From assembly GCA_902798205.1 (NCBI GenBank), contig CADBVV010000007.1:6852-70851 (forward strand): a stretch of DNA of 64,000 nucleotides. The letters are read 5' to 3'. Both the position numbers and the translations under genes were made by a program. Under the pieces are notes generated by a model. The model saw only the letters and a program-made list of their open reading frames with translations, ran no database searches and had not been told where the DNA came from. The stretch comes from an uncultured Pseudomonadota bacterium (GTDB taxonomy: Bacteria; Pseudomonadota; Alphaproteobacteria; Rs-D84). This document shows, piece after piece, positions 1 to 64,000 of the stretch; positions within the stretch are counted from its first letter, which is position 1, and each line of letters starts with the position of its first letter.

Positions 1-87
1 CAAATCAAAAACGAAATGGAAAATGTAACAAAACTGTCGGTTCCATTATTGGCCGAATCCATAATTTCACCAATTTGGGATAAATAA
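1..87 (+). CDS. polA: 3' end of DNA polymerase I (partial)
   Basis: Frame 1 reads QIKNEMENVTKLSVPLLAESIISPIWDK*, resembling the PolA C-terminus (MENAxxLSVPLxxE...W). Confidence 0.7.
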   Translation, partial: QIKNEMENVTKLSVPLLAESIISPIWDK

Positions 88-116
88 AAAAACACCCACA
101 ATCGTGGGTGTTTTTA
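88..116. terminator. Bidirectional intrinsic terminator
   Basis: aaaaaacacccac-aatc-gtgggtgttttt between the convergent polA and DsbA-like genes. Confidence 0.85.
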
Positions 117-133
117 TTTTGAATCGCATCAAA

Positions 134-955
134 TTATTTCAATGCTTCGATGATTCTTGCATATGGGATATAACCTGGATATGCTTGATCATTGATAATC
201 AAGTATGGTGTTCCTGTGATTTCAAAACGTTGTGCCAATTCACGAACATTTTGCAATTCTTTACGAACAACATCACCTTCCATATCTGCTTCTAATTGTT
301 TTGTATCCAAACCAGCTTCTTTAGCCAATTTCATAACATTAGCATGGATAGTTTCAGGCAATTTTGCTTGATTTTTCATATCTTCTTGTGTGAAGTATTC
401 TTTATCCATCAACAATTTATCCAAAGCAGCTGCTTTTGCATTGTCTTGGATTTTAGCAGCGATAACTGCTTTTGCTGGGGCATCAGATAATGCGCCATGG
501 ATAGAGAAGTTTTTCAATACTACGCGAACGTCGTTACGTTCTGACAAAACACGTGCCAATTCGCTGTGAACACGACGGCAATATGGGCAAGAATAATCAG
601 ACCACAAGAAAATAGTTTTTGTTGCGTCTACATTACCTGCGATTGGTGCATTACCAATCATATCGTCCATATGGTTTTTGACATATTTACGAACTTCTTT
701 ATTTTTTTCTTTTTCTTGTTGTGCCTGCATGTTTTGAACCATTTCTTGCAAGATTGCAGGATTTGTGTGTACCAAGTATACAGGTGTCCACAAACGGCAT
801 ACAGAACCAGCAATCAATACGATTGCGATAACTTTGATACCTTTGTGCATTACGATATCCAAAGTGGAAGCTTTCTTGCTGCCAGATTTGATGAATTTAC
901 CACCAAACATGTACAACGCGATTGCCAAAACTAGGATTAACAGTGTCCAAATCAT
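134..955 (-). CDS. DsbA-family thiol-disulfide oxidoreductase, membrane anchored
   Basis: N-terminal hydrophobic segments; DYSCPYC CxxC motif; GTP cis-Pro loop (ITGTPYLII). Confidence 0.85.
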   Translation of the reverse strand: MIWTLLILVLAIALYMFGGKFIKSGSKKASTLDIVMHKGIKVIAIVLIAGSVCRLWTPVYLVHTNPAILQEMVQNMQAQQEKEKNKEVRKYVKNHMDDMIGNAPIAGNVDATKTIFLWSDYSCPYCRRVHSELARVLSERNDVRVVLKNFSIHGALSDAPAKAVIAAKIQDNAKAAALDKLLMDKEYFTQEDMKNQAKLPETIHANVMKLAKEAGLDTKQLEADMEGDVVRKELQNVRELAQRFEITGTPYLIINDQAYPGYIPYARIIEALK

Positions 956-1031
956 AGTATTTCTCCTTTGTTGTTGAACAATTAGATGTTAGAAAAAAAA
1001 ACACAACTGTGCAAGGGAAAAAACACAACAA

Positions 1032-1679
1032 TTAAAACATTTTTCTGGCACTTGGAACATCAACGCCCTGGGCATTACAAATACCAGAAATGAAACGTTT
1101 TGTTATGTTTAAATTTAATGGTAATTTATATAACCTGTCATCGTATGGCGCCCCACAATCAGCACATACCGCCCGCCCTGTTTTTGGTGAAAGATATATT
1201 AAATTGTCCGTTCGTCCACATCCCGAACATTTTGTTAAATCCAGCGCATACCCCAAATCTTTTAACAAATCAATTTCCCATTTTAAATATGCATCATATG
1301 GTGATTCAGAATTTGGTAATTCGGACAGCAAATCAATTGTTTTAGAATAAAGGTGTTCGTACGATTCGCGTTCTGGGATAAGAGTATAAATTAAAGCAAA
1401 CACTGCGTTCATTATTTTTAATAAATCAGTATTCATCATTAAAGGTGCCGCCATATTTTTTTCACTTTCAAAATGGAACACACCCAATTGGGAATCAATA
1501 CGCGCATTCCAAGAAAGCGCACCATATTGTCCAATCAAAAATTTATTTTTCTTTGCAGAAAAAGCACCACGCAACATACCGACCAACACACCATTATCGC
1601 GTGTAAAAATATGGGCAACCGCATCCCGTTCAGAAAACGGACGCATATTTATCAAAATACCAGATGTTTCAATTTGCAT
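1032..1679 (-). CDS. recO: DNA repair protein RecO
   Basis: N-terminal OB-fold (RPFSERDAVAHIFTRDNG); LLKDLGYALDLTKCSGC...SPKTGRAVC Zn motif. Confidence 0.9.
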   Translation of the reverse strand: MQIETSGILINMRPFSERDAVAHIFTRDNGVLVGMLRGAFSAKKNKFLIGQYGALSWNARIDSQLGVFHFESEKNMAAPLMMNTDLLKIMNAVFALIYTLIPERESYEHLYSKTIDLLSELPNSESPYDAYLKWEIDLLKDLGYALDLTKCSGCGRTDNLIYLSPKTGRAVCADCGAPYDDRLYKLPLNLNITKRFISGICNAQGVDVPSARKMF

Positions 1680-1694
1680 ATCTTTATTATATAT

Positions 1695-1717
1695 AAAAAT
1701 CGCCCGATGGGCGACTT
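1695..1717 (-). terminator. Intrinsic terminator after the PpiD-like gene
   Basis: Minus strand: tcgccc-atc-gggcga followed by ttttt. Confidence 0.7.
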
Positions 1718-3130
1718 TTATTTTGCAATGAATTTGTCGTAATTTCTTTCATTGATTTTAACCGGATATTCTTGTTTCAAGAATCTGGTGTAATCTTCCT
1801 GGATGAAATGTGTCGACATTTTTTCCAATTCTTTGCGCAAAGAATCTTTCTTTGCTTTGTCCGATGCAGGCAGTGTATTTTTACCAACACTTACCACATA
1901 GAAAGCATCACCATCTTCAACAATAGAATTATCGCCCTGCTTTCCTGCAAACGCCGCATTTAATACAACCAATGGTGCACCTTCGGTTCTGGATACATTC
2001 GCATCTTTAAGATTTCTTACTGTATCACCCTTATTCAAAGCAATCAATTTTTCGTTTGCCTTTTCATAAGCCTGTTTGCGTTGTTCGCCTTTTTTCCAAC
2101 CTGCAATCAAAGATTTTTTAACATCTTTGAATTCTGCATTATGTTCGGCAATAACTTCATCCACGCGCAATATTACAAAGCCGTCTTTTAATTCGATAAC
2201 TTCGCTTTCGCTGCCGGATTCCATTGCAAACAATTTAGCAATTAAATCAGCATTTAAAACCTTGTCAGAAGATTTTTCACCACGTGCGATTTTTGCAATT
2301 TTAACATATTTCGCTTTGTGTTTATCTGCTGCAGTTTTCACAGAATCGCCAGAAATTATCATATCTTCAATTTCTTGCATCTTTTTATAACCTGCATCAT
2401 ACGCATCAGGTTTGCTGTTGTCGGATGCAACAAAGACATAAGATACGGAACGTGTTTCTGGAACAATCACAGGATGTGAAGCATAATAAGTTTTCAATTG
2501 TTCGTCTGTTGGATCTTTTGCCTTGTAATCTGCAAATTTTACAGTTGAATATTTAATTGCGCGTTTTGCATAACGTGCATTGTATGCCGCATCAACCGCA
2601 AATTGTGGTACAGATAACGGAACATTTACCGCACCCAATGCCATATTACGCAAAATATCGCCACGCAAAGAATTTGCGATATCTTGTTCTGTCAAACCAG
2701 AATTTTGTAAAACCATATCAAACAACCAAGGTTGGAATTGACCATTAACCTGAAATTGTGGATGTGTTTTGATTTCTTCGGCGATTCGTTTATCAGATAC
2801 AACAAAACCCAAATCTTTTGCACGATTCATCGCCAATTGATTTGTTGTTAATTTAGATATAACAGAACTTGTCAAAGCTGCAGCCTTGGCCGGATCAGTA
2901 TATGACGCACGTTGTTCTTCTTTGGACATAGATGCCAATTGTTGTGATCTTTCATTATTAAATTGTTGTAATGAAACATCAGCATTACCAACGTGAATCA
3001 AAGTCGTATCGCGTGATGCACCACCAAATATCCATTCGGCTGCGCCCCAACCAACGAAACTGAAAATCAAAATAAACATTAAAACTTTTGCCAACGGTTT
3101 GTCAGCAGCATTACGTAAATATTCTAGCAT
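1718..3130 (-). CDS. SurA N-terminal domain / PpiD-like periplasmic chaperone
   Basis: MLEYLRN...KVLMFILIFSFVGWG N-terminus typical of PpiD; start moved to ATG 3130 because the longer ORF overlaps tpiA. Confidence 0.8.
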   Translation of the reverse strand: MLEYLRNAADKPLAKVLMFILIFSFVGWGAAEWIFGGASRDTTLIHVGNADVSLQQFNNERSQQLASMSKEEQRASYTDPAKAAALTSSVISKLTTNQLAMNRAKDLGFVVSDKRIAEEIKTHPQFQVNGQFQPWLFDMVLQNSGLTEQDIANSLRGDILRNMALGAVNVPLSVPQFAVDAAYNARYAKRAIKYSTVKFADYKAKDPTDEQLKTYYASHPVIVPETRSVSYVFVASDNSKPDAYDAGYKKMQEIEDMIISGDSVKTAADKHKAKYVKIAKIARGEKSSDKVLNADLIAKLFAMESGSESEVIELKDGFVILRVDEVIAEHNAEFKDVKKSLIAGWKKGEQRKQAYEKANEKLIALNKGDTVRNLKDANVSRTEGAPLVVLNAAFAGKQGDNSIVEDGDAFYVVSVGKNTLPASDKAKKDSLRKELEKMSTHFIQEDYTRFLKQEYPVKINERNYDKFIAK

Positions 3131-3194
3131 TTTTCCACCTTTTGCGATACCATAGCAAAAAAGATGATAAAAAATCAATAAAAAAGGAAGAAAA

Positions 3195-3893
3195 ATGAAA
3201 TTTATCGTTGGCAATTGGAAAATGAACGGCACACTGTCGGACAAAGAGGCTTTATTCAAATCATTAAAGAATCTGCACACCGATAATAAAGTCGTTGTTT
3301 GTTTGCCTTTTATATTGCTGGGCGGAAACGATTATGGAATCACATTGGGTGCCCAAGATGTCAGCGAACACGATAACGGGGCTTTTACTGGCGACATATC
3401 CGGTCAAATGTTAAAAGATGCAGATGTTAAATATGTTGTTGTTGGCCACAGTGAAAGACGCGCAAATCATAACGAAACCAACGCGATTGTAAAAGCAAAA
3501 GCCACCGCAGCCATCAAAAACGGAATTATTCCTATTATTTGCATTGGCGAAACGACAGAAGAAAAAAATTCTGGTCGCACAATGACTGTTATCAAAAAAA
3601 TGTTATTGGAAAGTGTTCCAGCCAAAGGCGAATATATCGTTGCATACGAACCACGTTGGGCAATTGGTTCTGGAAAAATCCCAACATCTGATGAAATTGC
3701 CATGGCTTTTGAAACAATCAGCAAGGCTTTACACAGTATCAAACGTTCTGATATCGCCCTGCTTTACGGTGGCAGTGTCAACGCAAAGAACGCAGCACAA
3801 ATCGCATCAATAAAAAATGTTGATGGATTATTGGTTGGTGGTGCATCCTTGAAAAGTGATACATTTTTACCTATAATAAAGTCAGTTGAATAA
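3195..3893 (+). CDS. tpiA: Triosephosphate isomerase
   Basis: GNWKMNG, GHSERR, AYEPRWAIG, LYGGSV, LVGGASL motifs. Confidence 0.97.
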   Translation: MKFIVGNWKMNGTLSDKEALFKSLKNLHTDNKVVVCLPFILLGGNDYGITLGAQDVSEHDNGAFTGDISGQMLKDADVKYVVVGHSERRANHNETNAIVKAKATAAIKNGIIPIICIGETTEEKNSGRTMTVIKKMLLESVPAKGEYIVAYEPRWAIGSGKIPTSDEIAMAFETISKALHSIKRSDIALLYGGSVNAKNAAQIASIKNVDGLLVGGASLKSDTFLPIIKSVE

Positions 3894-3922
3894 ATATATA
3901 ATGTGAAAAAAGCAGGTAAATT

Positions 3923-4438
3923 ATGGAAAACGAAAATAAAAAACAGGTAGAAATCGAAACAGTATCTGTAGACGAAGCACCAGAAATATCATCGGATAAA
4001 CAAACCGAAATTATCGAACAATTAAATAACAAGATTGCCGAATTAAACGACAAATATTTGCGTGTTGCGGCCGAATTAGAAAACACACGTCGTCGTGCAT
4101 CATTGGATATTGAATCTGTATCCCGTAATCGTGCAATGAGTGTGGCTGAAAAAATATTACCAGTTATGGATGCAATCAATGCCGCATTAACACACAACCC
4201 AGATGATGAAGGAATAAAAACAATGCAACGTGCAATGGAAAATGCATTTGCACAAATTGGAATTGTAAAAATAGAATCTGTTGGTGAAATGTTAAACCCA
4301 CAATTTCATAACGCAATTCAAATGGTTGATAAACCAGACGAAAAAACACCAACAAATACAATCATAAGCGAATTACAACCGGGATATATGTTCGGCGACA
4401 CAGTTCTGCGTACCGCAATGGTTGTTGTATCAAAATAA
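3923..4438 (+). CDS. grpE: Nucleotide exchange factor GrpE
   Basis: LRVAAELENTRRR, FHNAI, QPGYMFGDTVLRTAMVVV. Confidence 0.95.
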   Translation: MENENKKQVEIETVSVDEAPEISSDKQTEIIEQLNNKIAELNDKYLRVAAELENTRRRASLDIESVSRNRAMSVAEKILPVMDAINAALTHNPDDEGIKTMQRAMENAFAQIGIVKIESVGEMLNPQFHNAIQMVDKPDEKTPTNTIISELQPGYMFGDTVLRTAMVVVSK

Positions 4439-4463
4439 AAACCGCCCAAACGGGCGGTTTTTT
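4438..4463. terminator. Bidirectional intrinsic terminator
   Basis: aaaaccgccc-aaac-gggcggtttttt. Confidence 0.85.
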
Positions 4464-4466
4464 ATT

Positions 4467-4901
4467 TTATTTCTGTTTATCCAATGGTAACAACCAACGA
4501 TTACGTGTTCTTTGATGTTCTTTATATATTTGTAGAATTTTATCTTTATTTTTTCTGATTCTTTTTATCAAACTGCTTTCTTGGTCAACAATGTGTTCGG
4601 GATGTGATTCAAAATATTTCTTACAATCATATGCAATACGAACAGCACGATGTTTTAAATCATGATTTTCTATTTTCTGTAAAATCTTTGGGCGCGATGC
4701 GATTATATAAAACACTTCAAAATTTGGTCTTTGTTCATCATTTATTTCATTAAAACTTTGATTGACGCGCAACGTTCCAACGTTTTGCAATATTATTTCT
4801 ATTTGTGTTTCGCCAAAATCAAAATCAACAACAGACACCAATGCGTTTTTATATCCCGCATTTATCAAATCTAAGAATAATGATAATTGTTTATCGTCCA
4901 T
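4467..4901 (-). CDS. Hypothetical protein
   Basis: Open frame filling the space between terminators; probable ATG at 4901 (MDDKQL); no recognised motif. Confidence 0.6.
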   Translation of the reverse strand: MDDKQLSLFLDLINAGYKNALVSVVDFDFGETQIEIILQNVGTLRVNQSFNEINDEQRPNFEVFYIIASRPKILQKIENHDLKHRAVRIAYDCKKYFESHPEHIVDQESSLIKRIRKNKDKILQIYKEHQRTRNRWLLPLDKQK

Positions 4902-4963
4902 ATTAAAAGTGTTAACCTTTGTCCCCAAAAGTTAACACATTTGTATTTTTTGTCAAGAACCAT

Positions 4964-6046
4964 TTAATTTATCGCCGCGTCAACCATTGGTCTGGTTTTG
5001 ACAGTATCCAATGGATGTTTTTGATATGCGACAGACGAAAAATCAATATTATTCAAATCGAATTTTCGAATTATTGGGTTATACATTGTCGTATAATACA
5101 ATTTGTTGTTTGTCATATCTGTCACAGATGTCCATTGGGTCGCAGTTGGTATATTTGGAATCTTTGTTTTATCTGCAAACTGCACACCAATTGGTATAGT
5201 CATCGCTTCCAATATTGTAAAAGCTTGATTTACTGCCTGGGCCGCATTTTCCAATATTGGTGCAGATGTTTGATAAAATGCAACACGAACAAATCTGGAC
5301 GGTGGTGTAAAATCACCTGGCAACCCCAACAGGTTAGATCCGTGTTCTATGGGTTCCAATGTGATATCACCAAATTTGTGTGATTCTGTTGTTCCTGGGC
5401 GCAAGTTTATATAATTATTCAAATTTGTAATATGCCATGGATAACCCGGCGCATTGGTAAGAACACCCAATTTATTTTCATAAACCATTGGCAAACCATC
5501 AACATATTCAATAACAATTTGACGACCATATTTATCTGCAACACGCCAATGCAGATTTTCTGCACGTGCATCTGTGGCGACAACATTGACGGTGCTTAAT
5601 GCTGCAATTACATCTTCGACAGTTTCAAAATTACCCAACACCCATGCAACAAATTCTGTGTCAGAAATTGTCATATCTTTTTCAGATGCATCATATTTTG
5701 GATAAGATCCATATTTTGGGAAATAGAATAACCCTGCAGACAGCCCTGCTTCGTTTAAACCTTCAATTACATAATCTTCAGAAGCCAAACCAACATAGCC
5801 GTAAAATGCGGTATATTTCATACCGTTCCTTGTTCCGTCTGGCAACACAGATTGTTTTTCATATCCCTGGGGAACAATTAAATAATCACTTGGGCTTTCG
5901 CCATTTGACCATTCAACTGTGCGCGCAACAATGTTTGCACCATCGGCAGCGGTTAACGAAATTCCTGTACAGGAATCGGCACGGTTTACAATGCCAACAA
6001 TCGCCAGCATCATAATAAATAAAGAGTTTAATTTTTTCGTTTTCAT
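4964..6046 (-). CDS. Choloylglycine hydrolase / penicillin V acylase family Ntn hydrolase with signal peptide
   Basis: Signal peptide ending ADS, then CTGISL (N-terminal Cys nucleophile); ARTVEW, GLNEAGL, GVLTNAP, PGDFTPPSRFVR. Confidence 0.92.
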   Translation of the reverse strand: MKTKKLNSLFIMMLAIVGIVNRADSCTGISLTAADGANIVARTVEWSNGESPSDYLIVPQGYEKQSVLPDGTRNGMKYTAFYGYVGLASEDYVIEGLNEAGLSAGLFYFPKYGSYPKYDASEKDMTISDTEFVAWVLGNFETVEDVIAALSTVNVVATDARAENLHWRVADKYGRQIVIEYVDGLPMVYENKLGVLTNAPGYPWHITNLNNYINLRPGTTESHKFGDITLEPIEHGSNLLGLPGDFTPPSRFVRVAFYQTSAPILENAAQAVNQAFTILEAMTIPIGVQFADKTKIPNIPTATQWTSVTDMTNNKLYYTTMYNPIIRKFDLNNIDFSSVAYQKHPLDTVKTRPMVDAAIN

Positions 6047-6099
6047 GTTTTTTATTTTTTCATAAAAACTACATGAAAACCACAGGAACCTATTCCATT

Positions 6100-6126
6100 A
6101 AAAAACCGCCAATTTTGGCGGTTTTT
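6100..6126. terminator. Intrinsic terminator
   Basis: aaaaaaccgcca-attt-tggcggttttt. Confidence 0.8.
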
Positions 6127-6127
6127 A

Positions 6128-6577
6128 TTATTTTTGGTGTTGTCTTAATTCTAAAAGCTGTTGGTATAATTTCGCTTTTTCTGATTTAAAATCTGGTGTA
6201 TACAAAGAATAATATTTTTGTTCTATCTTTCGCATTTCTTGCTTTAACTTATAATCATCATCACATAAAGCATAATTAACCCGTAATACAGGTTCCTTGT
6301 ACTGCCCAAAAATATACGAATTATGGACAGACATATTAATACCGTTTCGCACAAAAATTTCTTGCGCTATTTGTATATCAGATTCTTGTTGTGTGGCATA
6401 ATATGCATAAAAACGTTTACCCAAAATATTTGCTTTTTTTACTTCTGGTGCACACATTTTGCACATTATCGCCAATAAAGCAATATCGCCTTCTGGTATT
6501 GTTTTAACTTTTGAAAAAACAGGCATTTGAAAACCAGATTTCAATTTGTCATTTAACATCTTAAAAAAACGCATCAT
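6128..6577 (-). CDS. Hypothetical protein
   Basis: Probable start ATG 6577 after an AAAGG RBS; own TTGACA-16-TATAAT promoter at 6605-6632 and own terminator. Confidence 0.6.
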   Translation of the reverse strand: MMRFFKMLNDKLKSGFQMPVFSKVKTIPEGDIALLAIMCKMCAPEVKKANILGKRFYAYYATQQESDIQIAQEIFVRNGINMSVHNSYIFGQYKEPVLRVNYALCDDDYKLKQEMRKIEQKYYSLYTPDFKSEKAKLYQQLLELRQHQK

Positions 6578-6635
6578 TAGAACCTTTGTTATAATCTGTG
6601 ACAGATTATAGACAAAAACAATCAAATGTCAAATA

Positions 6636-9600
6636 CTATATACCTAATCTGTGATGAATTTTGAACATCAATATTGATTCATTGCCGAACATATCTGTAT
6701 TACCAGGATTTACACGATATATAAATCCAATACCAGCATCAGTAAATTCACCCAATGGCTGTTTGTATGAACCGGAAAATCTTAATTCACGTTTTTGTGC
6801 CACCAAATCAATATATTCTGTGTGTGGGTTATTCACTGCAACTTCATATTTTCCATTATTTTCTACAACAGATAAATCTGCATAATCATAACCCATTTTA
6901 CCATCAACCACAGCCAAAGGCATCGCGGCAGTAAAACTGAACCCATAAACATCGGCACCAATTGCAAACGCATTTGATTTAATATCAGACATTTCAGAAA
7001 TTATACCATTTCCAATATTTGCACGGGTATTTGCGAAAGTTGCACGTGCTGACAATTTTGCCTTGTCAAAAGGTTTATAATCTGCAACCACGTCAACATA
7101 TTGTGTCTTTGCACCATTCAAAGACAACAGACCATCACTTATCGAACCCAACACAGTGTTTGTTTCATTCATATTTCCCAAAGATACATTTAAATTAAAT
7201 TTATCTTTGTTATATGCAACATCTATAGCCCCACCATTTGCAAACCCAAGATGTCCTGGTTCAAATTGAGACGTTACAACAGGATCATTTTCCAACAAAT
7301 TTTCATCTGTTATTGTTCCAGAAAACGCATGCGCACCAAACGCGAAATCACCAGATTTATATTTTGCCCCACTGGACACACCATTTGAAACCAAAGACAA
7401 CAATCCATTTGCACGACCATCAAATCTGGATTCGCCATCAGTCAAATGATGTTGATATTCGGCATTCAAATCATAACGTTCACTGTTAAATGATATTTTC
7501 AAATTATCCAAACCGTTCATATTATCATGATATGCACGTGGGGACATAGCCATATCAAATGTCATATTACCAATTTTATTAGAACGCTTATTTGTAGAAT
7601 CAACCGCAAATTCACCCAAAACATCGCCCATATAAAGTCCATGTTTATAATCATTATTCAAAGACAATTCCATATTCCAAACACGCGGCAAAGATATTGA
7701 ACCATCCGCACTTTCAATAACATCAAAGAAAGACGTTCTTATTATACCATTTCCATTTAACACCGTGGAAGCACGCTGATTTGTTGTAGACGATGTTGCA
7801 ACCGTTCCCCAAAAAGCTGTTTTACCATCTGATGAAACGATTTTTTTGTTGTTTTTATCTGCCACAGAATAAAAATAAATATTTGTCCCTGGCCTTGTTG
7901 CGCGTTCCAAATTTATCATACCATAACCAAATGCCATCTTGAAATTTTGCAAATATTGATCGTCAGAAGTTTCAAGATTACTTGGCAAACTATATTTTGC
8001 TTGCAAGAAAGAAGTTATATTATCATAACCGGCCTCTTTCAAAGCAGCCGCATTTAAATATGGACCGTCTGCAGATAAAGCCAATAACAAGAATATCTGA
8101 TCAGGTGTCATATAATTAAATGCACTTTTAACAAGCGCAACAGAACCAGCCATTGCCGCAGTTGCTTCCATATCTGTTGTTCCAGGTGCTGCAAAACACC
8201 ATGGGTTCATTGCACCACCATTACCCGTTCCCGTCAACCCACACATACGTGAAGTATATGTTGTACTGGAATCATTTGTATCTGTCCATGTCGCCAATTC
8301 TAATTTTCCAGCCCCAGAAGTATTATATTCATCAATGGTTACACCTGCAGTCCCTGTTGTACTGTTTGGTTTAACAGCTACAACTGTGGCAAAAAAGTTT
8401 TGTAAATTATCATAAACAACTGGTGCAAAATTTTCAAAAGTTGCGACTTCTGGATTAACCTTGTAAGCAGACAAGTTTATTACATTACGCCCTGCAGAAT
8501 TTATCAACAATGCATTACCATAAACCTGTTGCAAATTCCCAGACCCCACATTAACAAAAACATCAGCAGCATCTTGCGCGGGGGTATTCACATCGCCATC
8601 ATCTGCGGTATTTAAATTGTAATAATTATTTATCATATTTCCGAACATGGTTCTTCTTTGTGCTGCTTCTGTATAGTTATTAACAAAAAAACTGGCATCT
8701 GAAACATCTGAATAATTTAAAGAAGAAGATCCTGATGGCAACGATAAATTTGCAACAACACTTGTGATATATTCGCCATTTGAATTTTTCAACTTAAGAG
8801 AATCTTTTATCGCAGCATAATTTTTATAATCAGCAACGACCCACGAAGAACTTGATGTATCCCAAGCTTGACCAGCACCAGTTCTGTAAACAGTCAATTG
8901 ACCATTCGGAATAAATCCATAAAAATCACCAGAGGTACGTCCACCATAATTCCAACCTGCAATTATTTTTGCAAGTTTTGTATCTTCTTCTGTTGCTTCA
9001 TCACTAAACACAGCAGTTCCAATACCAGTCAAATCAAACGCAGTATTTTCAACACCTGGTTCACTCTTTAACCCGGTTATATTAAAATATTTATGAGAAC
9101 TTGTCACAGATGCATTAACAAGACTTTGACATTCTGGTGAAAAAACACCATCAACAGCCACGCACTTCGCTACAATTTCACTTTTATAAGATTCATCAAA
9201 CCATTGCATTATACCATCAATCGCGCTACCTGTGGCATTAACACCAGAACCCGTCACCATCGTAACATTTACAGGCCTGCCACCTTCTGGTGTATCACCA
9301 ACAAAAGGATATTTTGACAAATCTAAAATTTCTTTTGTGGTATCATTTCTTACAGTAGCCATACCCAAATACCCACGAACAAAAGAATTATATGCACGTG
9401 CCACCATCAAATAGTTGAAACTATTCCGTGCTGTAATGTCTGACATATAAACGAAATCACTGTTTGGATCAGTACTTTCCCACACGGTAAAATCTGTCGG
9501 GCAAGAAGTTCCAGAACACGCCGGACCATATGGAAGATTTTGTGTAAACAATGGTGTAAAAGATGTGGTACCACCACCACCGCCACCGCCACCGCCGTGC

Positions 9601-10067
9601 GATCCACCAGACGAACCAGAATCATTATTATTCTTTGCCTTGAAAGCGTCGGTCAATAATGCGACCCCACCAATCACCGCGGCCACACCAACCGCAGACA
9701 ATAACAAAACATGCGAAGAAGATAATCCACTGAAAAATCCGTATTCTTCGCCACGCGTTGCAACACGACTTTTTTGTCTGTAGTTTTTAATTTGTCGTTC
9801 ACAATTTGAAGCGTCCGCACCATACATCTGCAAGACCTGTATCGCGCGTTTATCATTGTTCATAACCGCAGTACAAACCAAAGATAATCCAGTTGAATCA
9901 GTATAATTTATATCGGCACCACGATTAATTAAAACCTGGACAGTTTGTGTATCGCCACGACGTGCAGCCGCCAATAATTGTGATGCGTTTTGAAAATCAG
10001 GCGATGCCCCGAACGACATGCACGGGAATAAAAATGCTACAAAGCCCAATAATCTAATAAATTTCAT
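6636..10067 (-). CDS. Secreted protein with ankyrin repeats, degenerate S8 subtilase-like domain and C-terminal beta-barrel-like domain
   Basis: Signal peptide; ankyrin (LLAAARRGDTQTVQVLINRGADINYTDSTG); poly-Gly linker; S8-like WCFAAPG, AGSVALVKSAF, FGYGMINL; C-terminal alternating beta-strands. Confidence 0.8.
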   Translation of the reverse strand: MKFIRLLGFVAFLFPCMSFGASPDFQNASQLLAAARRGDTQTVQVLINRGADINYTDSTGLSLVCTAVMNNDKRAIQVLQMYGADASNCERQIKNYRQKSRVATRGEEYGFFSGLSSSHVLLLSAVGVAAVIGGVALLTDAFKAKNNNDSGSSGGSHGGGGGGGGGTTSFTPLFTQNLPYGPACSGTSCPTDFTVWESTDPNSDFVYMSDITARNSFNYLMVARAYNSFVRGYLGMATVRNDTTKEILDLSKYPFVGDTPEGGRPVNVTMVTGSGVNATGSAIDGIMQWFDESYKSEIVAKCVAVDGVFSPECQSLVNASVTSSHKYFNITGLKSEPGVENTAFDLTGIGTAVFSDEATEEDTKLAKIIAGWNYGGRTSGDFYGFIPNGQLTVYRTGAGQAWDTSSSSWVVADYKNYAAIKDSLKLKNSNGEYITSVVANLSLPSGSSSLNYSDVSDASFFVNNYTEAAQRRTMFGNMINNYYNLNTADDGDVNTPAQDAADVFVNVGSGNLQQVYGNALLINSAGRNVINLSAYKVNPEVATFENFAPVVYDNLQNFFATVVAVKPNSTTGTAGVTIDEYNTSGAGKLELATWTDTNDSSTTYTSRMCGLTGTGNGGAMNPWCFAAPGTTDMEATAAMAGSVALVKSAFNYMTPDQIFLLLALSADGPYLNAAALKEAGYDNITSFLQAKYSLPSNLETSDDQYLQNFKMAFGYGMINLERATRPGTNIYFYSVADKNNKKIVSSDGKTAFWGTVATSSTTNQRASTVLNGNGIIRTSFFDVIESADGSISLPRVWNMELSLNNDYKHGLYMGDVLGEFAVDSTNKRSNKIGNMTFDMAMSPRAYHDNMNGLDNLKISFNSERYDLNAEYQHHLTDGESRFDGRANGLLSLVSNGVSSGAKYKSGDFAFGAHAFSGTITDENLLENDPVVTSQFEPGHLGFANGGAIDVAYNKDKFNLNVSLGNMNETNTVLGSISDGLLSLNGAKTQYVDVVADYKPFDKAKLSARATFANTRANIGNGIISEMSDIKSNAFAIGADVYGFSFTAAMPLAVVDGKMGYDYADLSVVENNGKYEVAVNNPHTEYIDLVAQKRELRFSGSYKQPLGEFTDAGIGFIYRVNPGNTDMFGNESILMFKIHHRLGI

Positions 10068-20108: not shown

Positions 20109-20228
20109 ATTCCCAGTATATTATTTGGCGGATATTATTAACAATATTGAACAAAAATCAAGTATTTACAAAAAATTCAAAATAGTATTTGCTTTTTATA
20201 AAAATAAGTATATAATAACTTTCGTTTT

Positions 20229-20305
20229 CGGGGTGTAGCTCAGTCTGGTAGAGTACTTGGTTTGGGACCAAGGTGTCGAAGGTTCGAATCCTTTCGCCCC
20301 GACCA
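20229..20305 (+). tRNA. tRNA-Pro (anticodon TGG)
   Basis: cggggtgtagctcagtctggtagagtacttggtttgggaccaagg...ggttcgaatcctttcgccccgacca; cloverleaf with encoded CCA. Confidence 0.97.
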
Positions 20306-20311
20306 GATTAA

Positions 20312-20350
20312 ACAAAAAAAGACCGCTTTATGCGGTGTTTTTTTGTTTAA
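20312..20350 (+). terminator. Terminator after tRNA-Pro (centre of an extended inverted repeat)
   Basis: aaacaaaaaaagaccgc-tttat-gcggtgtttttttgttt. Confidence 0.8.
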
Positions 20351-20360
20351 CCTTTGGTTC

Positions 20361-20579
20361 GTCGGGGCGAAAGGATGCGCCAGAGCGCAGCGCATGGCGT
20401 ATACGAGAATACACAATTAAGAAAATTTTAAAAAATCGAAGTTCACGAGACTATGAGTTTGTGTTCACAAATGAAATGCAGTGAACACATTACGAATGAC
20501 CCACAGCCACATATTTATATATGAGCGAGGGATTTTTTAATTTTATTTATTGTGTATCGAGGAGGAAACGCCCCGACCA
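20361..20579. repeat. tRNA-linked palindromic element, copy 1
   Basis: 16-nt reverse complement of the tRNA-Pro 3' end (20361-20376); 29-nt core identical to 52226-52254; AT-rich inverted arms; 11-nt direct copy of the tRNA 3' end (20569-20579). Confidence 0.85.
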
Positions 20580-20699
20580 CGAAATTCAAAACCGCCATAT
20601 TTGGTGGTTCTGTTTTATGCTATTTTCTTGACCATTGGTATATTTTATAGTAAAAATAGGTTTAAAATCGCTTTGCAAATATACCAAGCGGAGATATAT

Positions 20700-21638
20700 A
20701 TGAAAAAAATTTTTATAGATGGCAGCAAAGGAACAACAGGTCTTCAAATATTTGAAAGACTTTCCCAAAGACGCGATATTGAACTTATCACCCTGCCCGA
20801 AGAACTTAGAAAATCACCAGATGCCAGAAAAGAAGCATTGAATCAATCGGATATTGCTTTTTTGTGTTTGCCTGATGCAGAAAGTATCGAAGCCGTTAAA
20901 ATGGTTGAAAATAAAAACACTGTTATCATAGATGCATCAACCGCACACAGAACAAATGACAATTGGACATATGGTTTTGCAGAATTACCAAATCAAGAAT
21001 ACAAAATCAGAAATTCTAAAAGAATTGCAAACCCTGGTTGCCATGCCAGTGGTTTTATCGCCCTGGTCGCACCATTGGTATATCAAAGATTGATATCTGC
21101 GGATACAATATTATCCGCATATTCTTTGACCGGATATTCTGGTGGTGGCAAGAAAATGATTGCAGAATATGAATCTGATGACAGACCAGACCTGTTTGAA
21201 GCACCAAGAATTTATGGACTTTCACAAAATCACAAACATTTGCCAGAAATGACAAAAATTTGCGGTTTGGAAAACGCCCCACTGTTTTCACCAATTGTTT
21301 CTTCTTTTTACAAAGGAATGACAACAGTTGTGTTTTTACCAGCAAAAGCATTGCGTGGTAATATCGAAGATATCAAACAAACATATAAATCATTATATGT
21401 AAATGGTTTGGTTCATTTTGCTGAAAACAATGATGAAAATGGTTTTATGTCTGCATCTGCATTCGCGGGTCGCGATGACATGGAAGTATCCGTATTTGGA
21501 AATAAAGACAGAATCACCCTGGTTTCAAGATTCGACAACCTTGGCAAAGGGGCATCTGGTTCTGCAATTGAAAATATGAACATTGTTATGGGATTAAAAA
21601 AATATACCGGATTGGTAACATCTAAAGGAGAAAGATAA
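20700..21638 (+). CDS. argC: N-acetyl-gamma-glutamyl-phosphate reductase
   Basis: IFIDGSKGTTG, DASTAHR, ANPGCHASG, DNLGKGASG; start set at ATG 20700 after a GGAG RBS. Confidence 0.95.
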   Translation: MKKIFIDGSKGTTGLQIFERLSQRRDIELITLPEELRKSPDARKEALNQSDIAFLCLPDAESIEAVKMVENKNTVIIDASTAHRTNDNWTYGFAELPNQEYKIRNSKRIANPGCHASGFIALVAPLVYQRLISADTILSAYSLTGYSGGGKKMIAEYESDDRPDLFEAPRIYGLSQNHKHLPEMTKICGLENAPLFSPIVSSFYKGMTTVVFLPAKALRGNIEDIKQTYKSLYVNGLVHFAENNDENGFMSASAFAGRDDMEVSVFGNKDRITLVSRFDNLGKGASGSAIENMNIVMGLKKYTGLVTSKGER

Positions 21639-21639
21639 T

Positions 21640-22854
21640 ATGAAAAGAGTTGATTGGGGCGTATGCGCCGCCACTGGATTCAAGGCATATGGTGTACATT
21701 GTGGAATAAGAAAAAACAAAACAAAAAAAGATTTATCTTTGATTTATTCTGATGTACCTGCTGATGCTGCCGCTGTATTCACAACTAATTTGGTCAAAGG
21801 CGCACCTTTGTTGGTCACCAAAGAACACCTTAAAGACGGCAAAGCACAAGCGATTATTTGCAACAGTGGTAATGCAAATACTTGCAATGCAAACGGTATC
21901 GAAATTGCCGAAGAAACATGCAAACTTATTGCCAATGAACTTCATATCCCTGCAGAAAATGTTATTGTTGGTTCCACCGGCGTTATTGGTCAACCAATGA
22001 GCATTGAACCATTTAAAAGTGGTATTCCAGAATTAGTTGCCGGATTAACCACCGAAGGCAGCCAAGATGCCGCACTGGGTATCATGACAACAGATACTAA
22101 ATTAAAAGAAATTGCTTTTGAATTTGAAATAGATGGAAAACCTTGCCATATTGGTGGTATTGCCAAAGGCAGTGGTATGATTCATCCAAATATGGCAACC
22201 ATGTTGGTTTATATCACATCTGATGTGAATATTGATTCTAAACTTTTGCAAAAAGCATTAAGCGATACAGTCGCAGATACTTTTAATATGATTTCTGTTG
22301 ATGGGGATACTTCGACAAATGATACCGTTGCAATTATGTCAAACGGTATGGCCGGCAACACCAGAATCACCGAAGAAAATGCGGACTATAACATTTTCCA
22401 AAATGCGTTGAATGATTTGATGGTTTACCTTTGCAGAAAAATCGCAAAAGACGGCGAAGGTGCAACAAAATTATTGGAATGCAAAGTTTCTGGTGCCACA
22501 ACAAAAGATATTGCCAGAACAGTTGCAAAAAGTGTGATTTGTTCATCATTGGTCAAGGCCGCCATGTTTGGTTCTGATGCAAACTGGGGTCGTGTTCTTT
22601 GTGCGATTGGATACAGCGGTGCAGATGTTGATGTCACAAAAGTTGATGTTTCTTTCAAAAGTGCCAAAGGCAGCATCGAAGTTTGCAAAGATGGTGCCGG
22701 GGTTCCTTTCTCGGAAGAAATTGCAAAAGAAATTTTATTAGAAGATGAAATTGAAATTTTGGTGTCTTTGAATTCCGGAGATGCTTCGGCAACTGCATAT
22801 GGATGCGATTTGACATATGATTATGTAAAAATTAACGGGGATTACAGAACCTAG
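21640..22854 (+). CDS. argJ: Bifunctional ornithine acetyltransferase / N-acetylglutamate synthase
   Basis: NSGNANTC, STGVIG, KGSGMIHPNMATML, DGDTSTND, DGEGATK, CDLTYDYVKINGDYRT. Confidence 0.97.
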   Translation: MKRVDWGVCAATGFKAYGVHCGIRKNKTKKDLSLIYSDVPADAAAVFTTNLVKGAPLLVTKEHLKDGKAQAIICNSGNANTCNANGIEIAEETCKLIANELHIPAENVIVGSTGVIGQPMSIEPFKSGIPELVAGLTTEGSQDAALGIMTTDTKLKEIAFEFEIDGKPCHIGGIAKGSGMIHPNMATMLVYITSDVNIDSKLLQKALSDTVADTFNMISVDGDTSTNDTVAIMSNGMAGNTRITEENADYNIFQNALNDLMVYLCRKIAKDGEGATKLLECKVSGATTKDIARTVAKSVICSSLVKAAMFGSDANWGRVLCAIGYSGADVDVTKVDVSFKSAKGSIEVCKDGAGVPFSEEIAKEILLEDEIEILVSLNSGDASATAYGCDLTYDYVKINGDYRT

Positions 22855-22876
22855 ATATTAACAATGGTTATATAAA

Positions 22877-24904
22877 ATGAATAAAGAAAAATCAGAAATT
22901 GTAAAACAGGTATCGCCATATCTCGAACGCTATAAAGATAAAATAGTGGTTGTGAAATATGGCGGTAATGCCATGATTAATGAAGAATTAAAACAACAGG
23001 TTATGGAAGACATTTCATTATTGTGGTCCATGGGGGTCAAAGTTGTTTTGGTTCATGGTGGTGGTCCTGAAATAAATTCTTTGATGGAAAGATTGGGACA
23101 TGTTCCGCAATTCATTGATGGGTTAAGAGTCACTGATAAAGAAACAGTTGATATTGTTCAAATGGTTTTGGCCGGCAAAGTCAACAAAGGTCTGGTAAAT
23201 CTGTTGGGCAAAAACGGCAGCAAAGCAATCGGTTTGTCTGGTATGGATGGCGGAATGCTGATGTGCAAACAAAAAGATGAAAGATTGGGTTTTGTTGGCG
23301 ATGTAGAAAAAGTCAACCCACAACCTATTCTTGATTTGATTGAAAAAGGTTATATACCTGTTATTTCAACTGTCGGGGCAGATGCAAAAGGCAATGTTTA
23401 CAACATTAATGGCGATACCGCTACTTCCTATATTGCGGGTGCATTAAATGCAGAAAGATTAATCATGATGACCGACATTGCTGGAATATTACGCGACAAA
23501 GATGATCCATCTACACTTATTTCTGAAATCTCTGTTTCTGAATCTGCGAAATTAAAAACTGACGGAATAATTTCTGGTGGCATGATACCAAAGGTTGAAT
23601 GTGCGGTTAAAGCCGTTAATGCAGGCGTTAATAATGTCGCCATCATAGATGGACGTATTCCTCATTCAATTCTTAAAGAATTGGCATCAGATAAAGGAAC
23701 AGGAACAATAATTACCAAGGATAAAAAAATGAATATTCAAGAAATGGATAAAAAATATATTGCATCAACTTATAACAGATTTCCTGTGACTATTGTTTCA
23801 GGCAAAGGTTCAATTGCTGTTGATGTAAACGGTAAAAAATATATTGATATGGGTTCTGGAATCGGTGTGACCAGTTTTGGTTACTGCGATGAAATTTGGC
23901 AAAACGCAATAAGTGAACAAATTCATCTGGTGCAACATACTTCTAATTTATATTATACAGAACCATGTGCAAAATTGGCTGAAATTTTGGCAAAAAAGAC
24001 AGGTATGTCAAAAGTGTTCTTTTCTAATTCTGGGGCGGAAGCAAACGAATGTGCAATCAAAGCAGCCAGAAAATATGCATCTGAAACAAAAGGTAAAGAT
24101 TGCTATAATATCGTAACACTTTGGAACGGTTTCCATGGACGCACATTGACAACCCTGGCCGCGACAGGTCAAGAACATTATCATGAACTTTTCCAACCTT
24201 TGACCCAAGGGTTTAAACATATCCATGTTGGCGATATCAACGAATTAAAATCTGTTGATCCAAAAACAACAGCCGCGATTATGATTGAATGCATCCAAGG
24301 CGAAGGTGGTGTAAACGTTCTGCCAAAAGAATATGTAAAAGCAATCGAAAATTATTGCAAACAAAATAATATTTTGTTGATTGTCGATGAAGTGCAAACC
24401 GGTAACGGAAGAACAGGTGAATTTTATTCATATATGAATTACGGTATTAAACCAGATATTGTAAGTACAGCAAAAGGACTTGCCGGTGGATTGCCTATGG
24501 GTGCAACAATGCTGGGTGAAAAAGTGAAAGATGTTTTTGCTTTTGGTGATCATGGGTCAACTTTTGGTGGCAACCCTGTTGCAGCAGCAGCAGCCGTTTC
24601 AATTGTGAACAGAATTGATTCAAAATTACTGGGTGATGTAAAACAAAAAGGAAAGTTTATAAAAGATTTCTTTCAAAACAATCCTGATGTTGAACAAATA
24701 TCTGGTATGGGTTTAATGGTCGGTATCAAACCTGCAAATAAACCAGCCGCAGAAGTTGTAAAACAATGTATGGAAAAAGGTGTTCTTTGCCTTACTGCGA
24801 AAGACAAGGTAAGATTGTTACCTGCCCTGAATATCCCATTGGATACATTAAAAGAAGCATTAGAAATAATAAAATCTTCAATGGCAAAAACACAAACACG
24901 ATAA
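22877..24904 (+). CDS. argB: Fused acetylglutamate kinase (ArgB) and acetylornithine aminotransferase (ArgD)
   Basis: Residues 1-284: VVKYGGNAM, VHGGGP, NINGD, GGMIPK. From Met285 (23729): SNSGAEANE, FHGRT, DEVQTG, AKGLAGG, HGSTFGGNP. Confidence 0.93.
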   Translation: MNKEKSEIVKQVSPYLERYKDKIVVVKYGGNAMINEELKQQVMEDISLLWSMGVKVVLVHGGGPEINSLMERLGHVPQFIDGLRVTDKETVDIVQMVLAGKVNKGLVNLLGKNGSKAIGLSGMDGGMLMCKQKDERLGFVGDVEKVNPQPILDLIEKGYIPVISTVGADAKGNVYNINGDTATSYIAGALNAERLIMMTDIAGILRDKDDPSTLISEISVSESAKLKTDGIISGGMIPKVECAVKAVNAGVNNVAIIDGRIPHSILKELASDKGTGTIITKDKKMNIQEMDKKYIASTYNRFPVTIVSGKGSIAVDVNGKKYIDMGSGIGVTSFGYCDEIWQNAISEQIHLVQHTSNLYYTEPCAKLAEILAKKTGMSKVFFSNSGAEANECAIKAARKYASETKGKDCYNIVTLWNGFHGRTLTTLAATGQEHYHELFQPLTQGFKHIHVGDINELKSVDPKTTAAIMIECIQGEGGVNVLPKEYVKAIENYCKQNNILLIVDEVQTGNGRTGEFYSYMNYGIKPDIVSTAKGLAGGLPMGATMLGEKVKDVFAFGDHGSTFGGNPVAAAAAVSIVNRIDSKLLGDVKQKGKFIKDFFQNNPDVEQISGMGLMVGIKPANKPAAEVVKQCMEKGVLCLTAKDKVRLLPALNIPLDTLKEALEIIKSSMAKTQTR

Positions 24905-24917
24905 AAGGATTATTAAA

Positions 24918-25532
24918 ATGCCTATAAAAGTTATTACCCCAAGCAAACATACACACGGTGTTTTTATGTCCGCAAACACAATCAAGGACGTTTATATCAT
25001 TGAACCAAAGGCTTTCAAAGATGACCGCGGTTATTTTATGGAAAGTTTTAACAAACAAGATCTTGTAAACAACGGTATTATTAATACAGATTGTGAATTT
25101 ATCCAAGATAATGAATCTGAATCTTCATATGGTGTTATTCGTGGTATGCATATGCAATTGCCACCATATAACCAGGCCAAACTTGTTCGCGTTGTTAACG
25201 GCACAGTTTTGGATGTTATCGTTGATGCCAGACCTTGGTCAAAAACTTTTGGTGAATATGTAGCGGTGGAATTATCAGACAGTAATAAAAGACAATTATA
25301 TGTCCCACACTATTTCTTGCATGGGTTTGCGGTATTAAGCCCGAAAGCACGTTTTCTTTACAAAGTTGATGCACCATACAATAAACAATCTGAATTTGGT
25401 GTGTCTTATGACGATAAACAAATCGGGATAAATTGGCGGGCCCTGACAGGTATTGCCGCTGATAAAATCATAACTTCTGAAAAAGATAAAATTGCAAACA
25501 CACTGCAAGATTTAAAACAAAGATTAAGATAA
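24918..25532 (+). CDS. rfbC: dTDP-4-dehydrorhamnose 3,5-epimerase
   Basis: DDRGYFME, QDNESES, RGMHMQ, QAKLVRV, HGF, YKVD. Confidence 0.92.
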   Translation: MPIKVITPSKHTHGVFMSANTIKDVYIIEPKAFKDDRGYFMESFNKQDLVNNGIINTDCEFIQDNESESSYGVIRGMHMQLPPYNQAKLVRVVNGTVLDVIVDARPWSKTFGEYVAVELSDSNKRQLYVPHYFLHGFAVLSPKARFLYKVDAPYNKQSEFGVSYDDKQIGINWRALTGIAADKIITSEKDKIANTLQDLKQRLR

Positions 25533-25535
25533 AAA

Positions 25536-25949
25536 ATGACTAACGACAAAACAGTTAAAGTTGGGGTTGGTGTTTGGCTTTTTAATTCAAAAGGGTGGTT
25601 TTTATTGGGCAAACGACTTTCCAAACACGGCAATGGCACATGGGCACCCCCGGGTGGACATTTGGAATTTGGAGAAACACCAGAACAATGCGCATCACGC
25701 GAATTATTTGAAGAAACCGGATTACAAATACCTGCACATAAATTCAAAATCTGTGGTGTTACAAATGATTTTTTCAAAGAAGAAAATAAACATTATATAA
25801 CTGTGCATTGTCGCGTTTCTTATGATGGTGGAAAGATAGAAGTCAAAGAAAAAGACAAATGCGAAACATGGAAATGGTTTGATTTTGTAACATTGCCAAA
25901 ACCTTTGTTTTTATCAGCAGCGAATTTTATAAAACAAAAAACATTATAA
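25536..25949 (+). CDS. NUDIX hydrolase
   Basis: Nudix box GGHLEFGETPEQCASRELFEETGL. Confidence 0.92.
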   Translation: MTNDKTVKVGVGVWLFNSKGWFLLGKRLSKHGNGTWAPPGGHLEFGETPEQCASRELFEETGLQIPAHKFKICGVTNDFFKEENKHYITVHCRVSYDGGKIEVKEKDKCETWKWFDFVTLPKPLFLSAANFIKQKTL

Positions 25950-25995
25950 AAAAATATGCTTGTATAAATTTGCTAAAAAAACTACAATAAGTAAC

Positions 25996-26910
25996 ATGAA
26001 GAAAGGAATTTTCATTTTTCTTTTGTCGTTTTGTGCATGCGCTGATTCTTTTGCAGTGAATAATTTTAAACCACAAAAGTTTAATACTATAACTTCACAT
26101 TCTGACGTTTATCCATATGTATTGAATTATGCCCAATCTGGCACAACCGCAAATAATATTTCAAATACAGGTTCTGTATCTGCACGACGCGCGGTTGTTC
26201 CACGTTCCAAAAAGATTGTGCGCGCTGCATCAACGAATACATCATCACAACCACGACGCGTTGTTCAACGTTCTAATAATGCACGTGTTGCAACAAACAC
26301 CGCACCAATACGTAATAATGTGAACGTTAATCGAAATGTCAATGCACGTGCTGCGTCCCCTGTTCGTGCAAATGTTGTAAATGTTGCAACAACAAATACT
26401 TCTTCAAATGAAAGAGTTTCTTCACAGCGCTGCATGGCCGATTACAAAGAATGCATGGAAGGATATTGCAAACGAGAAGACACCGCATACAATCGTTGCT
26501 ATTGCAGTGCAAAATTAGCACAAATTGATGCAAAATATCAAAATAAAATCGATGAATTAATTCAACAGATTGTTCGTTTGCGCTATAATACTTCCACCGC
26601 AACCAGTGACGAAATTAAAGAATATTGGGATCAAACTGTCGGCGTTTATACTCATGACAATCCATGGGTTAACATAGATAATGCTTTGAACATAGAATGT
26701 GCAGACACACAAAGTCGTATTCGTGGACAAAATGCATTTAATACCGGTCATCAATATTGCACACAACATTTACGTGCTTGTTATTATATGGCTTCAAATT
26801 TACGTGATGCATATAAATCAGAAATTGCACGTGATTGCGAAGCGTATGAAAAAAGTCTGCGAAAAATACAAGACGCGGCTGAAAGTGTTATAGAGAGTTA
26901 TCATGATTAA
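25996..26910 (+). CDS. Secreted cysteine-rich protein related to the 10.2-15.5 kb operon
   Basis: Signal peptide; Arg/Ala/Val-rich linker; CMADYKECMEGYC...RCYC unit matching C-x3-Y-x2-C-M-x3-C. Confidence 0.75.
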   Translation: MKKGIFIFLLSFCACADSFAVNNFKPQKFNTITSHSDVYPYVLNYAQSGTTANNISNTGSVSARRAVVPRSKKIVRAASTNTSSQPRRVVQRSNNARVATNTAPIRNNVNVNRNVNARAASPVRANVVNVATTNTSSNERVSSQRCMADYKECMEGYCKREDTAYNRCYCSAKLAQIDAKYQNKIDELIQQIVRLRYNTSTATSDEIKEYWDQTVGVYTHDNPWVNIDNALNIECADTQSRIRGQNAFNTGHQYCTQHLRACYYMASNLRDAYKSEIARDCEAYEKSLRKIQDAAESVIESYHD

Positions 26911-27742
26911 GTTTTTTGGTGTTGAATATAGTCGTGGCGCAACAGCAAATATTATTCATGGCGGTCCAGCATTGGCGCCAAAGGCTGTTCAAAAAATGTT
27001 TCCAGATGCAGATTGGAAAATTATATCTCCTGATCCGATCAGTGATGATGATTGTATGGCAGATCGATTTGGTGATGCTTTCAATATGCATAAAAAAATA
27101 TATCCGAACACCCCGCATGCAAAACATATTTTTATTGGTGGCGATCACAGTGTGAATTTTTCACACTTTGCAGCAATCGCAGATCAATATCCGGACGAAG
27201 ATTTATGTTTGGTTTATTTTGATGCTCACCTGGATATTCACACACCCGAATCTTCCAAAGCAGAAGCATCTGGTGCTCCACATGGAACAAATGTTCGTCA
27301 TCTTTTGGGCGAAGGAGATGCACGTTGGTTAGCATTACCCAAAAGAACCCCTGTCTTAAAACCTGAAAATTTATTTTATTTTGGATCGCGTTCTTTTGAA
27401 CCATCTGAAATAAAATATGTGAAAGAAAATAATATATTTTATCGCACACCTGCACAATTACAAACAAAAGAAGATTGGAATCAAGCTTTTGCAGAGGTTC
27501 GCCATCGCATAGGAAACAAAAAATTTGTTATTTCTTTCGATTTTGATGGAATCGATGAAAAATATTTCAAAGATGTTTGGGTTCCAGAATCAAACGGACT
27601 TTCAATGGAATTCGCACGTGCCTTTATAAACGAATTTATCGATGCAATAAACTTTGAATTTGTAGAATGGGCTGTTTCAGGCGACAAAGAATCTGAAAAA
27701 GTCGCCAATGAATTAATCGGTATGGTTGCAGAAAAACAATAA
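26903..27742 (+). CDS. Arginase/agmatinase (ureohydrolase) family protein
   Basis: GGDHS, DAHLD, PHG and SFDFD Mn-binding motifs. Confidence 0.88.
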   Translation: MIKFFGVEYSRGATANIIHGGPALAPKAVQKMFPDADWKIISPDPISDDDCMADRFGDAFNMHKKIYPNTPHAKHIFIGGDHSVNFSHFAAIADQYPDEDLCLVYFDAHLDIHTPESSKAEASGAPHGTNVRHLLGEGDARWLALPKRTPVLKPENLFYFGSRSFEPSEIKYVKENNIFYRTPAQLQTKEDWNQAFAEVRHRIGNKKFVISFDFDGIDEKYFKDVWVPESNGLSMEFARAFINEFIDAINFEFVEWAVSGDKESEKVANELIGMVAEKQ

Positions 27743-27752
27743 AAATCCAATT

Positions 27753-28697
27753 TTATCTGATAAGCGTTTTTATATTCATATCCCAAAATATAGATAAGAC
27801 ACCACAAGCATTTTCAAAATCAGTCTTATCCACATTTGTTTTCATCTTGCAATAATATTCTTTAATTTCTGGTATTTCCATATTTCTGATTTTTCTAAAA
27901 ATCTTTCTTCCATTGTAAGACAGGTTTCCATATTCGGTTTTATATGTTTCACCAAAATCTATGCGTTTGCCATTTATGTAATTATCTTCACGTATTTCTG
28001 TGTGTGAAGTTTGATAAATAGTGCAATCTTCTGCACCCATAAACAAAACATTCATAGTATCTACAGGTTGATGCAATTTTTCTTCTTGCCATTTTGACAA
28101 CATGAAATTTCCACTAAATAAATTGGCCATATATACAGGGTTATTTCTTTTCGGTTCGCTTTTATTAGCACAAAAAGCCGTCATAATCTCAAACATAGCC
28201 CCATGCCCATAATCATATAATGCATACGGCGATAAATTTCTGAACACTTTTAATGCATAACTTACTTTCAATTCTGGGAAAGATATTCTATAAACATTTC
28301 CAGAAAGCCCACCTAGTTCACGATAAGCCATGTCATGCATTGGTAATAATATGGCCGTTTCCAAGATACATTTAGTATGAAATAATTTTTCCAAATCTTT
28401 TAGTTCGTATTCAATTTCATTACGTTCTGATAATTCTTCGCCTTTGTCCACAACAAAAAAATCCAACAATTCAAACATTTGTTTCGTTGTTTCAGATCTT
28501 TTATCTTTTTCTACAATTTTGCATAATTCAGGTGGCAAACAACCAATAAAATTTGAAATATCGCTTTTAAAAAAAGTATCGGACAAATCATAAAAGTTCA
28601 AAAGTTCAACCCCGTATCTTTTTACACTTTTTGTAAGATGTGTATGTTTGATACGTTGTTTTCTGTTCTCACACGAAGATAAAAATTTCTTTGTCAT
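27753..28697 (-). CDS. Protein-kinase-like fold protein (atypical)
   Basis: LGGLSGNVY, ALKVF, HTEIREDN and IDFG appear in canonical kinase order. Confidence 0.6.
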   Translation of the reverse strand: MTKKFLSSCENRKQRIKHTHLTKSVKRYGVELLNFYDLSDTFFKSDISNFIGCLPPELCKIVEKDKRSETTKQMFELLDFFVVDKGEELSERNEIEYELKDLEKLFHTKCILETAILLPMHDMAYRELGGLSGNVYRISFPELKVSYALKVFRNLSPYALYDYGHGAMFEIMTAFCANKSEPKRNNPVYMANLFSGNFMLSKWQEEKLHQPVDTMNVLFMGAEDCTIYQTSHTEIREDNYINGKRIDFGETYKTEYGNLSYNGRKIFRKIRNMEIPEIKEYYCKMKTNVDKTDFENACGVLSIFWDMNIKTLIR

Positions 28698-28703
28698 ACC
28701 AAT

Positions 28704-28731
28704 ATTATAGACAAATGAATGATATTGTCAA
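28704..28731 (-). promoter_or_regulatory. Sigma70-type promoter, probably giving a leaderless mRNA
   Basis: TTGACA (28726-28731), 16-nt spacer, TATAAT (28704-28709); the ATG begins at 28697. Confidence 0.7.
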
Positions 28732-28734
28732 TTT

Positions 28735-28914
28735 TTAATTTTCACATTTCAAATTATGTTTATAAATGTTACGTGCTAAATCATCACTGATATTTTCCCA
28801 ATCTGATGCATGTCCGTATAAAATATCACAATTACACGCCCTATTCTGTGATTGTGTATTTATCGCGCAAGATGCGACGAATGTCGCGAACACCAGTTTT
28901 ATAAACAGTTTCAT
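28735..28914 (-). CDS. Small lipoprotein, o-spanin (Rz1)-like; not in the supplied ORF track
   Basis: My translation (59 aa): MKLFIKLVFATFVASCAINTQSQNRACNCDILYGHASDWENISDDLARNIYKHNLKCEN. Lipobox VAS-C; overlaps the upstream gene by 74 bp in another frame. Confidence 0.72.
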   Translation of the reverse strand: MKLFIKLVFATFVASCAINTQSQNRACNCDILYGHASDWENISDDLARNIYKHNLKCEN

Positions 28915-29068
28915 TTATTACCCTTTCATTTATTTTCTGTTGTTGTGTTGTATTTATTTGGTTTTGCAAATATTGTTTTTCACATTGCGCAACACCAAGA
29001 CTTTTTCCATAAAAATATGCGCCAACAATTGTGGCGCACATCAAAACAATTAAATATATTTTTGTCAT
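28841..29068 (-). CDS. Small type II membrane protein, i-spanin (Rz)-like
   Basis: Single N-terminal TM helix (IYLIVLMCATIVGAYFYG) followed by a Gln-rich helical periplasmic part. Confidence 0.68.
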   Translation of the reverse strand: MTKIYLIVLMCATIVGAYFYGKSLGVAQCEKQYLQNQINTTQQQKINERVINETVYKTGVRDIRRILRDKYTITE

Positions 29069-29095
29069 TATTTTCTTGTCATTATTTTCCCCACA

Positions 29096-29124
29096 AAGAA
29101 ACCGCCATATTGGCGGTTCTTTTT
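29096..29124 (-). terminator. Intrinsic terminator after rho
   Basis: aaagaaaccgcca-tat-tggcggttctttt. Confidence 0.8.
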
Positions 29125-30391
29125 ATTGATTCATTGAATTAAAGAAATCTTCATTGGTTTTGGTCAATCTTAATTTATCCAACAAGAATTCCATTGCTTC
29201 CAATGTTCCCATCGGATTAATTATACGACGCAAAACATACATTTTTGACAATGTATCTTTTGAAACCAACAAATCTTCTTTACGTGTACCAGATTTTGTA
29301 ATATCAATCGCAGGATACACACGTTTATCTGATAATTTACGATCTAAAATAATTTCGCTGTTTCCCGTCCCTTTAAATTCTTCGAAAACAACTTCATCCA
29401 TTTTTGAACCAGTATCTATCAAAGCAGTAGCAATAATTGTCAAAGAACCACCACCTTCTATATTACGTGCTGCACCAAAGAAACGCTTTGGTCTTTGTAA
29501 AGCATAAGCATCAACACCACCAGTTAAAACTTTTCCACTGGATGGGACAACCGTATTATATGCACGACCCAATCTGGTAATAGAATCCAACAAGATAACA
29601 ACATCTTGGCCTGCTTCGACCAAACGTTTGGCCTTTTCAATAACCATTTCTGCAACCTGGATATGACGTGTTGCTGGTTCATCAAATGTTGATGAAATAA
29701 CTTCACCACGAACACTGCGTTGCATATCTGTAACTTCTTCTGGACGTTCGTCAATCAAAAGCACTATTAATTTTACATCTGGATAATTTGTTGCAATTGA
29801 ATGCGCAATGTTTTGCAACATAACTGTTTTACCGGTTCTTGGTGGCGCAACAATCAAGGAACGTTGCCCTTTTCCAGTTGGTGAAATCAAATCGATTACA
29901 CGCGCAGATAAATTGCGCCCCTTGTCTGTATCGTTTTCGACTTCCATTTTCAATTTTTCATCTGGATATAAAGGTGTCATATCATCAAAAGAAATACGAT
30001 GACGCAATTTTTCAGGGTCTTCACCATTAACACGTTCAATCGTTTCCAATGCAAAATAACGTTCTGATTCATTTTGTGGTGCCTGAATTTGACCTTCGAC
30101 ATAATCACCAGTTTTTAACCCATATTTCTTTATTAAATTTGGTGATACATATAAATCATCTGGTCCCGCCAAATAATTACTTTCTGGTGCACGCAAGAAA
30201 CCAAAACCATCCGGCATACGTTCCAATACACCATCACCAATCAAAACAATTGATTTATCAGCAGCATAAACACGCATGACCGCGAAACGCAATTGTTGAA
30301 CATTTAATTGTGAAGGATTTTCAATCCCCATATCTTCAGCCATCTTCAACAATTGTTGAGGAGACTTTGTCTTTAATTCATTTACATGCAT
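29123..30391 (-). CDS. rho: Transcription termination factor Rho
   Basis: [42 protein letters not shown]; start set at ATG 30391. Confidence 0.98.
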
Positions 30392-30447
30392 AAAAAAGCC
30401 TTTTTGTGGAAATCGCAAACGAAGAATTTCGTTGCTTTGATAGTTAT

Positions 30448-30476
30448 ATTATAGAATAAAAGAGAAAAAATGTCAA
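30448..30476 (-). promoter_or_regulatory. Consensus sigma70 promoter of rho
   Basis: TTGACA-17 nt-TATAAT on the minus strand. Confidence 0.85.
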
Positions 30477-30531
30477 GGGGGCCTAAAGCAAGCGGCCCTA
30501 ACGGGCCACTAAAATCTTTGCAACAAATGCA

Positions 30532-30681
30532 CTATCTTTTTTCGTTTTCAGTATTCGCAAACATGTCACGTGCATTGAATTCTTGCATAAAATTAACAGG
30601 TTTCAATTTTTCTGTAGCAGCCTTGATACCCGCAGATTTTACGCTTCCTGTTGCCTTTTTTAAAGAGTTTCCATTCGCCAT
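30532..30681 (-). CDS. Small hypothetical protein (49 aa); not in the ORF track
   Basis: MANGNSLKKATGSVKSAGIKAATEKLKPVNFMQEFNARDMFANTENEKR; AAAGG upstream; GC hairpin downstream. Confidence 0.5.
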   Translation of the reverse strand: MANGNSLKKATGSVKSAGIKAATEKLKPVNFMQEFNARDMFANTENEKR

Positions 30682-30783
30682 TTTTATACCTTTTGCGCTT
30701 TTATCTCTCTATCATTTATTGACATAATATACCAAACAATCTTTTTTGTCAAGTATATTTGTCAATATTTTTTACCCTATTTT

Positions 30784-32166
30784 TTATTGTTCACATTCTT
30801 CACATTCGTCTGTTTCAGAATATTCTTCAACAACGATTGGTGCTGGTTGTTGTGGTTCTGTATAATGAACTTCCTTTACAACGCGAACGCGACGATTTTC
30901 TGCATTTGGTGTATTATCAGGTGTTGGGACCTTCAAATCTTCTTCGCCAGCAGATACTGCGATTATTTGTGAAGAAGGTATTCCATATTCAATCAACATC
31001 TTTTGAACAGCTTCCGCTCTGCGACCACCCAATGCATAATTATAGGAACTGGATCCGGCTGTATCAGTATGACCAACAACAGAAACCTTTACGTTTTTAT
31101 TAGCCTGGGTTGTTGCTGCCAATTTTCTGATAATATCTTCATATTCAGGTTTAATCTTTGATTTATCGAAATCAAATCTTACTTCAAAGATTTCTTCCAT
31201 AACATGCTGTTTTGGTTCCAATGGGATCTGTTGAACCTTGATAACAGTCTTATCTGCGGCTGGCGCTTTGCCCATTTCATCCAAACGTGCATTGATAGCA
31301 GCCAATTCAGCACGCATAGCCATCATCATTTCAACGAATTCATCCCTGGTTACAAAATCACCTTCGGCGCCTGTGGCATTGATAACGTCATCGCCAGCGG
31401 TTGCGTTTTCTTCACCACCATAAATATTTTGGTTAAATACCATTGGTGTTACTGGCACAGGTTGAACCAGATTACCAGGTATATTCACATTGTTAACAAT
31501 TACAACACCTTCACGAGAACGAGAAACACCAGCCATCGCATTCAAACGACGTGTTTCTGGATAATATTTTTCTTCTTCGTTCTTTGGTGTCAAATTTTCA
31601 GAATTTACATGTGTTGGTGCAATAACTTTGCCCATCGCACAATCTTTCAATGTTTTTAAAGATGTCATGAATCTTGATTTACATTCATTGGCTGTTGCAT
31701 TTTGACCACTGGCCGCAGCAGATATCCAACAATCAAATTTAGCCTGGGCTTCGGCAGCAAGTTGTGGCTGCATCTGTGCAGCATCATCTTTCAATTCAGC
31801 CATCAAATCGTTATATGCGGTATAAATTTCAAATCTTTCACTTTCGTTTCTGATTTTCCAATTATCCAATGTTTCAGGGAAAGGTGTTTCACCAGAAAAA
31901 GCCCCTATTGATTTTTGGGCAAACAATTCTGCAATTTCTGGATAGCCACTGGTTCTGGCATTATAAATTGCAAACGAACGATAATTCATAGCCAATTGAT
32001 TCAGAAAAGAATCTTGGTGTGGCGCATCGTTAACATTTAACTGTTCAACATATTCAACCGCAGGCATTTCATATTCTGCGACTTCTTCATTTGCGCTTCC
32101 AACGCAACCAGCAACAGCGATACACGCAACCAAAGATAATGTTGATACATAGTATTTATTTTTCAT
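30784..32166 (-). CDS. OmpA-family lipoprotein
   Basis: Lipobox VAG-C; C-terminal FDFDKS, VVGHTD, GGRRAEAV, NRRV; helical Cys-containing N-terminal domain. Confidence 0.88.
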   Translation of the reverse strand: MKNKYYVSTLSLVACIAVAGCVGSANEEVAEYEMPAVEYVEQLNVNDAPHQDSFLNQLAMNYRSFAIYNARTSGYPEIAELFAQKSIGAFSGETPFPETLDNWKIRNESERFEIYTAYNDLMAELKDDAAQMQPQLAAEAQAKFDCWISAAASGQNATANECKSRFMTSLKTLKDCAMGKVIAPTHVNSENLTPKNEEEKYYPETRRLNAMAGVSRSREGVVIVNNVNIPGNLVQPVPVTPMVFNQNIYGGEENATAGDDVINATGAEGDFVTRDEFVEMMMAMRAELAAINARLDEMGKAPAADKTVIKVQQIPLEPKQHVMEEIFEVRFDFDKSKIKPEYEDIIRKLAATTQANKNVKVSVVGHTDTAGSSSYNYALGGRRAEAVQKMLIEYGIPSSQIIAVSAGEEDLKVPTPDNTPNAENRRVRVVKEVHYTEPQQPAPIVVEEYSETDECEECEQ

Positions 32167-32276
32167 AATAATTCCCTTTCCTTGTTTATTATCACATTAA
32201 TTATACATTTTTTTGAAAATCTAGTAAAGAGAAAAAGCACACAAAAGTGTGCTTTTTTACATAAAAAACATACATA

Positions 32277-33062
32277 TTATTTATCAAACATGGATGTGGC
32301 CATTGTACCAAGTGACGGCAACATAGATTTTATATCACCACTGCCCCCCATTGAAGACACCGCTTGCAACACAGACGACGTTCCGGCCGCACCAGTTGAT
32401 TGACCAACACTGCCCAATGTTTGTGTTAAGAAACCGCCATACAATTCACGTTTGGCTGCCGCAATTCTTGCTGGCGCACAACGTTGTGCTTTTTCTTTTA
32501 ACTTTGCAACCTTTTTTGCCTCTGATTTTGTGTAATCTTCATCGGTAAAAGGAAGTCTGCCGAATACATCATATATATTAGATACTGTTTCACATTTTTT
32601 CAGATTATCATCTTCACATTTTGATGCAGAACTGGCCTTTGGAAATCCGAACCACACTGTATCTTTATCCGCATCACTGTGAAAAGTATCATAACACGAC
32701 TGATTATCGTCAGCATTATTTATACACTCACCGTAACCATCTTCTCTTATCTTGCCCAAACCACTTGCCGCTGACGATGCGGTTACTTCGCCCAATTTTG
32801 CCCATTCTTTGACCAAATCATTGACTGTATTTAATTCATCAGAAGTCGGTGCACAATCCGCACTTAATTGTTGTTGTTGTGCGCTCAATGCCTGAACACT
32901 GCTGACCAAACCAAGAACCGTTGGCAATAAACTGGTCGCTGATTCCATCTTGTCCACCTTTTTTGTTGCCACAGGTGCAGCCTTTTTTATATTAACAGCA
33001 GCCTGCGAAACAGAAGTCGCAGCAAACATAGCTATTACTAAGATAGACAATATTCTTTTCAT
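32277..33062 (-). CDS. Secreted Cys-containing hypothetical protein
   Basis: Signal peptide MKRILSILVIAMFAATSVSQA; 6 Cys; Gly/Ser-rich hydrophobic C-terminus. Confidence 0.7.
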   Translation of the reverse strand: MKRILSILVIAMFAATSVSQAAVNIKKAAPVATKKVDKMESATSLLPTVLGLVSSVQALSAQQQQLSADCAPTSDELNTVNDLVKEWAKLGEVTASSAASGLGKIREDGYGECINNADDNQSCYDTFHSDADKDTVWFGFPKASSASKCEDDNLKKCETVSNIYDVFGRLPFTDEDYTKSEAKKVAKLKEKAQRCAPARIAAAKRELYGGFLTQTLGSVGQSTGAAGTSSVLQAVSSMGGSGDIKSMLPSLGTMATSMFDK

Positions 33063-33147
33063 CTCTCTCGGTGATATTATATCATAAAAAAAACATTATA
33101 TAAATATAAAAATTGCATTTTTATTTATTAATCGCTACACTGATAGC

Positions 33148-33627
33148 ATGCAACAAAGTCAACGCAACTTTATAATTATATCAAAACACAAAAGGCTTAC
33201 CCGTCTGTGGCAATTTTTCTTTACAGGATGGGGATTGGTTATGGTTGCTGTGTTGGTTGCGGCATCGCTTTTAACGAAACAAATATTGTGGACACCGATA
33301 AGCGCAATTAATATGCAAGATATTGTCACAAACCAATTTAAAATGACAAATGCATCATTTGTTGGCACTGACAAAGACGGCAACCCATTTAAAATTTATG
33401 CTAAAAATGGCCGCAAGGAATATAATAAACCAGATATTATTTTCCTTGAAAAACCATCAGGCAGCATTGTTCGCATGACAGATAACAAAAAAATAACGGA
33501 TAAAATTTCTGCGAACACTGGCCAATTCAATCTTAAAACAAAACAGTTGGATTTAAATGGACATGTGCGTGTTGATTCCAGCAATGGCGATAAAATATTA
33601 ACAGACGAAATGGTGATACAATTATGA
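33148..33627 (+). CDS. lptC: LPS export protein LptC
   Basis: N-terminal TM helix, GTDKDGNPFKIYA, beta-jellyroll-like region; lies directly upstream of lptB. Confidence 0.8.
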   Translation: MQQSQRNFIIISKHKRLTRLWQFFFTGWGLVMVAVLVAASLLTKQILWTPISAINMQDIVTNQFKMTNASFVGTDKDGNPFKIYAKNGRKEYNKPDIIFLEKPSGSIVRMTDNKKITDKISANTGQFNLKTKQLDLNGHVRVDSSNGDKILTDEMVIQL

Positions 33628-34355
33628 TAAAAAAATCAGTATTAAGGGTCGAACATTTATCAAAAAATTATGGCAAACGTGTTGTTTTGCGCGACATATC
33701 TTTGATTGCCAACCAGGGTGAATCCGTTGGATTACTGGGACCAAACGGTGCCGGAAAAACAACAGCGTTTTATTGCATCACTGGTCAATTGGCTGCATCC
33801 AGCGGACAAATATTTTTAAATTCACAAGACATCACACATTTACCATTTTATCAACGTTCACGTTTACATATTGGATACCTGCCCCAAGAAAACAGTGTTT
33901 TCCGCGGTTTGTCGGTTGAAGATAATATTATGGCGGTTCTGGAAATTGTTGAACCGAATCGTCAAAAACGCGAAGAAAAATTGAATGCATTATTGGATGA
34001 ATTTTCTATTGCTTTCTTGCGCAAAAGTCCCGCAACCGCATTATCTGGTGGCGAACGTCGTCGTGTTGAAATTGCACGTGCGTTGGCAAATGATCCTAAA
34101 TTTATTTTGTTAGACGAACCTTTTGCAGGAATTGACCCAATCGCAGTAAACGAAATTCGTGAATTGGTATCCCAATTAAAACATCGCGGACTTGGCGTTA
34201 TTATTACAGACCACAATGTTCGTGAAACATTGGGAATTACAGATCGCAGTTATGTTTTACATGATGGCAAGATTTTAAAACACGGAACAACAGACGAAAT
34301 TGTCCAAGATGAAATGGTTAAAAAAGTTTACTTGGGCGAAAATTTCACTATGTAA
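33624..34355 (+). CDS. lptB: LPS export ABC transporter ATPase LptB
   Basis: GPNGAGKTT, GYLPQE, LSGGERRR, LLDEPFAGIDP, ITDHNVRETL. Confidence 0.96.
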   Translation: MIKKSVLRVEHLSKNYGKRVVLRDISLIANQGESVGLLGPNGAGKTTAFYCITGQLAASSGQIFLNSQDITHLPFYQRSRLHIGYLPQENSVFRGLSVEDNIMAVLEIVEPNRQKREEKLNALLDEFSIAFLRKSPATALSGGERRRVEIARALANDPKFILLDEPFAGIDPIAVNEIRELVSQLKHRGLGVIITDHNVRETLGITDRSYVLHDGKILKHGTTDEIVQDEMVKKVYLGENFTM

Positions 34356-34393
34356 AAAAATTTCATTAAATAACACGAAAGGAGAAAATAGAC

Positions 34394-35656
34394 ATGTTTG
34401 CTATTGAAAAAGTTTTTGCACGTCAAATTATGGATTCACGTGGTAATCCAACGGTTGAATGCGATGTTTGGTTAAATGGTGGTGCATTTGGTCGTGCATC
34501 GGTTCCATCTGGCGCATCTACTGGTTCTTTTGAAGCATTGGAATTACGCGATGGTGATAAATCATACATGGGAAAATCTGTTTTCAAAGCTGTTAAAAAT
34601 GTAAACGAAATTATCGCACCTGCATTGATTGGTATGGATGCAACAAAACAATCAGACATTGATAATAAAATGTTAGAAATTGATGGCACACCAAACAAAG
34701 AAAAATTGGGTGCAAATGCAATTTTGTCTGTATCTTTGGCGGTTGCACATGCGGCTGCGAATGCACAACAAATACCACTTTATAAACACATCGCAAACAT
34801 TTTTGGTAATTCAAATCCAAATACCCTGCCCCGTCCAATGATGAATATTGTAAATGGTGGCGCACACGCAGATAATGGATTAGATGCCCAAGAATTTATG
34901 ATTATCCCAAACGGCGCAAAAAACGAAGTCGAAGCGATTCGTATGGGTTCTGAAATTTTTCATAATTTGAAATCTATTTTGAAAAAATCTCATCATTCCA
35001 CAAACGTTGGGGACGAAGGTGGCTTTGCGCCAAATTTTGACACTTGCGAACAAGCACTGGATACAATTGTCGCTGCAATCAAAGCAGCAGGTTACGAACC
35101 AGGTTCTGATGTATCTATTGGTTTAGATGTGGCTTCGTCTGAATTTTACAAAGACGGCATATATCATTTCGAAGGTTCAGAAAAAACAGCAGACCAAATG
35201 ATTGAATTTTACCGTGAATTAATTTCTAAATATCCTGTAATATCTATCGAAGATGGTTTGGCAGAAGAAGATTGGGACAATTGGAAAAAATTGACCTTAA
35301 CAATCGGAAACAAATGTCAATTGGTTGGTGATGATTTGTTTGTCACAAATCCGATTCGTTTGAAAAAAGGTATTGAAAATAATTGTGCAAATGCAATACT
35401 TATCAAAGTAAACCAGATTGGTTCGTTGACAGAAACTTTGACAGCAATCAAAATGGCCCAAGATGCAAATTACGGTGTTATCGTTTCACACCGCAGTGGC
35501 GAAACAGAAGATACCACAATTGCTGATTTGGCTGTGGCAACAAATGCCGGACAAATTAAAACAGGTTCCATGTCACGTACAGATCGTATGGCAAAATACA
35601 ACCAATTAATCCGAATCGAAGAAGAATTGGGTGTTAACGCAAAATATGGGATATAA
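34394..35656 (+). CDS. eno: Enolase
   Basis: [41 protein letters not shown]. Confidence 0.98.
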
Positions 35657-35863
35657 ATGATATCTTTGAATGGAATTTTATTAGTTTTAAAATACATCAT
35701 CGTCGCAATGATTTTTGTGGGTATTTTATTAACACCCGCATATCTTGCGGTTGCAAATGGCCGTTCAAAATATGATGTAATGCGAACACGTATGGGTTCG
35801 TGGATGTTTGGATGGTCTTTTATCGGATGGTTTTTTGCACTGTTTGTCGCATCAAAAAAATAA
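35657..35863 (+). CDS. Superinfection immunity (T4 Imm-like) membrane protein
   Basis: LTPAYLA...GWSFIGWFFALFVA matches the LxPxxxA...GWTxIGWxxALxxA pattern. Confidence 0.7.
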   Translation: MISLNGILLVLKYIIVAMIFVGILLTPAYLAVANGRSKYDVMRTRMGSWMFGWSFIGWFFALFVASKK

Positions 35864-35886
35864 AAAACGCCAAATTGGCGTTTTTT
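35862..35886. terminator. Bidirectional intrinsic terminator
   Basis: aaaaaacgcca-aat-tggcgtttttt. Confidence 0.8.
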
Positions 35887-37210
35887 ATTTTTTATTTATT
35901 GTTTCATCACCATTTAAACGAATAATTTGTTGTGGGTTATCTTGCAATGATTTTATTGTTGAATCTATCAGTGCTTTACGTTCCATAAATGTTTTCTTGT
36001 TTGCTGCATCCAAATTATCAATTGCCGGTAATTTAACAGTCATAGGATTCACATGCACGCCGTTTTTAATAACTTCATAATGCAAATGTGGGCCTGTTGA
36101 TACACCGGTAGATCCGGCATATCCGATAATTTGTCCCTGACGAACAACGGTGCCAACATTTACGCCCTTGGCAAATTTGGACATATGCGCATACAAAGTT
36201 TCAAATGTTCCATTATGTCTTATCTTTACAAAATTACCATGTCCGCGATTATAACTGCGCGCAATAACACGACCAGAACCAGCCGCCGGAATTGGTGTTC
36301 CTGTTGGTGCACGGAAATCAACCCCTTTGTGCGCACGTGTAAATCCTAATACCGGATGTTTACGTGCCCCAGAAAACTTTGATGTAATCTTTGCATTATT
36401 TATTGGGGTTCTTTTCAAAGATTTAATTGCACCATTACCATTTGCATCATAATATCCAGAATGGCCATTTGGTTTTACATAACGATACATTTGAACATTT
36501 CCACGCAATGCATCAAATGAAACAGCCAATATATGTCCATTATCAACCTTTTTATCCGAAGCAAAATTTTCTTCGTATAAAACATAGAATTTTTGTCCCG
36601 CACGAATATCACGTTCAAAGTCCATTTCAAATGCCAATAAATCATATACATCTAATATAATACCTTCTGGGATACCGGCTTCTTTGGCGGAAAGATAAAA
36701 ACTGCTGCCCTGGGCAATTTCGCCCTGTTTATAAGAAATACGGGTATCACGTTCAATTTCTATTTTCTGGCATTGCCATGTGTCCGGTGTTCCACAATCA
36801 ATTTCTATTCTGTTCCATGGGCCATTTTCAATTATAATTTTTGATATCGGCGCATTTTCATCGGCACGAACAAAATCAATTTTATCGCGTCCGGCACGCA
36901 GTGTTGTGAAATCTGCATCTTTTTTCAGATTCTTTGATATTGTATCAATATCACGCATTGAAAAACCATTGCTGCCCAAAATCTTGGAAAGTGTATCCCC
37001 AGATTTAACCTCTACAATCGTGTGGTTTTCATGTGAAAATACGGCTTCACGTGCAGGTCTGTAGAAACAAACAACCCCTACTGCCACCACAATCATACAT
37101 ATTGCAACATATAAAATAACACGGGACAAAACATTAACATTGCCCAACTTTTTACAAGATTTTACCACACCGGCATTCATCTTTTTGATAATAAATTTTG
37201 CTTTTTCCAT
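35885..37210 (-). CDS. M23-family peptidoglycan DD-endopeptidase (MepM-like)
   Basis: N-terminal TM helix, VKSGDTL LysM/OapA-like region, HPV...HKGVDF, YAHMS, STGPHLHYE. Confidence 0.92.
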   Translation of the reverse strand: MEKAKFIIKKMNAGVVKSCKKLGNVNVLSRVILYVAICMIVVAVGVVCFYRPAREAVFSHENHTIVEVKSGDTLSKILGSNGFSMRDIDTISKNLKKDADFTTLRAGRDKIDFVRADENAPISKIIIENGPWNRIEIDCGTPDTWQCQKIEIERDTRISYKQGEIAQGSSFYLSAKEAGIPEGIILDVYDLLAFEMDFERDIRAGQKFYVLYEENFASDKKVDNGHILAVSFDALRGNVQMYRYVKPNGHSGYYDANGNGAIKSLKRTPINNAKITSKFSGARKHPVLGFTRAHKGVDFRAPTGTPIPAAGSGRVIARSYNRGHGNFVKIRHNGTFETLYAHMSKFAKGVNVGTVVRQGQIIGYAGSTGVSTGPHLHYEVIKNGVHVNPMTVKLPAIDNLDAANKKTFMERKALIDSTIKSLQDNPQQIIRLNGDETINKK

Positions 37211-37231
37211 AGGGTGCATTATAATAAAAAT

Positions 37232-37999
37232 ATGAATATAAATCAAGCATTCACAATTTTAGAAAAATCTGGTGACACGCGCGCGGCACGAATTATTACA
37301 AATAAACATCCAAAAATCTCTTGGTTACGCGTTATGTATTACGCACATTTATTGCGCCGTGGTATGCCAGTGGCAAAAATTATTCATTCAAAATGGTTTT
37401 ACGGATTGGAATTTTACACAAACAAACACACCCTTGATCCGCGTCCGGATACTGAAACATTGGTTGAAGCGGTTATAAAAGATTGTATAACAAATGAAAA
37501 ACGCTCTATTTTGGATATGGGGACCGGAACAGGATGCATAATATGCGCACTGTGTAAAAATATTCCAAACACAACAGGCGTTGCGATTGATAAATCAAGA
37601 AAGGCTTTACGCGTAGCCAAAAGAAACATCAAAAAATTTCAAATGGATAAACAAATCAAAATCAAACATGCCGATTTTGCAAATTTTAAATCTGATAAAA
37701 AGTTTGATATTATTGTTTCAAATCCCCCATATATAAAATATGGTGACAACCGTGTTAATATGGGTGCAATGTTCGACCCAAAAATCGCATTGTATGCAAA
37801 AAACGACGGATTATATGCATATGAACAAATTGCTAAAAACACAAAAAAATTATTAAAAAAAGACGGAAAAATCTATCTTGAAATTGGCGTTGGACAATCA
37901 AACCAAATTATAAAAATATTCAAATTTTATGGATGGAATTTTGAACGTGTTGAACCAGATTTATCTGGTATCAATCGTGTATTGGTTTTTAGCCTTTAA
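37232..37999 (+). CDS. prmC: Release factor glutamine methyltransferase
   Basis: LDPRPDTE, LDMGTGTG, VSNPPY, EIG. Confidence 0.92.
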   Translation: MNINQAFTILEKSGDTRAARIITNKHPKISWLRVMYYAHLLRRGMPVAKIIHSKWFYGLEFYTNKHTLDPRPDTETLVEAVIKDCITNEKRSILDMGTGTGCIICALCKNIPNTTGVAIDKSRKALRVAKRNIKKFQMDKQIKIKHADFANFKSDKKFDIIVSNPPYIKYGDNRVNMGAMFDPKIALYAKNDGLYAYEQIAKNTKKLLKKDGKIYLEIGVGQSNQIIKIFKFYGWNFERVEPDLSGINRVLVFSL

Positions 38000-38636
38000 A
38001 ATATGGATTATGTTTTTTAAGCCATTCTATTGTTGTATCCATACCATGTCCATGAACAACATATGTTTCATCTTCTAAATCCATATCATACAAATTATGA
38101 ATTGATTGGTGCAATTGTTCATGATCACCACCAGGAAAATCATAACGACCATGACTGTCTGCAAATAAAGTGTCACCTGTTAACAAAATTTTATATTTTG
38201 GAAAATAAAACATTAAACCCCCAGGGGTATGTCCCGGACTTTCCATAATTTCCATTTGAATATCTGGTAATATCTCAATTGTACCGGCCGATAAATTTAA
38301 TGGTTTTTTATAATTATCATGAATATGCGGTATGCCAAACATATCCAACAATTCATTGCCCCACCCGATTAAATAATTATCATTGGCATTTAAAAACCAA
38401 TCTATATTAAATGCACGTGCCAAACTGGGCGCGGCAGATATATGGTCCGGATGCCCATGTGTTGCATATATCGCACGTAAATTTAAACCACGGTCCAATA
38501 AAACCTTTTCCCAATCTTTTGCGCGTCCCCATGCATCAAAAACAACAGCATCTGTCCCCACACTAACCAATAATGAATTGGTGTTTGTTGGTGGCATATG
38601 AATAACTTCAAATCTCACTTCGTTATTTTTTTGCAT
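37989..38636 (-). CDS. MBL-fold metallo-hydrolase (glyoxalase II-like)
   Basis: THGHPDH, SPGHTPG, TGDTLF, GHG. Confidence 0.9.
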   Translation of the reverse strand: MQKNNEVRFEVIHMPPTNTNSLLVSVGTDAVVFDAWGRAKDWEKVLLDRGLNLRAIYATHGHPDHISAAPSLARAFNIDWFLNANDNYLIGWGNELLDMFGIPHIHDNYKKPLNLSAGTIEILPDIQMEIMESPGHTPGGLMFYFPKYKILLTGDTLFADSHGRYDFPGGDHEQLHQSIHNLYDMDLEDETYVVHGHGMDTTIEWLKKHNPYFKG

Positions 38637-40551
38637 TTGATTTTTTAACTGTTTTTGTTGTTTTCTTTTTTACAGAAACTTTTTTACCGGATACAATTTC
38701 ACGAATTTCTTCGCCAGATAACGTTTCTTTATCCAACAAAGCCTTTGCAATTTTTTCAACAGTTGTTTTATTCTTGGAAACCAAATTTTTGGCATCTTTG
38801 TATGCGCTTTCTATCCAAACACGAATTTCAGCATCAACTGCTTCGGCTGTTTTTTCAGACGCATTTTCCAGCGCAATTCTTTGTCCGAAAGTATCCGCCT
38901 GATTAATTGCAACCATACCAATTTTTTCTGATAATCCGGCCATAGTAATAGAACGACGCGCCAAACGTGTTGCCATTTCAATGTCTGATGCCGCACCAGT
39001 AGTAATTTTATTTTTACCAAAAAAGATTTCTTCTGCGGCACGGCCAGCCAAATCAATCGCTAAATTTGCACGAACTTCTTCCAATGTCATTGATACTTTG
39101 TCATCAATTGGCAAATGTTGCACCATACCCAAAGCCTGACCGCGTGGTATGATTGTGGCCTTGTGTATTGGGTCGGTTATATCACTGTAATGCACACTGA
39201 CAAAGGCATGCCCTGCTTCGTGATACGCGGTTAATTTTGTATCTTCTGGGCGAATCTTGCGATTCTTTTTTGGTCCCATTAAGATTTTATCGCGTGCTTC
39301 TTCGATATCGTTTTGTTCAACAACCTTGTGTCCAACACGCACAGCATGAAGTGCGGCTTCGTTTAACAGGTTTTCCAAATCTGCACCACTGAATCCTGTT
39401 GTGCCACGTGCAACTTCCATCATTGATACGTGTTCACCAATTTTGAATTTTTTAGCATGCAAATCTAATATATCATGGCGCCCTTCCAGATTTGGTAATT
39501 CAATGTTTATTTGTCTGTCGAAACGGCCCGGACGAAGCAACGCCTTGTCCAACATATCAGGACGATTCGTTGCAGCGATAACAATAATTCCTGTATCGTT
39601 TGAAAATCCGTCCATTTCAATCAACAATTGATTCAAAGTTTGTTCACGGTCATTATCATTAAGCGAATGTTTGCTGCGGCTTTGACCAATAGCATCAATT
39701 TCATCAATAAACAAAATACATGGCGCATTGCGCTTTGCCAATTCAAAAATTTCTTTTATCTTCGCAACACCCAAACCAACAATAATTCCAGAAAAATCAC
39801 TGCCCGATGTAGCAAAGAATGGAACATTTGCTTCACCTGCAACCGCACGTGCCAGTAATGTTTTACCTGTTCCTGGTTCACCAGACAATAATATTCCACG
39901 TGGAACACGCGCACCCAAAGCTTTGAATTTATCTTTGTTTTTCAAAAATTCGACCACTTCCATTAATTCTTGTTTTTCAGAATCAATACCGGCCACATCT
40001 TTAAATGTTGTTTTGGTTTTGCCTGTTGTGATTTTAGTTGGGTTTTGACCGATTAAACTGCGTGTTATTCCGCCACCCCCGTTTCCACCGCGCATAATAC
40101 GCAACAACCAAATCAAGAACAGCGCACTGACCAAAATTGGTAACCATTTTGCGACACCGTCCCACATTGAATCACGATTATTAATGGAAACAACAGCCCC
40201 ATTTTTAGATATTTTTTCCAATAATTCTGGATTATAAGTAATCGTTGCACGATATGGTGTTCCGTCTTTCAAAACACCTGTTGCGATATCATCTTTGTTG
40301 ATGTCCATTGTTTTGATATCGTTTGCACGACGCAACACATCAGAAAAAGACAATTCGATTGGCGCTTTTACCTGGGCATTATTATCTTTGATTAAAGGAT
40401 TGCCAACATTGCCAACAAAAATTATACGCGCAATCAATGCAACGAATAATACCGCGAATGCGATTAAATAAAATTTAGAACCATCTTTCTTTTTAAATAT
40501 GTCTTTTTTCATGTCTTTTCCTAAAACTTGTTCGTTTTCCTTCTGGGACAA
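38623..40551 (-). CDS. ftsH: ATP-dependent zinc metalloprotease FtsH
   Basis: GEPGTGKT, FIDEID, ATNRPD, HEAGH; two TM helices; true start may be a few codons downstream. Confidence 0.97.
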   Translation of the reverse strand: MSQKENEQVLGKDMKKDIFKKKDGSKFYLIAFAVLFVALIARIIFVGNVGNPLIKDNNAQVKAPIELSFSDVLRRANDIKTMDINKDDIATGVLKDGTPYRATITYNPELLEKISKNGAVVSINNRDSMWDGVAKWLPILVSALFLIWLLRIMRGGNGGGGITRSLIGQNPTKITTGKTKTTFKDVAGIDSEKQELMEVVEFLKNKDKFKALGARVPRGILLSGEPGTGKTLLARAVAGEANVPFFATSGSDFSGIIVGLGVAKIKEIFELAKRNAPCILFIDEIDAIGQSRSKHSLNDNDREQTLNQLLIEMDGFSNDTGIIVIAATNRPDMLDKALLRPGRFDRQINIELPNLEGRHDILDLHAKKFKIGEHVSMMEVARGTTGFSGADLENLLNEAALHAVRVGHKVVEQNDIEEARDKILMGPKKNRKIRPEDTKLTAYHEAGHAFVSVHYSDITDPIHKATIIPRGQALGMVQHLPIDDKVSMTLEEVRANLAIDLAGRAAEEIFFGKNKITTGAASDIEMATRLARRSITMAGLSEKIGMVAINQADTFGQRIALENASEKTAEAVDAEIRVWIESAYKDAKNLVSKNKTTVEKIAKALLDKETLSGEEIREIVSGKKVSVKKKTTKTVKKSNAKK

Positions 40552-41464
40552 TCAGAATTCTGTCGTTTAATCTTCGAATTGTGCAATGTCCCAATGTAAA
40601 TTTACAATCAGCACCTAATTTAGATAGTGCCATTTGTAAAGAATTCAAGCGTACCGGATAAATATCCCCACCTATTTTTTGAATCAACGTTCCAAGAAAC
40701 TTTAGTCTAATTTCTTCTGCTTCGTCAAACAAAAAAGAAGAAATAAACAATGCGCCCCACGAACGAATAACAATTTCCACACGGGATTCTATATATTTAT
40801 CCATCCATTCGCGTGTTCGGGATAAATTTTGAATTGCCAATAAAATTCGCGCATCACTTATTCCCAATTCATCATTTAAAATATGTCTGTTTTTACGAAT
40901 TTTTACACGTGTATAGTGTTCGTCACTGTTCATAGAATCAACAAAATATTTGATATTGTTATCTTCACAATACTTTTTTATTTCTTCGCGTGATACATTT
41001 AAAAGCGGACGCAAAATCTTTAAACCATTTCGTGTTGATTCTGGCAACATAGCAGCCAATCCATACAAACCACTGCCACGTGAAAGATTCATTAAAAATG
41101 TTTCAATCTGATCATCACTTTGATGCGCGGTTACAAGGTATTCAATATTATTTTCATGACAATAATCTGTCATCATTTTATAACGCGCCTCACGTGCGGC
41201 TGCTTCCAATCCCTTTTCAGGTTTTTCACCGTCCCAATAAAAAATTTTACAAGGGATATTTAATTTCTTGCAAGTATCCGCAACATATTCTGTTTCAATG
41301 TCTGCTTCGGCACGCAATTTATGATTAACATGCAAACAAACTATATCTGCACCAATATCATGCAACCAATACAACAAACACATAGAATCAACACCGCCAC
41401 TGACCGCGACAGCCATTTTAGTATTTTTGTATTTAGCAATAAAATCCGAAAACTTTTGATTCAT
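40493..41464 (-). CDS. tilS: tRNA(Ile)-lysidine synthetase
   Basis: AVSGGVDS, HVNHKLR, TAHQSDDQIET, RPLL; tilS-ftsH gene order. Confidence 0.95.
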   Translation of the reverse strand: MNQKFSDFIAKYKNTKMAVAVSGGVDSMCLLYWLHDIGADIVCLHVNHKLRAEADIETEYVADTCKKLNIPCKIFYWDGEKPEKGLEAAAREARYKMMTDYCHENNIEYLVTAHQSDDQIETFLMNLSRGSGLYGLAAMLPESTRNGLKILRPLLNVSREEIKKYCEDNNIKYFVDSMNSDEHYTRVKIRKNRHILNDELGISDARILLAIQNLSRTREWMDKYIESRVEIVIRSWGALFISSFLFDEAEEIRLKFLGTLIQKIGGDIYPVRLNSLQMALSKLGADCKFTLGHCTIRRLNDRILIVPEGKRTSFRKRHEKRHI

Positions 41465-41514
41465 AACAAGCTTATTTTATGGTATAATTTCGAAAAATAA
41501 AGGAAAAACGAAAA

Positions 41515-42087
41515 ATGGCTGGAAAAATAAAATCTGTAGCAGTTTACTGTGGACATCAATTGGGCAACAACCCGGAATTCGCACGCGCCGCCCGTCGTGT
41601 TGGTGAAATATTGGCACGTAATAAAATAACTCTTGTTTTTGGGGGTGGTGATGTTGGATTAATGGGAACCGTGGCTGATGCTGCAATTGAAAACGGTGGT
41701 GAAGTCATAGGAATATCAACAACACATGTTGTATCGGTCCAAGAACCCGTACACACTGGCATAAATGTCAAGGTTGTAGAAGGACTTTCTGAACGCAAAG
41801 AAGAAATGTTCGATTTATCGGATGCTTTTGTCATTTTGCCTGGTGGAATTGGCACATTGGACGAAATGACAGATATTATGACCAAACAACAGGTTGGTGA
41901 ATCTTGCAAACCTATATATATGATGAATATCGCTAAATATTGGGAAATTTTCGGTCAGGTTATGACCCATATGCAAGACGAAGGATTCATGCCAAACGCA
42001 GACGCATATAATTTACACGTTATAAACGATGTTGACGATTTGACAGAAAGATTACTCAACGGCAACGATCTTGTCACGTCCTGTTAA
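41515..42087 (+). CDS. LOG-family (TIGR00730-type) nucleotide phosphoribohydrolase
   Basis: FGGGDVGLMG, RKEEM, LPGGIGTLDE. Confidence 0.9.
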   Translation: MAGKIKSVAVYCGHQLGNNPEFARAARRVGEILARNKITLVFGGGDVGLMGTVADAAIENGGEVIGISTTHVVSVQEPVHTGINVKVVEGLSERKEEMFDLSDAFVILPGGIGTLDEMTDIMTKQQVGESCKPIYMMNIAKYWEIFGQVMTHMQDEGFMPNADAYNLHVINDVDDLTERLLNGNDLVTSC

Positions 42088-42282
42088 ACCTTTTAATATT
42101 TTGATTCTGGATTTTGGAACATCAAAGTATTTTGACAGTAATTCAATAACCGCCTCGTTTGCTTTGCCGTTTTCTGGGGCTGTTGTGGTATAAACACGCA
42201 AAACCCCATCGTTTTCAACGACTTTATTTTGTTTTGCGTGTGGTGTTACACGAATATTAAAATTCTTCGACAAATCTTTCAT
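42052..42282 (-). CDS. DUF167/YggU-family protein
   Basis: IRVTPHAK, APENGKAN, LAxxFxVxKS-like segment, GLTGRDK. Confidence 0.85.
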   Translation of the reverse strand: MKDLSKNFNIRVTPHAKQNKVVENDGVLRVYTTTAPENGKANEAVIELLSKYFDVPKSRIKILKGLTGRDKIVAVE

Positions 42283-42604
42283 CGCTCATAATATGAATAT
42301 GGAAATGCATCACAGATTGCCCCGCACCGCGACCGGTATTTGCAACAGTTCTGAAATTTTCACGCAATCCCAGTTTTTCAACCGTATTGCGAACCCCAGC
42401 CCAAAACGCCATTTGAAAATCTGCCGGTGCATTTTGTGTAAAATCGAAAATATCAGTATATTCGCCACGTGGAATAACCAGAACATGAACTTTTGCCCTT
42501 GGCGCCACGTCATAGAAAGCCAGCACATTATCATCACTGTAAACAGTTTTATTAGGAATTTCCCCGCGCAATATTTTTGCAAATACATTATCTTTGTTAT
42601 ACAT
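42257..42604 (-). CDS. HIT-family nucleotide hydrolase
   Basis: NVFAKILRGEIP, QSVMHFHIHI. Confidence 0.92.
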   Translation of the reverse strand: MYNKDNVFAKILRGEIPNKTVYSDDNVLAFYDVAPRAKVHVLVIPRGEYTDIFDFTQNAPADFQMAFWAGVRNTVEKLGLRENFRTVANTGRGAGQSVMHFHIHIMSDERFVEEF

Positions 42605-42605
42605 A

Positions 42606-42950
42606 TTAGTTTCCTTTTTGTCTTTGTAATTGTCTCATTAACGGGACATACGTTTTTTGATATTTTCCAATTTTAAGAGTATCAAATTTTAAAGTATCTG
42701 GCGTTATAACCGTCGTCCCGTCTTTAACATGTGAAAACATAGTATCTTTTTTCATTTGTTCTAATTTGATAGCATCCATTTCCAATCTAATTTTAGAACG
42801 TTTTAATTCTTCGCCCGCAATCGCACATAACATAATCAAAAGAAATGTTATCAAACAACCATTTAACGGGGATACTTTGACTTCTGTTTTTCTTTCGACA
42901 TATTCATTTTGGTTATTGTGGTTATTACTACTTACTTTACTCATAAACAC
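42606..42950 (-). CDS. Hypothetical single-pass membrane protein
   Basis: One TM segment (GCLITFLLIMLCAIAG); no recognised motif. Confidence 0.55.
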   Translation of the reverse strand: MFMSKVSSNNHNNQNEYVERKTEVKVSPLNGCLITFLLIMLCAIAGEELKRSKIRLEMDAIKLEQMKKDTMFSHVKDGTTVITPDTLKFDTLKIGKYQKTYVPLMRQLQRQKGN

Positions 42951-43003
42951 TACCCTTTCTTTATATTCATAAACTGTACATCAAATATATATAAAATCAA
43001 GGG

Positions 43004-43031
43004 CTTGAAATACTAATTTTTTGCACTATAT
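43004..43031 (+). promoter_or_regulatory. Possible sigma32 (RpoH)-type promoter of groESL
   Basis: CTTGAA-14 nt-CACTATAT upstream of groES, similar to alphaproteobacterial heat-shock promoters. Confidence 0.45.
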
Positions 43032-43056
43032 TTCACGCATAGCAAAGGAGTTTTTA

Positions 43057-43341
43057 ATGTTTAAACCATTGCACAATTATATTTTACTGGAAAGACTTGA
43101 AGAAGAAAACAAAACCGCCGGCGGAATTATTATACCGGATAATGCGAAAGAAAAACCTTCCCGCGGCCGCGTGATTGCGACTGGCGATGGTATTTATGAA
43201 AACGGACAAAAAATACCTGTGTCTGTCAAAAAAGATGATGTTGTATTGTTTGCTAAATGGGCATCGTCTGCAAACGAAGTCAAAATTGACGGCAAAGATT
43301 ATGTTTTAATCAAAGAATCTGATATTCTCGGAATTTTATAA
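43057..43341 (+). CDS. groES: Co-chaperonin GroES
   Basis: [27 protein letters not shown]; AAGGAG RBS before ATG 43057. Confidence 0.97.
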
Positions 43342-43353
43342 AAGGAATAAATC

Positions 43354-44970
43354 ATGGCAAAAGATATTGTTTTTAATACTGATAAATTAGCCGCTGGTGT
43401 TGATAAATTGGCAAATACTGTCAAAATCACAATGGGGCCAAAGGGTCGCACAGTTGTGATTGAACGTGCATATGGCGCACCAGTTGCAACAAAAGACGGT
43501 GTAACCGTTGCAAAAGAAGTTTCATTAAAAGACAATGCCGAAAACATCGGTGCAAAAATGATTCAAGAAGTTGCGAAACGCGCTGGTGATTCTGCCGGTG
43601 ACGGAACAACAACTGCAACAGTATTGGCACAAAATTTGTTCCGCGAAGGTCGTCGTGTTATCGCTGCCGGAATGAACCCAATGGATGTTAAACGCGGTAT
43701 TGATATCGCAGTTGAAGCCGTTGTGAACGACATTGAAAAACATGCACGCCCTGTGAAAGATTCATCTGAAATCGCCCAGGTTGCAACAATTTCTGCAAAC
43801 AGTGATTCTGATATCGGTCAAAAAATTGCTGACGCTATGGAAAAAGTTGGCAAAGAAGGTGTTATCACAGTCCAAGAAGCAAAAGGCCTTGATACAGAAA
43901 TCGATGTGGTCGAAGGTATGCAATTTGACCAAGGTTTCATGTCGCCCTATTTTGTAACGAACAGCGAAAAAATGTTGGCAGAATTGGAAAACGCGGCAAT
44001 CTTGGTTTCCGAAAAGAAAATCACAGGTCTGCAAGCTTTGTTACCTATTTTGGAACCAATCGCTCAATCTGGTCGTCCTTTGTTGATTATTGCCGAAGAT
44101 GTAGAATCCGAAGCATTGGCGACATTGGTTTTAAACCGTTTGCGTGGTGGTTTGAAAGTTTGCGCGGTAAAGGCACCTGGGTTTGGTGATCGTCGCAAAG
44201 AAATGTTAAAAGATATCGCGATTGTAACTGGTGCAACTGTTATATCTGACGATATGGGTATGACATTTGAAAACATCAATCAATCAGTTTTGGGTTCTGC
44301 GAAACGCGTTGTTGTTTCCAAAGATAAAACATTGTTGGTCAACGGCGGTGGCGACAGCGAAATGATAAAAGCACGCGCTGATGAAATCCGCAAAGCATTG
44401 AAAGACACAACCAGCGATTATGACCGCGAAAAATTGGCTGAAAGATTGGCTAAATTGGTTGGCGGTGTTGCGGTTATCCATGTTGGCGGAATGACCGAAG
44501 TCGAAGTTAAAGAAAAGAAAGACCGCGTTGACGACGCATTGGCTGCTACACGTGCTGCCGTTGCCGAAGGCATTGTTGCCGGTGGCGGTGTTGCATTGGT
44601 TCGCGCAGTTGAATCTTTGAAAAACCTGACCGGTGCAAACGCGGATCAAAATGTTGGTATAGATATTGTTCGTCGCGCAATCGTTGCACCTTGTATGCAG
44701 ATTGCTGAAAATGCTGGTGTATCTGGTGAAATTGTTGTTGGAAAAATTATGGAAAACAGCGATTACAATTTCGGATACAACGCCCAGACTGGTGAATATG
44801 TAGATATGATGAAATCTGGTATTATTGACCCTGCCAAGGTTGTAAAAACAGCAATCCAAGCGGCTGCATCAACCGCGGGGGTATTGCTTACAACTGGCGC
44901 AGTAATGTCTGAAATCCCAGAAGAAAAATCCAGCACCCCTGTGACACCGGGTATGCCTGGAATGATGTAA
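43354..44970 (+). CDS. groEL: Chaperonin GroEL
   Basis: [26 protein letters not shown] tail. Confidence 0.98.
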
Positions 44971-44976
44971 ATAAAT

Positions 44977-45004
44977 AAAAACCACCCTTTTGGGTGGTTT
45001 TTTT
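44977..45004. terminator. Bidirectional intrinsic terminator
   Basis: aaaaccaccc-tttt-gggtggttttttt. Confidence 0.85.
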
Positions 45005-45725
45005 ATTTTACTTTTTCAAACGCACGTAATAATTGCTTTTTGTAAAAATCAGCCATTCCACGTTTTTTTTCATTTGTCCAAATTTTTATTTCTTTATCTG
45101 GTGTTCGGATTGCAACAGCATCAATTTCACCTTCGTATGTCACATAAACAAATATTGGCTGATGGACACATTGTCTTACCAATGTTTTATCATAATCCAC
45201 GCGCATCTTTGCACGCATTCCGCCCAAAAGCGTTTTGAATACTGGTACAACCCCAACCATATTTTGTGATATTTTTTTTGCCAAACGACGATTATCTGTG
45301 GTTTGATATCCGCAATTTTCATAAAAACTTACCGCACCATTCAACGAAACAACAGACATATTTGGCACAATCAAATTTGAAGCACGTTCACTTTGGGCAA
45401 GTAATTTTTTACCAATTCCCATACCGTTATATTGCGGATTCACATATAAATTACGCAAATACATTGTTGATTTATCTTCGCGGTATCCGGTCACAAAACC
45501 AACCATTATCTTGTCATCATATGCAGCAAACGCAAAATTATTTCGTTCATGTTTCCAATCATCCATATGCCCCTTGAATATGCGATTTCTGTCAGAATCA
45601 TCAACAGGATATCCATATTTTACCGTATCACACAACATTTCCAGACGTGTAAAATCAGACCAGATTTTTGGATTCGCCATCTGGTCAAAGATTGGTACAA
45701 CTCTGATATCTTGGTTTGTTTGCAT
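45003..45725 (-). CDS. GNAT-family N-acetyltransferase
   Basis: LRNLYVNPQYNGMGIGKKLL (motif A); AVSFYENCGY. Confidence 0.85.
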   Translation of the reverse strand: MQTNQDIRVVPIFDQMANPKIWSDFTRLEMLCDTVKYGYPVDDSDRNRIFKGHMDDWKHERNNFAFAAYDDKIMVGFVTGYREDKSTMYLRNLYVNPQYNGMGIGKKLLAQSERASNLIVPNMSVVSLNGAVSFYENCGYQTTDNRRLAKKISQNMVGVVPVFKTLLGGMRAKMRVDYDKTLVRQCVHQPIFVYVTYEGEIDAVAIRTPDKEIKIWTNEKKRGMADFYKKQLLRAFEKVK

Positions 45726-45827
45726 ACTTACACCCCCAACACTTTAAATATAGTATAAAAAATAATTTTGTCAATACACATGCTTAAAATTTGCAAAACG
45801 CCCTTTTTATTGATAAAATTAAAGATT

Positions 45828-46586
45828 ATGTACAAGTTTTTTAGAAAAATTTGGAAAGGTTTTTGGGAACCAGTTTTACATAACGACATTATTCAATGGA
45901 TTGTCGTTGGATTACTGGCTGGGTTGACATGGTTTATATTTTTTACATCACGACATAAATTTACAAACACAAAATCATTAAGAAATTATCGCAAAAATCC
46001 TGTGGTTTTTGTGTTCTTTCACGGACGTTGTGCAATGTTATCCCCTGTTATTGCATCGGCACGAATAAAATCTTATTGTGTTGCATCACGTCACAAAGAT
46101 GGTCGAATGATGGCTCGTTTACAAAGATTATTTGGATTACGCGCAATTTATGGTTCGACATCCGATGGTGCAGTTGCAGTGTTAAAGCAAGGCGTTCGTG
46201 TTATGAAAGACAAAAATGTTTCAATGTGCGTTCCGGTTGACGGGCCATCTGGTCCATCATTGCGTTTACAAGATGGCGCACTTTATTTTGCACGCATGAC
46301 AGGCGCACCAATTGTACCGGTATGTTTTTCATGTTCGCGCCCTATTTATATGGACAGATGGGATAAATTTATGATTCCAAAATTATTTGGAACAATATCT
46401 TGTTGGATTGGCGACCCAATATATATAGATTCAAAATTACGCGGTGAAGAATTCGAACAAAAACGCAAAGAAATTGAAGATTTGATGATAAAACAATTAC
46501 GCAAATTGGATAAAGATTTTAATTTACCAGAAATAGAAATTGACCTTAACGCCACTGATTATAAAAAACGCGCCCGTGGCGAATAA
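45828..46586 (+). CDS. DUF374 / lysophospholipid acyltransferase-family protein
   Basis: FFHGR, ASRHKDG, IYGST, VDGPSGP. Confidence 0.85.
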   Translation: MYKFFRKIWKGFWEPVLHNDIIQWIVVGLLAGLTWFIFFTSRHKFTNTKSLRNYRKNPVVFVFFHGRCAMLSPVIASARIKSYCVASRHKDGRMMARLQRLFGLRAIYGSTSDGAVAVLKQGVRVMKDKNVSMCVPVDGPSGPSLRLQDGALYFARMTGAPIVPVCFSCSRPIYMDRWDKFMIPKLFGTISCWIGDPIYIDSKLRGEEFEQKRKEIEDLMIKQLRKLDKDFNLPEIEIDLNATDYKKRARGE

Positions 46587-46639
46587 TGTTTTTATTCACT
46601 CTTTTTTGTGATATAATTCACACAAAAGGATATAAAAAT

Positions 46640-47980
46640 ATGCTGTCAAAAAAAGATTCATTTTTACAAGCCGTTACTTTATTAAGACAAAAACAAGAGC
46701 AACTTCAACAGATTGACAATTCTTTTGATTTAAACGCACAAACCAATTATATGGCAGATACAAAAAATTGGCTGTTGGTTCATCTTACCAAATACGCTCC
46801 GAAAGATAATAAATTACAAACAACTGGTCATGCGACGGATTACGCGTTTTCACGTGCAACAATTCATTTTACATTGAATCATACCGTCAAACCAAACAGT
46901 GGCGGCAGTTGGGATACCAGACCATATGTTGTTTTAACACCTTATGATGATACAACAAAAATAAACAATATGAATCCGGTGGAAGTATCTTGGGACGACA
47001 CATTTTTTGTCCCAGATCCAGAAAAAGATTTACAATTACCTGCATCGGCCAGAATTGTTCGACCAGGTTCTGTCCCAGAAGGCAGACTTTTTCAAATAAA
47101 CGGCAAAGAAACTGTTTATAAAGCCGATGATTACACCAACGAAGAAATCGAAGAAATATTGTCACTGTTGCCAAAAGAAGACAGAATTCAATATGAATAC
47201 TGGCTTTCTGGTGGCGAAAAACACCAAGAAATTAAGGGAATCTCCCCTGAAACATTTGCACAACATATAATCGCAGAAGATTCTACAGGCAGATTGAAAA
47301 AAATATACGACAAGACAAAAGATAAAAAAGCATTCATAATTGGTCTGTTAGAAGAATCAAGATATGAAATATTAACACAATTTGTCCGTAATATTGCGAC
47401 ACATGCAACCATGGAAAACATGGGATACAAAAAAACGAAACCCTATGTTGCCAACATCGTTCAAGATACCGCAATTGCAAACGGCATACAAAGCACCAAC
47501 AGTGGTCAATCTGGACATTCAAATTCTTTATACGGCAGAACAGAAGACGTTTGGCAATTTTTGGAAAACACACATGATCTTTTCGTAAAAGACATTAATG
47601 ATTTGGATTATTTATCGCAAGAAATATCTTATATATTATCAAGCAAAACTCATTTTGAATTTGGTCGTGCAATATTAAACAACATCGTTTACAACAAACC
47701 AATTTCACAAGAAATCATATATAATGAATTTGTGTCTGAATTTGAAGACTTTAAATCCAGTGGTTTTACAGACAAAGAAAACATCAACAGTTTTGATAAA
47801 AATCTTGATACCGTACTTCGCAAACATTGTGCATGGCGCATAAATAATTTCCAAGAAACATTTCAAAAATTACGTAAACACCCTAATTTTAATAACATGG
47901 TAATGCGATTAAAGAAAGATTTTTCAAACGTTATAGACCCAGCCCCCACATTACAAATTATACATTCGCACGACAGATAA
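46640..47980 (+). CDS. Hypothetical protein
   Basis: Long ORF with an AAAGGA RBS and its own terminator at 47981-48009; no confident family. Confidence 0.7.
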   Translation: MLSKKDSFLQAVTLLRQKQEQLQQIDNSFDLNAQTNYMADTKNWLLVHLTKYAPKDNKLQTTGHATDYAFSRATIHFTLNHTVKPNSGGSWDTRPYVVLTPYDDTTKINNMNPVEVSWDDTFFVPDPEKDLQLPASARIVRPGSVPEGRLFQINGKETVYKADDYTNEEIEEILSLLPKEDRIQYEYWLSGGEKHQEIKGISPETFAQHIIAEDSTGRLKKIYDKTKDKKAFIIGLLEESRYEILTQFVRNIATHATMENMGYKKTKPYVANIVQDTAIANGIQSTNSGQSGHSNSLYGRTEDVWQFLENTHDLFVKDINDLDYLSQEISYILSSKTHFEFGRAILNNIVYNKPISQEIIYNEFVSEFEDFKSSGFTDKENINSFDKNLDTVLRKHCAWRINNFQETFQKLRKHPNFNNMVMRLKKDFSNVIDPAPTLQIIHSHDR

Positions 47981-48028
47981 AAAAAGGGTCGATTAATTTG
48001 ACCCTTTTTCTTTTCGCTTTTTTTCAGC

Positions 48029-51000
48029 TTAGAAGTTACATCTTAATTTCAACATACCAGTTTGAGATGTGTAATCTTTACGAACATCAATATCGTAATT
48101 TAATGCTATATCCAAGTTACGATATTTCATACCCAAACCGATACCGAATTCACCACCAATACGACTTAAACGTTCACCATCCATTGTATAAGAATTAATA
48201 CCTGGCATTGTGACGGTTGCGATATTTTTATCAGACAACAAATCATATTTAAATCCGGCATTCAATTGTGGCATAAATGTTGTATATTTCCCTGCAACTA
48301 CATTAAACGCATATTTTGCACCCAATATACCTGTCAAGAAATTTGCATTATCCATATGTGTTTTTACACCAAATGAATTCGTATAATCATCGGCAGTAAC
48401 ATGGATATAACGCAATCCCAATTCTGGGGTTATACCTGTATTAAAGTTATAACCAGTCGCGACATTACCACCATATGATTTAACAGAATAATCTGCAAAT
48501 ATTGGTGTGTTGTCAATAACAGTTCCTTTTTCAGAATAATCCGATGAAGTATAATTCGCAATTGCATTCAAATACCATTGTGATGGTTTATATTGACCAT
48601 ACACAAATACAGTGTTTGAATTGATTGCTGTATCACGTGCGGATCCACTGATATCAGAATGTGCGAACGAATACCCTGCACCGATTGTCCAACGTTTGTT
48701 TATAGTTCCATCTAAACCAAGTGCGATTCCACGTGTATAACCGTTAAATGCATCTGCTTGTTTAGATCTGTTGTATAAACCTTGGGCCCAAACACCACCA
48801 GAAGTCAATTTTGCATCACCACCGTTACGACCCACAATTGGGGCAGCCATACGAGATGCCGCCAGGTTAACAATTGTGTTTTGAACAGATGTTGATACAG
48901 ATTGTGCAACAGATTCGGTTTCTGGGTGAATTGCCTTGGTTGCATATTCAACAGATGCGGTATCGCCTGAGGCCAATTTTTCTTGCAATTTCACAGACAA
49001 CTCTTTCATCTGTTTTGATGAAGAATTGGAAGCAGATTCTACAACCGCCGCAACTGCTGTCGCTGAATCTTTCGAGATTTCAGAACCAGCAACAATTTCG
49101 TCTGCTGTTTTGCTTGATGCGGTTACATCACCACCATCCCAAGACAAATTGTAAACAGAACTTACAACTTTATCAGTAAACGAAACACCTGTTTCACCAC
49201 TTGCAACGTTCCATGTCAAATCTTCGATATCAAAGTCTGCTTTTCCACCAAAGACATGATATGTACCGGTTTCGGTCATTGTTAACGCCAATTTACCATC
49301 ACCATCAAATTCTTGTGCATTGATTTGTGCATCTTCTGCACCCTTGGTCAATGTTGCAGTCATATTACCATTTAATATGATTGTATCTTGGGTAATAGAT
49401 GCGGTGCCAATATTCAATGTTGCGCCATTGGCAATCGTCAAATCACCATTACCAGTGATACCACCATTAATTGTTGTTGTTCCAGATGCAATCGTCAAAT
49501 CACCAACATTGTGGATATCATTAGCATTGTCGCCGGCCTTATTTCCAGTAAACTTGTTTATACCGGCCAAAGTCAAGACACCTTCGTTATAAATAGCGCC
49601 ACCATTTTCAGATGCAATATTAGACGTAAATGATGAATTGGTTAATTTGATATTACCAACCTTGCCATCTGCGGCATCGTTATATATTGCCCCACCATTG
49701 TATGCTTCATTTTTTGTAAATGTTGAATCAGAAATCGTTGCAAAACCTTCACCTTTCTTGTTATTCCAAACATTCGCATAAATAGCTCCACCAAACCCAC
49801 GTATATTTGCAAAGTTACTTGCAGAAACAGAATCAGATGTCGCGTCATAGATAACACCAGCTTTGTTACCAATAAATGTGCTGTTTGTAATATCAAGTTT
49901 TTCACCAACATTGTTTTGGGCGGTTGTACGCGTTGAAATTGCACCGCCTCCTAATGTTGTGTAATTGTTCTTGAATTCTGTTCCAGAAATTGTAACTAAC
50001 GATTCAGATCCCAAAGACAACGCACCAGCACCTTCCATTTGGTTTTGATTTGACACAGACATTGCAGCAAAAGCATCCGCATCATTGAATGTAGTATAAT
50101 TATTGATAAAGTGAGAATTTGTTATAGAAGATTCTGCAGATTTATCAAAAATACCAACTGCACCGTTTTCGTTTGCATGATTGTTTCTGAAAGTTGTTCC
50201 TGAAATTGTCAAAGTACTTGGCGCATTCACAACAGTTCTTATTGCTGCACCATAATCAGCAGTATTACCATCAAACAAAGAATCTGTCACTGTTAATTTT
50301 CCGGTTGAGAAAACAGCCCCCCCTGTTACAGTGGCGTTATTATCAACAAATTCACCATTGGCTATATTCATTATACCAGAATTATAAATCGCACCACCTC
50401 TGGTTGCCGTATTTTCAGTAAATGTATATGTACCATTGGTCAAATTCACTTCTGCAACCTTGCCAGCATCAGCAAAATTGTAAATCGCACCACCATTCAA
50501 TGTTGCGGTATTATTTTCAAATGTCGTTGTACCATTGATTGTTAAATATGCATTACCATCTGTATCAACAGCACGGTTCATAATTGCACCACCGTTCATC
50601 GAAGAAGTGTTTTCTGTAAATATATTTGTGCTGGTGCCATCTTCTTTGCCAATAACCATATCTGCATCGATTGGTGTATGAACGCCTTCAACCTCGTAAG
50701 ACTGGTTTGCAACCGCACCACCACCACGTTTGTGCAATTTAGCAGCAATATCTGTTCCTAATATTTTATTGCCTGTAAACGTATTGGTTGCGCCCAATAT
50801 GGACATATTTCCACCAGTGCCGAATACAGCACCACCACTGCTGGCACTGTAATCCGATGTATTATTGCTGAATGTTATATTATTTGCAATAAGGCGTGCG
50901 GCATTATCTCCTGCTGTTTGATCTTTGAAATATAAAGCCGCACCATGTGACGTAGAAGTATTATTATCAAACAATAATGATTCGCCACCTGCCAGTAAAG

Positions 51001-51955
51001 AACCACCTTTATTCATTGTGATGGCCCCATAATCTGATACAACGTTTTTGACAACTGTGCTTCCTGTGCCTTCTGGGTTCAACACCAATGTGGCACCTGG
51101 CTTTATATCTAATTTAGAACCATCAATATTAATTTCATCTGCGTTTAATGTTGTTACACCATCTGAATCAATATCTTCTGCATTTGTATAAAATCTATTT
51201 GCAGTATTCAACAATGCAGTATCCTGTTTAACAAATGTCAATTTTGAACCATTTGTCACTGAAATTTTATCAGCATTAATTGTCGAACCATCAACCACGG
51301 CATCAACATCATCAAGAGCAAGAACACCATCATTAGAAGCATCTGTATCTTTACGTGACATCACATAAACTGCACCAGCCGCACCGTTAACAGCCTCTGT
51401 CACCTTTGCTGTCAATGCATCACCTGTATACCCCAAATCAGAAAAAACTGTTGTCATAGCTGCAACTAAATTTTGATTGATAGTCTGATAGTCCGAAAAA
51501 TCATCTTTTTCACCCCAACCTATATTTGCGGCTTTTGCAATATCCATATCGGCATTAACGTCTTCATCTGGAGCTTGCCAATTAAATGCGAATTTATCAC
51601 CTTCGTCCAAACTATCTAATGTTAAAGTGATTGGACCAAAATAAGCATCACTGTTGGACAACGCAAATGATTGGCCAACCATATTATAATTTGGAAAGAC
51701 ATTATGATATTTACTAGAGACCGTACTGTCGGCCAAACGACGCCCCCCAAATGCGGCCTCGCTAGCCGCAACATGTTGACCAGCGAAAGAAACATCACCA
51801 AAAACCCATGCATTACCATCTGTATTTGGTGCAGCGGCCATTGCAGGTGTTGCAACCATTAAACCAAATGCAATTGCATTGCATAAAATACCATGACGCA
51901 GAACAGCGCGATACGCCGCAGTTAATTCTTTTAATGTGGTTTTGGATTGTTTCAT
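48029..51955 (-). CDS. Autotransporter adhesin with Pmp-like GGA(I/V)/FxxN beta-helix repeats
   Basis: Long signal peptide; about ten GGA(I/V) motifs paired with FxxN; C-terminal autotransporter barrel (GGVWAQG...) ending in Phe. Confidence 0.9.
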   Translation of the reverse strand: MKQSKTTLKELTAAYRAVLRHGILCNAIAFGLMVATPAMAAAPNTDGNAWVFGDVSFAGQHVAASEAAFGGRRLADSTVSSKYHNVFPNYNMVGQSFALSNSDAYFGPITLTLDSLDEGDKFAFNWQAPDEDVNADMDIAKAANIGWGEKDDFSDYQTINQNLVAAMTTVFSDLGYTGDALTAKVTEAVNGAAGAVYVMSRKDTDASNDGVLALDDVDAVVDGSTINADKISVTNGSKLTFVKQDTALLNTANRFYTNAEDIDSDGVTTLNADEINIDGSKLDIKPGATLVLNPEGTGSTVVKNVVSDYGAITMNKGGSLLAGGESLLFDNNTSTSHGAALYFKDQTAGDNAARLIANNITFSNNTSDYSASSGGAVFGTGGNMSILGATNTFTGNKILGTDIAAKLHKRGGGAVANQSYEVEGVHTPIDADMVIGKEDGTSTNIFTENTSSMNGGAIMNRAVDTDGNAYLTINGTTTFENNTATLNGGAIYNFADAGKVAEVNLTNGTYTFTENTATRGGAIYNSGIMNIANGEFVDNNATVTGGAVFSTGKLTVTDSLFDGNTADYGAAIRTVVNAPSTLTISGTTFRNNHANENGAVGIFDKSAESSITNSHFINNYTTFNDADAFAAMSVSNQNQMEGAGALSLGSESLVTISGTEFKNNYTTLGGGAISTRTTAQNNVGEKLDITNSTFIGNKAGVIYDATSDSVSASNFANIRGFGGAIYANVWNNKKGEGFATISDSTFTKNEAYNGGAIYNDAADGKVGNIKLTNSSFTSNIASENGGAIYNEGVLTLAGINKFTGNKAGDNANDIHNVGDLTIASGTTTINGGITGNGDLTIANGATLNIGTASITQDTIILNGNMTATLTKGAEDAQINAQEFDGDGKLALTMTETGTYHVFGGKADFDIEDLTWNVASGETGVSFTDKVVSSVYNLSWDGGDVTASSKTADEIVAGSEISKDSATAVAAVVESASNSSSKQMKELSVKLQEKLASGDTASVEYATKAIHPETESVAQSVSTSVQNTIVNLAASRMAAPIVGRNGGDAKLTSGGVWAQGLYNRSKQADAFNGYTRGIALGLDGTINKRWTIGAGYSFAHSDISGSARDTAINSNTVFVYGQYKPSQWYLNAIANYTSSDYSEKGTVIDNTPIFADYSVKSYGGNVATGYNFNTGITPELGLRYIHVTADDYTNSFGVKTHMDNANFLTGILGAKYAFNVVAGKYTTFMPQLNAGFKYDLLSDKNIATVTMPGINSYTMDGERLSRIGGEFGIGLGMKYRNLDIALNYDIDVRKDYTSQTGMLKLRCNF

Positions 51956-52093
51956 AAGGCTCTCCCTTTCTTGTTTAATTATAGCCTAGAACACAAATTT
52001 TGATCTTGCAAGTTTTTTATACACGAATGAAATCATAATATGCAAAATATTTATTTGAAAATACAAATAATATGTATATAATTACTTTCGCAT

Positions 52094-52167
52094 TGGGGCA
52101 TAGTTTAATGGTAGAACATCGGACTCTGACTCCGCTAGTGTTGGTTCGAATCCAGCTGCCCCAACCA
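52094..52167 (+). tRNA. tRNA-Gln (anticodon CTG)
   Basis: tggggcatagtttaatggtagaacatcggactctgactccg...ggttcgaatccagctgccccaacca; U1-A72 pair typical of Gln. Confidence 0.93.
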
Positions 52168-52211
52168 GAATAAAAATCAAAACACCTTTTGGTGTTTTTA
52201 TTTTTATCCAA

Positions 52212-52347
52212 GGGGCAGCTGGATACGCCAGAGCGCAGCGCATGGCGTATACGAAGATACACAATTAGAAAAATCTTAAAAAATTGAAATTCATGAAATT
52301 TTTTTGATTTTTATTATTATGTATTGAGGACGCAGCTGCCCCAACCA
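52212..52347. repeat. tRNA-linked palindromic element, copy 2
   Basis: 13-nt reverse complement of the tRNA-Gln 3' end (52212-52224); 29-nt core identical to 20378-20406; AT-rich arms; 15-nt direct copy of the tRNA 3' end (52333-52347). Confidence 0.85.
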
Positions 52348-52352
52348 AGAAT

Positions 52353-53240
52353 TCAAACATCTCGAATATGGTGCTTTATGTTGTATGCATAAATCATACC
52401 GGTAGAATTGTTTATTTTACTTGCTTTATGCGAAACAGAAAAACCAGATTCTTTTATCATCTCTATTAATGGTTTATATATTCCATCGTGATATTCCATA
52501 GCAATTGCTTGTACTGATGATAATAATGTATTTTTATATAAATCACTGATTATTTCACGTTCTGCACCTTCGCAATCTATTTTAAGCATAATATTATTTT
52601 TATCTGTGTTCAAAATTCGTTTCAATTCATCAGCCGCAGAAAACGTACATATCCTTTCCATGCTGCCTTTATTTTTACCGATAAATTTATTTTGTTTTTC
52701 CGGTATACTGGAACAGCATCCGGATATCTCGATATCATAAGGCAATTCCAGAACGGCATATTTATCTGACAAACCATAATTATACGGTATAATTTTTTTT
52801 GCAAGTTCTTGATTTAATTTTAGATTTTGCGTTCCTAAATTATATGTTGGCGCAAAAGGTTCATAAGAATAAACTGTAGTGACATTTGGGCTCTGTGCAA
52901 AATATAAACTCGCAACCCCCATATTCATACCAATATCCAAAACAGACCATTTTGCATTATGCAAATTATCAAAATGATAACAATTATCAATTATTATATT
53001 ATTAACGTGCATTATGATGTTTGTATTCAACCCAAAAATATTTATTCCGTTACCACTAACATAAATACCATCTTTTTGTTTTTTTATAACAAAATCTTTG
53101 TTAGATACTTTTTTAAAATAACAAGCTTGAATTACAGCATATCTAACTGATTTATATAGATTAAATGGCAAACAAATTTTTGCGATTGTCACGCAAGGTT
53201 TTATAACACATCTACTAAATATATCACGAAAGAGAGACAC
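52353..53240 (-). CDS. FkbM-family SAM-dependent methyltransferase
   Basis: VLDIGMNMG, SYEPF, LKIDCEGAE, AMEYH; start codon uncertain. Confidence 0.85.
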   Translation of the reverse strand: MSLFRDIFSRCVIKPCVTIAKICLPFNLYKSVRYAVIQACYFKKVSNKDFVIKKQKDGIYVSGNGINIFGLNTNIIMHVNNIIIDNCYHFDNLHNAKWSVLDIGMNMGVASLYFAQSPNVTTVYSYEPFAPTYNLGTQNLKLNQELAKKIIPYNYGLSDKYAVLELPYDIEISGCCSSIPEKQNKFIGKNKGSMERICTFSAADELKRILNTDKNNIMLKIDCEGAEREIISDLYKNTLLSSVQAIAMEYHDGIYKPLIEMIKESGFSVSHKASKINNSTGMIYAYNIKHHIRDV

Positions 53241-53441
53241 AAAATAACCTTTTTCTTTGTCTTAATCACCATTCTCTCTATCAAATGCGTGGCTTTCACT
53301 GTATCAAAAAGAATCAACAAGTCAAGTTATTAGAAATGTCTGTCAGTACCTGTAAAAGTTAAAATATTTGCAGCCGAGTTTAATTTTAGTTCTATGTTGT
53401 TCTTAATTTTTATTATTGTCTATCAAGGAAACACTGCTGCC

Positions 53442-54176
53442 CTATTCAAACAACTTCAATTCATCAAAATCATCATGTGTGGCATTTTTTATCAATTTCA
53501 TATCTGATTCTGCCAACCATGTTTTTGCCAATTCATACGGAACAATGTCATCGTGTTCACCAATAAAATGAACCTGATTCACATTTGGTAATTTTTCCAT
53601 ATTCAATGATTCGTTTAAATCTTTATCACCAAAATATTGTGTCCATTTTGTATGATTTAAAACACCAGCAACAGTTATCCATTTATCAACCTTTAATTTT
53701 GGATTCTGTTCGATTATCAATCCAGAAATCATTGCACCACCAGAATATCCAATCAGTGTTATTTTTCTATTTCCAGCAATTTGTTTTATCGCCCCACCCT
53801 GTGCCGTTATAATCTTTTGCGAAAACCGCCCCGTTGTCCAATCTGATTCATTGCAATTATTAGACATTATAAACTGACATGGGCGTGCCATATAAACAAC
53901 ATTGTCAAAATTGTCTTTGGTTGCTAAATCACGAACAAAAGTTCCATGTGGTGTTGGGTTGCTGTTTGGTTGACCATATGCATTAAAAGCATTACCGTCA
54001 CCTTCGATATATATATGTATATTGTTATTTTTTGGGTTATTTATTTTTTGCCATGTTGCAATTTCATATTCACCAGATTTAATCGGCACATAAACAAAAT
54101 CGTCTGGGGTTTTCCAATTTGTTCCGCCACACGCGCATAAAAATAAAACGATTAAAACAGACAAAAACTTTTTCAT
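53442..54176 (-). CDS. Lipoprotein with alpha/beta hydrolase fold
   Basis: Lipobox LCA-C; IYIEGDG, ARPCQ, GYSGG nucleophile elbow. Confidence 0.82.
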   Translation of the reverse strand: MKKFLSVLIVLFLCACGGTNWKTPDDFVYVPIKSGEYEIATWQKINNPKNNNIHIYIEGDGNAFNAYGQPNSNPTPHGTFVRDLATKDNFDNVVYMARPCQFIMSNNCNESDWTTGRFSQKIITAQGGAIKQIAGNRKITLIGYSGGAMISGLIIEQNPKLKVDKWITVAGVLNHTKWTQYFGDKDLNESLNMEKLPNVNQVHFIGEHDDIVPYELAKTWLAESDMKLIKNATHDDFDELKLFE

Positions 54177-54267
54177 ATTTATATTTTTACATTTTTATAA
54201 ATTTTGGTCAATGGGTCTTGGGAAAGAATTTTTTTTATGATATAATTCACAAACAAAGGATTTTATA

Positions 54268-54567
54268 ATGACAAAGGCCGTAATCGCATTAATTCTTTTA
54301 TCCATATATACTGTGTTAGAAATTGTTTCATATATGCCACAGATAATAAAAATTATAAAAACAAAATCAGCAGACGATTTAAGTTTGGCTTCGTGGGCAT
54401 CATGGGTTATTTCTGATGTGTGTTATTTAACTTATGTATTAATGGAAAGTCCTGAATTTGGCGTGATATTTACCGCGTGTTTAAGTCTGTTTTTTGTAAT
54501 AACCGTTTATGTATTAACAATATATTATCAAAGACACAATCCACGTAAAAAAATTCGTAAAAGATAG
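54268..54567 (+). CDS. PQ-loop / SemiSWEET-family transporter
   Basis: Three TM helices; YMPQIIKIIKTKSADDLS PQ motif. Confidence 0.82.
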   Translation: MTKAVIALILLSIYTVLEIVSYMPQIIKIIKTKSADDLSLASWASWVISDVCYLTYVLMESPEFGVIFTACLSLFFVITVYVLTIYYQRHNPRKKIRKR

Positions 54568-54651
54568 TTATATTTTATTCTATGGTTTTCTGGAAAAGAA
54601 ATTTTTTTGTGATATAATCGACAGCGTCAAAAACAAACAAAAGGAAAAGTT

Positions 54652-55890
54652 ATGAAAATTAAACCATTTGCAGGTGTTCGCCCACCAAAAGAAATCGCCA
54701 GCGAAGTTGCTTCACGTCCATATGACGTTTTGAATTCAGTGGAAGCAAAAGCCGAGGCCGGTGAAAAATCGCTTCTACATATTATTAAACCAGAAATTGA
54801 TTTTGATCCGATTGCTGATGAACACGAACAAAAAACTTATGATAAAGCGGTTGAAAATTTCAAATTGTGGCAAGAACGCGGCTGGTTAAAACAAGACGAA
54901 AAAGAAATGTATTATATCTATGCACAAACTATGGATGGTCGCACACAATATGGTTTGGTTGCCGCTGCAAATGTTGATGATTATATGACAAACAAAATCA
55001 AAAAACATGAATTGACCCGCAAAGACAAAGAAGACGATCGCATGATTCATGTTCGTATTCAAAATGCAAATTTGGAACCTGTGTTTTTTGCTTACCCAGA
55101 CGTTGATGAAATGAATAAATTGGTTTCTGATTGGATTGCAAATCACGAACCAGAATATGATTATGTCGCCGAAGACGGTTTTGGCCACACTTTCTGGAAA
55201 ATCGATGATGATTCTGTTAATGCACATATCACAGAAATCTTTGCAAACGTTCCTGCGTTCTATGTTGCAGACGGACACCACAGAACAGCAGCGGCTGCAC
55301 GTGTCGGATTGGAAAAGAAAGAACAAAATCCAAATCACACCGGAAATGAAGAATACAATTATTTCTTGGCTGTGATATTCCCAGAATCACAATTACACGT
55401 TATCGATTACAACCGCGTGGTCAAAGATTTGAACAGTTTGTCTGAATCTGAATTTTTGAACAAATTGTCTGAATCTTTTGATGTTGTTGAAATGGGTGCC
55501 AATATATATCATCCAAATAAATTACATAACTTTGCAATGTATCTGGGTGGCAAATGGTATTCATTAACCGCCAAACCAGGCACATATAACGACAACGATC
55601 CAATTGGTGTATTGGATGTGACAGTGTTATCAAATTTGGTATTTGATAAAATATTAAACCTGGGCGATTTACGCACATCAAAACGTATAGATTTTGTTGG
55701 TGGAATTCGTGGCCTTGGTGAATTGCAAAAACGCGTAGATTCTGGTGAAATGGCGGTTGCTTTCGCCCTGTATCCAGTCACAATGCGTCAAATTATTGAC
55801 ATTGCAGATACTGGCAATATCATGCCACCAAAGACAACATGGTTTGAACCAAAGTTGCGCAGTGGTTTGGTAATTCACAAATTGTCATAA
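54652..55890 (+). CDS. DUF1015-family protein
   Basis: SRPYDV, IKKHELTR, YVADGHHR, MPPKTTWFEPKLRSGL. Confidence 0.92.
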   Translation: MKIKPFAGVRPPKEIASEVASRPYDVLNSVEAKAEAGEKSLLHIIKPEIDFDPIADEHEQKTYDKAVENFKLWQERGWLKQDEKEMYYIYAQTMDGRTQYGLVAAANVDDYMTNKIKKHELTRKDKEDDRMIHVRIQNANLEPVFFAYPDVDEMNKLVSDWIANHEPEYDYVAEDGFGHTFWKIDDDSVNAHITEIFANVPAFYVADGHHRTAAAARVGLEKKEQNPNHTGNEEYNYFLAVIFPESQLHVIDYNRVVKDLNSLSESEFLNKLSESFDVVEMGANIYHPNKLHNFAMYLGGKWYSLTAKPGTYNDNDPIGVLDVTVLSNLVFDKILNLGDLRTSKRIDFVGGIRGLGELQKRVDSGEMAVAFALYPVTMRQIIDIADTGNIMPPKTTWFEPKLRSGLVIHKLS

Positions 55891-56032
55891 AAATAAAAAA
55901 CCGCCTTTATGGCGGTTTAATTGTTTTACAACATACCAAACAGATGCATTATTTTTAGCCCATATACAACCGCCATAAACTTGACATATTATAATATTGT
56001 ATTACTATAACGAAAAATACAAAGGCAATCAA

Positions 56033-56869
56033 ATGCTTACATTTTACAATACCAAGAAAAGACCAGATATCAAAAAATTACTTTTTGAAGAAAACACCTC
56101 TTATTATTATGCCTATTCTGGAAGCCTTGTTGTAACCAATGAAATGTTCCATATTGCCACATTAAAAAGACATCTTAGCAAAGACACAAAAGTTCTTACC
56201 GTCTCAGGATCTGGTGAACAACCATTATTTTTTAAGATATATGGTGCAAAAGATATTGTTACCTTTGATATTTCGTTCACATCATATTTATTAACATCGT
56301 TAAAAATATCTGCTGCACAAATTTTTACAACAAGCACTGAATACAATATATTTTTAAACGATTTATACACAATAAAAACATCAAATGATTTATTTGATAA
56401 ACCATATTTATCACAAGCCATACAGAACATGAGCAAAGAAAACCAATCTTATATAAGTAAAATCGTTAGATATCAACTTATATCCAGATTGCTGTATCTT
56501 AATAATTCTTGTAATTTTTATTCTTTAAACCAAGAACAATTCGATAAATTAAAAAAATCGATTGAAACAGATATCCCTTTTATTTGGACAAACATTACCA
56601 GATTATACAAAGGGATAAATAAAGAAAAATTTGATATCATCTATTATTCTAATATTTTGAGTTTTAAAGACGAAATAACTCTCAGACCTATTTTAGAAAA
56701 AACTAAGCGACATTTAACACAAAATGGCAAATTATTTTTGCTGATAGAACCTTGTAAAATTAATCAAATAACAAACGCTGTTAACGACGTTTTTCAAAAC
56801 GATTATGACAAAACAATATCTCCAAAAAAAGAATATTTTCATCAAATGATCATACAACATTCTCATTAG
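56033..56869 (+). CDS. SAM-dependent methyltransferase-like protein (DUF3419/BtaA-like)
   Basis: VLTVSGSGEQ, TFDIS, FDIIYYSNI. Confidence 0.6.
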   Translation: MLTFYNTKKRPDIKKLLFEENTSYYYAYSGSLVVTNEMFHIATLKRHLSKDTKVLTVSGSGEQPLFFKIYGAKDIVTFDISFTSYLLTSLKISAAQIFTTSTEYNIFLNDLYTIKTSNDLFDKPYLSQAIQNMSKENQSYISKIVRYQLISRLLYLNNSCNFYSLNQEQFDKLKKSIETDIPFIWTNITRLYKGINKEKFDIIYYSNILSFKDEITLRPILEKTKRHLTQNGKLFLLIEPCKINQITNAVNDVFQNDYDKTISPKKEYFHQMIIQHSH

Positions 56870-56881
56870 TGTATTTTATGT

Positions 56882-56910
56882 AAAAAAACCGCCATAAAAG
56901 CGGTTTTTTT
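56882..56910. terminator. Bidirectional intrinsic terminator
   Basis: aaaaaaaccgc-cataaaa-gcggttttttt. Confidence 0.8.
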
Positions 56911-56927
56911 AAATATAAATCATACAA

Positions 56928-57380
56928 TTAAAATGGAATATCGTCTGCGATATCTTCGATATTAACTTCTTCACGTGGTGCAGATGCCATTGGTGCAGAT
57001 TCAGACGAACCATCAACAGCCTTGGCCCCAGACAAAATAACCATTTGACCAGAATATGGATTCAAAACAACTTCGGTTGTGAAAGTATCAACACCCTGTT
57101 GGTTTTGCCATTTACGTGTACGAAGCGCACCTTCCAAATAAAGTTTTGTTCCCTTTTGCAACATACGTTCTGCAACATCAACCAAAGATGGATTGAAAAT
57201 CACAACACGATGCCATTCGGTTTGTTCTTTTTGTTCACCGGTTTGACGATCACGCCATCTGTCCGAAGTCGCCAATGAAAAAGATACAACCTTTTGTCCA
57301 GATTGCATAGTGCGAACCTGAGGTTCTTGACCAATATTACCAACCAATATTACTTTGTTTATACTTCCTGCCATATTCAT
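56928..57380 (-). CDS. ssb: Single-stranded DNA-binding protein
   Basis: NKVILVGNIG, TEWHRV, DDIPF tail. Confidence 0.97.
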   Translation of the reverse strand: MNMAGSINKVILVGNIGQEPQVRTMQSGQKVVSFSLATSDRWRDRQTGEQKEQTEWHRVVIFNPSLVDVAERMLQKGTKLYLEGALRTRKWQNQQGVDTFTTEVVLNPYSGQMVILSGAKAVDGSSESAPMASAPREEVNIEDIADDIPF

Positions 57381-57468
57381 TTCCTTTGTTTAATCTGTAA
57401 TTTAATGATTGCGAAAAAAAATCATAAATACAAGAAAAAAACGCGCCACAGAAAATGGCGCGTCAAAA

Positions 57469-58035
57469 TTATTCTTCATCCGATTCGTCTGATTCAATTT
57501 CATCTTCTTCATCAACAGCATTCAAATCGATTTCTTTTGGCACACCCAAAATATCTTCGATTTTATCGGATGCAGCATCTAAATCCATCTTGTGTAAAAC
57601 TGCAAATTCTTGTGCCATTCTTTCCAGCGCACGCAAATATAATTGACGTGCAGAAAAAGTCATTGTATCGGCCGCACTTCTGCGTTGCAAATCACGGACA
57701 ACTTCTGCCAATTTCATTGGATCGCCAGAATTAATATTTTCTTCGTATTGTGCCGCACGACGCGCCCAAATCATACGTTTTGCGCCGGCTTTACCCTTGG
57801 CAGAAGCAATTGCTTCATCCATTTTCTTGGCACTGCTTAATGGACGCAAACCAGATAATTCAGCACGATCAACCGGAACACGCAAAGTCATATGATTTCT
57901 TTCGAAATCAATAACCATCATTTTGATTTTTTGATCACCGATTGTTTGTTCTTCGACACGCAATAATTTACCAACACCCTGGGTTGGGTAAACAACATAT
58001 TGTCCCGATTTAAAATCTAATTTTTTAGTTGGCAT
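57469..58035 (-). CDS. CarD/CdnL-family RNA polymerase-binding factor
   Basis: GQYVVYPTQGVG, LRVP, WARR, AEVVRDL. Confidence 0.92.
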   Translation of the reverse strand: MPTKKLDFKSGQYVVYPTQGVGKLLRVEEQTIGDQKIKMMVIDFERNHMTLRVPVDRAELSGLRPLSSAKKMDEAIASAKGKAGAKRMIWARRAAQYEENINSGDPMKLAEVVRDLQRRSAADTMTFSARQLYLRALERMAQEFAVLHKMDLDAASDKIEDILGVPKEIDLNAVDEEDEIESDESDEE

Positions 58036-58121
58036 TTATACACACCTTTTGCGGTTACCATTCCCTCTGACAAGGTTATTATAACACAAAATTGTGAAAA
58101 AACAATTATTTGGACAAAAAA

Positions 58122-58550
58122 TTATTGTCCCAGCCCCGCAGGTGAAAAACGCCCAATATTATTAAACATTTCTTCCAATGCATTCAATTCGATTGCCGCA
58201 GGAATTGTTGTTTCGCCATCTGCCATTTTAACATCTTTTAAATCGTCATCATGTAAAACCCGGGTTTTCAATACACGACCACCCTTTACCCATGCCAAAA
58301 GCACTGTTTTATTGTCATAAGTCTTTGGGAAAGGACCACGCATATTTTCTTCGGCACTGTAATAAACCCAAACTTCATCACCGTAGATAGTGCGTGTTTG
58401 TGGATCCCCAATTTCGTCTTGTAATTGGGCGGTTGTTTTTATATTTGCAACACGCGTTTCCAAATCTTCGGGAAAAACATACCCACGATGTTTGGTCTGA
58501 AAAGTGCACGCAGCCAACCCAAACATTAATAAAATAAATAATTTTTTCAT
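58122..58550 (-). CDS. bamE: Outer membrane assembly lipoprotein BamE
   Basis: Lipobox LAA-C; HRGY, IGDP, WVYYS SmpA/OmlA pattern. Confidence 0.78.
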   Translation of the reverse strand: MKKLFILLMFGLAACTFQTKHRGYVFPEDLETRVANIKTTAQLQDEIGDPQTRTIYGDEVWVYYSAEENMRGPFPKTYDNKTVLLAWVKGGRVLKTRVLHDDDLKDVKMADGETTIPAAIELNALEEMFNNIGRFSPAGLGQ

Positions 58551-58554
58551 CAGA

Positions 58555-64000: not shown

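Follow-up and report, generated by a model that had tools for sequence, protein, structure and literature searches.

A lineage-specific envelope protein of Ca. Enterousia-like bacteria combines an ankyrin module, a catalytically dead subtilase fold and a predicted porin-like barrel

The window, a stretch of 64,000 nucleotides, comes from a gut alphaproteobacterium of the Ca. Enterousia type (order Rs-D84), and we found that it carries a gene for an envelope protein specific to this lineage. The protein contains a subtilase-fold domain that has lost its catalytic residues, and this domain is placed between an N-terminal ankyrin module and a C-terminal beta-barrel. The open reading frame 6636..10067 on the minus strand is a real gene of 1143 amino acids, as judged by the ORF list and the translation. 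A database search returned 373 homologues, and relatives are present in 285 species-representative genomes, with a range restricted to Ca. Enterousia / order Rs-D84. The full length is kept across the 285 species and the core motifs are invariant. The protein is currently annotated merely as 'hypothetical' or 'ankyrin repeat protein', and no description of an ankyrin/pseudo-subtilase/barrel family was found in a literature search. From the N- to the C-terminus, a Sec signal peptide is followed by a two-repeat ankyrin module, a hydrophobic helix, a Gly-rich linker, the subtilase fold and the beta-barrel:

6636..10067, minus strand: whole gene for the ankyrin / hydrophobic helix / pseudo-subtilase / beta-barrel protein (ORF list, translation, homologues)
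10005..10067, minus strand: Sec-type signal peptide, residues 1-21, MKFIR with a hydrophobic core and SFGA (read from the sequence)
9771..9998, minus strand: two ankyrin repeats with a capping helix, residues 24-99, including the Cys pair C65/C89 (Pfam, DARPin matches, model)
9654..9719, minus strand: conserved hydrophobic helix rich in small residues (AAxxGG), residues 117-138, preceded by a basic stretch and an FSGLS motif (Hessa dG, model)
9555..9653, minus strand: flexible Asn/Ser/Gly-rich linker with a poly-Gly run, residues 139-171 (sequence; pLDDT about 30)
7833..9554, minus strand: subtilase-fold domain without catalytic residues, residues 172-745 (AF2 pLDDT mostly above 90, Foldseek)
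7746..7832, minus strand: low-confidence linker from the dead-protease domain to the barrel, residues 746-774 (pLDDT below 50 for 746-764)
6639..7745, minus strand: predicted outer-membrane beta-barrel, porin-like, with about 18 strands, residues 775-1143, ending in MFKIHHRLGI (model, Foldseek)

The full-length AF2 model has a pLDDT of 80.8 and a pTM of 0.59 and leaves the ankyrin module, the internal helix and the linkers undocked. The parts of the protein differ in conservation. The ankyrin module is the most conserved part (71% identity), followed by the internal helix (59%), the barrel (53%), the subtilase-fold domain (39%), the signal peptide (38%) and the linker 746-774, which has the lowest value of all (31%). 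Thus, among the three domains the subtilase fold is the least conserved, and it also contains large indels.

The S8 scaffold that the original prediction had read in the central domain was borne out by structure comparison. Using Foldseek with two AF2 models, we obtained fusolisin (8axg) as the best structural match with an E-value of 2e-8, followed by subtilisins (E about 1e-4, TM-score 0.5-0.59 on the target) and the mycosins MycP1/3. The window protein itself has no match to PF00082 at E<=1; a 70%-identical homologue, P0004, reaches 28.3 bits (cut-off 21.8), and only one of 22 members passes this cut-off. The family profile connects to the true S8 protein P0227 at E 4e-4. Residues C609 and C624 correspond to the two Cys of the motif CGxxxxxC..APG found in the Ssp autotransporter protease. 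The profile of the subtilase-fold region (A2) found no match among PDB sequences at E<=10, and hhalign of A2 against subtilisin BPN' aligned only the C-terminal FGYGxIN motif, with a probability of 1.5%. Because this alignment is weak, the catalytic positions were mapped by alignment to P0227 and to an active relative, L085:6523-9927, with column counts over 51 and 80 family members, the 80 being species-level. The active relative is an intact paralogue of the same architecture, which carries VVDTGFD, DHGSHVAGIIAA, SAGNDG and QGTSMASP.

It turned out that the position of Asp32 is occupied by T272 (codon 9252-9254, minus strand), with T or S in 76 of the 80 sequences. The position of His64 is E361 (codon 8985-8987, minus strand); it is variable in the family and never His. 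The Ser221 turn is deleted at residues 631-634 (8166-8177, minus strand). The SAGN of the active relative becomes SAGR, which places R527 (codon 8487-8489, minus strand) at the oxyanion Asn155, a position taken by A, G, R, D, E or H across the family. The Asp-His-Ser triad is missing in all 51 and all 80 aligned members, so the loss of every catalytic position, predicted originally from one sequence, was confirmed among the orthologues. The loss of the oxyanion Asn was absent from that first account. We also considered N440 as the oxyanion Asn and rejected it: aligned to the active relative, it is the structural Asn of the NxSxG strand. Since the catalytic Asp, His and Ser and the oxyanion Asn are lacking in every member examined, the name pseudo-protease, already proposed in the original prediction, is justified. 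As in pseudoenzymes, the fold is kept, the catalytic residues are lost, and the protein is conserved in 285 species with invariant core motifs. We infer from these residues that the protein is unable to cleave peptides by the subtilase mechanism.

It appears very improbable that the protein has kept an enzymatic activity based on a relocated or non-canonical active site, for which Thr631, E545/N546, D362 and K367 would be the candidates. T631, D/E362, K367, N440, E545 and N546 lie near the former active-site elements and are nearly invariant. However, T631 is replaced by Asn, Ser, Asp or Arg in 20 of the 80 species, and the nucleophile turn is deleted entirely. There is no conserved His, Ser or free Cys, C609/C624 being matched to the Cys pair of Ssp, and the conserved motifs fall on the core strands and helices of the fold. 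As to the origin of the domain, a distant relative keeps the full catalytic set, and the 1143-residue protein therefore descends from proteases of the same architecture. The L085 locus holds an active and an inactive paralogue as a pair. A homologue search with P0227 returned only P0227 itself and two ordinary S8 proteins; this small yield indicates that databases contain few sequences of the active sister lineage.

The C-terminal part is modelled (pLDDT about 85-90 for residues 775-1139) as a barrel of 19 long strands. Short turns alternate with long loops, the strands are amphipathic, and the C-terminal end is hydrophobic or aromatic (the last residue is W or F in other members), which points to the outer membrane. 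Unusually for loops that would be exposed, the long ones are highly conserved. Foldseek matched the barrel to BpsOmp38, Omp32, 2por, OmpF and BcsC, and the 16-stranded porins and BcsC were the closest. The matches to porins have E-values from 8e-6 to 1e-4 at TM-scores of only 0.43-0.47, without sequence similarity. The barrel profile gave only spurious matches to PDB sequences and no solved barrel, and a homologue search with the barrel alone found nothing but fragments of the same family. In the predicted model, the domain is a larger porin-like barrel of about 18 strands and not the 12-stranded beta-domain of autotransporters.

The original prediction had described the protein as autotransporter-like. 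The layout is indeed of that type: a Sec signal stands at the N-terminus, and a passenger precedes the barrel (sequence, model). This order and the likeness of the S8 domain to the autotransporters fusolisin and Ssp would suit a classical type Va autotransporter with a beta-domain diverged past recognition, but the barrel itself makes such an explanation hardly credible. The autotransporter profile PF03797 detects the window's own Pmp-like classical autotransporter at E 4e-33, yet matches neither the window protein nor any of 22 family members. When the barrel was compared by hhalign with the beta-domain of this autotransporter, the probability was 0.4%. In the model, 370 residues make up about 18-19 strands, the top folds are porins and not autotransporter barrels, and an extra ankyrin module and an extra helix stand upstream. 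This part of the original prediction was not supported.

The similarity to porins raises another possibility, which we regard as unlikely: the barrel could be the working part of the protein, a pore for nutrients or for the Cys-rich proteins of the neighbouring operon, and the dead subtilase with the ankyrin module could be a periplasmic accessory or plug, like the TPR part of BcsC/PgaA. General porins and BcsC are the nearest folds of the C-terminal domain, an autotransporter signature is lacking, and conservation is higher in the barrel than in the subtilase-fold domain. The AF2 model predicts no helix in linker 746-774 that could thread a pore. In addition, Rs-D84 genomes reportedly lack standard transporters (PMC12306168). 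Against this, the subtilase-fold domain is the most variable and indel-rich domain, a pattern that suits an exposed part better than an adaptor in the periplasm; the S8 proteins closest to it are autotransporter proteases of the cell surface; and the TM-scores to porins stay at the low values given above.

The gene is divergent from an operon of Cys-rich proteins:

10068..10174, no strand: divergent intergenic region of 107 bp between the gene and the Cys-rich operon (coordinates)
10175-11065, plus strand: opA, secreted Cys-rich protein of 296 aa with 21 Cys (translation, Cys count)
11067-12731, plus strand: opB, secreted Cys-rich protein of 554 aa with 16 Cys (translation, Cys count)
12737-14098, plus strand: opC, signal-peptide protein of 453 aa with 19 Cys (translation)
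14086-15450, plus strand: opD, signal-peptide protein of 454 aa (translation)

The intergenic region contains weak promoter-like sites at 10121..10092 (minus strand) and 10156..10184 (plus strand), which are consensus matches only. A 6-Cys module is common to opA and opB. Where a locus has enough flank, homologues of opA and opB nearly always adjoin the gene, also in loci at about 40% identity in which the L9 and OmpA neighbours seen in the window are undetected. Thus, the predicted link to the divergent operon stands at the level of gene neighbourhood. Gene adjacency with opA/opB is no proof of physical interaction. The L085 relatives are without opA/opB neighbours. Homologues of opD occur in many loci, and opC is poorly conserved. 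No match to opA-opD or to the 165-aa downstream ORF was found in Pfam, NCBIfam or PDB. An inner-membrane helix bundle shared by the protein with opB and opD was considered and dropped, as the hydrophobic stretches of opB/opD score too low; they are too rich in Gly and Ser to be scored as membrane helices.

At the N-terminus, the ankyrin domain predicted after the signal peptide was recovered by Pfam Ank_4 at residues 31-79 with 28.0 bits (cut-off 22.7), and the ankyrin profile matches 22 of 22 family members. DARPin alignments span residues 24-88, and the AF2 model is helical over residues 23-100. All 80 sequences contain C89, and 79 of them contain C65 (the remaining one has a gap); the pair is retained even in the L085 relatives. 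The signal peptide keeps its n/h/c character and an A-x-A-like end family-wide despite its 38% identity. These ends and the Cys pair, retained as far as the L085 relatives, suggest that the ankyrin module is periplasmic. A lipoprotein anchor through C16 was rejected because C16 is not conserved and there is no lipobox.

The second hydrophobic helix and the poly-Gly linker, both noted in the original prediction, are conserved across the family. The helix core VLLLSAVGVAAVIGGVALL covers residues 120-138 and has a summed dG of about -1.4 kcal/mol on the Hessa scale; AF2 predicts a helix at residues 117-138 with a pLDDT below 50, docked to nothing. After the helix, every member has a low-complexity linker; that of the L085 relatives is acidic. 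Throughout the family the helix is basic on its N-side and neutral or acidic on its C-side. By the positive-inside rule, the basic flank favours an N-in orientation, which clashes with an exported ankyrin module. As a rule, ankyrin domains are found in the cytoplasm. It is therefore conceivable, though improbable, that the helix is an N-in/C-out inner-membrane anchor with the ankyrin module in the cytoplasm, and that the linker and the dead subtilase span the periplasm as a VirB10/TonB-like trans-envelope tether. The charge bias, which is extreme in the L085 relatives, and a conserved small-xxx-small motif typical of membrane helix packing agree with such a tether. However, the textbook cleavable signal peptide of all members would export the ankyrin module first, and the invariant Cys pair of this module suggests an oxidising compartment. 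Moreover, a hand estimate on the Hessa scale gives the equivalent of the helix in the L085 relatives only marginal hydrophobicity.

We consider it probable that the protein is a non-catalytic binding scaffold anchored in the outer membrane and working with the proteins of the divergent operon. The barrel would fix the protein in the outer membrane, and the preserved, fast-evolving subtilase fold would serve as a binding or scaffolding module, most probably on the cell surface. Exposure of this domain is suggested by its low conservation and large indels, and by its nearest S8 relatives, fusolisin and Ssp, which are autotransporter proteases and have the same Cys-Cys motif ahead of APG. The ankyrin module, which is highly conserved, would remain in the periplasm and hold a conserved partner, and C65 and C89 could form a disulfide there. 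The likeliest partners or clients would be the Cys-rich secreted opA and opB and often opD, and the protein and the operon products may assemble into a complex of the envelope or surface in these partner-dependent bacteria. A specific geometry of this scaffold is rather doubtful: the subtilase-fold domain may be displayed as a giant surface loop that docks the operon proteins, with the ankyrin module in the periplasm and both connecting segments threading the lumen of the barrel of about 18 strands. If true, this would be an undescribed mode of outer-membrane presentation, a 'two-ended' relative of type V secretion, and a surface docking platform for the Cys-rich operon proteins in cell-attached bacteria.

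The scaffold can be compared with several known systems. In the S8A autotransporter proteases (fusolisin 8AXG, Ssp 8E7F, NalP, SphB1), an S8 fold is likewise held at the outer membrane by a C-terminal barrel after export by an N-terminal Sec signal, and Ssp shares with the window protein the Cys-Cys motif. Unlike them, the window protein has lost all catalytic residues, has a barrel of about 18 strands rather than 12 that is not PF03797, and adds the N-terminal ankyrin module, the hydrophobic helix and the Gly linker. No passenger-repeat match to a beta-helical stalk was found in the window protein, and the linker 746-774, just 29 residues long, leaves no room for one. The mycosins MycP1/MycP3 of type VII secretion, which are among the top structural matches, are membrane-tethered subtilases whose presence, not activity, stabilises the secretion complex. 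In contrast to the window protein, they keep the catalytic triad and are anchored by a C-terminal helix in a Gram-positive-type membrane instead of a barrel; with 14.6 bits against a cut-off of 278.75, the window protein is not a member of the mycosin family TIGR03921 (NCBIfam). Mycosins and the Csp pseudoproteases of C. difficile are precedents for a structural use of the subtilase fold. CspA/CspC of Clostridioides difficile also keep the fold after catalytic loss, for binding or regulation, and CspB with CspA/CspC resembles the active/inactive paralogue pair of L085. However, the Csp proteins are soluble, belong to the spores of Firmicutes and lack both a membrane barrel and an ankyrin module; the likeness lies in the S8 fold. 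BcsC and PgaA resemble the window protein in having a helical-repeat module ahead of a large barrel at the C-terminus; the barrel fold of the window protein is matched by BcsC and by the porins Omp32 and OmpF at TM-scores of only 0.25-0.47 and without sequence similarity. In the window protein, the repeats are ankyrin and not TPR, and a globular dead-enzyme domain stands between the repeats and the barrel.

Bacteria of the Ca. Enterousia / Rs-D84 group are widespread gut inhabitants of ruminants, horses, humans, mice and termites (PMC12306168). Their genomes are smaller than 1 Mb and contain no known route to most metabolites, and it is assumed that the bacteria rely on partner cells (PMC12306168). 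When genomes so streamlined retain a 3.4-kb gene in 285 species, nearly always beside the same Cys-rich genes, that gene is likely to be central to the cell surface or envelope. Recognition of the protein adds a clear bacterial outer-membrane pseudoprotease family and a new domain architecture for anchoring S8 folds, in which a dead subtilase is carried on a non-autotransporter barrel. It also poses a topology puzzle, since an exported ankyrin module is followed by a hydrophobic helix and then by an outer-membrane barrel. Thus, the 1143-residue protein is a candidate for how Rs-D84 bacteria contact partner cells or the host.

The ORF at 6636..10067 is a genuine, conserved gene. A protein-database search retrieved 373 homologues of 1110–1270 aa, nearly all from gut metagenomes; 'ankyrin repeat domain-containing protein [Candidatus Enterousia merdequi]' is the one name in this set that is informative. 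When one genome per species was scanned, relatives were found in 285 species. The genomes of all these species are MAGs from rumen, horse, human, mouse and termite gut, labelled as Ca. Enterousia or uncultured Alphaproteobacteria. In the NCBI taxonomy, Ca. Enterousia belongs to Alphaproteobacteria incertae sedis; a recent paper places it in the GTDB order Rs-D84, most genomes of which are <1 Mb and for which dependence on partner cells is presumed (PMC12306168). An exhaustive HMMER search against 1.8 billion representatives retrieved only 65 proteins, so the family is closed. Literature searches did not find a description of it.

Elsewhere, the window carries ordinary chromosomal genes (SurA, L9, FtsH, GroEL, PFOR). 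At 22877-24904 (+), an amino-acid kinase (PF00696) is fused to a class-III aminotransferase (PF00202) in a protein of 675 aa, which looks like an unusual ArgB-type/ArgD-type fusion in a genome-reduced organism. At 16959-18128 (+), the gene of a three-helix membrane protein that weakly resembles ZorA/MotA (24 bits, well short of the cut-off) adjoins an OmpA-family gene at 18157-19257 (+). Closer relatives keep both genes syntenic with the locus, and the two may encode an envelope pair of stator-like or Tol/Exb-like type. A perfect sigma-70 consensus (TTGACA, 16 nt, TATAAT; 12/12) lies at 6605-6632 (−), beginning 4 bases past the stop codon of the pseudo-subtilase gene. It would drive a fast-evolving 165-aa ORF at 6128-6625, the true start of which is probably further downstream. 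Beyond this ORF there is a strong bidirectional terminator-like hairpin (6101-6126).

Features of the gene and of the N-terminal part of its product, the window protein
6636..10067 (−): pseudo-subtilase gene, 1143 residues (ORF list, translation)
Residues 1-21: reads as a Sec signal peptide (MKFIR, hydrophobic core, SFGA)
Residues 24-99: ankyrin module, two repeats and a capping helix
Residues 120-138: hydrophobic helix VLLLSAVGVAAVIGGVALL, just past the FSGLS motif
C-terminal to the hydrophobic helix: Asn/Ser/Gly-rich linker with a poly-Gly run (sequence)

Throughout the family, the character of the signal peptide is preserved rather than its sequence, and the ends are A-x-A-like. The ankyrin module was detected by Pfam Ank_4 (28 bits at a cut-off of 22.7), and it is also covered by DARPin alignments and by the helices of the model. 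It is followed by a basic stretch, KNYRQKSRVATR, and then by the nearly invariant FSGLS motif. The summed dG of the helix on the Hessa scale is about −1.4 kcal/mol.

The central domain is barely visible to sequence methods. Pfam search of the window protein did not report PF00082, only one of 22 homologues (P0004) passed its cut-off (28.3 bits vs 21.8), and the family profile gave no match to PDB sequences. A full-length AlphaFold model was built on a 52-sequence alignment (mean pLDDT 80.8, pTM 0.59). In this model, residues 172-745 form a confident globular alpha/beta domain, and residues 775-1139 are all-beta with 19 long strands. Confidence is low for residues 100-172 and 746-764, and the internal helix is left undocked. 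The best Foldseek match of the domain model is the Fusobacterium fusolisin protease (8AXG, E 2e-8), and its other matches include the Ssp autotransporter protease and many subtilisins (TM-score 0.5-0.59 on target). The full-length model also matched mycosins and PvSUB1. The S8 domain of the window protein is closest to those of autotransporter proteases, a group for which a review is available (PMC9289746). The predicted structure makes the subtilase fold of residues 172-745 clear, in agreement with the scaffold proposed from the sequence alone. Motifs of the fold core are conserved: PVxVAxITGxG, LAKIIAGW, GFxPNGQLxxYRTG, ATFENxAP, SRxCG...PWCFAAxG, AGxVAxVKSAF and FGYGxINLxRA. In the family alignment A1, many members have an extra segment of ~70-100 residues at residues 404/405 of the window protein (about 8853-8858). 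This segment has a beta-rich look (e.g., ...GDTLxLxGxTLTVxSV...YxGYIxxDxLYI...), is missing from the window protein itself and from a few closely related members, and is a variable add-on inside the dead-protease domain.

P0227, the weakest match of the exhaustive HMMER search, has the same overall architecture as the window protein and matches PF00082 with E 5e-19. In alignments, its GTS falls on Ser221 of subtilisin and its CG...WC..A.G motif on the corresponding Ssp motif. P0227 bridges the gap between the family and true subtilases. A tandem paralogue of unchanged architecture (1134 aa) lies on the same contig.

Tandem relatives
L085:6523-9927 and L085:10001-13522 (P0227): JGI metagenome 3300037826, Ank / helix / S8 / barrel

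The catalytic set of L085:6523-9927 is complete (VVDTGFD, DHGSHVAGIIAA, SAGNDG, QGTSMASP). In P0227 the His is replaced by Arg and the oxyanion Asn by Asp; therefore, this lineage carries an active/degenerate pair. The host is distant (FtsH 46% identical to that of the window; GC 37%), and downstream of the pair lies a gene for a small outer-membrane barrel of ordinary type. To map the catalytic positions, we aligned the family to both proteins using MAFFT and hhalign. A further alignment comprised 80 sequences at species level.

Catalytic positions (subtilisin numbering), the window protein and the family
Asp32: T272; T/S in 76/80, Asp never in the column
His64: E361; D/E/S/N/L/T/Y/A, His never
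Asn155 (oxyanion): R527; A/G/R/D/E/H across the family
Ser221: 631-634; residues between APG and the GTS turn deleted, next helix directly after APG

The original prediction had read the Asp, His and Ser motifs as degenerate. These readings were right, since all three positions are substituted or deleted in the alignments, and the triad is lost across the 80 species-level sequences. The loss of the oxyanion Asn155 is additional to the three triad losses. No conserved His, Ser or free Cys was found in the family alignments as an alternative active site. The window protein is a pseudoprotease of novel architecture, and it derives from active proteases sharing this architecture.

The same prediction called the protein autotransporter-like, and for its C-terminal barrel this did not hold. 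As an internal control for autotransporter detection, we used the window gene at 48029..51955 (−), whose product (1308 aa) is a large surface protein with Chlamydia-PMP repeats and a PF03797 beta-domain (E 4e-33); by these signatures it is a classical autotransporter. PF03797 was detected in 0/22 family members, and hhalign of the C-terminal-domain profile (28 sequences) with the control beta-domain gave a probability of 0.4%. The profile showed no sequence similarity to solved structures. The best fold matches of the barrel are 16-stranded porins, with BpsOmp38 first (Foldseek E 8e-6), then Omp32, Rhodobacter porin, OmpF and chitoporin, and also BcsC; autotransporter barrels were absent from the top 50. 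From the C-terminus backwards, short turns alternate with long loops, as in outer-membrane barrels. The model predicts about 18 strands for the outer-membrane barrel (the count is approximate), with one extra strand ahead. The C-terminal end (...MFKIHHRLGI) resembles a beta-signal, and W or F terminates other members. Anchoring is by a non-autotransporter outer-membrane barrel.

Conservation differs between the parts of the protein.

Identity to the window protein, 51 members
Ankyrin module: 71%
Hydrophobic helix: 59%
Barrel: 53%
Subtilase-fold domain: 39%

In the alignments, indels of the subtilase-fold domain range from about 70 to >100 residues, the largest being in P0201. C65 and C89 of the ankyrin module are present in all 80 species, save one gap at C65; C609 and C624, ahead of APG, are present in all 80. 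These four cysteines are retained in the L085 relatives too.

Divergent operon
10175-15450, upstream of the gene: four genes (opA-opD) of signal-peptide proteins

The operon proteins contain 21, 16, 19 and 5 cysteines from opA to opD, and opA and opB have a common 6-Cys module. No family match was found in Pfam, NCBIfam or PDB. In a tblastn survey of 84 loci, almost every locus whose upstream flank was long enough had opA and opB homologues next to the gene, usually divergently oriented. This adjacency persists at ~40% identity, in loci that no longer show the window's L9 and OmpA neighbours in the search. opD is often kept across loci and opC is not; beside the L085 relatives, no opA/opB neighbours were seen. 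The gene is coupled in the genome to Cys-rich secreted proteins.

Two genes downstream, at 4964-6046 (−), there is a choloylglycine hydrolase (bile-salt-hydrolase/Ntn-hydrolase) gene. It is still near in many related loci; at the ~40%-identity loci it is absent or switched to the other strand. CspC, a subtilase pseudoprotease of C. difficile, has been linked to bile-acid sensing. The proximity is curious given CspC, and it may be plain synteny.

A helix following an exported ankyrin module would be expected to be a stop-transfer anchor, and such an anchor is incompatible with a downstream outer-membrane barrel. The helix is basic on its N-terminal side and neutral or acidic on its C-terminal side, a bias that points the opposite way to the stop-transfer expectation. 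The helix may be fully exported in a loop-display arrangement, and may lie within the outer membrane, beneath it, or in the wide lumen of the barrel. The entire N-terminal part may instead be periplasmic, with the barrel as a channel. It is also possible that the helix is an inner-membrane anchor, and the protein may then be a trans-envelope tether. We favour a reading in which the variable subtilase-fold domain is exposed at the surface and the ankyrin module is periplasmic and would hold a conserved partner, because of the signal peptide, the Cys pair and the conservation contrast between the modules. It seems improbable that the topology represents a truly novel way of display at the outer membrane.

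The window protein differs from an active S8 peptidase in having lost the defining triad and oxyanion Asn, and from a type Va autotransporter in lacking the defining beta-domain. Mycosins are membrane-tethered subtilases used structurally, and C. difficile has subtilisin-type pseudoproteases. By analogy, the window protein would work most like one of these, and we infer that it acts as a scaffold or binding platform.

Follow-up and report, generated by a model that had tools for sequence, protein, structure and literature searches.

We have analysed a 64,000-nt stretch of an alphaproteobacterial contig, here called the window, and have found that each of its two tRNA genes carries on its 3' side an insertion of one and the same element, termed E1. 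In our leading reading, which we hold with about even confidence, E1 is a small non-coding mobile element that acts at the DNA level, is mobilised in trans, and inserts exactly at the CCA ends of tRNA genes in Enterousia-like gut Alphaproteobacteria. The reading builds on the anatomy and copy number of the element, the specificity of its arms for the local tRNA, its presence or absence at the direct repeat, the covariation of its hairpins, and the separate histories of its arms and body.

Two insertions and their relatives

The first copy lies directly 3' of the tRNA-Pro(TGG) gene (20229-20305, called by ARAGORN and by Rfam with 65 bits; all features described here are on the + strand) and comprises 274 non-coding bp (20306-20579). 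The final 18 nt of the gene, ATCCTTTCGCCCCGACCA (20288-20305, tRNA positions 59-76), are the model for the arms and are termed A. The left end of the insertion consists of a spacer and the element's own bidirectional intrinsic terminator, located by a terminator scan (20306-20354, stem 20322-20336), and is followed by the inverted arm A' (20355-20376). Within A', GTCGGGGCGAAAGGAT (20361-20376) is the exact reverse complement of ATCCTTTCGCCCCGAC, tRNA-Pro positions 59-74 (16/16), and the upstream part, TGGT plus a 4-nt insertion, is an interrupted complement of the CCA end. Then come P2, a GC-rich core hairpin (GCGCCA GA GCG CAG CGC A TGGCG, 20377-20399) that is identical in both window copies, the conserved junction TATACGAGA 3' of P2 (20400-20408), and P3, an AT-rich hairpin (20409-20557) whose arms (20409-20429 at the 5' side, 20539-20557 at the 3' side) fold and show compensatory changes. 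The conserved tail CGAGGA (20558-20563), a GGAAA linker between tail and A'' (within 20558-20579), and the direct arm A'', CGCCCCGACCA (20569-20579), close the insertion at its right end. That is, the inserted unit runs as terminator, A' (tRNA positions 59 to ~72), P2 and P3, tail CGAGGA, and A''.

Most of this agrees with a first-pass annotation made from the letters alone, which had described arms copied from the adjacent tRNA-Pro; all the features it listed are present, and the observation as a whole is far beyond chance. Two details have to be changed. The variable loop of ~90 nt in that description does exist, but it is a separate nested module of 84 nt, E3 (20449-20532, nhmmer E = 1.6e-16), which has two hairpins, sits in the apical loop of P3 after ..CACGA, and is also found elsewhere. 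In addition, GAAATTCAAA (20581-20590), which had been counted as part of the element, is native flank of tRNA-Pro and adjoins the tRNA at the empty site in L037. This native flank, CGAAATTCAAAA, and the native terminator (together 20580-20618, stem 20590-20609) lie outside the element, as judged from the empty site and the terminator scan.

The second copy (52168-52347) follows the tRNA-Gln(CTG) gene (52094-52167, ARAGORN and Rfam; A = 52150-52167), faces a convergent gene, and shows the same scaffold with Gln-specific arms and without a nested E3. Its parts are the spacer and terminator (52168-52211, stem 52179-52198), A' GGGGCAGCTGGAT (52212-52224), P2 (52225-52248), the P3 arms (52257-52275 and 52306-52324), the tail (52325-52330), and A'' AGCTGCCCCAACCA (52334-52347). 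As noticed in the first pass, the 29-nt core at 20378-20406 recurs identically at 52226-52254, and these two are the only matches in the window at ≤3 mismatches (0 expected in shuffles). Across the Pro insertion, other, independent assemblies of this species agree at 100% identity, which indicates that it is not an assembly artefact; the Gln copy is identical in three other assemblies.

Altogether, E1 is represented by 17 distinct copies, located after tRNA-Pro, Gln, Ser(GGA), Ser(CGA), and Glu, and its body with covarying hairpins is found in 13 species at these 5 tRNAs. The bins bearing it are nearly all titled Candidatus Enterousia, Alphaproteobacteria or proteobacterium and come from gut, faecal, and rumen samples, and a scan of JGI metagenomes has added just two contigs, both at tRNA-Glu. 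The element measures ~190 bp (274 bp in the Pro copy with its nested E3) and contains neither an ORF nor gene remnants. Tandem arrays occur at single tRNA genes, namely E1-E2-E1 in L020, E2-E1 in L008 and L015, and further arrays in L025 and L027; some array units (L028, L036) have small ORFs. The E3 module is present too in L003 (within a tRNA-Glu E1), L016, L020, L036, and L038. The terminator stem-loop of the Pro copy, AAAAAAGACCGCTTTATGCGGT, is also found 3' of tRNA-Glu in L028, and at tRNA-Pro in L056 an E2-type body stands behind a related terminator. We have dropped a composite 'E4' (L025, L036, L038, L058) as a separate insertion type, since these composites are more simply read as deletion derivatives of E2-A-E1 tandems like those in L008, L015, and L016. 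A tmRNA-like reading of neighbour elements containing GGTTCGAC found no support from ARAGORN or Rfam and has been given up.

The tRNA-Pro site is occupied by E1 in the window and in L025, holds a different body in L056, and is empty in the related species L036/L037, where the native flank and native terminator adjoin the tRNA directly. The breakpoints fall exactly at the CCA/direct repeat, and the empty site lacks the terminator that E1 brings with it. In principle, E1 may once have stood there and have been lost secondarily by deletion between the direct repeats. Presence/absence polymorphism was sought in same-species assemblies and none was found, so there is no sign of current E1 activity. 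Overall, the empty site in a relative, the tandem arrays, the many copies, and the lack of an ORF bear out the earlier suggestion of a non-autonomous element.

Arms matched to the local tRNA

Both arms match the cognate tRNA best in all 17 copies. The exact runs shared between arm and cognate tRNA are 6-17 nt long, against a background of 3-6 nt for unrelated tRNAs (≤11 by chance), and the arms even track a G/A difference between tRNA-Ser(GGA) genes. Body similarity, on the other hand, cuts across tRNA identity: the Pro body of the window is 84-89% identical to Gln bodies and 67% identical to the Pro body of L025. This indicates that arms and body have separate histories, and on such sequence grounds it supports the statement, already made in the first pass, that the arms have not been inherited together with the conserved body. 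The search of relatives with the core, with its locally matched arms and its empty tRNA-Pro site in a related species, came out as that annotation had anticipated.

The match is of different quality and extent among copies. Old copies show decayed arms, and in the Glu lineage A'' has decayed and lost its CCA with the body intact. In L020, one A' mismatch is common to both copies, which shows that arms can be copied along with the element. A' runs beyond the CCA into the non-tRNA spacer, so it was copied from DNA and not from mature tRNA; in the tRNA-Glu type-1 copies it spans the entire T arm. The direct repeat has runs of 11-16 bp in intact copies and shorter ones in decayed copies, reaches perhaps ~49 bp in L009/L002, and extends up to ~55 bp including the terminator in L058. 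A target duplication of fixed length would not give such variation, and nor would an identity block of fixed length, which counts against our leading reading. We have also considered a 'complement' or mirror relation of the linker to the T stem and rejected it as not meaningful; AGGAAW simply belongs to the conserved tail of the Pro and Ser copies.

These arm data can also be viewed without any dedicated enzyme. The direct-inverted-direct triplication of the tRNA end would then be a by-product of replication template switching (snap-back), the body would spread by copy-choice or gene conversion, and the arms would be synthesised from the target each time. This explanation, close to the fold-back idea of the first pass, seems unlikely to us. 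It would account for the A-palindrome-A'-palindrome-A'' geometry, which equals that of inverted triplications or tandem inversion duplications arising from template switching (PMC4689423), and template switching is documented to homogenise inverted-repeat arms and to invert spacers (PMC8604942, PMC8794818). The continuation of A' into the spacer, the variable direct repeats in L058 and perhaps L009/L002, the discordant histories of body and arms, and a 4-nt flip from CTCG to CGAG that recurs in inverted T-arm copies speak for it too. However, the empty site has neither of the palindromes found at the junctions (terminator and body), so these were imported and did not pre-exist. Moreover, the same covarying body with conserved unpaired motifs recurs across the 13 species and 5 tRNAs, which points to selection on a functional structure, the mismatches are not random but concentrated at the CCA end, and the two L020 copies share their A' mismatch.

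Folding, mechanism and the search for an enzyme

Two alternative pairings of A', one with the tRNA as a fold-back and one with the downstream direct copy, had been proposed for the Pro copy, and both have been recovered by computation. The tRNA-Pro end, the terminator, and A' form a fold-back of ~40 bp (-37.1 kcal/mol as DNA, z -12.6). The A':A'' pairing closes a three-way structure in the Pro copy (RNA fold -67.8 kcal/mol, z -4.8); the RNA fold of the Gln copy has -49.2 kcal/mol (z -6.4). The A':A'' helix is 8-10 bp long, is identical to the acceptor-stem strand, and leaves a 3' (N)CCA overhang; P1 is paired in most E1 copies.

In the E1 alignment, P2 and P3 are 96% paired, with compensatory changes in 8 of the 24 pairs, a result that 0 of 500 shuffles have reached (slid controls: 26-46%). 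In the P2 stem, for example, GCCA/TGGC, GGTCG/CGACC, and GGTCA/TGACC replace each other (L027, L028). G.U cells outnumber A.C cells by 12 to 3, which indicates that the + strand is the folding strand. As for the inverted repeat, its irregularities are concentrated near the tRNA end (~15 events at tRNA positions ~70-76 vs ~3 at 59-69), its similarity picks up again in the spacer past this zone, and the CCA complement in A' is interrupted in every copy. Two further observations count against the leading reading. The A':A'' pairing is gone in tRNA-Glu type 1, the oldest lineage, and A' extends further than A'' toward the T loop, a length for which a hairpin of the free form has no need.

On the mobile-element reading, the steps could be as follows. 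The terminator brought by the element would keep the tRNA transcript properly ended. On a single strand, A' would have two possible partners, the tRNA end on the far side of the terminator and A''. Each pairing would rebuild an image of the target duplex in which a zone at the CCA junction is irregular and for the most part unpaired. Such a folded single-stranded site may be the substrate of a recombinase encoded elsewhere, with strand exchange at or beside the CCA as in other hairpin-site systems. The arms would be fitted to the new tRNA after insertion, most probably by template switching within the strand or by gene conversion over the long hairpin. The fold-back or template-switch insertion suggested in the first pass is conceivable, but a folded hairpin recombination site would account no less well for three facts, namely the absence of the terminator at the empty site, the position of the inverted arm between conserved parts, and the CCA-proximal irregularities.

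A bolder version, conceivable though rather unlikely, regards E1 as base-pair-programmed mobile DNA, in which an exchangeable A'/A'' picks the tRNA end and is rewritten from the new target by hairpin-templated synthesis. If true, E1 would represent a system of nucleic-acid-guided, self-retargeting insertion into tRNA genes, served by a putative recombinase. More generally, arms that guide insertion by pairing would offer a compact and programmable choice of integration site, and arms rewritten from the target by template switching would show hairpin-templated sequence conversion in nature with unusual clarity.

We have searched for the enzyme or carrier with Pfam, covering 50 of the 55 ORFs of the window and 90 ORFs in the flanks of related copies. 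Neither a recombinase nor a transposase nor a reverse transcriptase adjoins any copy or lies in 58 kb of the window, and none is recurrent in the flanks of 15 loci; the first pass had suggested looking for such a companion. An autonomous IS with E1-like ends was likewise not found in the window, the 15 flanking loci, and the phage, plasmid, and viral collections. The element had no BLAST match among 50,697 phage and 72,556 plasmid records, a scan of viral contigs with the core and tail motif gave chance matches in unrelated coding DNA only, and no free, circular, phage- or plasmid-borne E1 was found in these collections. The lack of an adjoining enzyme and of such a free form weighs against the leading reading. 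Tyrosine recombinases, including P4-type integrases, do occur elsewhere in the clade, which speaks for it. One of them, a clade-restricted protein of ~385 aa (L035:4191-5342), was considered as a candidate enzyme and could not be linked to E1, as it is found in variable contexts and beside no element. GC skew gave nothing usable on the replication strand.

The integrases of the clade bring up another explanation, in which larger integrative elements at tRNA 3' ends have left E1 and its neighbours behind as inert remnants (CIME-like and tandem-accreted), with the direct repeat as attL/attR and the body as a former attP arm. Direct repeats at tRNA 3' ends and tandem accretion, both seen here, are classical for tRNA- or ssrA-targeting integrases and CIMEs (PMC5704250, PMC7563491, PMC3146451). 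In L058, a P4-type integrase adjoins a 3' fragment of tRNA-Asp, and a small element related to E1 comes next after this fragment; the small ORFs of some array units and the decay of arms in old copies point the same way. Nevertheless, we regard this explanation as quite improbable. An attP serves one fixed target, but here a single scaffold has arms for at least 5 tRNAs; a classical attP has no use for an inverted arm; E1 has no gene remnants within and no integrase adjoining; and the compensatory changes show that the hairpins themselves are maintained.

Rfam 15 has found in the window, at the gathering threshold, the two tRNAs and nothing else, and at relaxed thresholds only hairpin-like noise in the element and related loci. 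The best relevant score belongs to tmRNA_permuted (RF04321), 15.6 bits vs a gathering threshold of 47, covering the T arm to A' only; as ARAGORN detects no tmRNA in the window or related loci either, a permuted (two-piece) tmRNA, which would consist of an acceptor piece, a loop, and a coding piece with a tag reading frame, has been rejected. Thus no known Rfam family accounts for the arms, and with no match among Rfam families, phages, or plasmids the element does not belong to a described family there, as had been supposed.

It is very improbable that E1 is an RNA element, either a mimic of an NCCA-ended acceptor stem (decoy or substrate for tRNA-end enzymes or toxins) or a read-through or processing switch with A' competing for the tRNA 3' end: the acceptor-like A':A'' helix with its overhang, the tolerance of the + strand for G.U pairs, and the constant disruption of the CCA complement, which leaves the tRNA end free, would suit it, whereas Rfam gives no match, the Glu-lineage A'' decays with an intact body, and the element is dispensable in a related species. 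A switch into argCJBD in particular, as put forward in the first pass, is not supported. E1 lies between two bidirectional terminators, and from its own terminator to A'' the Pro copy has no promoter match, while the single weak one in the Gln copy (9-of-12) is within shuffle expectation. Old copies have decayed arms, and different, unrelated genes lie downstream of the various copies, with the Gln copy facing its convergent gene; the missing promoter, the two terminators, and the varied downstream genes make an RNA switch unlikely.

Relation to known systems

Small elements inserting at tRNA genes are common. We have found no description of one conserved scaffold with inverted and direct arms that are in every case equal to the end of the local tRNA, nor of an arm history uncoupled from that of the body.

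The attP(+) site of CTXphi, used by XerCD, and the attC sites of integrons are folded single-strand sites with an imperfect central zone at the exchange point (PMC3442271, PMC4792948). E1 resembles them in an inverted repeat that can fold on one strand into an image of the target-site duplex, in three copies (direct, inverted, direct) once integrated, in a variable loop tolerant of insertions, and in tandem accumulation at one site; the fold-back with its z of -12.6 and irregularities at tRNA positions ~70-76 near the junction would be consistent with such a site. In contrast to these sites, E1 has no dif-like XerC/XerD site and no R''/L''-L'/R' boxes (RYYYAAC / GTTRRRY) in the alignment A4, its paired arms reproduce the terminal part of a tRNA gene at the 3' side and vary by copy with the target, and it has just ~190 bp with no phage or cassette gene.

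CIMEs and other tRNA-site elements (PMC5704250, PMC3146451) share with E1 the insertion at the tRNA 3' end, the direct repeat, the restored tRNA gene, tandem arrays in which each unit is closed by a copy of the tRNA end, and the non-autonomous state. They differ from it in that E1 has no integrase inside or adjoining, those of the clade lying elsewhere, and in that one scaffold serves at least 5 tRNAs with matching arms each time, with an extra inverted target copy, no gene remnants, and structurally constrained hairpins. Tandem inversion duplications (PMC4689423) have the same direct-inverted-direct order, palindromes at both junctions, and homogenised arms and flipped spacers (PMC8604942), whereas E1 has imported its junction palindromes; they are conserved among species and tRNAs and not present at the empty site.

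Like MITEs, REP/BIMEs, and IS200/IS605-derived PATEs, E1 is small, non-coding, multi-copy, and mostly made of hairpins, its members nest, it is restricted to one lineage, and it would be mobilised in trans. Unlike in MITEs, its outer inverted repeat (A'/A'') depends on the tRNA and only the inner AT-rich arms are owned by the element, and its flanking repeat is variable and not a duplication of fixed length or none; E1 inserts at a structural RNA gene, namely at its end, where a MITE or PATE would use a short motif. PATEs of the IS200/IS605 type have subterminal hairpins, no duplication, and a fixed motif of 4-5 nt; E1 with its flanking direct repeat does not conform to this, and E3, which inserts after ..CGA without clear duplication, fits it better.

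Other parallels are weaker. The bridge RNA of the IS110 family is encoded beside a gene for a DEDD/serine recombinase and has distinct target and donor loops; E1 has no such adjacent ORF, and its arms complement each other and not two adjacent halves of a target. A T-box or tRNA-sensing leader, which would precede a regulated gene and have conserved T-box and specifier elements, would not agree with the lack of an Rfam match, the inconsistent downstream genes, or the convergent gene at the Gln copy. The primer-binding site of retroelements is the complement of the 3'-terminal 18 nt of a tRNA and adjoins a reverse-transcriptase gene. A' likewise starts at position 59, and for this reason a reverse-transcription origin of A' was considered; it has been rejected in view of the interrupted CCA complement, the run-on into the spacer, the whole T arm included in tRNA-Glu type-1 copies, and the absence of a reverse transcriptase from the ORFs searched in the window and flanking loci.

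Elements of the E1 type mark rearrangement hot spots in the reduced genomes of gut alphaproteobacteria, and their terminators and pseudo-tRNA ends can mislead annotation. Assemblies break within E1, as expected of a repeat, and such elements thereby interrupt metagenome assemblies at tRNA genes.

The two E1 copies and their setting

The window is ordinary chromosomal DNA of 37% G+C, and its source is a gut alphaproteobacterium that stands close to Candidatus Enterousia. It carries the housekeeping genes rpsF/rplI, argC, argJ, an argB-argD fusion, rho, ftsH, groEL, enolase, ssb and carD together with a large autotransporter, and two tRNA genes, tRNA-Pro(TGG) (20229-20305) and tRNA-Gln(CTG) (52094-52167), each directly followed on its 3' side by a copy of the element E1.

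The Pro copy opens at 20306-20354 with a spacer and an intrinsic terminator that works in both directions (stem 20322-20336). The inverted arm A' follows at 20355-20376; within it, 20361-20376 is reverse-complementary to tRNA positions 59-74 without a mismatch. Then come the GC-rich hairpin P2 (20377-20399), the junction TATACGAGA, the AT-rich hairpin P3 (arms 20409-20429 and 20539-20557), the tail CGAGGA (20558-20563), the linker GGAAA and the direct arm A'' CGCCCCGACCA (20569-20579). The Gln copy (52168-52347) has the same part order with Gln-specific arms, and the 29-nt core is identical in both copies, where 0 matches are expected by chance. The tRNA-templated element that the first-pass annotation had described after tRNA-Pro is thus borne out and its parts are located, with two corrections. 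GAAATTCAAA, which lies 3' of A'' and had been counted as part of the element, is the native tRNA-Pro flank; the "90-nt variable loop" is a module of its own, E3 (84 nt, 20449-20532), which sits within the loop of P3.

As for other genes in the window, ArgB (acetylglutamate kinase, AA_kinase) and ArgD (acetylornithine aminotransferase, Aminotran_3) are fused in a single 675-aa ORF (22877-24904), whereas argB and argD are two separate genes in the related loci L038 and L040. A 1308-aa autotransporter with Chlamydia PMP-type repeats (48029-51955) adjoins tRNA-Gln, an 1143-aa protein (6636-10067) has an N-terminal ankyrin repeat region as its sole recognisable feature, and a choloylglycine (bile-salt) hydrolase (4964-6046) is consistent with the gut habitat.

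Arm specificity and body history

We have scanned the 20-nt core against 185,579 species, with one genome per species, and found 15 true loci, besides 10 chance matches in GC-rich genomes. The bin titles of the true loci are all Candidatus Enterousia, Alphaproteobacteria or proteobacterium, several being from rumen, colon, cecum or faeces. A JGI metagenome scan gave 2 further contigs. The distinct copies number 17 and are hosted by tRNA-Pro, tRNA-Gln, tRNA-Ser(GGA), tRNA-Ser(CGA) and tRNA-Glu, the last with two distinct arm types (type 1 and type 2). E1 was not found in phage, plasmid and viral collections. No family for it exists in Rfam at any threshold and no description in the searchable literature, in agreement with the earlier impression that the family is not a described one.

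When the flanks are compared across these genomes, as had been proposed, the local tRNA is the best match for both arms in 17/17 copies. The exact runs are 6-17 nt long, against a background with unrelated tRNAs of mostly 3-6 nt and, by chance, up to 11. Where the tRNA-Ser(GGA) gene of L007 differs by G/A from those of L008/L015, the E1 arms differ in step. Separately, two contigs of one MAG end or start inside E1 (L002 1-32 and L009 6140-6176); at the start of L002 the 5' arm is unlike tRNA-Ser, which means either that the contig end is chimeric or that this is a second copy whose arm does not match.

Similarity between bodies, measured from core to tail, does not track tRNA identity. For the window Pro body, identity is 84-89% with Gln bodies and 83% with Ser bodies, of which the divergent one of L014 gives 71%; with the Pro body of L025 it is only 67%. 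The L025 body itself shows 82-83% identity to two tRNA-Glu type-2 bodies, and the remaining type-2 body, L028a, has 87-91% with those of type 1. In their A', by contrast, with its 4-nt insertion, and in their terminator family, the two Pro copies (window and L025) agree, and the window Pro terminator stem-loop (AAAAAAGACCGCTTTATGCGGT) is found again 3' of tRNA-Glu in L028. This discordance indicates that E1 is modular, with terminator, arms, P2 and P3 reassorted, and it supports the earlier proposal that arms and core were not inherited together. The arm segment is flanked on both sides by conserved E1 parts.

The reverse complement of A' starts invariably at ATCC, i.e., tRNA positions 59-62, except in tRNA-Glu type 1, where it starts at the other ATCC (positions 47-50). 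It is essentially perfect to about position 69-72, shows an insertion, deletion or mismatches over positions of about 70-76, discriminator and CCA included, and regains similarity in the spacer past CCA. This pattern implies that the inverted copy was templated by DNA, or at least not by the mature tRNA. Since ~15 irregular events fall in 7 positions (about 70-76) and ~3 in the preceding 11, there is a consistent imperfect zone in the long hairpin, exactly at the tRNA/insertion junction. A CGAG(A/G)A motif is also seen at several module junctions (the TATACGAGA junction, the ATCGAGGA tail and the E3 end CGAGGGA).

Hairpins and insertion at the tRNA end

In the alignment of the 17 copies (A4), the consensus structure consists of P2 and P3, and 96.3% of their cells are paired, compared with 26-46% in a control with partners slid by 1-3 columns. 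Both-side changes occur in 8/24 pairs, a level reached by 0/500 shuffles. The P2 outer stem varies from GCCA/TGGC to GGTCG/CGACC or GGTCA/TGACC and the inner stem from GCG/CGC to GTGCC/GGCAC, while the unpaired GA and (G)CA are unchanged. Both hairpins are real and structurally maintained. As G.U wobble cells (12) far outnumber A.C cells (3), the folding strand is the + strand, bearing the tRNA sense. A' and A'' pair over 8-10 bp in most copies (-15 to -24 kcal/mol), and this pairing is lost in the old tRNA-Glu type-1 lineage. In folds including the tRNA end, A' pairs preferentially with the tRNA; tRNA end, terminator and A' form a hairpin of ~40 bp (-37 kcal/mol as DNA, z -12.6).

Across related species, reached via argC homologues, the tRNA-Pro site shows three states. 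In L036/L037 (argC 86% identical), tRNA-Pro ...CGCCCCGACCA is directly joined to CGAAATTCAAACC and a terminator, and the sequence 3' of the tRNA is that 3' of A'' in the window; this is an empty site of the sort that the first-pass annotation had suggested looking for. In L056 (argC 89% identical), a different body, of the second element family E2, stands behind a related left terminator, and the insertion closes with 18 nt copied from the tRNA end. In L025, E1 is followed by a second element. These states define the inserted unit in the window as 20306-20579, its boundaries being the CCA end and a direct repeat of 11 bp. The empty site could instead have arisen by secondary deletion between the direct repeats; whichever the direction, gain or loss of the unit is exact to these repeats. 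Arrays and assembly behaviour point the same way as the empty site, to insertion. Tandem arrays with every unit closing with a tRNA-end copy occur in L020 (tRNA-Gln-E1-E2-E1), L008/L015 (tRNA-Ser-E2-E1) and L027 (two E1 copies), and assemblies of the window's own species are identical to one another throughout both E1 copies, with breaks tending to fall inside E1.

In a related species (L038 9630-10001, compared with window 20229-20700 and 48029-52350), tRNA-Gln and its autotransporter neighbour lie directly 5' of argC, with a composite element at the tRNA-Gln/argC junction, which points to these elements as mediators of a rearrangement between the loci of tRNA-Gln and tRNA-Pro.

The nature of E1 and its neighbours

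The data fit E1 as a non-autonomous, DNA-level element. Small non-autonomous elements at tRNA gene ends are a known kind, E1 among them; unusual is its arm pair, which mirrors the target and is uncoupled from the body. When a folded single-strand hairpin site is integrated, the outcome is direct copy, body, inverted copy, loop and direct copy, the examples being CTXphi with XerCD (PMC3442271) and integron attC sites (PMC4792948). The layout of E1 is the same. Its imperfect zone at CCA is placed like the unpaired central region of such a site, and the spacer 3' of CCA, alike in E1 and native flanks (CCA-GAAWTWAAA), is as would be expected of a second binding arm. With roughly even confidence, we favour a reading of E1 as a hairpin-site element for which a recombinase encoded elsewhere carries out exchange at CCA or beside it. 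Acting at the universal CCA, such exchange would let E1 land beside any tRNA; the imperfect long hairpin would then undergo correction by intrastrand template switching, with the essential tRNA copy as reference, and A'' would be corrected to A'. CCA exchange with later hairpin correction is the most economical account of arm matching. Template switching is documented to homogenise arms and flip spacers in this way (PMC8604942, PMC8794818), and one and the same 4-nt flip, CTCG to CGAG, is repeated here in inverted T-arm copies (L028 ~1113 and ~271, minus strand; L022; L058 ~2055-2075).

An origin by replication alone, like that of inverted triplications (PMC4689423), is rather unlikely, because the junction palindromes are imported and absent at the empty site. 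A stronger reading of E1, in which target choice is base-pair-programmed and self-rewriting, is similarly doubtful and, if true, would be categorically new. Inert, CIME-like remnants of larger islands (PMC5704250) are improbable, given one scaffold with many target specificities, the inverted arm and the maintained hairpins. The RNA switch linking tRNA processing to read-through, as first proposed, is very improbable, since E1 contains no ORF, its body lies between its own and the native terminator, the Pro copy has no promoter-like site between E1's own terminator and A'' and the Gln copy one weak 9-of-12 match (52293-52320), no more than shuffles give, the downstream genes are unrelated among copies, with a convergent methyltransferase gene facing the Gln copy, and the arms are decayed in old copies. 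It is these observations that fit a non-autonomous, DNA-level element.

Tyrosine recombinases of the clade comprise P4-type integrases and a clade-restricted ~385-aa family, none of them linked to E1. The latter (L035 4191-5342; homologues P0121-P0240; longer forms ~500 aa) is confined to gut Alphaproteobacteria (132 proteins at E < 1e-10), with 60-70% identity between species and genomic neighbours that vary by genome. In L058 (498-2190), a P4-type integrase gene adjoins a 3' fragment of tRNA-Asp starting in the anticodon loop, a classical island end; an E2 element comes next, with a direct repeat of ~55 bp (tRNA end, spacer and terminator).

E2 is found at tRNA 3' ends of Ser, Gln (CTG and TTG), Pro and an Asp fragment (L004 3441-3620; L008 ~3940-4132, minus strand; L016 2700-2870; L020; L040 6332-6490; L056 1072-1245; L058 1995-2190), and has no Rfam or tmRNA match. 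Its order is terminator, short hairpin, GGTTCG(A/G), structured insert and (A)ATCC with an 18-19-nt tRNA-end copy, so that it looks like a T arm split in its loop; the L004 copy bears the P2 hairpin of E1. E3 (window 20449-20532; L003 19-89, L016 2774-2852, L020 1102-1170, L036 6530-6598, L038 9787-9860) has ~70-85 nt and two covarying hairpins, with the 5' end CTATGAGT/CAAYRAGT and the 3' end CGAGGGA. Two independent E1 copies contain it within the P3 loop, where it follows ..CGA, and in E2 elements it lies between GGTTCGA and AATCC of the T-loop-like sequence; it resembles an IS200/IS605-type hairpin element inserting 3' of TCGA.

Just past element arrays, at several different tRNAs, lies another conserved inverted-repeat unit (..GAGTTCGTAAGTT..~35 nt..TTTACGAACTT.., in many cases with the terminator AAAGGTTAGAAATCTAACCTTT after it), absent from the window and seen at L006 4590-4641, L017 2988-3039, L021 260-311, L025 786-837 and 1285-1336, L035 14300-14351 and L037 144-195. 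The tRNA-Leu(TAG) of L006, but not of L017 or L003, has a 97-bp insert with a 21-nt copy of the tRNA end. Downstream of tRNA-Ala (L017 7560-7847, minus strand; L035 2727-2900) its terminal 30 nt, comprising the complete T arm and the acceptor strand, recur as 2-3 tandem copies, each preceded by a ~100-bp unit ending ..CAACCATCACCGTC.

Follow-up and report, generated by a model that had tools for sequence, protein, structure and literature searches.

An overlapped two-component spanin of a phage family resides behind rho in the chromosome of reduced-genome gut Alphaproteobacteria and is possibly coupled to a T7-like head-tail module

Introduction

To our knowledge, all spanins described so far are encoded by phages or prophages and come into play in the last second of lysis. 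Cryptic prophages of E. coli K-12 also carry such genes, namely rzpD/rzoD in DLP12, rzpR/rzoR in Rac and rzpQ/rzoQ in Qin. The prototype of the embedded spanins is Rz/Rz1 of phage lambda (Kongari et al. 2018, PMC6139136). In the overlapped spanins of phage P2 (LysB/LysC), T5 and the DFL12phi1 family, a class II inner membrane protein with a helical periplasmic domain, the i-spanin, is combined with a small outer membrane lipoprotein, the o-spanin (Kongari et al. 2018, PMC6139136). In these systems, the o-spanin start lies in the +1 frame within the 3′ end of the i-spanin gene, and both subunits contain periplasmic cysteines; the locus described here is alike in all these respects. Among gene transfer agents (GTAs), RcGTA of R. 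capsulatus relies on a holin-endolysin pair and the GTA of C. crescentus on LypABC (PMC13236601).

The locus lies in a window of 64,000 nucleotides, the whole stretch of DNA analysed here, which was taken from the genome of an uncultured alphaproteobacterium (contig CADBVV010000007.1 of a 0.85-Mb assembly comprising 17 contigs). Matches to the DNA of the window are present in bovine and goat gut metagenomes, and its organism fits the published description of farm-animal gut Alphaproteobacteria with genomes smaller than 1 Mb that are thought to depend on partner cells (PMC12306168). Genomes of approximately 0.9 Mb in that lineage are about 90% coding (PMC12306168).

Results

The gene pair and its surroundings

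Analysis of open reading frames (ORFs) placed the pair on the minus strand, with a 75-amino-acid (aa) ORF overlapped at its 3′ end by a 59-aa ORF in the +1 frame relative to it. The features of the locus, together with the analyses that define them, are as follows.

29091..29118, minus strand: intrinsic-terminator-like hairpin GAACCGCC-AATAT-GGCGGTTTC with a T-rich tail, assigned to rho (folding)
28841..29068, minus strand: i-spanin-like gene, 75 aa (ORF, hydropathy, phrog_1026, hhalign, AF2)
28921..28927, minus strand: Shine-Dalgarno-like GAAAGGG within the i-spanin gene, 6-12 nt before the o-spanin ATG
28841..28914, minus strand: dual-coding overlap of 74 nt, with the i-spanin C-terminus (frame 0) over the o-spanin signal peptide and lipobox (frame +1)
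28735..28914, minus strand: o-spanin-like lipoprotein gene, 59 aa (ORF, alignment, phrog_1275, hhalign, dN/dS)

An earlier note on this DNA had described a 75-aa transmembrane protein overlapped by 74 bp, in another frame, by a 59-aa lipoprotein, and every element of that architecture is present. The note had compared it with the layout of overlapped two-component spanins, which is borne out by the adjacency of the genes, the +1 frame and an overlap whose length of exactly 74 nt and frame offset are shared by 22 of the 23 aligned genomes. It had also placed the pair directly behind rho; indeed, the rho stop codon lies at position 29123 and the 75-aa ORF starts 54 nt further on, with the hairpin in between. 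On the rho side, the approximately 8 kb around the pair contain rho and genes for an OmpA-family lipoprotein, lptC, lptB, eno and an M23 peptidase. On the other side lie argC, argJ, an argB-argD fusion, rfbC, a NUDIX gene and the genes for a Cys-rich protein of 316 aa, an arginase-fold protein and a kinase-like protein of 314 aa. These neighbours are housekeeping genes and no phage gene was found within about 8 kb, which agrees with the observation of the note that phage genes are missing around the pair. Neither here nor in 22 congeners does a holin or an endolysin gene lie beside the pair, and a whole-genome phmmer search with prophage lysis proteins revealed endolysin-like genes solely on another contig, here called C4. 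The downstream 314-aa gene was considered as a lysis partner and rejected, given its own consensus promoter, its kinase-like appearance and its presence in only some genomes.

Features of the two proteins

The 75-aa protein contains a single hydrophobic segment (residues 4-18, mean Kyte-Doolittle value of 2.25) immediately preceded by Lys3, and is predicted to consist of an N-terminal transmembrane helix at approximately residues 4-21 followed by a helical periplasmic domain. Its AF2 model (pLDDT 73) comprises a long helix spanning residues 2-58 and a short helix spanning residues 60-72. The protein thus has the N-terminal transmembrane segment and the mostly alpha-helical periplasmic domain of an i-spanin, and its N-in/C-out topology is predicted. 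Among the homologues, the periplasmic Cys29 is kept in 22 of 23 and the C-terminus DIRRxLRxKYTI is conserved, while the N-terminal part (transmembrane segment and linker) evolves fast, with a dN/dS of 0.62 obtained on saturated dS.

The 59-aa protein carries a signal peptide and the lipobox FVAS|C with the lipidation cysteine at position 16 and Ala at +2, three further cysteines (27, 29 and 57) that would be periplasmic, and the C-terminal motif ISDDLARNIYKHNLKC. The lipobox VAS-C and the extra cysteines named in the earlier note are therein. In an alignment of 23 homologues, C16, C29 and C57 are invariant, the third further cysteine is usually there, and the conserved core reads YG..DW..ISDDLARNIYxHN..C. 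The lipobox conforms in every one of the 23, so that an outer membrane lipoprotein is predicted from sequence, and both lgt and lspA were found in the genome. In the AF2 model of the protein, an extended linker connects the signal helix to a small helical domain at the C-terminus. Both members of the pair thus possess periplasmic cysteines suitable for spanin disulfides, and such cysteines are present in 507 of the 528 known two-component spanin systems (Kongari et al. 2018, PMC6139136).

The clusters on record number 622 for the i-spanin family, nearly all of 74-75 aa, as opposed to 241 for the o-spanin, which indicates that gene callers miss the overlapped o-spanin. The predicted periplasmic parts are short (approximately 53 residues in the 75-aa and 43 residues in the 59-aa protein) and may not span a wide periplasm; the phage members of the family are equally short.

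Homology to phage spanins

A search of the PHROGs matched the 75-aa protein to phrog_1026 (1.9e-6) and the 59-aa protein to phrog_1275, both of which bear the PHROG annotation label 'Rz-like spanin'; the E-values of the window's own two proteins were modest. When 23 homologues from the genus were scanned one by one, phrog_1275 was matched by all 23 o-type proteins (best 1.1e-10) and phrog_1026 by 16 of the 23 i-type proteins (best 3.3e-8), with a few matching other Rz-like families.

To see the context in which this family occurs, we used phrog_1275 to search 200 genomes from across the class. In the 16 positive genomes, the gene sits in classical lysis cassettes made up of an endolysin (Hydrolase_2, GH108, GH24, Amidase_2 or M15), often a holin, an i-spanin of 66-85 aa and an overlapped o-spanin. 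By hhalign, the genus alignment of the o-protein matched these cassette-borne prophage o-spanins at 96.7% (E = 3.6e-10) and that of the i-protein matched the corresponding i-spanins at 93% (E = 3.4e-7). For both subunits, the aligned columns cover the periplasmic domains, beyond the signal sequences, and run over C..PIY..D..T/S..a+QI..HN in the o-spanin and G+..C ... D..+LR..(W/Y)T in the i-spanin. Prophages of the same genus also carry members of this family. Three of them (in genomes G274, G253 and G006) encode an endolysin, an i-spanin and an o-spanin beside tail genes, and the closest relative of the pair lies in a prophage of genome G268, within a series of holin, i-spanin, o-spanin and M15 peptidase. 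In G268, the o-spanin has the same PIYG..DW..IS core (BLASTP E = 2e-10), and the chromosomal copies form one clade with it in the o-spanin tree (support 96/93).

Other searches were empty. Scans against Pfam, NCBIfam and PADLOC assigned no family to the pair or to bona fide prophage members, tblastn against 50,697 phage records gave nothing meaningful, a scan of IMG/VR with the o-spanin alignment found no relative, and a profile search of the PDB found no match. A Foldseek comparison of the o-spanin model with viral structures (BFVD) yielded nothing significant, with a few annotated o-spanins at E > 0.3.

The spanin HMM and BLAST searches proposed in the earlier note thus matched both proteins to Rz-like spanin PHROGs and to spanins of prophage cassettes. 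Judged by this sequence homology, the pair is a genuine two-component spanin of overlapped architecture that belongs to the alphaproteobacterial phage family PHROG 1026/1275, and it displays, as far as sequence and prediction go, all structural and sequence hallmarks of a two-component spanin except location in a lysis cassette.

Selection on both reading frames

All o-spanins examined, in 23 genomes, start with ATG. In 22 of these genomes, a purine-rich element of the GGA/GGAG/AAGG/AGGT type, a conserved putative ribosome-binding site located within the i-spanin gene, lies ahead of this codon, and only AAAGAAGA is found in the remaining one (G011). The non-overlapped core of the o-spanin has a dN/dS of 0.18. 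Within the overlap, dS is about halved, and across its lipobox segment (+29 to +73 after the o-spanin ATG) the third codon positions of both frames are nearly invariant. These near-frozen third positions are those that serve as first or second positions of the other frame. The low dN/dS of the o-spanin core together with the frozen third positions in the overlap demonstrates that both proteins are under purifying selection. The earlier note had suggested an analysis of dN/dS and conservation and would have given up its reading for a lipoprotein frame that is not conserved; both frames turned out to be constrained and the lipoprotein frame is kept.

Expression signals

Between rho and the pair, a GC-rich hairpin at 29100..29118 folds at -15.5 kcal/mol (z = -2.9) and is flanked by T-rich tails on both strands. 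Only 22 nt separate the end of this terminator-like element from the i-spanin ATG, too few to accommodate a promoter for the pair alone. A hairpin followed by a T-run also occurs roughly 10-45 nt ahead of the i-spanin ATG in 18 of 23 congeners, whatever the upstream gene. The one candidate for a promoter of the pair itself, a 10/12 match, overlaps the i-spanin start codon and was discarded. Expression probably occurs as low-level read-through of the upstream terminator and, because this terminator lies immediately upstream, it may be very low. A hint of transcription comes from a bovine-gut metatranscriptome contig of 256 nt that is 93% identical and covers positions 28739-28951, for which DNA carry-over is a possible source. 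The lambda spanins accumulate harmlessly and act only once the wall is gone (PMC6139136); low read-through expression is compatible with behaviour of this type.

Distribution and inheritance of the pair

Of 24 close congeners, 22 have both ORFs open and arranged alike, which greatly exceeds chance expectation. A second, independent sample drawn from the whole order yielded the o-spanin in 79 of the 82 sampled species of the genus (about 96%) and, outside the genus, in seven of ten further genomes of the family as well as in some genomes belonging to two other families. The pair adjoins the same convergent arginase-fold and Cys-rich genes in the 22 congeners and usually follows rho directly; in some of them, its upstream neighbour is instead rlmE, an ABC transporter gene or the gene of a large secreted protein. 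The order of rho, the pair and the Cys-rich gene is retained in sister genera. A genome without the pair (G017) lacks the Cys-rich neighbour as well, which reflects either a clean deletion or an assembly gap.

Across the genus, identity is 90-99% for rho, 34-71% for the i-protein and 48-82% for the o-protein, and so fast-diverged a pair beside so conserved a rho implies that the locus is old. Spearman correlations of spanin identity with that of rho or the capsid protein (see below) were moderate (0.3-0.55) because rho is nearly saturated in conservation. For vertical inheritance, the clades of the o-spanin tree told more than the identity ranks.

The pair settled in the chromosome of its hosts, apart from any prophage, before the family of reduced-genome gut Alphaproteobacteria diversified, and its tree and synteny establish vertical inheritance at the level of sequence comparison. 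The domestication proposed in the earlier note is upheld in that the pair occurs across the family in conserved synteny and purifying selection acts on both of its frames.

A T7-like module elsewhere in the genome

The earlier note had advised a search for holin, endolysin and GTA genes elsewhere, and this search led to a T7-like head-tail module on contig C4, at about 71-84 kb. The module comprises, in order, a Hydrolase_2-type endolysin, a two-TM holin-like gene, a scaffold gene, a Lys/Ala-rich gene, the major head protein, tail tubular proteins, a fibre stub, the large terminase and the portal. Its major head protein matches phrog_3437 (2.6e-73), its tail tubular proteins match phrog_394 and phrog_376, and its large terminase is interrupted by dnaB and two other genes. 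The capsid gene is almost as conserved as rho: 38 of 41 relatives, drawn from every family of the order, carry it with an identity of 65-98%. In a class-wide sample of 200 genomes, about 36 have it, with an identity of 42-70%. Endolysin and holin are retained in the module within the order. Outside the module, C4 encodes a GH24 lysozyme (109613-110113; phrog_7, 1.3e-33) and a membrane protein with an endolysin-like domain (100761-101738).

No lipoprotein or spanin gene was found inside the module, either in the genome of the window or at nine order-level loci. Near 20 class-level modules, a spanin was likewise missing from 19; the sole case is the distant alphaproteobacterium G113, in which an amidase, an i-spanin and an o-spanin of the pair's family lie about 2 kb from the capsid gene of a rearranged module of the same type.

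The co-occurrence of pair and module was counted by scoring the o-spanin and the endolysin in the same sample of 92 genomes of the family. The capsid gene was checked directly in the seven genomes without o-spanin or endolysin and in one control, so that 'module present' denotes an endolysin match in the other 84.

Module present: spanin present in 85 genomes; spanin absent from 3 (G017, G285, G333)
Module absent: spanin present in 1 genome (G322, o-spanin); spanin absent from 3 (G277, G298, G300)

Within the family, pair and module tend to be absent together (Fisher p = 6e-4, from small numbers and with kinship among genomes ignored), and the association is correlative. The module is intact in the three genomes that have it without the pair. 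The genomes lacking both belong to three different genera and are each 97-98% complete; pair and module are both present in G259, a sister of G298 within its genus. A functional link between pair and module would predict independent joint absences such as these three. The two are unlinked in the genome, no regulatory signal common to them was found, and in most genomes of the order's other families the module is present and a spanin of the pair's family was undetected.

Discussion

A proposed role in trans

Taken together, the data lead us to consider it fairly probable that the pair is a host-resident spanin which completes, in trans, lysis by the holin and endolysin of the T7-like module and thereby releases GTA-like particles. 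We infer the membrane topology, complex formation, trigger in trans and mode of expression of the following scheme, as well as the functional coupling itself. The 75-aa protein would insert N-in/C-out into the inner membrane and extend a helical stalk of approximately 50 residues into the periplasm, while the 59-aa protein would be processed into a lipoprotein by Lgt and LspA and transferred to the outer membrane. The two proteins would bind each other via their conserved C-terminal parts, and disulfides between the conserved periplasmic cysteines would probably lock them. Read-through of the terminator could pre-load the envelope with such complexes, which would thread the peptidoglycan and be harmless as long as the wall is intact. 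Upon removal of the wall by an endolysin, the complexes would collapse and fuse the inner and outer membranes, completing lysis. Since neither a holin nor an endolysin lies beside the pair, this trigger must come in trans, and its likeliest source would be the first two genes of the module on C4, which encode the Hydrolase_2-type endolysin and the two-TM holin-like protein. The pair would then provide the outer membrane step of particle release for a module without a spanin of its own. Whether its role is as narrow as that of a dedicated, trans-acting outer membrane release factor of a T7-derived GTA-like particle system, lost and inherited together with the module, is a question to which we give a tentative yes at best, somewhat short of even chances.

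Among the uses suggested in the earlier note, release of GTA-like particles gains support from the module elsewhere in the genome and from the joint absences, while nothing supports the export of Cys-rich proteins. A domesticated spanin might also serve a non-lytic, module-independent role in the envelope, as a permanent tether between the inner and outer membranes, in the formation of vesicles or as a device for membrane fusion where these metabolically dependent bacteria touch partner cells. Such a role would suit a pair that is expressed, if at all, from housekeeping read-through and has no lysis-type late promoter. It would also suit the envelope genes nearby (OmpA-family lipoprotein, lptC, lptB and M23 peptidase), the three genomes with the module and no pair and the one with the pair and no module, and the partner-dependent lifestyle suggested by the published description of the lineage (PMC12306168). 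However, no spanin is known to have such a role, three independent joint absences with the module would be unexpected, and the o-spanin core is the same as in lytic phage copies of the same genus, so that we regard this explanation as unlikely, if worth keeping in mind. Less likely again is a lysis trigger other than the module, be it altruistic or abortive lysis on infection, the GH24 lysozyme on C4 or spanin-less phages that exploit the pair. The genus does have prophages, and both the GH24 lysozyme and the membrane protein with an endolysin-like domain are encoded outside the module, but the pair has no PADLOC match, the prophages of the genus bring their own spanins, and the joint absence with the module would be left unexplained.

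The remaining readings deny the pair a spanin function altogether. That an unrelated small membrane protein and a lipoprotein resemble spanins by composition only, through a TM helix and a lipobox, could account for the modest PHROG E-values of the window's proteins and for the failure to find any match in Pfam, NCBIfam, the PDB, phage records (BLAST) and IMG/VR or a significant one in BFVD. We nevertheless judge it very improbable: the profile matches run over the periplasmic domains, each partner matches the corresponding subunit family (as do all 23 o-spanin homologues), and the o-spanin of the same-genus prophage, with its BLASTP E-value of 2e-10, falls into the same clade. The earlier note had named a prophage remnant as the alternative to domestication. 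The pair is phage-derived and the rest of a lysis cassette is missing, as would be the case for a functionless leftover of a decayed prophage that is still undeleted. We reject this alternative, to which we assign next to no probability, on the grounds of intact frames at a conserved locus in a housekeeping context in 79 of 82 species; neither flanking phage genes nor patchy strain-level spread nor decay was found. Although amino-acid identity is as low as 30-50%, the genes are intact and syntenic in sister genera and in about 96% of the sampled species of the genus. The overlap length, start codons, lipobox and cysteines are conserved, the dN/dS of the o-spanin core is 0.18, and coding sequence makes up about 90% of these host genomes of about 0.9 Mb (PMC12306168).

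Significance

A literature search found no precedent for a family-wide orphan spanin, and the portions retrieved of the literature mentioning both spanins and gene transfer agents gave no sign of a GTA-linked spanin. Inheritance over the lifetime of a family in genomes of approximately 0.9 Mb implies that the bacteria themselves use outer membrane disruption or fusion, and the hosts are abundant uncultured bacteria of the livestock gut. Together with the order-wide module, the pair would make up a complete pathway of holin, endolysin and spanin for a possibly new GTA-like lineage. If a role dedicated to GTA release holds true, the pair would be the first case of a GTA-associated spanin, and a phage lysis system would have been split across the chromosome, with the wall-degrading trigger among the particle genes and the membrane-fusion device supplied in advance by a housekeeping transcript. 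In addition, the pair illustrates in compact natural form how selection maintains two proteins within the same 74 nucleotides.

Comparison with known systems

Unlike the two-component spanins of phages, the pair is located outside any lysis cassette, phage or prophage and is inherited vertically by its host. In comparison with Rz/Rz1 of lambda, it is small (75 and 59 aa versus 153 and 60 aa), and its periplasmic parts are much shorter. A small helical C-terminal domain is predicted for its o-spanin, whereas Rz1 is a proline-rich unstructured chain, and no sequence similarity to the Pfam families Rz, Rz1 and LysC was detected in the pair. The spanins of K-12 cryptic prophages resemble it in persisting in a chromosome without a functional phage. 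However, they lie within recognisable defective prophages beside lysis genes and are specific to strains or species, whereas the pair has no prophage context and is family-wide. The lysis genes of RcGTA and of the C. crescentus GTA are host-encoded, phage-derived and release domesticated particles, and the same role is proposed here for the pair; RcGTA is of the HK97 siphovirus type, whereas the module is T7-like and a putative GTA.

The closest likeness is to the short phrog_1026/phrog_1275 spanins of alphaproteobacterial prophages, including those of the same genus (loci L047-L060, L084, L085 and L088). These are homologous to the pair in both subunits and have the same overlapped layout, i-spanins of 66-85 aa, and the same motifs and cysteine positions. 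The phage copies lie directly beside an endolysin gene, and often a holin gene, among tail or head genes, whereas the pair lies between rho and housekeeping genes and forms a clade of its own with a distinctive DW..ISDDLARNIYRHN core.

Genes and promoters around the spanin pair

Two sigma-70 promoters that match the consensus at 12 of 12 positions (TTGACA, a spacer of 16 to 17 nt and TATAAT) were found in the window, and they are listed here together with two protein-coding genes of the same stretch.

22877-24904, plus strand: gene for a 675-aa protein in which an amino-acid kinase domain (ArgB-like) is fused to a class-III aminotransferase domain (ArgD-like)
27753-28697, minus strand: gene for a 314-aa protein with kinase-like motifs
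28704-28731, minus strand: consensus sigma-70 promoter directly past the o-spanin stop, facing the 314-aa gene
30448-30476, minus strand: consensus sigma-70 promoter upstream of rho

The kinase-like motifs of the 314-aa protein comprise ALKV, an HxxxxxDN-like stretch and DFG; family searches with this protein returned no significant match. The gene lies downstream of the overlapped i-spanin and o-spanin genes in some congeners only, and in one relative (G276, locus L091) the pair is followed by three tandem ORFs of 316 to 350 aa with an ALKV/VLKV-type motif. The 675-aa fusion gene belongs to an argC-argJ-argBD cluster. In the protein database, 622 clusters are on record for the i-spanin family but only 241 for the overlapped o-spanin, a gap that is consistent with gene callers missing the overlapped gene.

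Lysis-type genes elsewhere in the same genome

Outside the window, another contig of this genome (C4) carries phage-type and lysis-type genes.

C4, about 71245-84003: T7-like head-tail module that includes an endolysin gene and a holin-like gene
C4, 100761-101738: 325-aa membrane protein with an endolysin/transglycosylase-like C-terminal domain (phrog_873)
C4, 109227-110113: stand-alone GH24 lysozyme (phrog_7, 1.3e-33), followed by a 113-aa lipoprotein

The large terminase of the module is split into an N-half and a C-half, being interrupted by dnaB, an XRE-like gene and an opposite-strand 214-aa gene. The capsid of the module shows 65 to 98% identity across the order Rs-D84 and is found at 42 to 70% identity in about 36 of the 200 genomes of a class-wide sample. 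The module looks like a domesticated, GTA-like element; both the GH24 lysozyme and the 325-aa membrane protein are located outside it.

Comparison with related modules and prophages

We viewed class-level copies of the T7-like module at four loci of larger alphaproteobacterial genomes (L100, L103, L108 and L112). There, the canonical module contains no lipoprotein. A conserved protein of roughly 100 to 140 aa, which combines a TM helix with a coiled coil (...KLEVAKSY...RIEAKLD), comes before the endolysin, and a holin-like protein of 165 aa or more comes after it.

An overlapped spanin pair of a second kind, also apparently orphan, was identified in G030, a genome from a different family of the order.

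L086, 2483-2801: two overlapped spanin genes, with products of 69 aa and 64 aa

Its locus differs from that of the window's pair, and no endolysin was found near it. This pair belongs to the same type as those in the prophages of two genomes of the window's genus (G274 and G253), where the cassette adjoins tail genes, and it may represent an independent domestication.

Follow-up and report, generated by a model that had tools for sequence, protein, structure and literature searches.

At the locus under study, a gene for tRNA-Gln(CTG) occupies positions 52094-52167 on the plus strand (found by ARAGORN; Rfam tRNA, 67.4 bits) of the window, by which we mean the whole stretch of 64,000 nucleotides that was analysed. 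Its last 15 nt, 52153-52167, recur downstream as an identical direct repeat including the CCA, CAGCTGCCCCAACCA, at 52333-52347, and between these two repeats lies an ordered series of elements on the same strand. The series begins with a leader (52168-52211) made of an A-rich spacer, a bidirectional terminator hairpin and a T-rich spacer; the stem-loop of the terminator, AAAACACC-TTTT-GGTGTTTT, lies at 52179-52198 within a 38-nt palindrome (52170-52207) that has one mismatch. There follows an inverted arm, GGGGCAGCTGGAT (52212-52224), which is the exact reverse complement of 52150-52162, that is, of tRNA positions 59-71, and ends in GGAT. The core hairpin, ATACGCCA-GA-GCG-CAG-CGC-A-TGGCGTAT and then ACGA, spans 52223-52254, and a long AT-rich hairpin with the apex TTCATGA, called H3 hereafter, spans 52257-52324. 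A purine tract of the form T(C/T)GAGGA with a 2-nt linker (52325-52332; TGAGGA at 52325-52330), whose columns are invariant or nearly so in A2, leads to the right direct repeat. The tail beyond it, AGAATTCAAAC (52348-52358, plus strand), is read as the decayed start of the original trailer of tRNA-Gln, and it holds the TGA stop (52353-52355) of a minus-strand ORF, 52353-53240.

All these features lay where the preliminary description of the Gln copy had placed them, and their matches go far beyond chance, with shuffle expectations of 0-0.06. Two matches to the inverted arm occur in the window, where shuffles predict 0.02; for the core there are two (with at most three mismatches) and none in shuffles, and the direct repeat matches at 15 of 15 nt where 0.06 would be expected by chance. 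Folding gave two structures. In one, a 75-nt hairpin (52150-52224) has the arm at its base, opposite the tRNA 3' end, and encloses the terminator; folded as DNA it reaches -27 kcal/mol with z = -9.8. In the other, the Gln unit folds into a three-way junction that is closed by a stem of 10 bp and leaves AACCA single-stranded (-49.2 kcal/mol, z = -7.3).

A Sister Unit behind tRNA-Pro

The same organization is found on the plus strand behind tRNA-Pro(TGG) (20229-20305), where a sister unit spans 20306-20579 and consists of a leader (20306-20360), an arm (20361-20376), a core (20378-20406), H3 (20409-20557), a purine tract (20558-20568) and a direct repeat of 11 nt (20569-20579). The 29-nt core block of the Gln unit, 52226-52254, is identical to the Pro block, and each arm matches its own tRNA, so the two loci are, as had been proposed, copies of one element and not a duplicated locus. 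The Pro copy had been described as about 80 nt longer, the Gln copy lacking a loop. The difference in length holds, at 81 nt, because an insert (20450-20530) interrupts H3 at the apex of the AT hairpin; the supposed missing loop, on the other hand, is a separate small insertion module of about 80 nt, B1, that is found in other contexts too. B1 inserts 3' of TTCGA, without target duplication, in three unrelated contexts, and B units carry an inverted and then a direct copy of tRNA positions ~49-76. Two candidate identities of these modules were discarded. The CUAUGAG and CGAA of B1 misfit the hammerhead consensus and have no Rfam match; a tmRNA origin, prompted by the GGTTCGAC motif of the B modules, found a best score of 14.5 bits and no tmRNA by ARAGORN.

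Evidence for Insertion

Sites without the unit, which had been proposed as a check, were found for tRNA-Pro. They are empty in loci L052 and L054 and occupied in the window, in L053/L025 and in L055. At the empty site of L054 the CCA is followed by CGAAATTCAAAACC and a terminator, exactly as after the distal repeat in occupied sites. The comparison of empty with occupied tRNA-Pro sites thus shows the unit to be, by all appearances, inserted DNA, and since the terminator leader is absent from the empty sites, it would be part of the insert. By analogy with tRNA-Pro, the inserted unit behind tRNA-Gln would comprise 52168-52347, or 180 nt, terminator included. The minimal element of about 136 nt that had been defined before is consequently too short, as it omits the terminator leader borne by the element. 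An assembly artefact can be dismissed, because three independent assemblies agree at every base of the Pro locus and the Gln layout recurs behind tRNA-Gln in another MAG (L020), where the leader before every Gln unit is that of the Gln unit in the window. The proposal that the Gln unit borders acquired DNA is sustained in so far as species differ both in what lies to the right of tRNA-Gln and in where the arg operon is placed, but not with regard to the adjoining gene, since its FkbM match falls below the cut-off of Pfam.

Family, Hosts and Target Motif

About 20 copies of the family were found, and only in Candidatus Enterousia and in gut and rumen Alphaproteobacteria related to it (MAGs and metagenomes). 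Between them they follow five tRNA species (Pro, Gln, Glu, Ser-GGA and Ser-CGA). Each copy stands immediately after the CCA of its tRNA gene and has the orientation of that gene. Every host tRNA has AATCC at the junction of T-loop and T-stem, a motif that is absent from five neighbouring tRNAs free of units and from the tRNA-Gln variant of L056. The left flank of the type A body is always GGAT(T), hairpins lie near both ends, and the unit is bounded by target-derived repeats, the direct ones measuring 15 nt for Gln, 11 nt for Pro, 13 nt for Ser and 10-14 nt for Glu. Tandem arrays of units, and small gene cassettes between repeats, were also seen, which matches the accretion known at att sites (PMC5704250). 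A literature search found no description of such an element.

Origin of the Arms

Across the family the inverted copy represents the last 13-20 nt of the tRNA and ends at T-loop position 59; in the Ser copies the arm covers ~18 nt plus the complement of CCA. The palindrome does not stop at the arm, as it continues through CCA, spacer and terminator (z = -10 to -12). The expected dependence of the arms on tRNA identity was borne out in ~20 copies and five tRNA species. The longest exact match of an arm to its cognate tRNA is 7-16 nt (mostly 9-16 nt), whereas the best match to a tRNA for a different amino acid is usually of 5-8 nt, rising to at most 11 nt for those tRNA-Glu arms that span the T-loop. 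All four G·U pairs of the tRNAs concerned (Pro T6 and G49, Gln T50, Glu G1) become Watson-Crick pairs in the arm. Hence the arm is the true complement of the 3' strand of the tRNA, even where the 5' strand of the tRNA forms G·U. The tRNA-Glu copies have two different ATCC return points, some of their arms crossing the whole T-arm to the second ATCC, and this weakens a further idea, that the boundary of the arm reflects a stop at modified A58.

The mechanism had previously been called templated and possibly programmable. Its templated part is supported, given that the arm is copied from the 3' strand of the tRNA. The programmable part is not borne out, as the mutated arms in L020, L025 and L007 have no compensating change in the direct repeat; the arms may therefore be products of insertion rather than working guides. 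The same lack of compensation led us to reject the idea that arm and repeat form an RNA stem under selection. Nor can the body have been inserted in the T-loop of an inverted tRNA copy, for the sequence to its right is not TCGAACC...

The Conserved Body

Pairing holds in 97% of the cells of the body alignment, and 10 of the 23 pairs change on both sides, a figure reached by none of 500 shuffles. G·U cells number 15 as against 3 A·C cells, and covariation and G·U bias together show that the fold of the body lies on the tRNA-sense strand. Both the outer and the inner stem of the core covary in L026#2 and L029#2, and changes on both sides affect 7 of the 15 modelled pairs of H3. Among three species the body is 98-100% identical, as compared with 59-81% for its flanks.

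Clustering of the bodies cuts across tRNA identity, each subfamily occupying two or three tRNA species. The Pro body of the window, for instance, shares 90-92% identity with the Gln bodies of L020 versus 71% with the Pro body of L025, which in turn is 90% identical to Glu#2 of L029; the Ser body of L030 is 94% identical to Glu bodies, and a leader hairpin, GACCGC-TTTAT-GCGGT, is common to the Pro unit of the window and the Glu unit of L029. Since the subfamilies cut across tRNA identity in this way, the units have been retargeted repeatedly.

Searches for an Enzyme or a Known Family

No integrase, transposase or reverse transcriptase was found next to any copy or within the 64-kb window, and a scan for reverse-transcriptase motifs in ~50 loci and the window found none. 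The integrases in L051 and L003 stand apart from type A units; a tblastn search with that of L051 matched only L003 and, weakly, L025, neither match adjoining a unit. Integrase linkage was consequently rejected, the integrases present being unrelated to the units. A phage or plasmid origin was likewise rejected, as scans of viral contigs gave no matches above chance, and BLAST against phages and plasmids chance matches only. Searches of the window and related loci with Rfam 15, including its tmRNA and tRNA-like structures, at the gathering score and at lax E-values found only tRNAs; the best match to another family, tmRNA_permuted, reached 14.5 bits against a cut-off of 47.

Interpretation

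How could one small body have come to stand behind five tRNA species, with ends that match each of them? The explanation that we favour, with a confidence somewhat short of even, is that the feature behind tRNA-Gln belongs to a family of insertion units, non-coding, non-autonomous and ~180-260 bp long, which is specific to Candidatus Enterousia and its relatives, stands 3' of tRNAs having AATCC and moves in the following way. Direct copy, leader hairpin and inverted copy would form one long hairpin, the base of which reproduces the end of the target tRNA gene as a duplex and would thereby provide a folded attachment site. An enzyme encoded elsewhere would recombine the unit with the tRNA end. 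The inverted arm would arise by fold-back or template-switch synthesis, in which the end of the adjacent tRNA is copied back over the terminator hairpin, and the copy would rejoin the element at the GGAT/ATCC microhomology. Rewriting of the arm might let one body gain arms for Pro, Gln, Ser and Glu, and the conserved body would probably be recognised by the enzyme, or be an RNA with a function of its own.

Several observations weigh against this scheme. No gene for an integrase, transposase or reverse transcriptase adjoins any copy or occurs in the 64-kb window, and the length of the repeat (10-15 nt) fits a block of identity but not a staggered cut of fixed size. Because leader and native terminator are different, a simple fold-back at the latter cannot make the whole unit. 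The extreme conservation of the body and its G·U bias suggest an RNA function that the scheme leaves unexplained, and the empty sites could be secondary losses by recombination between the repeats. We know of no recombinase family with a site that varies in sequence according to the target, nor of a mobile element that retargets itself by copying its ends from its tRNA. With no recombinase, transposase or reverse transcriptase nearby, the term templated is supported and the term programmable unproven. A bolder form of the idea, which we consider unlikely, makes the units the substrate of nucleic-acid-guided integration, in which the arm would pair with one strand of the tRNA gene end and the direct copy with the other, both being rewritten from the target at each insertion, so that one enzyme could serve any tRNA with AATCC.

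The RNA-like traits of the body invite a different explanation, namely that the unit encodes an RNA resembling a tRNA. Transcription would reach it from the tRNA promoter; arm and direct repeat would pair into an acceptor/T-stem minihelix, leaving an NCCA tail free and enclosing an expanded "T-loop" made of core hairpin and H3. RNase P and 3' trimming would mature the product, and the arms would match the tRNA in order that the RNA can mimic it or compete with it. Although compatible with mobility, this is a doubtful explanation in our judgement. The three-way junction of the Gln unit (z = -7.3), the covariation and G·U bias on the tRNA-sense strand, the co-orientation of every copy with its tRNA, with a terminator behind, and a body far more conserved than its flanks are all what it would lead one to expect. 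Yet a strong terminator stands between tRNA and unit, and no conserved promoter was found inside the latter. Only 7-8 bp can close the Pro and Ser structures because their repeat is without the T-stem strand, and the Glu repeats of L006, L017 and L021 have no CCA even though their body is 98-100% conserved. The arm mutations in L020, L025 and L007 are uncompensated, no Rfam family matches, and selection alone cannot write 13-16 matching bases with the core staying identical.

A further alternative is template switching during replication, with no dedicated mobility. A first fold-back, at the terminator palindrome, and a second switch after it would give a direct-inverted-direct triplication of the tRNA end, the body being a separate module that landed at the T-loop junction as B1 does elsewhere. 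The direct-inverted-direct layout is indeed present, the palindrome runs on through CCA and spacer, and the return points lie at ATCC microhomology, with the two alternatives in tRNA-Glu. The structure of the B units, as inverted and then direct copies of tRNA positions ~49-76, and the insertion of B1 3' of TTCGA in its three contexts without target duplication point the same way, and hybrids resemble deletions of an unstable palindrome. We nevertheless regard this account as rather improbable. The leader is unlike the native terminator in the Pro and Gln units of the window, and the presence of one leader hairpin behind different tRNAs implies that whole units move. Moreover, the right side of the body is not the inverted-tRNA continuation already mentioned, and five tRNAs would have needed the same junctions independently.

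Very unlikely, in our estimate, is a tRNA-primed entity resembling a retroelement, in which the arm would be a primer-binding site and GAGGA(G)GAA a polypurine tract, and a reverse transcriptase encoded elsewhere would rewrite the arms at each cycle. The boundary of retroviral primer-binding sites is the complement of tRNA position 59, precisely where the arm ends; Ser arms span ~18 nt and the complement of CCA, the arm is templated by complementarity, and the sense-strand order of arm, body, purine tract and repeat recalls that from primer-binding site to polypurine tract. Against this, the palindrome includes the spacer after CCA, and the gene or a precursor, instead of the mature tRNA, must therefore be the template; in tRNA-Glu the extended arms pass across the T-loop uninterrupted, the flanks are not long terminal repeats, and neither a reverse-transcriptase motif in the ~50 loci or the window nor, in the literature search, a bacterial tRNA-primed retroelement was found. 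Whole-locus duplication, chance or an assembly artefact, which no observation favours, can practically be set aside, given arms that differ by locus and match each its own tRNA, shuffle expectations of 0-0.06, a locus identical in three independent assemblies and ~20 further copies in other MAGs and metagenomes.

Significance and Comparison with Known Systems

Mobile DNA that lands in tRNA genes normally recognises one fixed site by means of a dedicated integrase. What is unusual here is that one small family has matched ends for at least five tRNAs and that these ends are copies of the target. If the copying belongs to the insertion mechanism, the target would change without a change of enzyme, which bears on programmable DNA insertion, and if guided integration were true the units would amount to a site-specific inserter that reprograms itself in nature. 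On the plainest interpretation, too, they mark tRNA 3' flanks as main sites of gene flux in a gut symbiont with a reduced genome, they carry a strongly conserved structured domain with a putative protein partner, and they offer a well-defined example of a bacterial chromosome tolerating long palindromes.

The closest known class is that of integrative elements targeting tRNA genes and their decayed, integrase-less derivatives, the cis-mobilizable elements or CIMEs (PMC5704250). Like these, the units are insertions at the end of a tRNA gene, with direct repeats of its 3' sequence on both sides; they restore the tRNA 3' end (the unit supplying the terminator), show insertion polymorphism, form tandem arrays with other units and gene cassettes, and have no recombinase of their own. 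They differ in that one family occupies at least five tRNA species with ends matched each time, not one fixed target gene per lineage; in the inverted target copy that forms a 75-95-nt hairpin; and in their size of only ~180 bp, with a strongly conserved and covarying interior and no cognate integrase found.

Folded single-strand attachment sites are exemplified by integron attC and by the attP(+) hairpin of CTX phage, which mimics dif. In these, as in the unit, two inverted target-like copies fold so that the stem mimics the duplex target, structure is conserved over sequence, and units may form arrays. The target of the unit, however, is a variable tRNA end and not a fixed dif or attI, its hairpin base has no RYYYAAC/GTTRRRY pair in direct reading and hence no R/L box consensus, and no IntI or Xer enzyme is linked to it.

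The miniature elements of IS200/IS605 (PATEs) and REP/RAYT are likewise small, non-coding and strictly oriented, with hairpins near both ends, and PATEs resemble the unit in the constant short motif on its left flank (GGAT) and in the insertion of the accompanying B1 3' of TTCGA without target duplication. Type A units, by contrast, are flanked by target-derived inverted and direct repeats, which IS200/IS605 do not make, and no transposase was found next to type A copies or in the 64-kb window. MITEs differ as well, since the ends of the unit are not mutual inverted repeats, the arms of H3 are internal and the repeat varies from 10 to 15 nt; as to LTR-type retroelements, the unit has the 13-18 nt arm to position 59 and the purine tract, but its flanks are not identical repeats and no reverse-transcriptase motif was found in the ~50 loci or the window.

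With IS110 bridge RNA and the ncRNA of retrons (a1/a2), finally, the unit shares a structured non-coding part with complementary segments at its two ends, and its arms, combined with one short and one long hairpin, recall retron msr-msd. No recombinase or, in any of the loci or the window, reverse transcriptase adjoins it, and whereas bridge RNA has split guides in internal loops, the two arms of the unit correspond to one and the same stretch of the target and complement each other along their full length, closing one stem. In distinction from both systems, the arms of the unit appear to have been copied from the target instead of having evolved.

Anatomy and Boundaries of the Unit behind tRNA-Gln

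The window contains two tRNA genes, tRNA-Pro(TGG) at 20229-20305 and tRNA-Gln(CTG) at 52094-52167, both on the plus strand and each followed directly by a small non-coding unit of the same kind, here called type A. Behind tRNA-Gln, every feature listed in the preliminary description is present: a terminator stem-loop (52179-52198) within a 38-nt palindrome (52170-52207), an inverted arm, GGGGCAGCTGGAT (52212-52224), which is the exact reverse complement of 52150-52162, a 29-nt core (52226-52254) identical to 20378-20406, an AT-rich hairpin (52257-52324), TGAGGA (52325-52330), a direct copy, CAGCTGCCCCAACCA (52333-52347), and the tail AGAATTCAAAC (52348-52358), which holds the stop codon of a minus-strand ORF (52353-53240). 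For the inverted arm, the core and the direct copy, shuffling leads to an expectation of 0 to 0.06 matches. An assembly artefact, named earlier as a possible refutation, is countered by the Pro locus, which is identical across three independent assemblies.

The same locus was fetched from other species via homologues of the PHP-domain gene adjoining tRNA-Pro (related loci from other genomes, MAGs and metagenomes carry L numbers). At the tRNA-Pro sites L054 and L052 the tRNA is directly followed by CGAAATTCAAAACC, or a variant of it, and then by a terminator. Exactly this CGAAATTCAAAACC-terminator sequence comes in the window after the 11-nt distal repeat, CGCCCCGACCA. These empty sites lack the terminator now lying 3' of tRNA-Pro (GATTAAAC...GACCGC-TTTAT-GCGGT...), and therefore the insert runs from the base after CCA through the last base of the distal repeat, in the order leader terminator, inverted arm, core, long hairpin, purine tract and repeat. 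The unit is inserted DNA; including its leader terminator, the Gln insert measures 180 nt (52168-52347), and the minimal element of about 136 nt proposed earlier was too small. One leader hairpin is common to tRNA-Pro in the window and tRNA-Glu in L029, so leaders travel with the units.

Arms Derived from the Target tRNA

The arms of the units are derived from their target. The longest exact run between an arm and its own tRNA is 7-16 nt (9-16 nt in most copies), versus usually 5-8 nt for the best-matching tRNA with a different amino acid, rising to at most 11 nt where the arm of a tRNA-Glu copy extends across the conserved T-loop; the target matching reported previously is thus borne out. At the G·U sites of the tRNAs (Pro 6:67, Pro 49:65, Gln 50:64 and Glu 1:72), the arm is the Watson-Crick complement of the tRNA 3' strand in all four cases, which rules out a copy of the 5' strand. 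The left part of the unit is a long palindrome, in which tRNA end, leader and arm form a single hairpin of 75-95 nt (DNA folding, -27 to -37 kcal/mol; z = -10 to -12). The arm boundary points to a return at short microhomology rather than a structural stop: GGAT, the complement of positions 59-62, ends the arm in nearly all copies, and the two ATCC motifs of tRNA-Glu are each used in different lineages.

A Constrained Interior

The body of the unit, namely the core and long hairpin without the arms, is under structural constraint. Covariation was computed on 20 copies aligned to a covariance model: pairing holds in 97% of cells, and both sides are altered in 10 of the 23 pairs. None of 500 shuffles reached the observed pairing values, and shifting pair partners by 1-3 columns abolishes the signal. 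The outer stem of the core covaries between CGCCA/TGGCG, GGTCG/CGACC and GGTCA/TGACC, and the inner stem between GCG/CGC and GTGCC/GGCAC. The modelled fold contains 15 G·U and 3 A·C cells, and it is therefore a fold of the tRNA-sense strand, in the form of either RNA or single-stranded DNA. Among three species-level MAGs, identity is 98-100% in the body, 87-98% in the leader and 59-81% in the downstream flank.

Distribution and Movement between tRNAs

The covariance model, built on 16 copies, has exactly two matches in the window, 52202-52356 (151.7 bits) and 20354-20589 (127.5 bits), and also picks up more diverged copies in related loci. Scanning an exact 20-mer of the core against one genome per prokaryotic species returned 10 chance matches in GC-rich genomes and 15 genuine loci, all 15 in Candidatus Enterousia or unnamed rumen and gut Alphaproteobacteria MAGs, a distribution limited by the use of exact core words in the public scans, which diverged relatives outside Enterousia would escape. 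Three more loci, from a metagenome scan, are rumen contigs. The unit is not described in the Rfam, phage and plasmid searches, nor in the literature searched.

Without exception the copies sit just 3' of, and co-oriented with, a tRNA gene or a copied tRNA 3' end. The host tRNAs are Pro(TGG), Gln(CTG), Glu(TTC), Ser(GGA) and Ser(CGA), all having AATCC at the junction of T-loop and T-stem; this motif is absent from five unit-free tRNAs of the same loci (Asp, Leu, two Arg and Ala) and from a tRNA-Gln variant, which has AGTCC.

Species differ in how many units, and of which kind, follow a given tRNA, and the clustering of bodies, arms excluded, cuts across tRNA identity. The Pro body of the window has 90-92% identity with the Gln bodies of L020 and 71% with the Pro body of L025, which in turn has 90% identity with the second Glu copy of L029; the Ser body of L030 is 94% identical to Glu bodies, and L029 combines two body subfamilies within one array. 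These body sequences indicate that subfamilies have moved between tRNAs repeatedly.

The B1 Module and Other Unit Types

In the Pro unit, the 81 additional nt (20450-20530) are homologous to a separate module, B1, of ~75-85 nt, in which two variable hairpins lie amid conserved single-stranded motifs (C(A/T)A..AGT, ACGAATG, CNCAG and CGAGGGA). Other copies occur in L003, L016, L020, L049 and L056 (alignment A6). All B1 copies lie 3' of (T)TCGA or ACGA and show no target duplication; they sit in the T-loops of displaced tRNA 3' fragments, at the apex of the long hairpin in two type A copies, or within an unrelated promoter/operator motif. B1 is a small insertion element in its own right, similar in behaviour to miniature elements of the IS200/IS605 type, and the Gln copy is therefore simply without B1: the loop described as absent from that copy does correspond to 81 missing nucleotides, but these belong to an independent module.

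Further unit types with tRNA-matched ends, B2 and C, were seen in L004, L025 (second unit), L030 and L055, and in L008, L015 and L051. B2 (GGTTCGACCCGC.GGCGAAAGGC...GAATGAGCCAAGGG) has a T-arm-like stem and an AGCG.AGCG loop, while type C follows Ser-GGA and, in another case, a partial tRNA-Asp; both types meet the direct tRNA copy at the T-loop. There are also hybrids in which a B unit is joined to the 3' part of type A, and these resemble deletions of the long palindrome.

Gene Flux at tRNA 3' Flanks

The window is an ordinary chromosomal stretch that carries housekeeping genes. The DNA right of tRNA-Gln varies by species: L049 has an arg operon there, L020 and L056 have other genes. This operon lies behind tRNA-Pro in the window and elsewhere behind tRNA-Gln, tRNA-Glu or no tRNA; the 3' flanks of tRNAs are therefore sites of gene flux in the genus. 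The arg operon looks acquired and relocated, the closest relatives of its argC outside the genus being in Clostridia (~66% identity). In the window it occupies 20700-24904 (argC-argJ-argB/argD), and it was compared in L046-L051. The earlier statement that the Gln unit borders acquired DNA stands insofar as flanks differ among species, but the FkbM match of ORF 52353-53240 scores 22.4 bits, under the Pfam cut-off of 22.7. Neither this ORF nor 53442-54176, also on the minus strand, has a Pfam match above cut-off. G+C is 0.32 at 52-54 kb, and 0.32-0.35 over 52000-58000 versus ~0.37 elsewhere.

Directly upstream of tRNA-Gln, 48029-51955 (minus strand) encodes a 1308-aa autotransporter with Chlamydia PMP repeats. 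Other genes of the window include a 1143-aa ankyrin-repeat protein (6636-10067, minus strand) and four consecutive ORFs of 296-554 aa without Pfam match (10175-15450, plus strand).

In L051 a P4-like island with integrase adjoins one array, but not type A units. This island (3700-8200; integrase, HTH_17, Toprim and AAA_25) lies directly against an incomplete tRNA-Asp, a 3' half, after which comes a type C unit whose ends match Asp; no intact tRNA-Asp was found at the island's other end. Just downstream of arrays in L006, L017, L020, L021, L022, L025, L026, L051, L052, L054 and L056, though not in the window, the motif CAC(C/G)GAGTTCG(A/T)(A/G)AGTT - ~30 nt - TTT(A/G)CGAACTT is repeated; on its 3' side come a CTTGACA...TATAAT promoter and small ORFs of secreted or membrane type. 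The motif probably serves as an operator/promoter that variable small genes have in common.

Possible Mechanism and Relation to Known Systems

How could a unit carry an arm matched to whichever tRNA it adjoins? The most likely explanation, which we advance tentatively, is that the unit is a non-autonomous integrative element. The base of its long hairpin, a duplex version of the target tRNA end, would serve as a folded attachment site. The unit would recombine with the tRNA end via an enzyme encoded elsewhere, and the inverted arm would arise when synthesis folds back over the terminator hairpin, the copy returning to the element at GGAT/ATCC. The main weaknesses of this explanation are that the enzyme was not found (Pfam detected no integrase, transposase or reverse transcriptase in the window) and that it leaves unexplained the strength of the constraint on the body.

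A gene for a tRNA-like RNA would be an unlikely alternative. Folded alone, the Gln unit is predicted to form a three-way junction closed by arm and repeat, with the AACCA tail free (-49.2 kcal/mol, z = -7.3); mutated arms in L020, L025 and L007 have no compensating change in the repeat, CCA is gone from some Glu copies whose body is still intact, and from such comparisons the closing stem does not look selected. That the unit is a by-product of replication template switching plus a T-loop-specific insertion module appears improbable. A tRNA-primed retroelement seems very improbable; arm complementarity in Pro and Ser copies extends past the acceptor stem through CCA, spacer and terminator, and therefore the template was the gene or a precursor, not the mature tRNA.

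Among known categories, the unit comes closest to integrase-less remnants of tRNA-targeting integrative elements (CIMEs; PMC5704250). A CIME is expected to have a fixed target and a cognate integrase, whereas the unit has no fixed target and no such integrase was found for it; conversely, the unit has a target-derived inverted arm that a CIME lacks. In orientation and hairpins the unit is like IS200/IS605 miniature elements, its left flank always being GGAT(T), but it is bounded by target-derived repeats. It is alike in principle to folded attachment sites (attC and CTX attP) and in layout to retron RNA and bridge RNA, while failing a defining feature of each of these.
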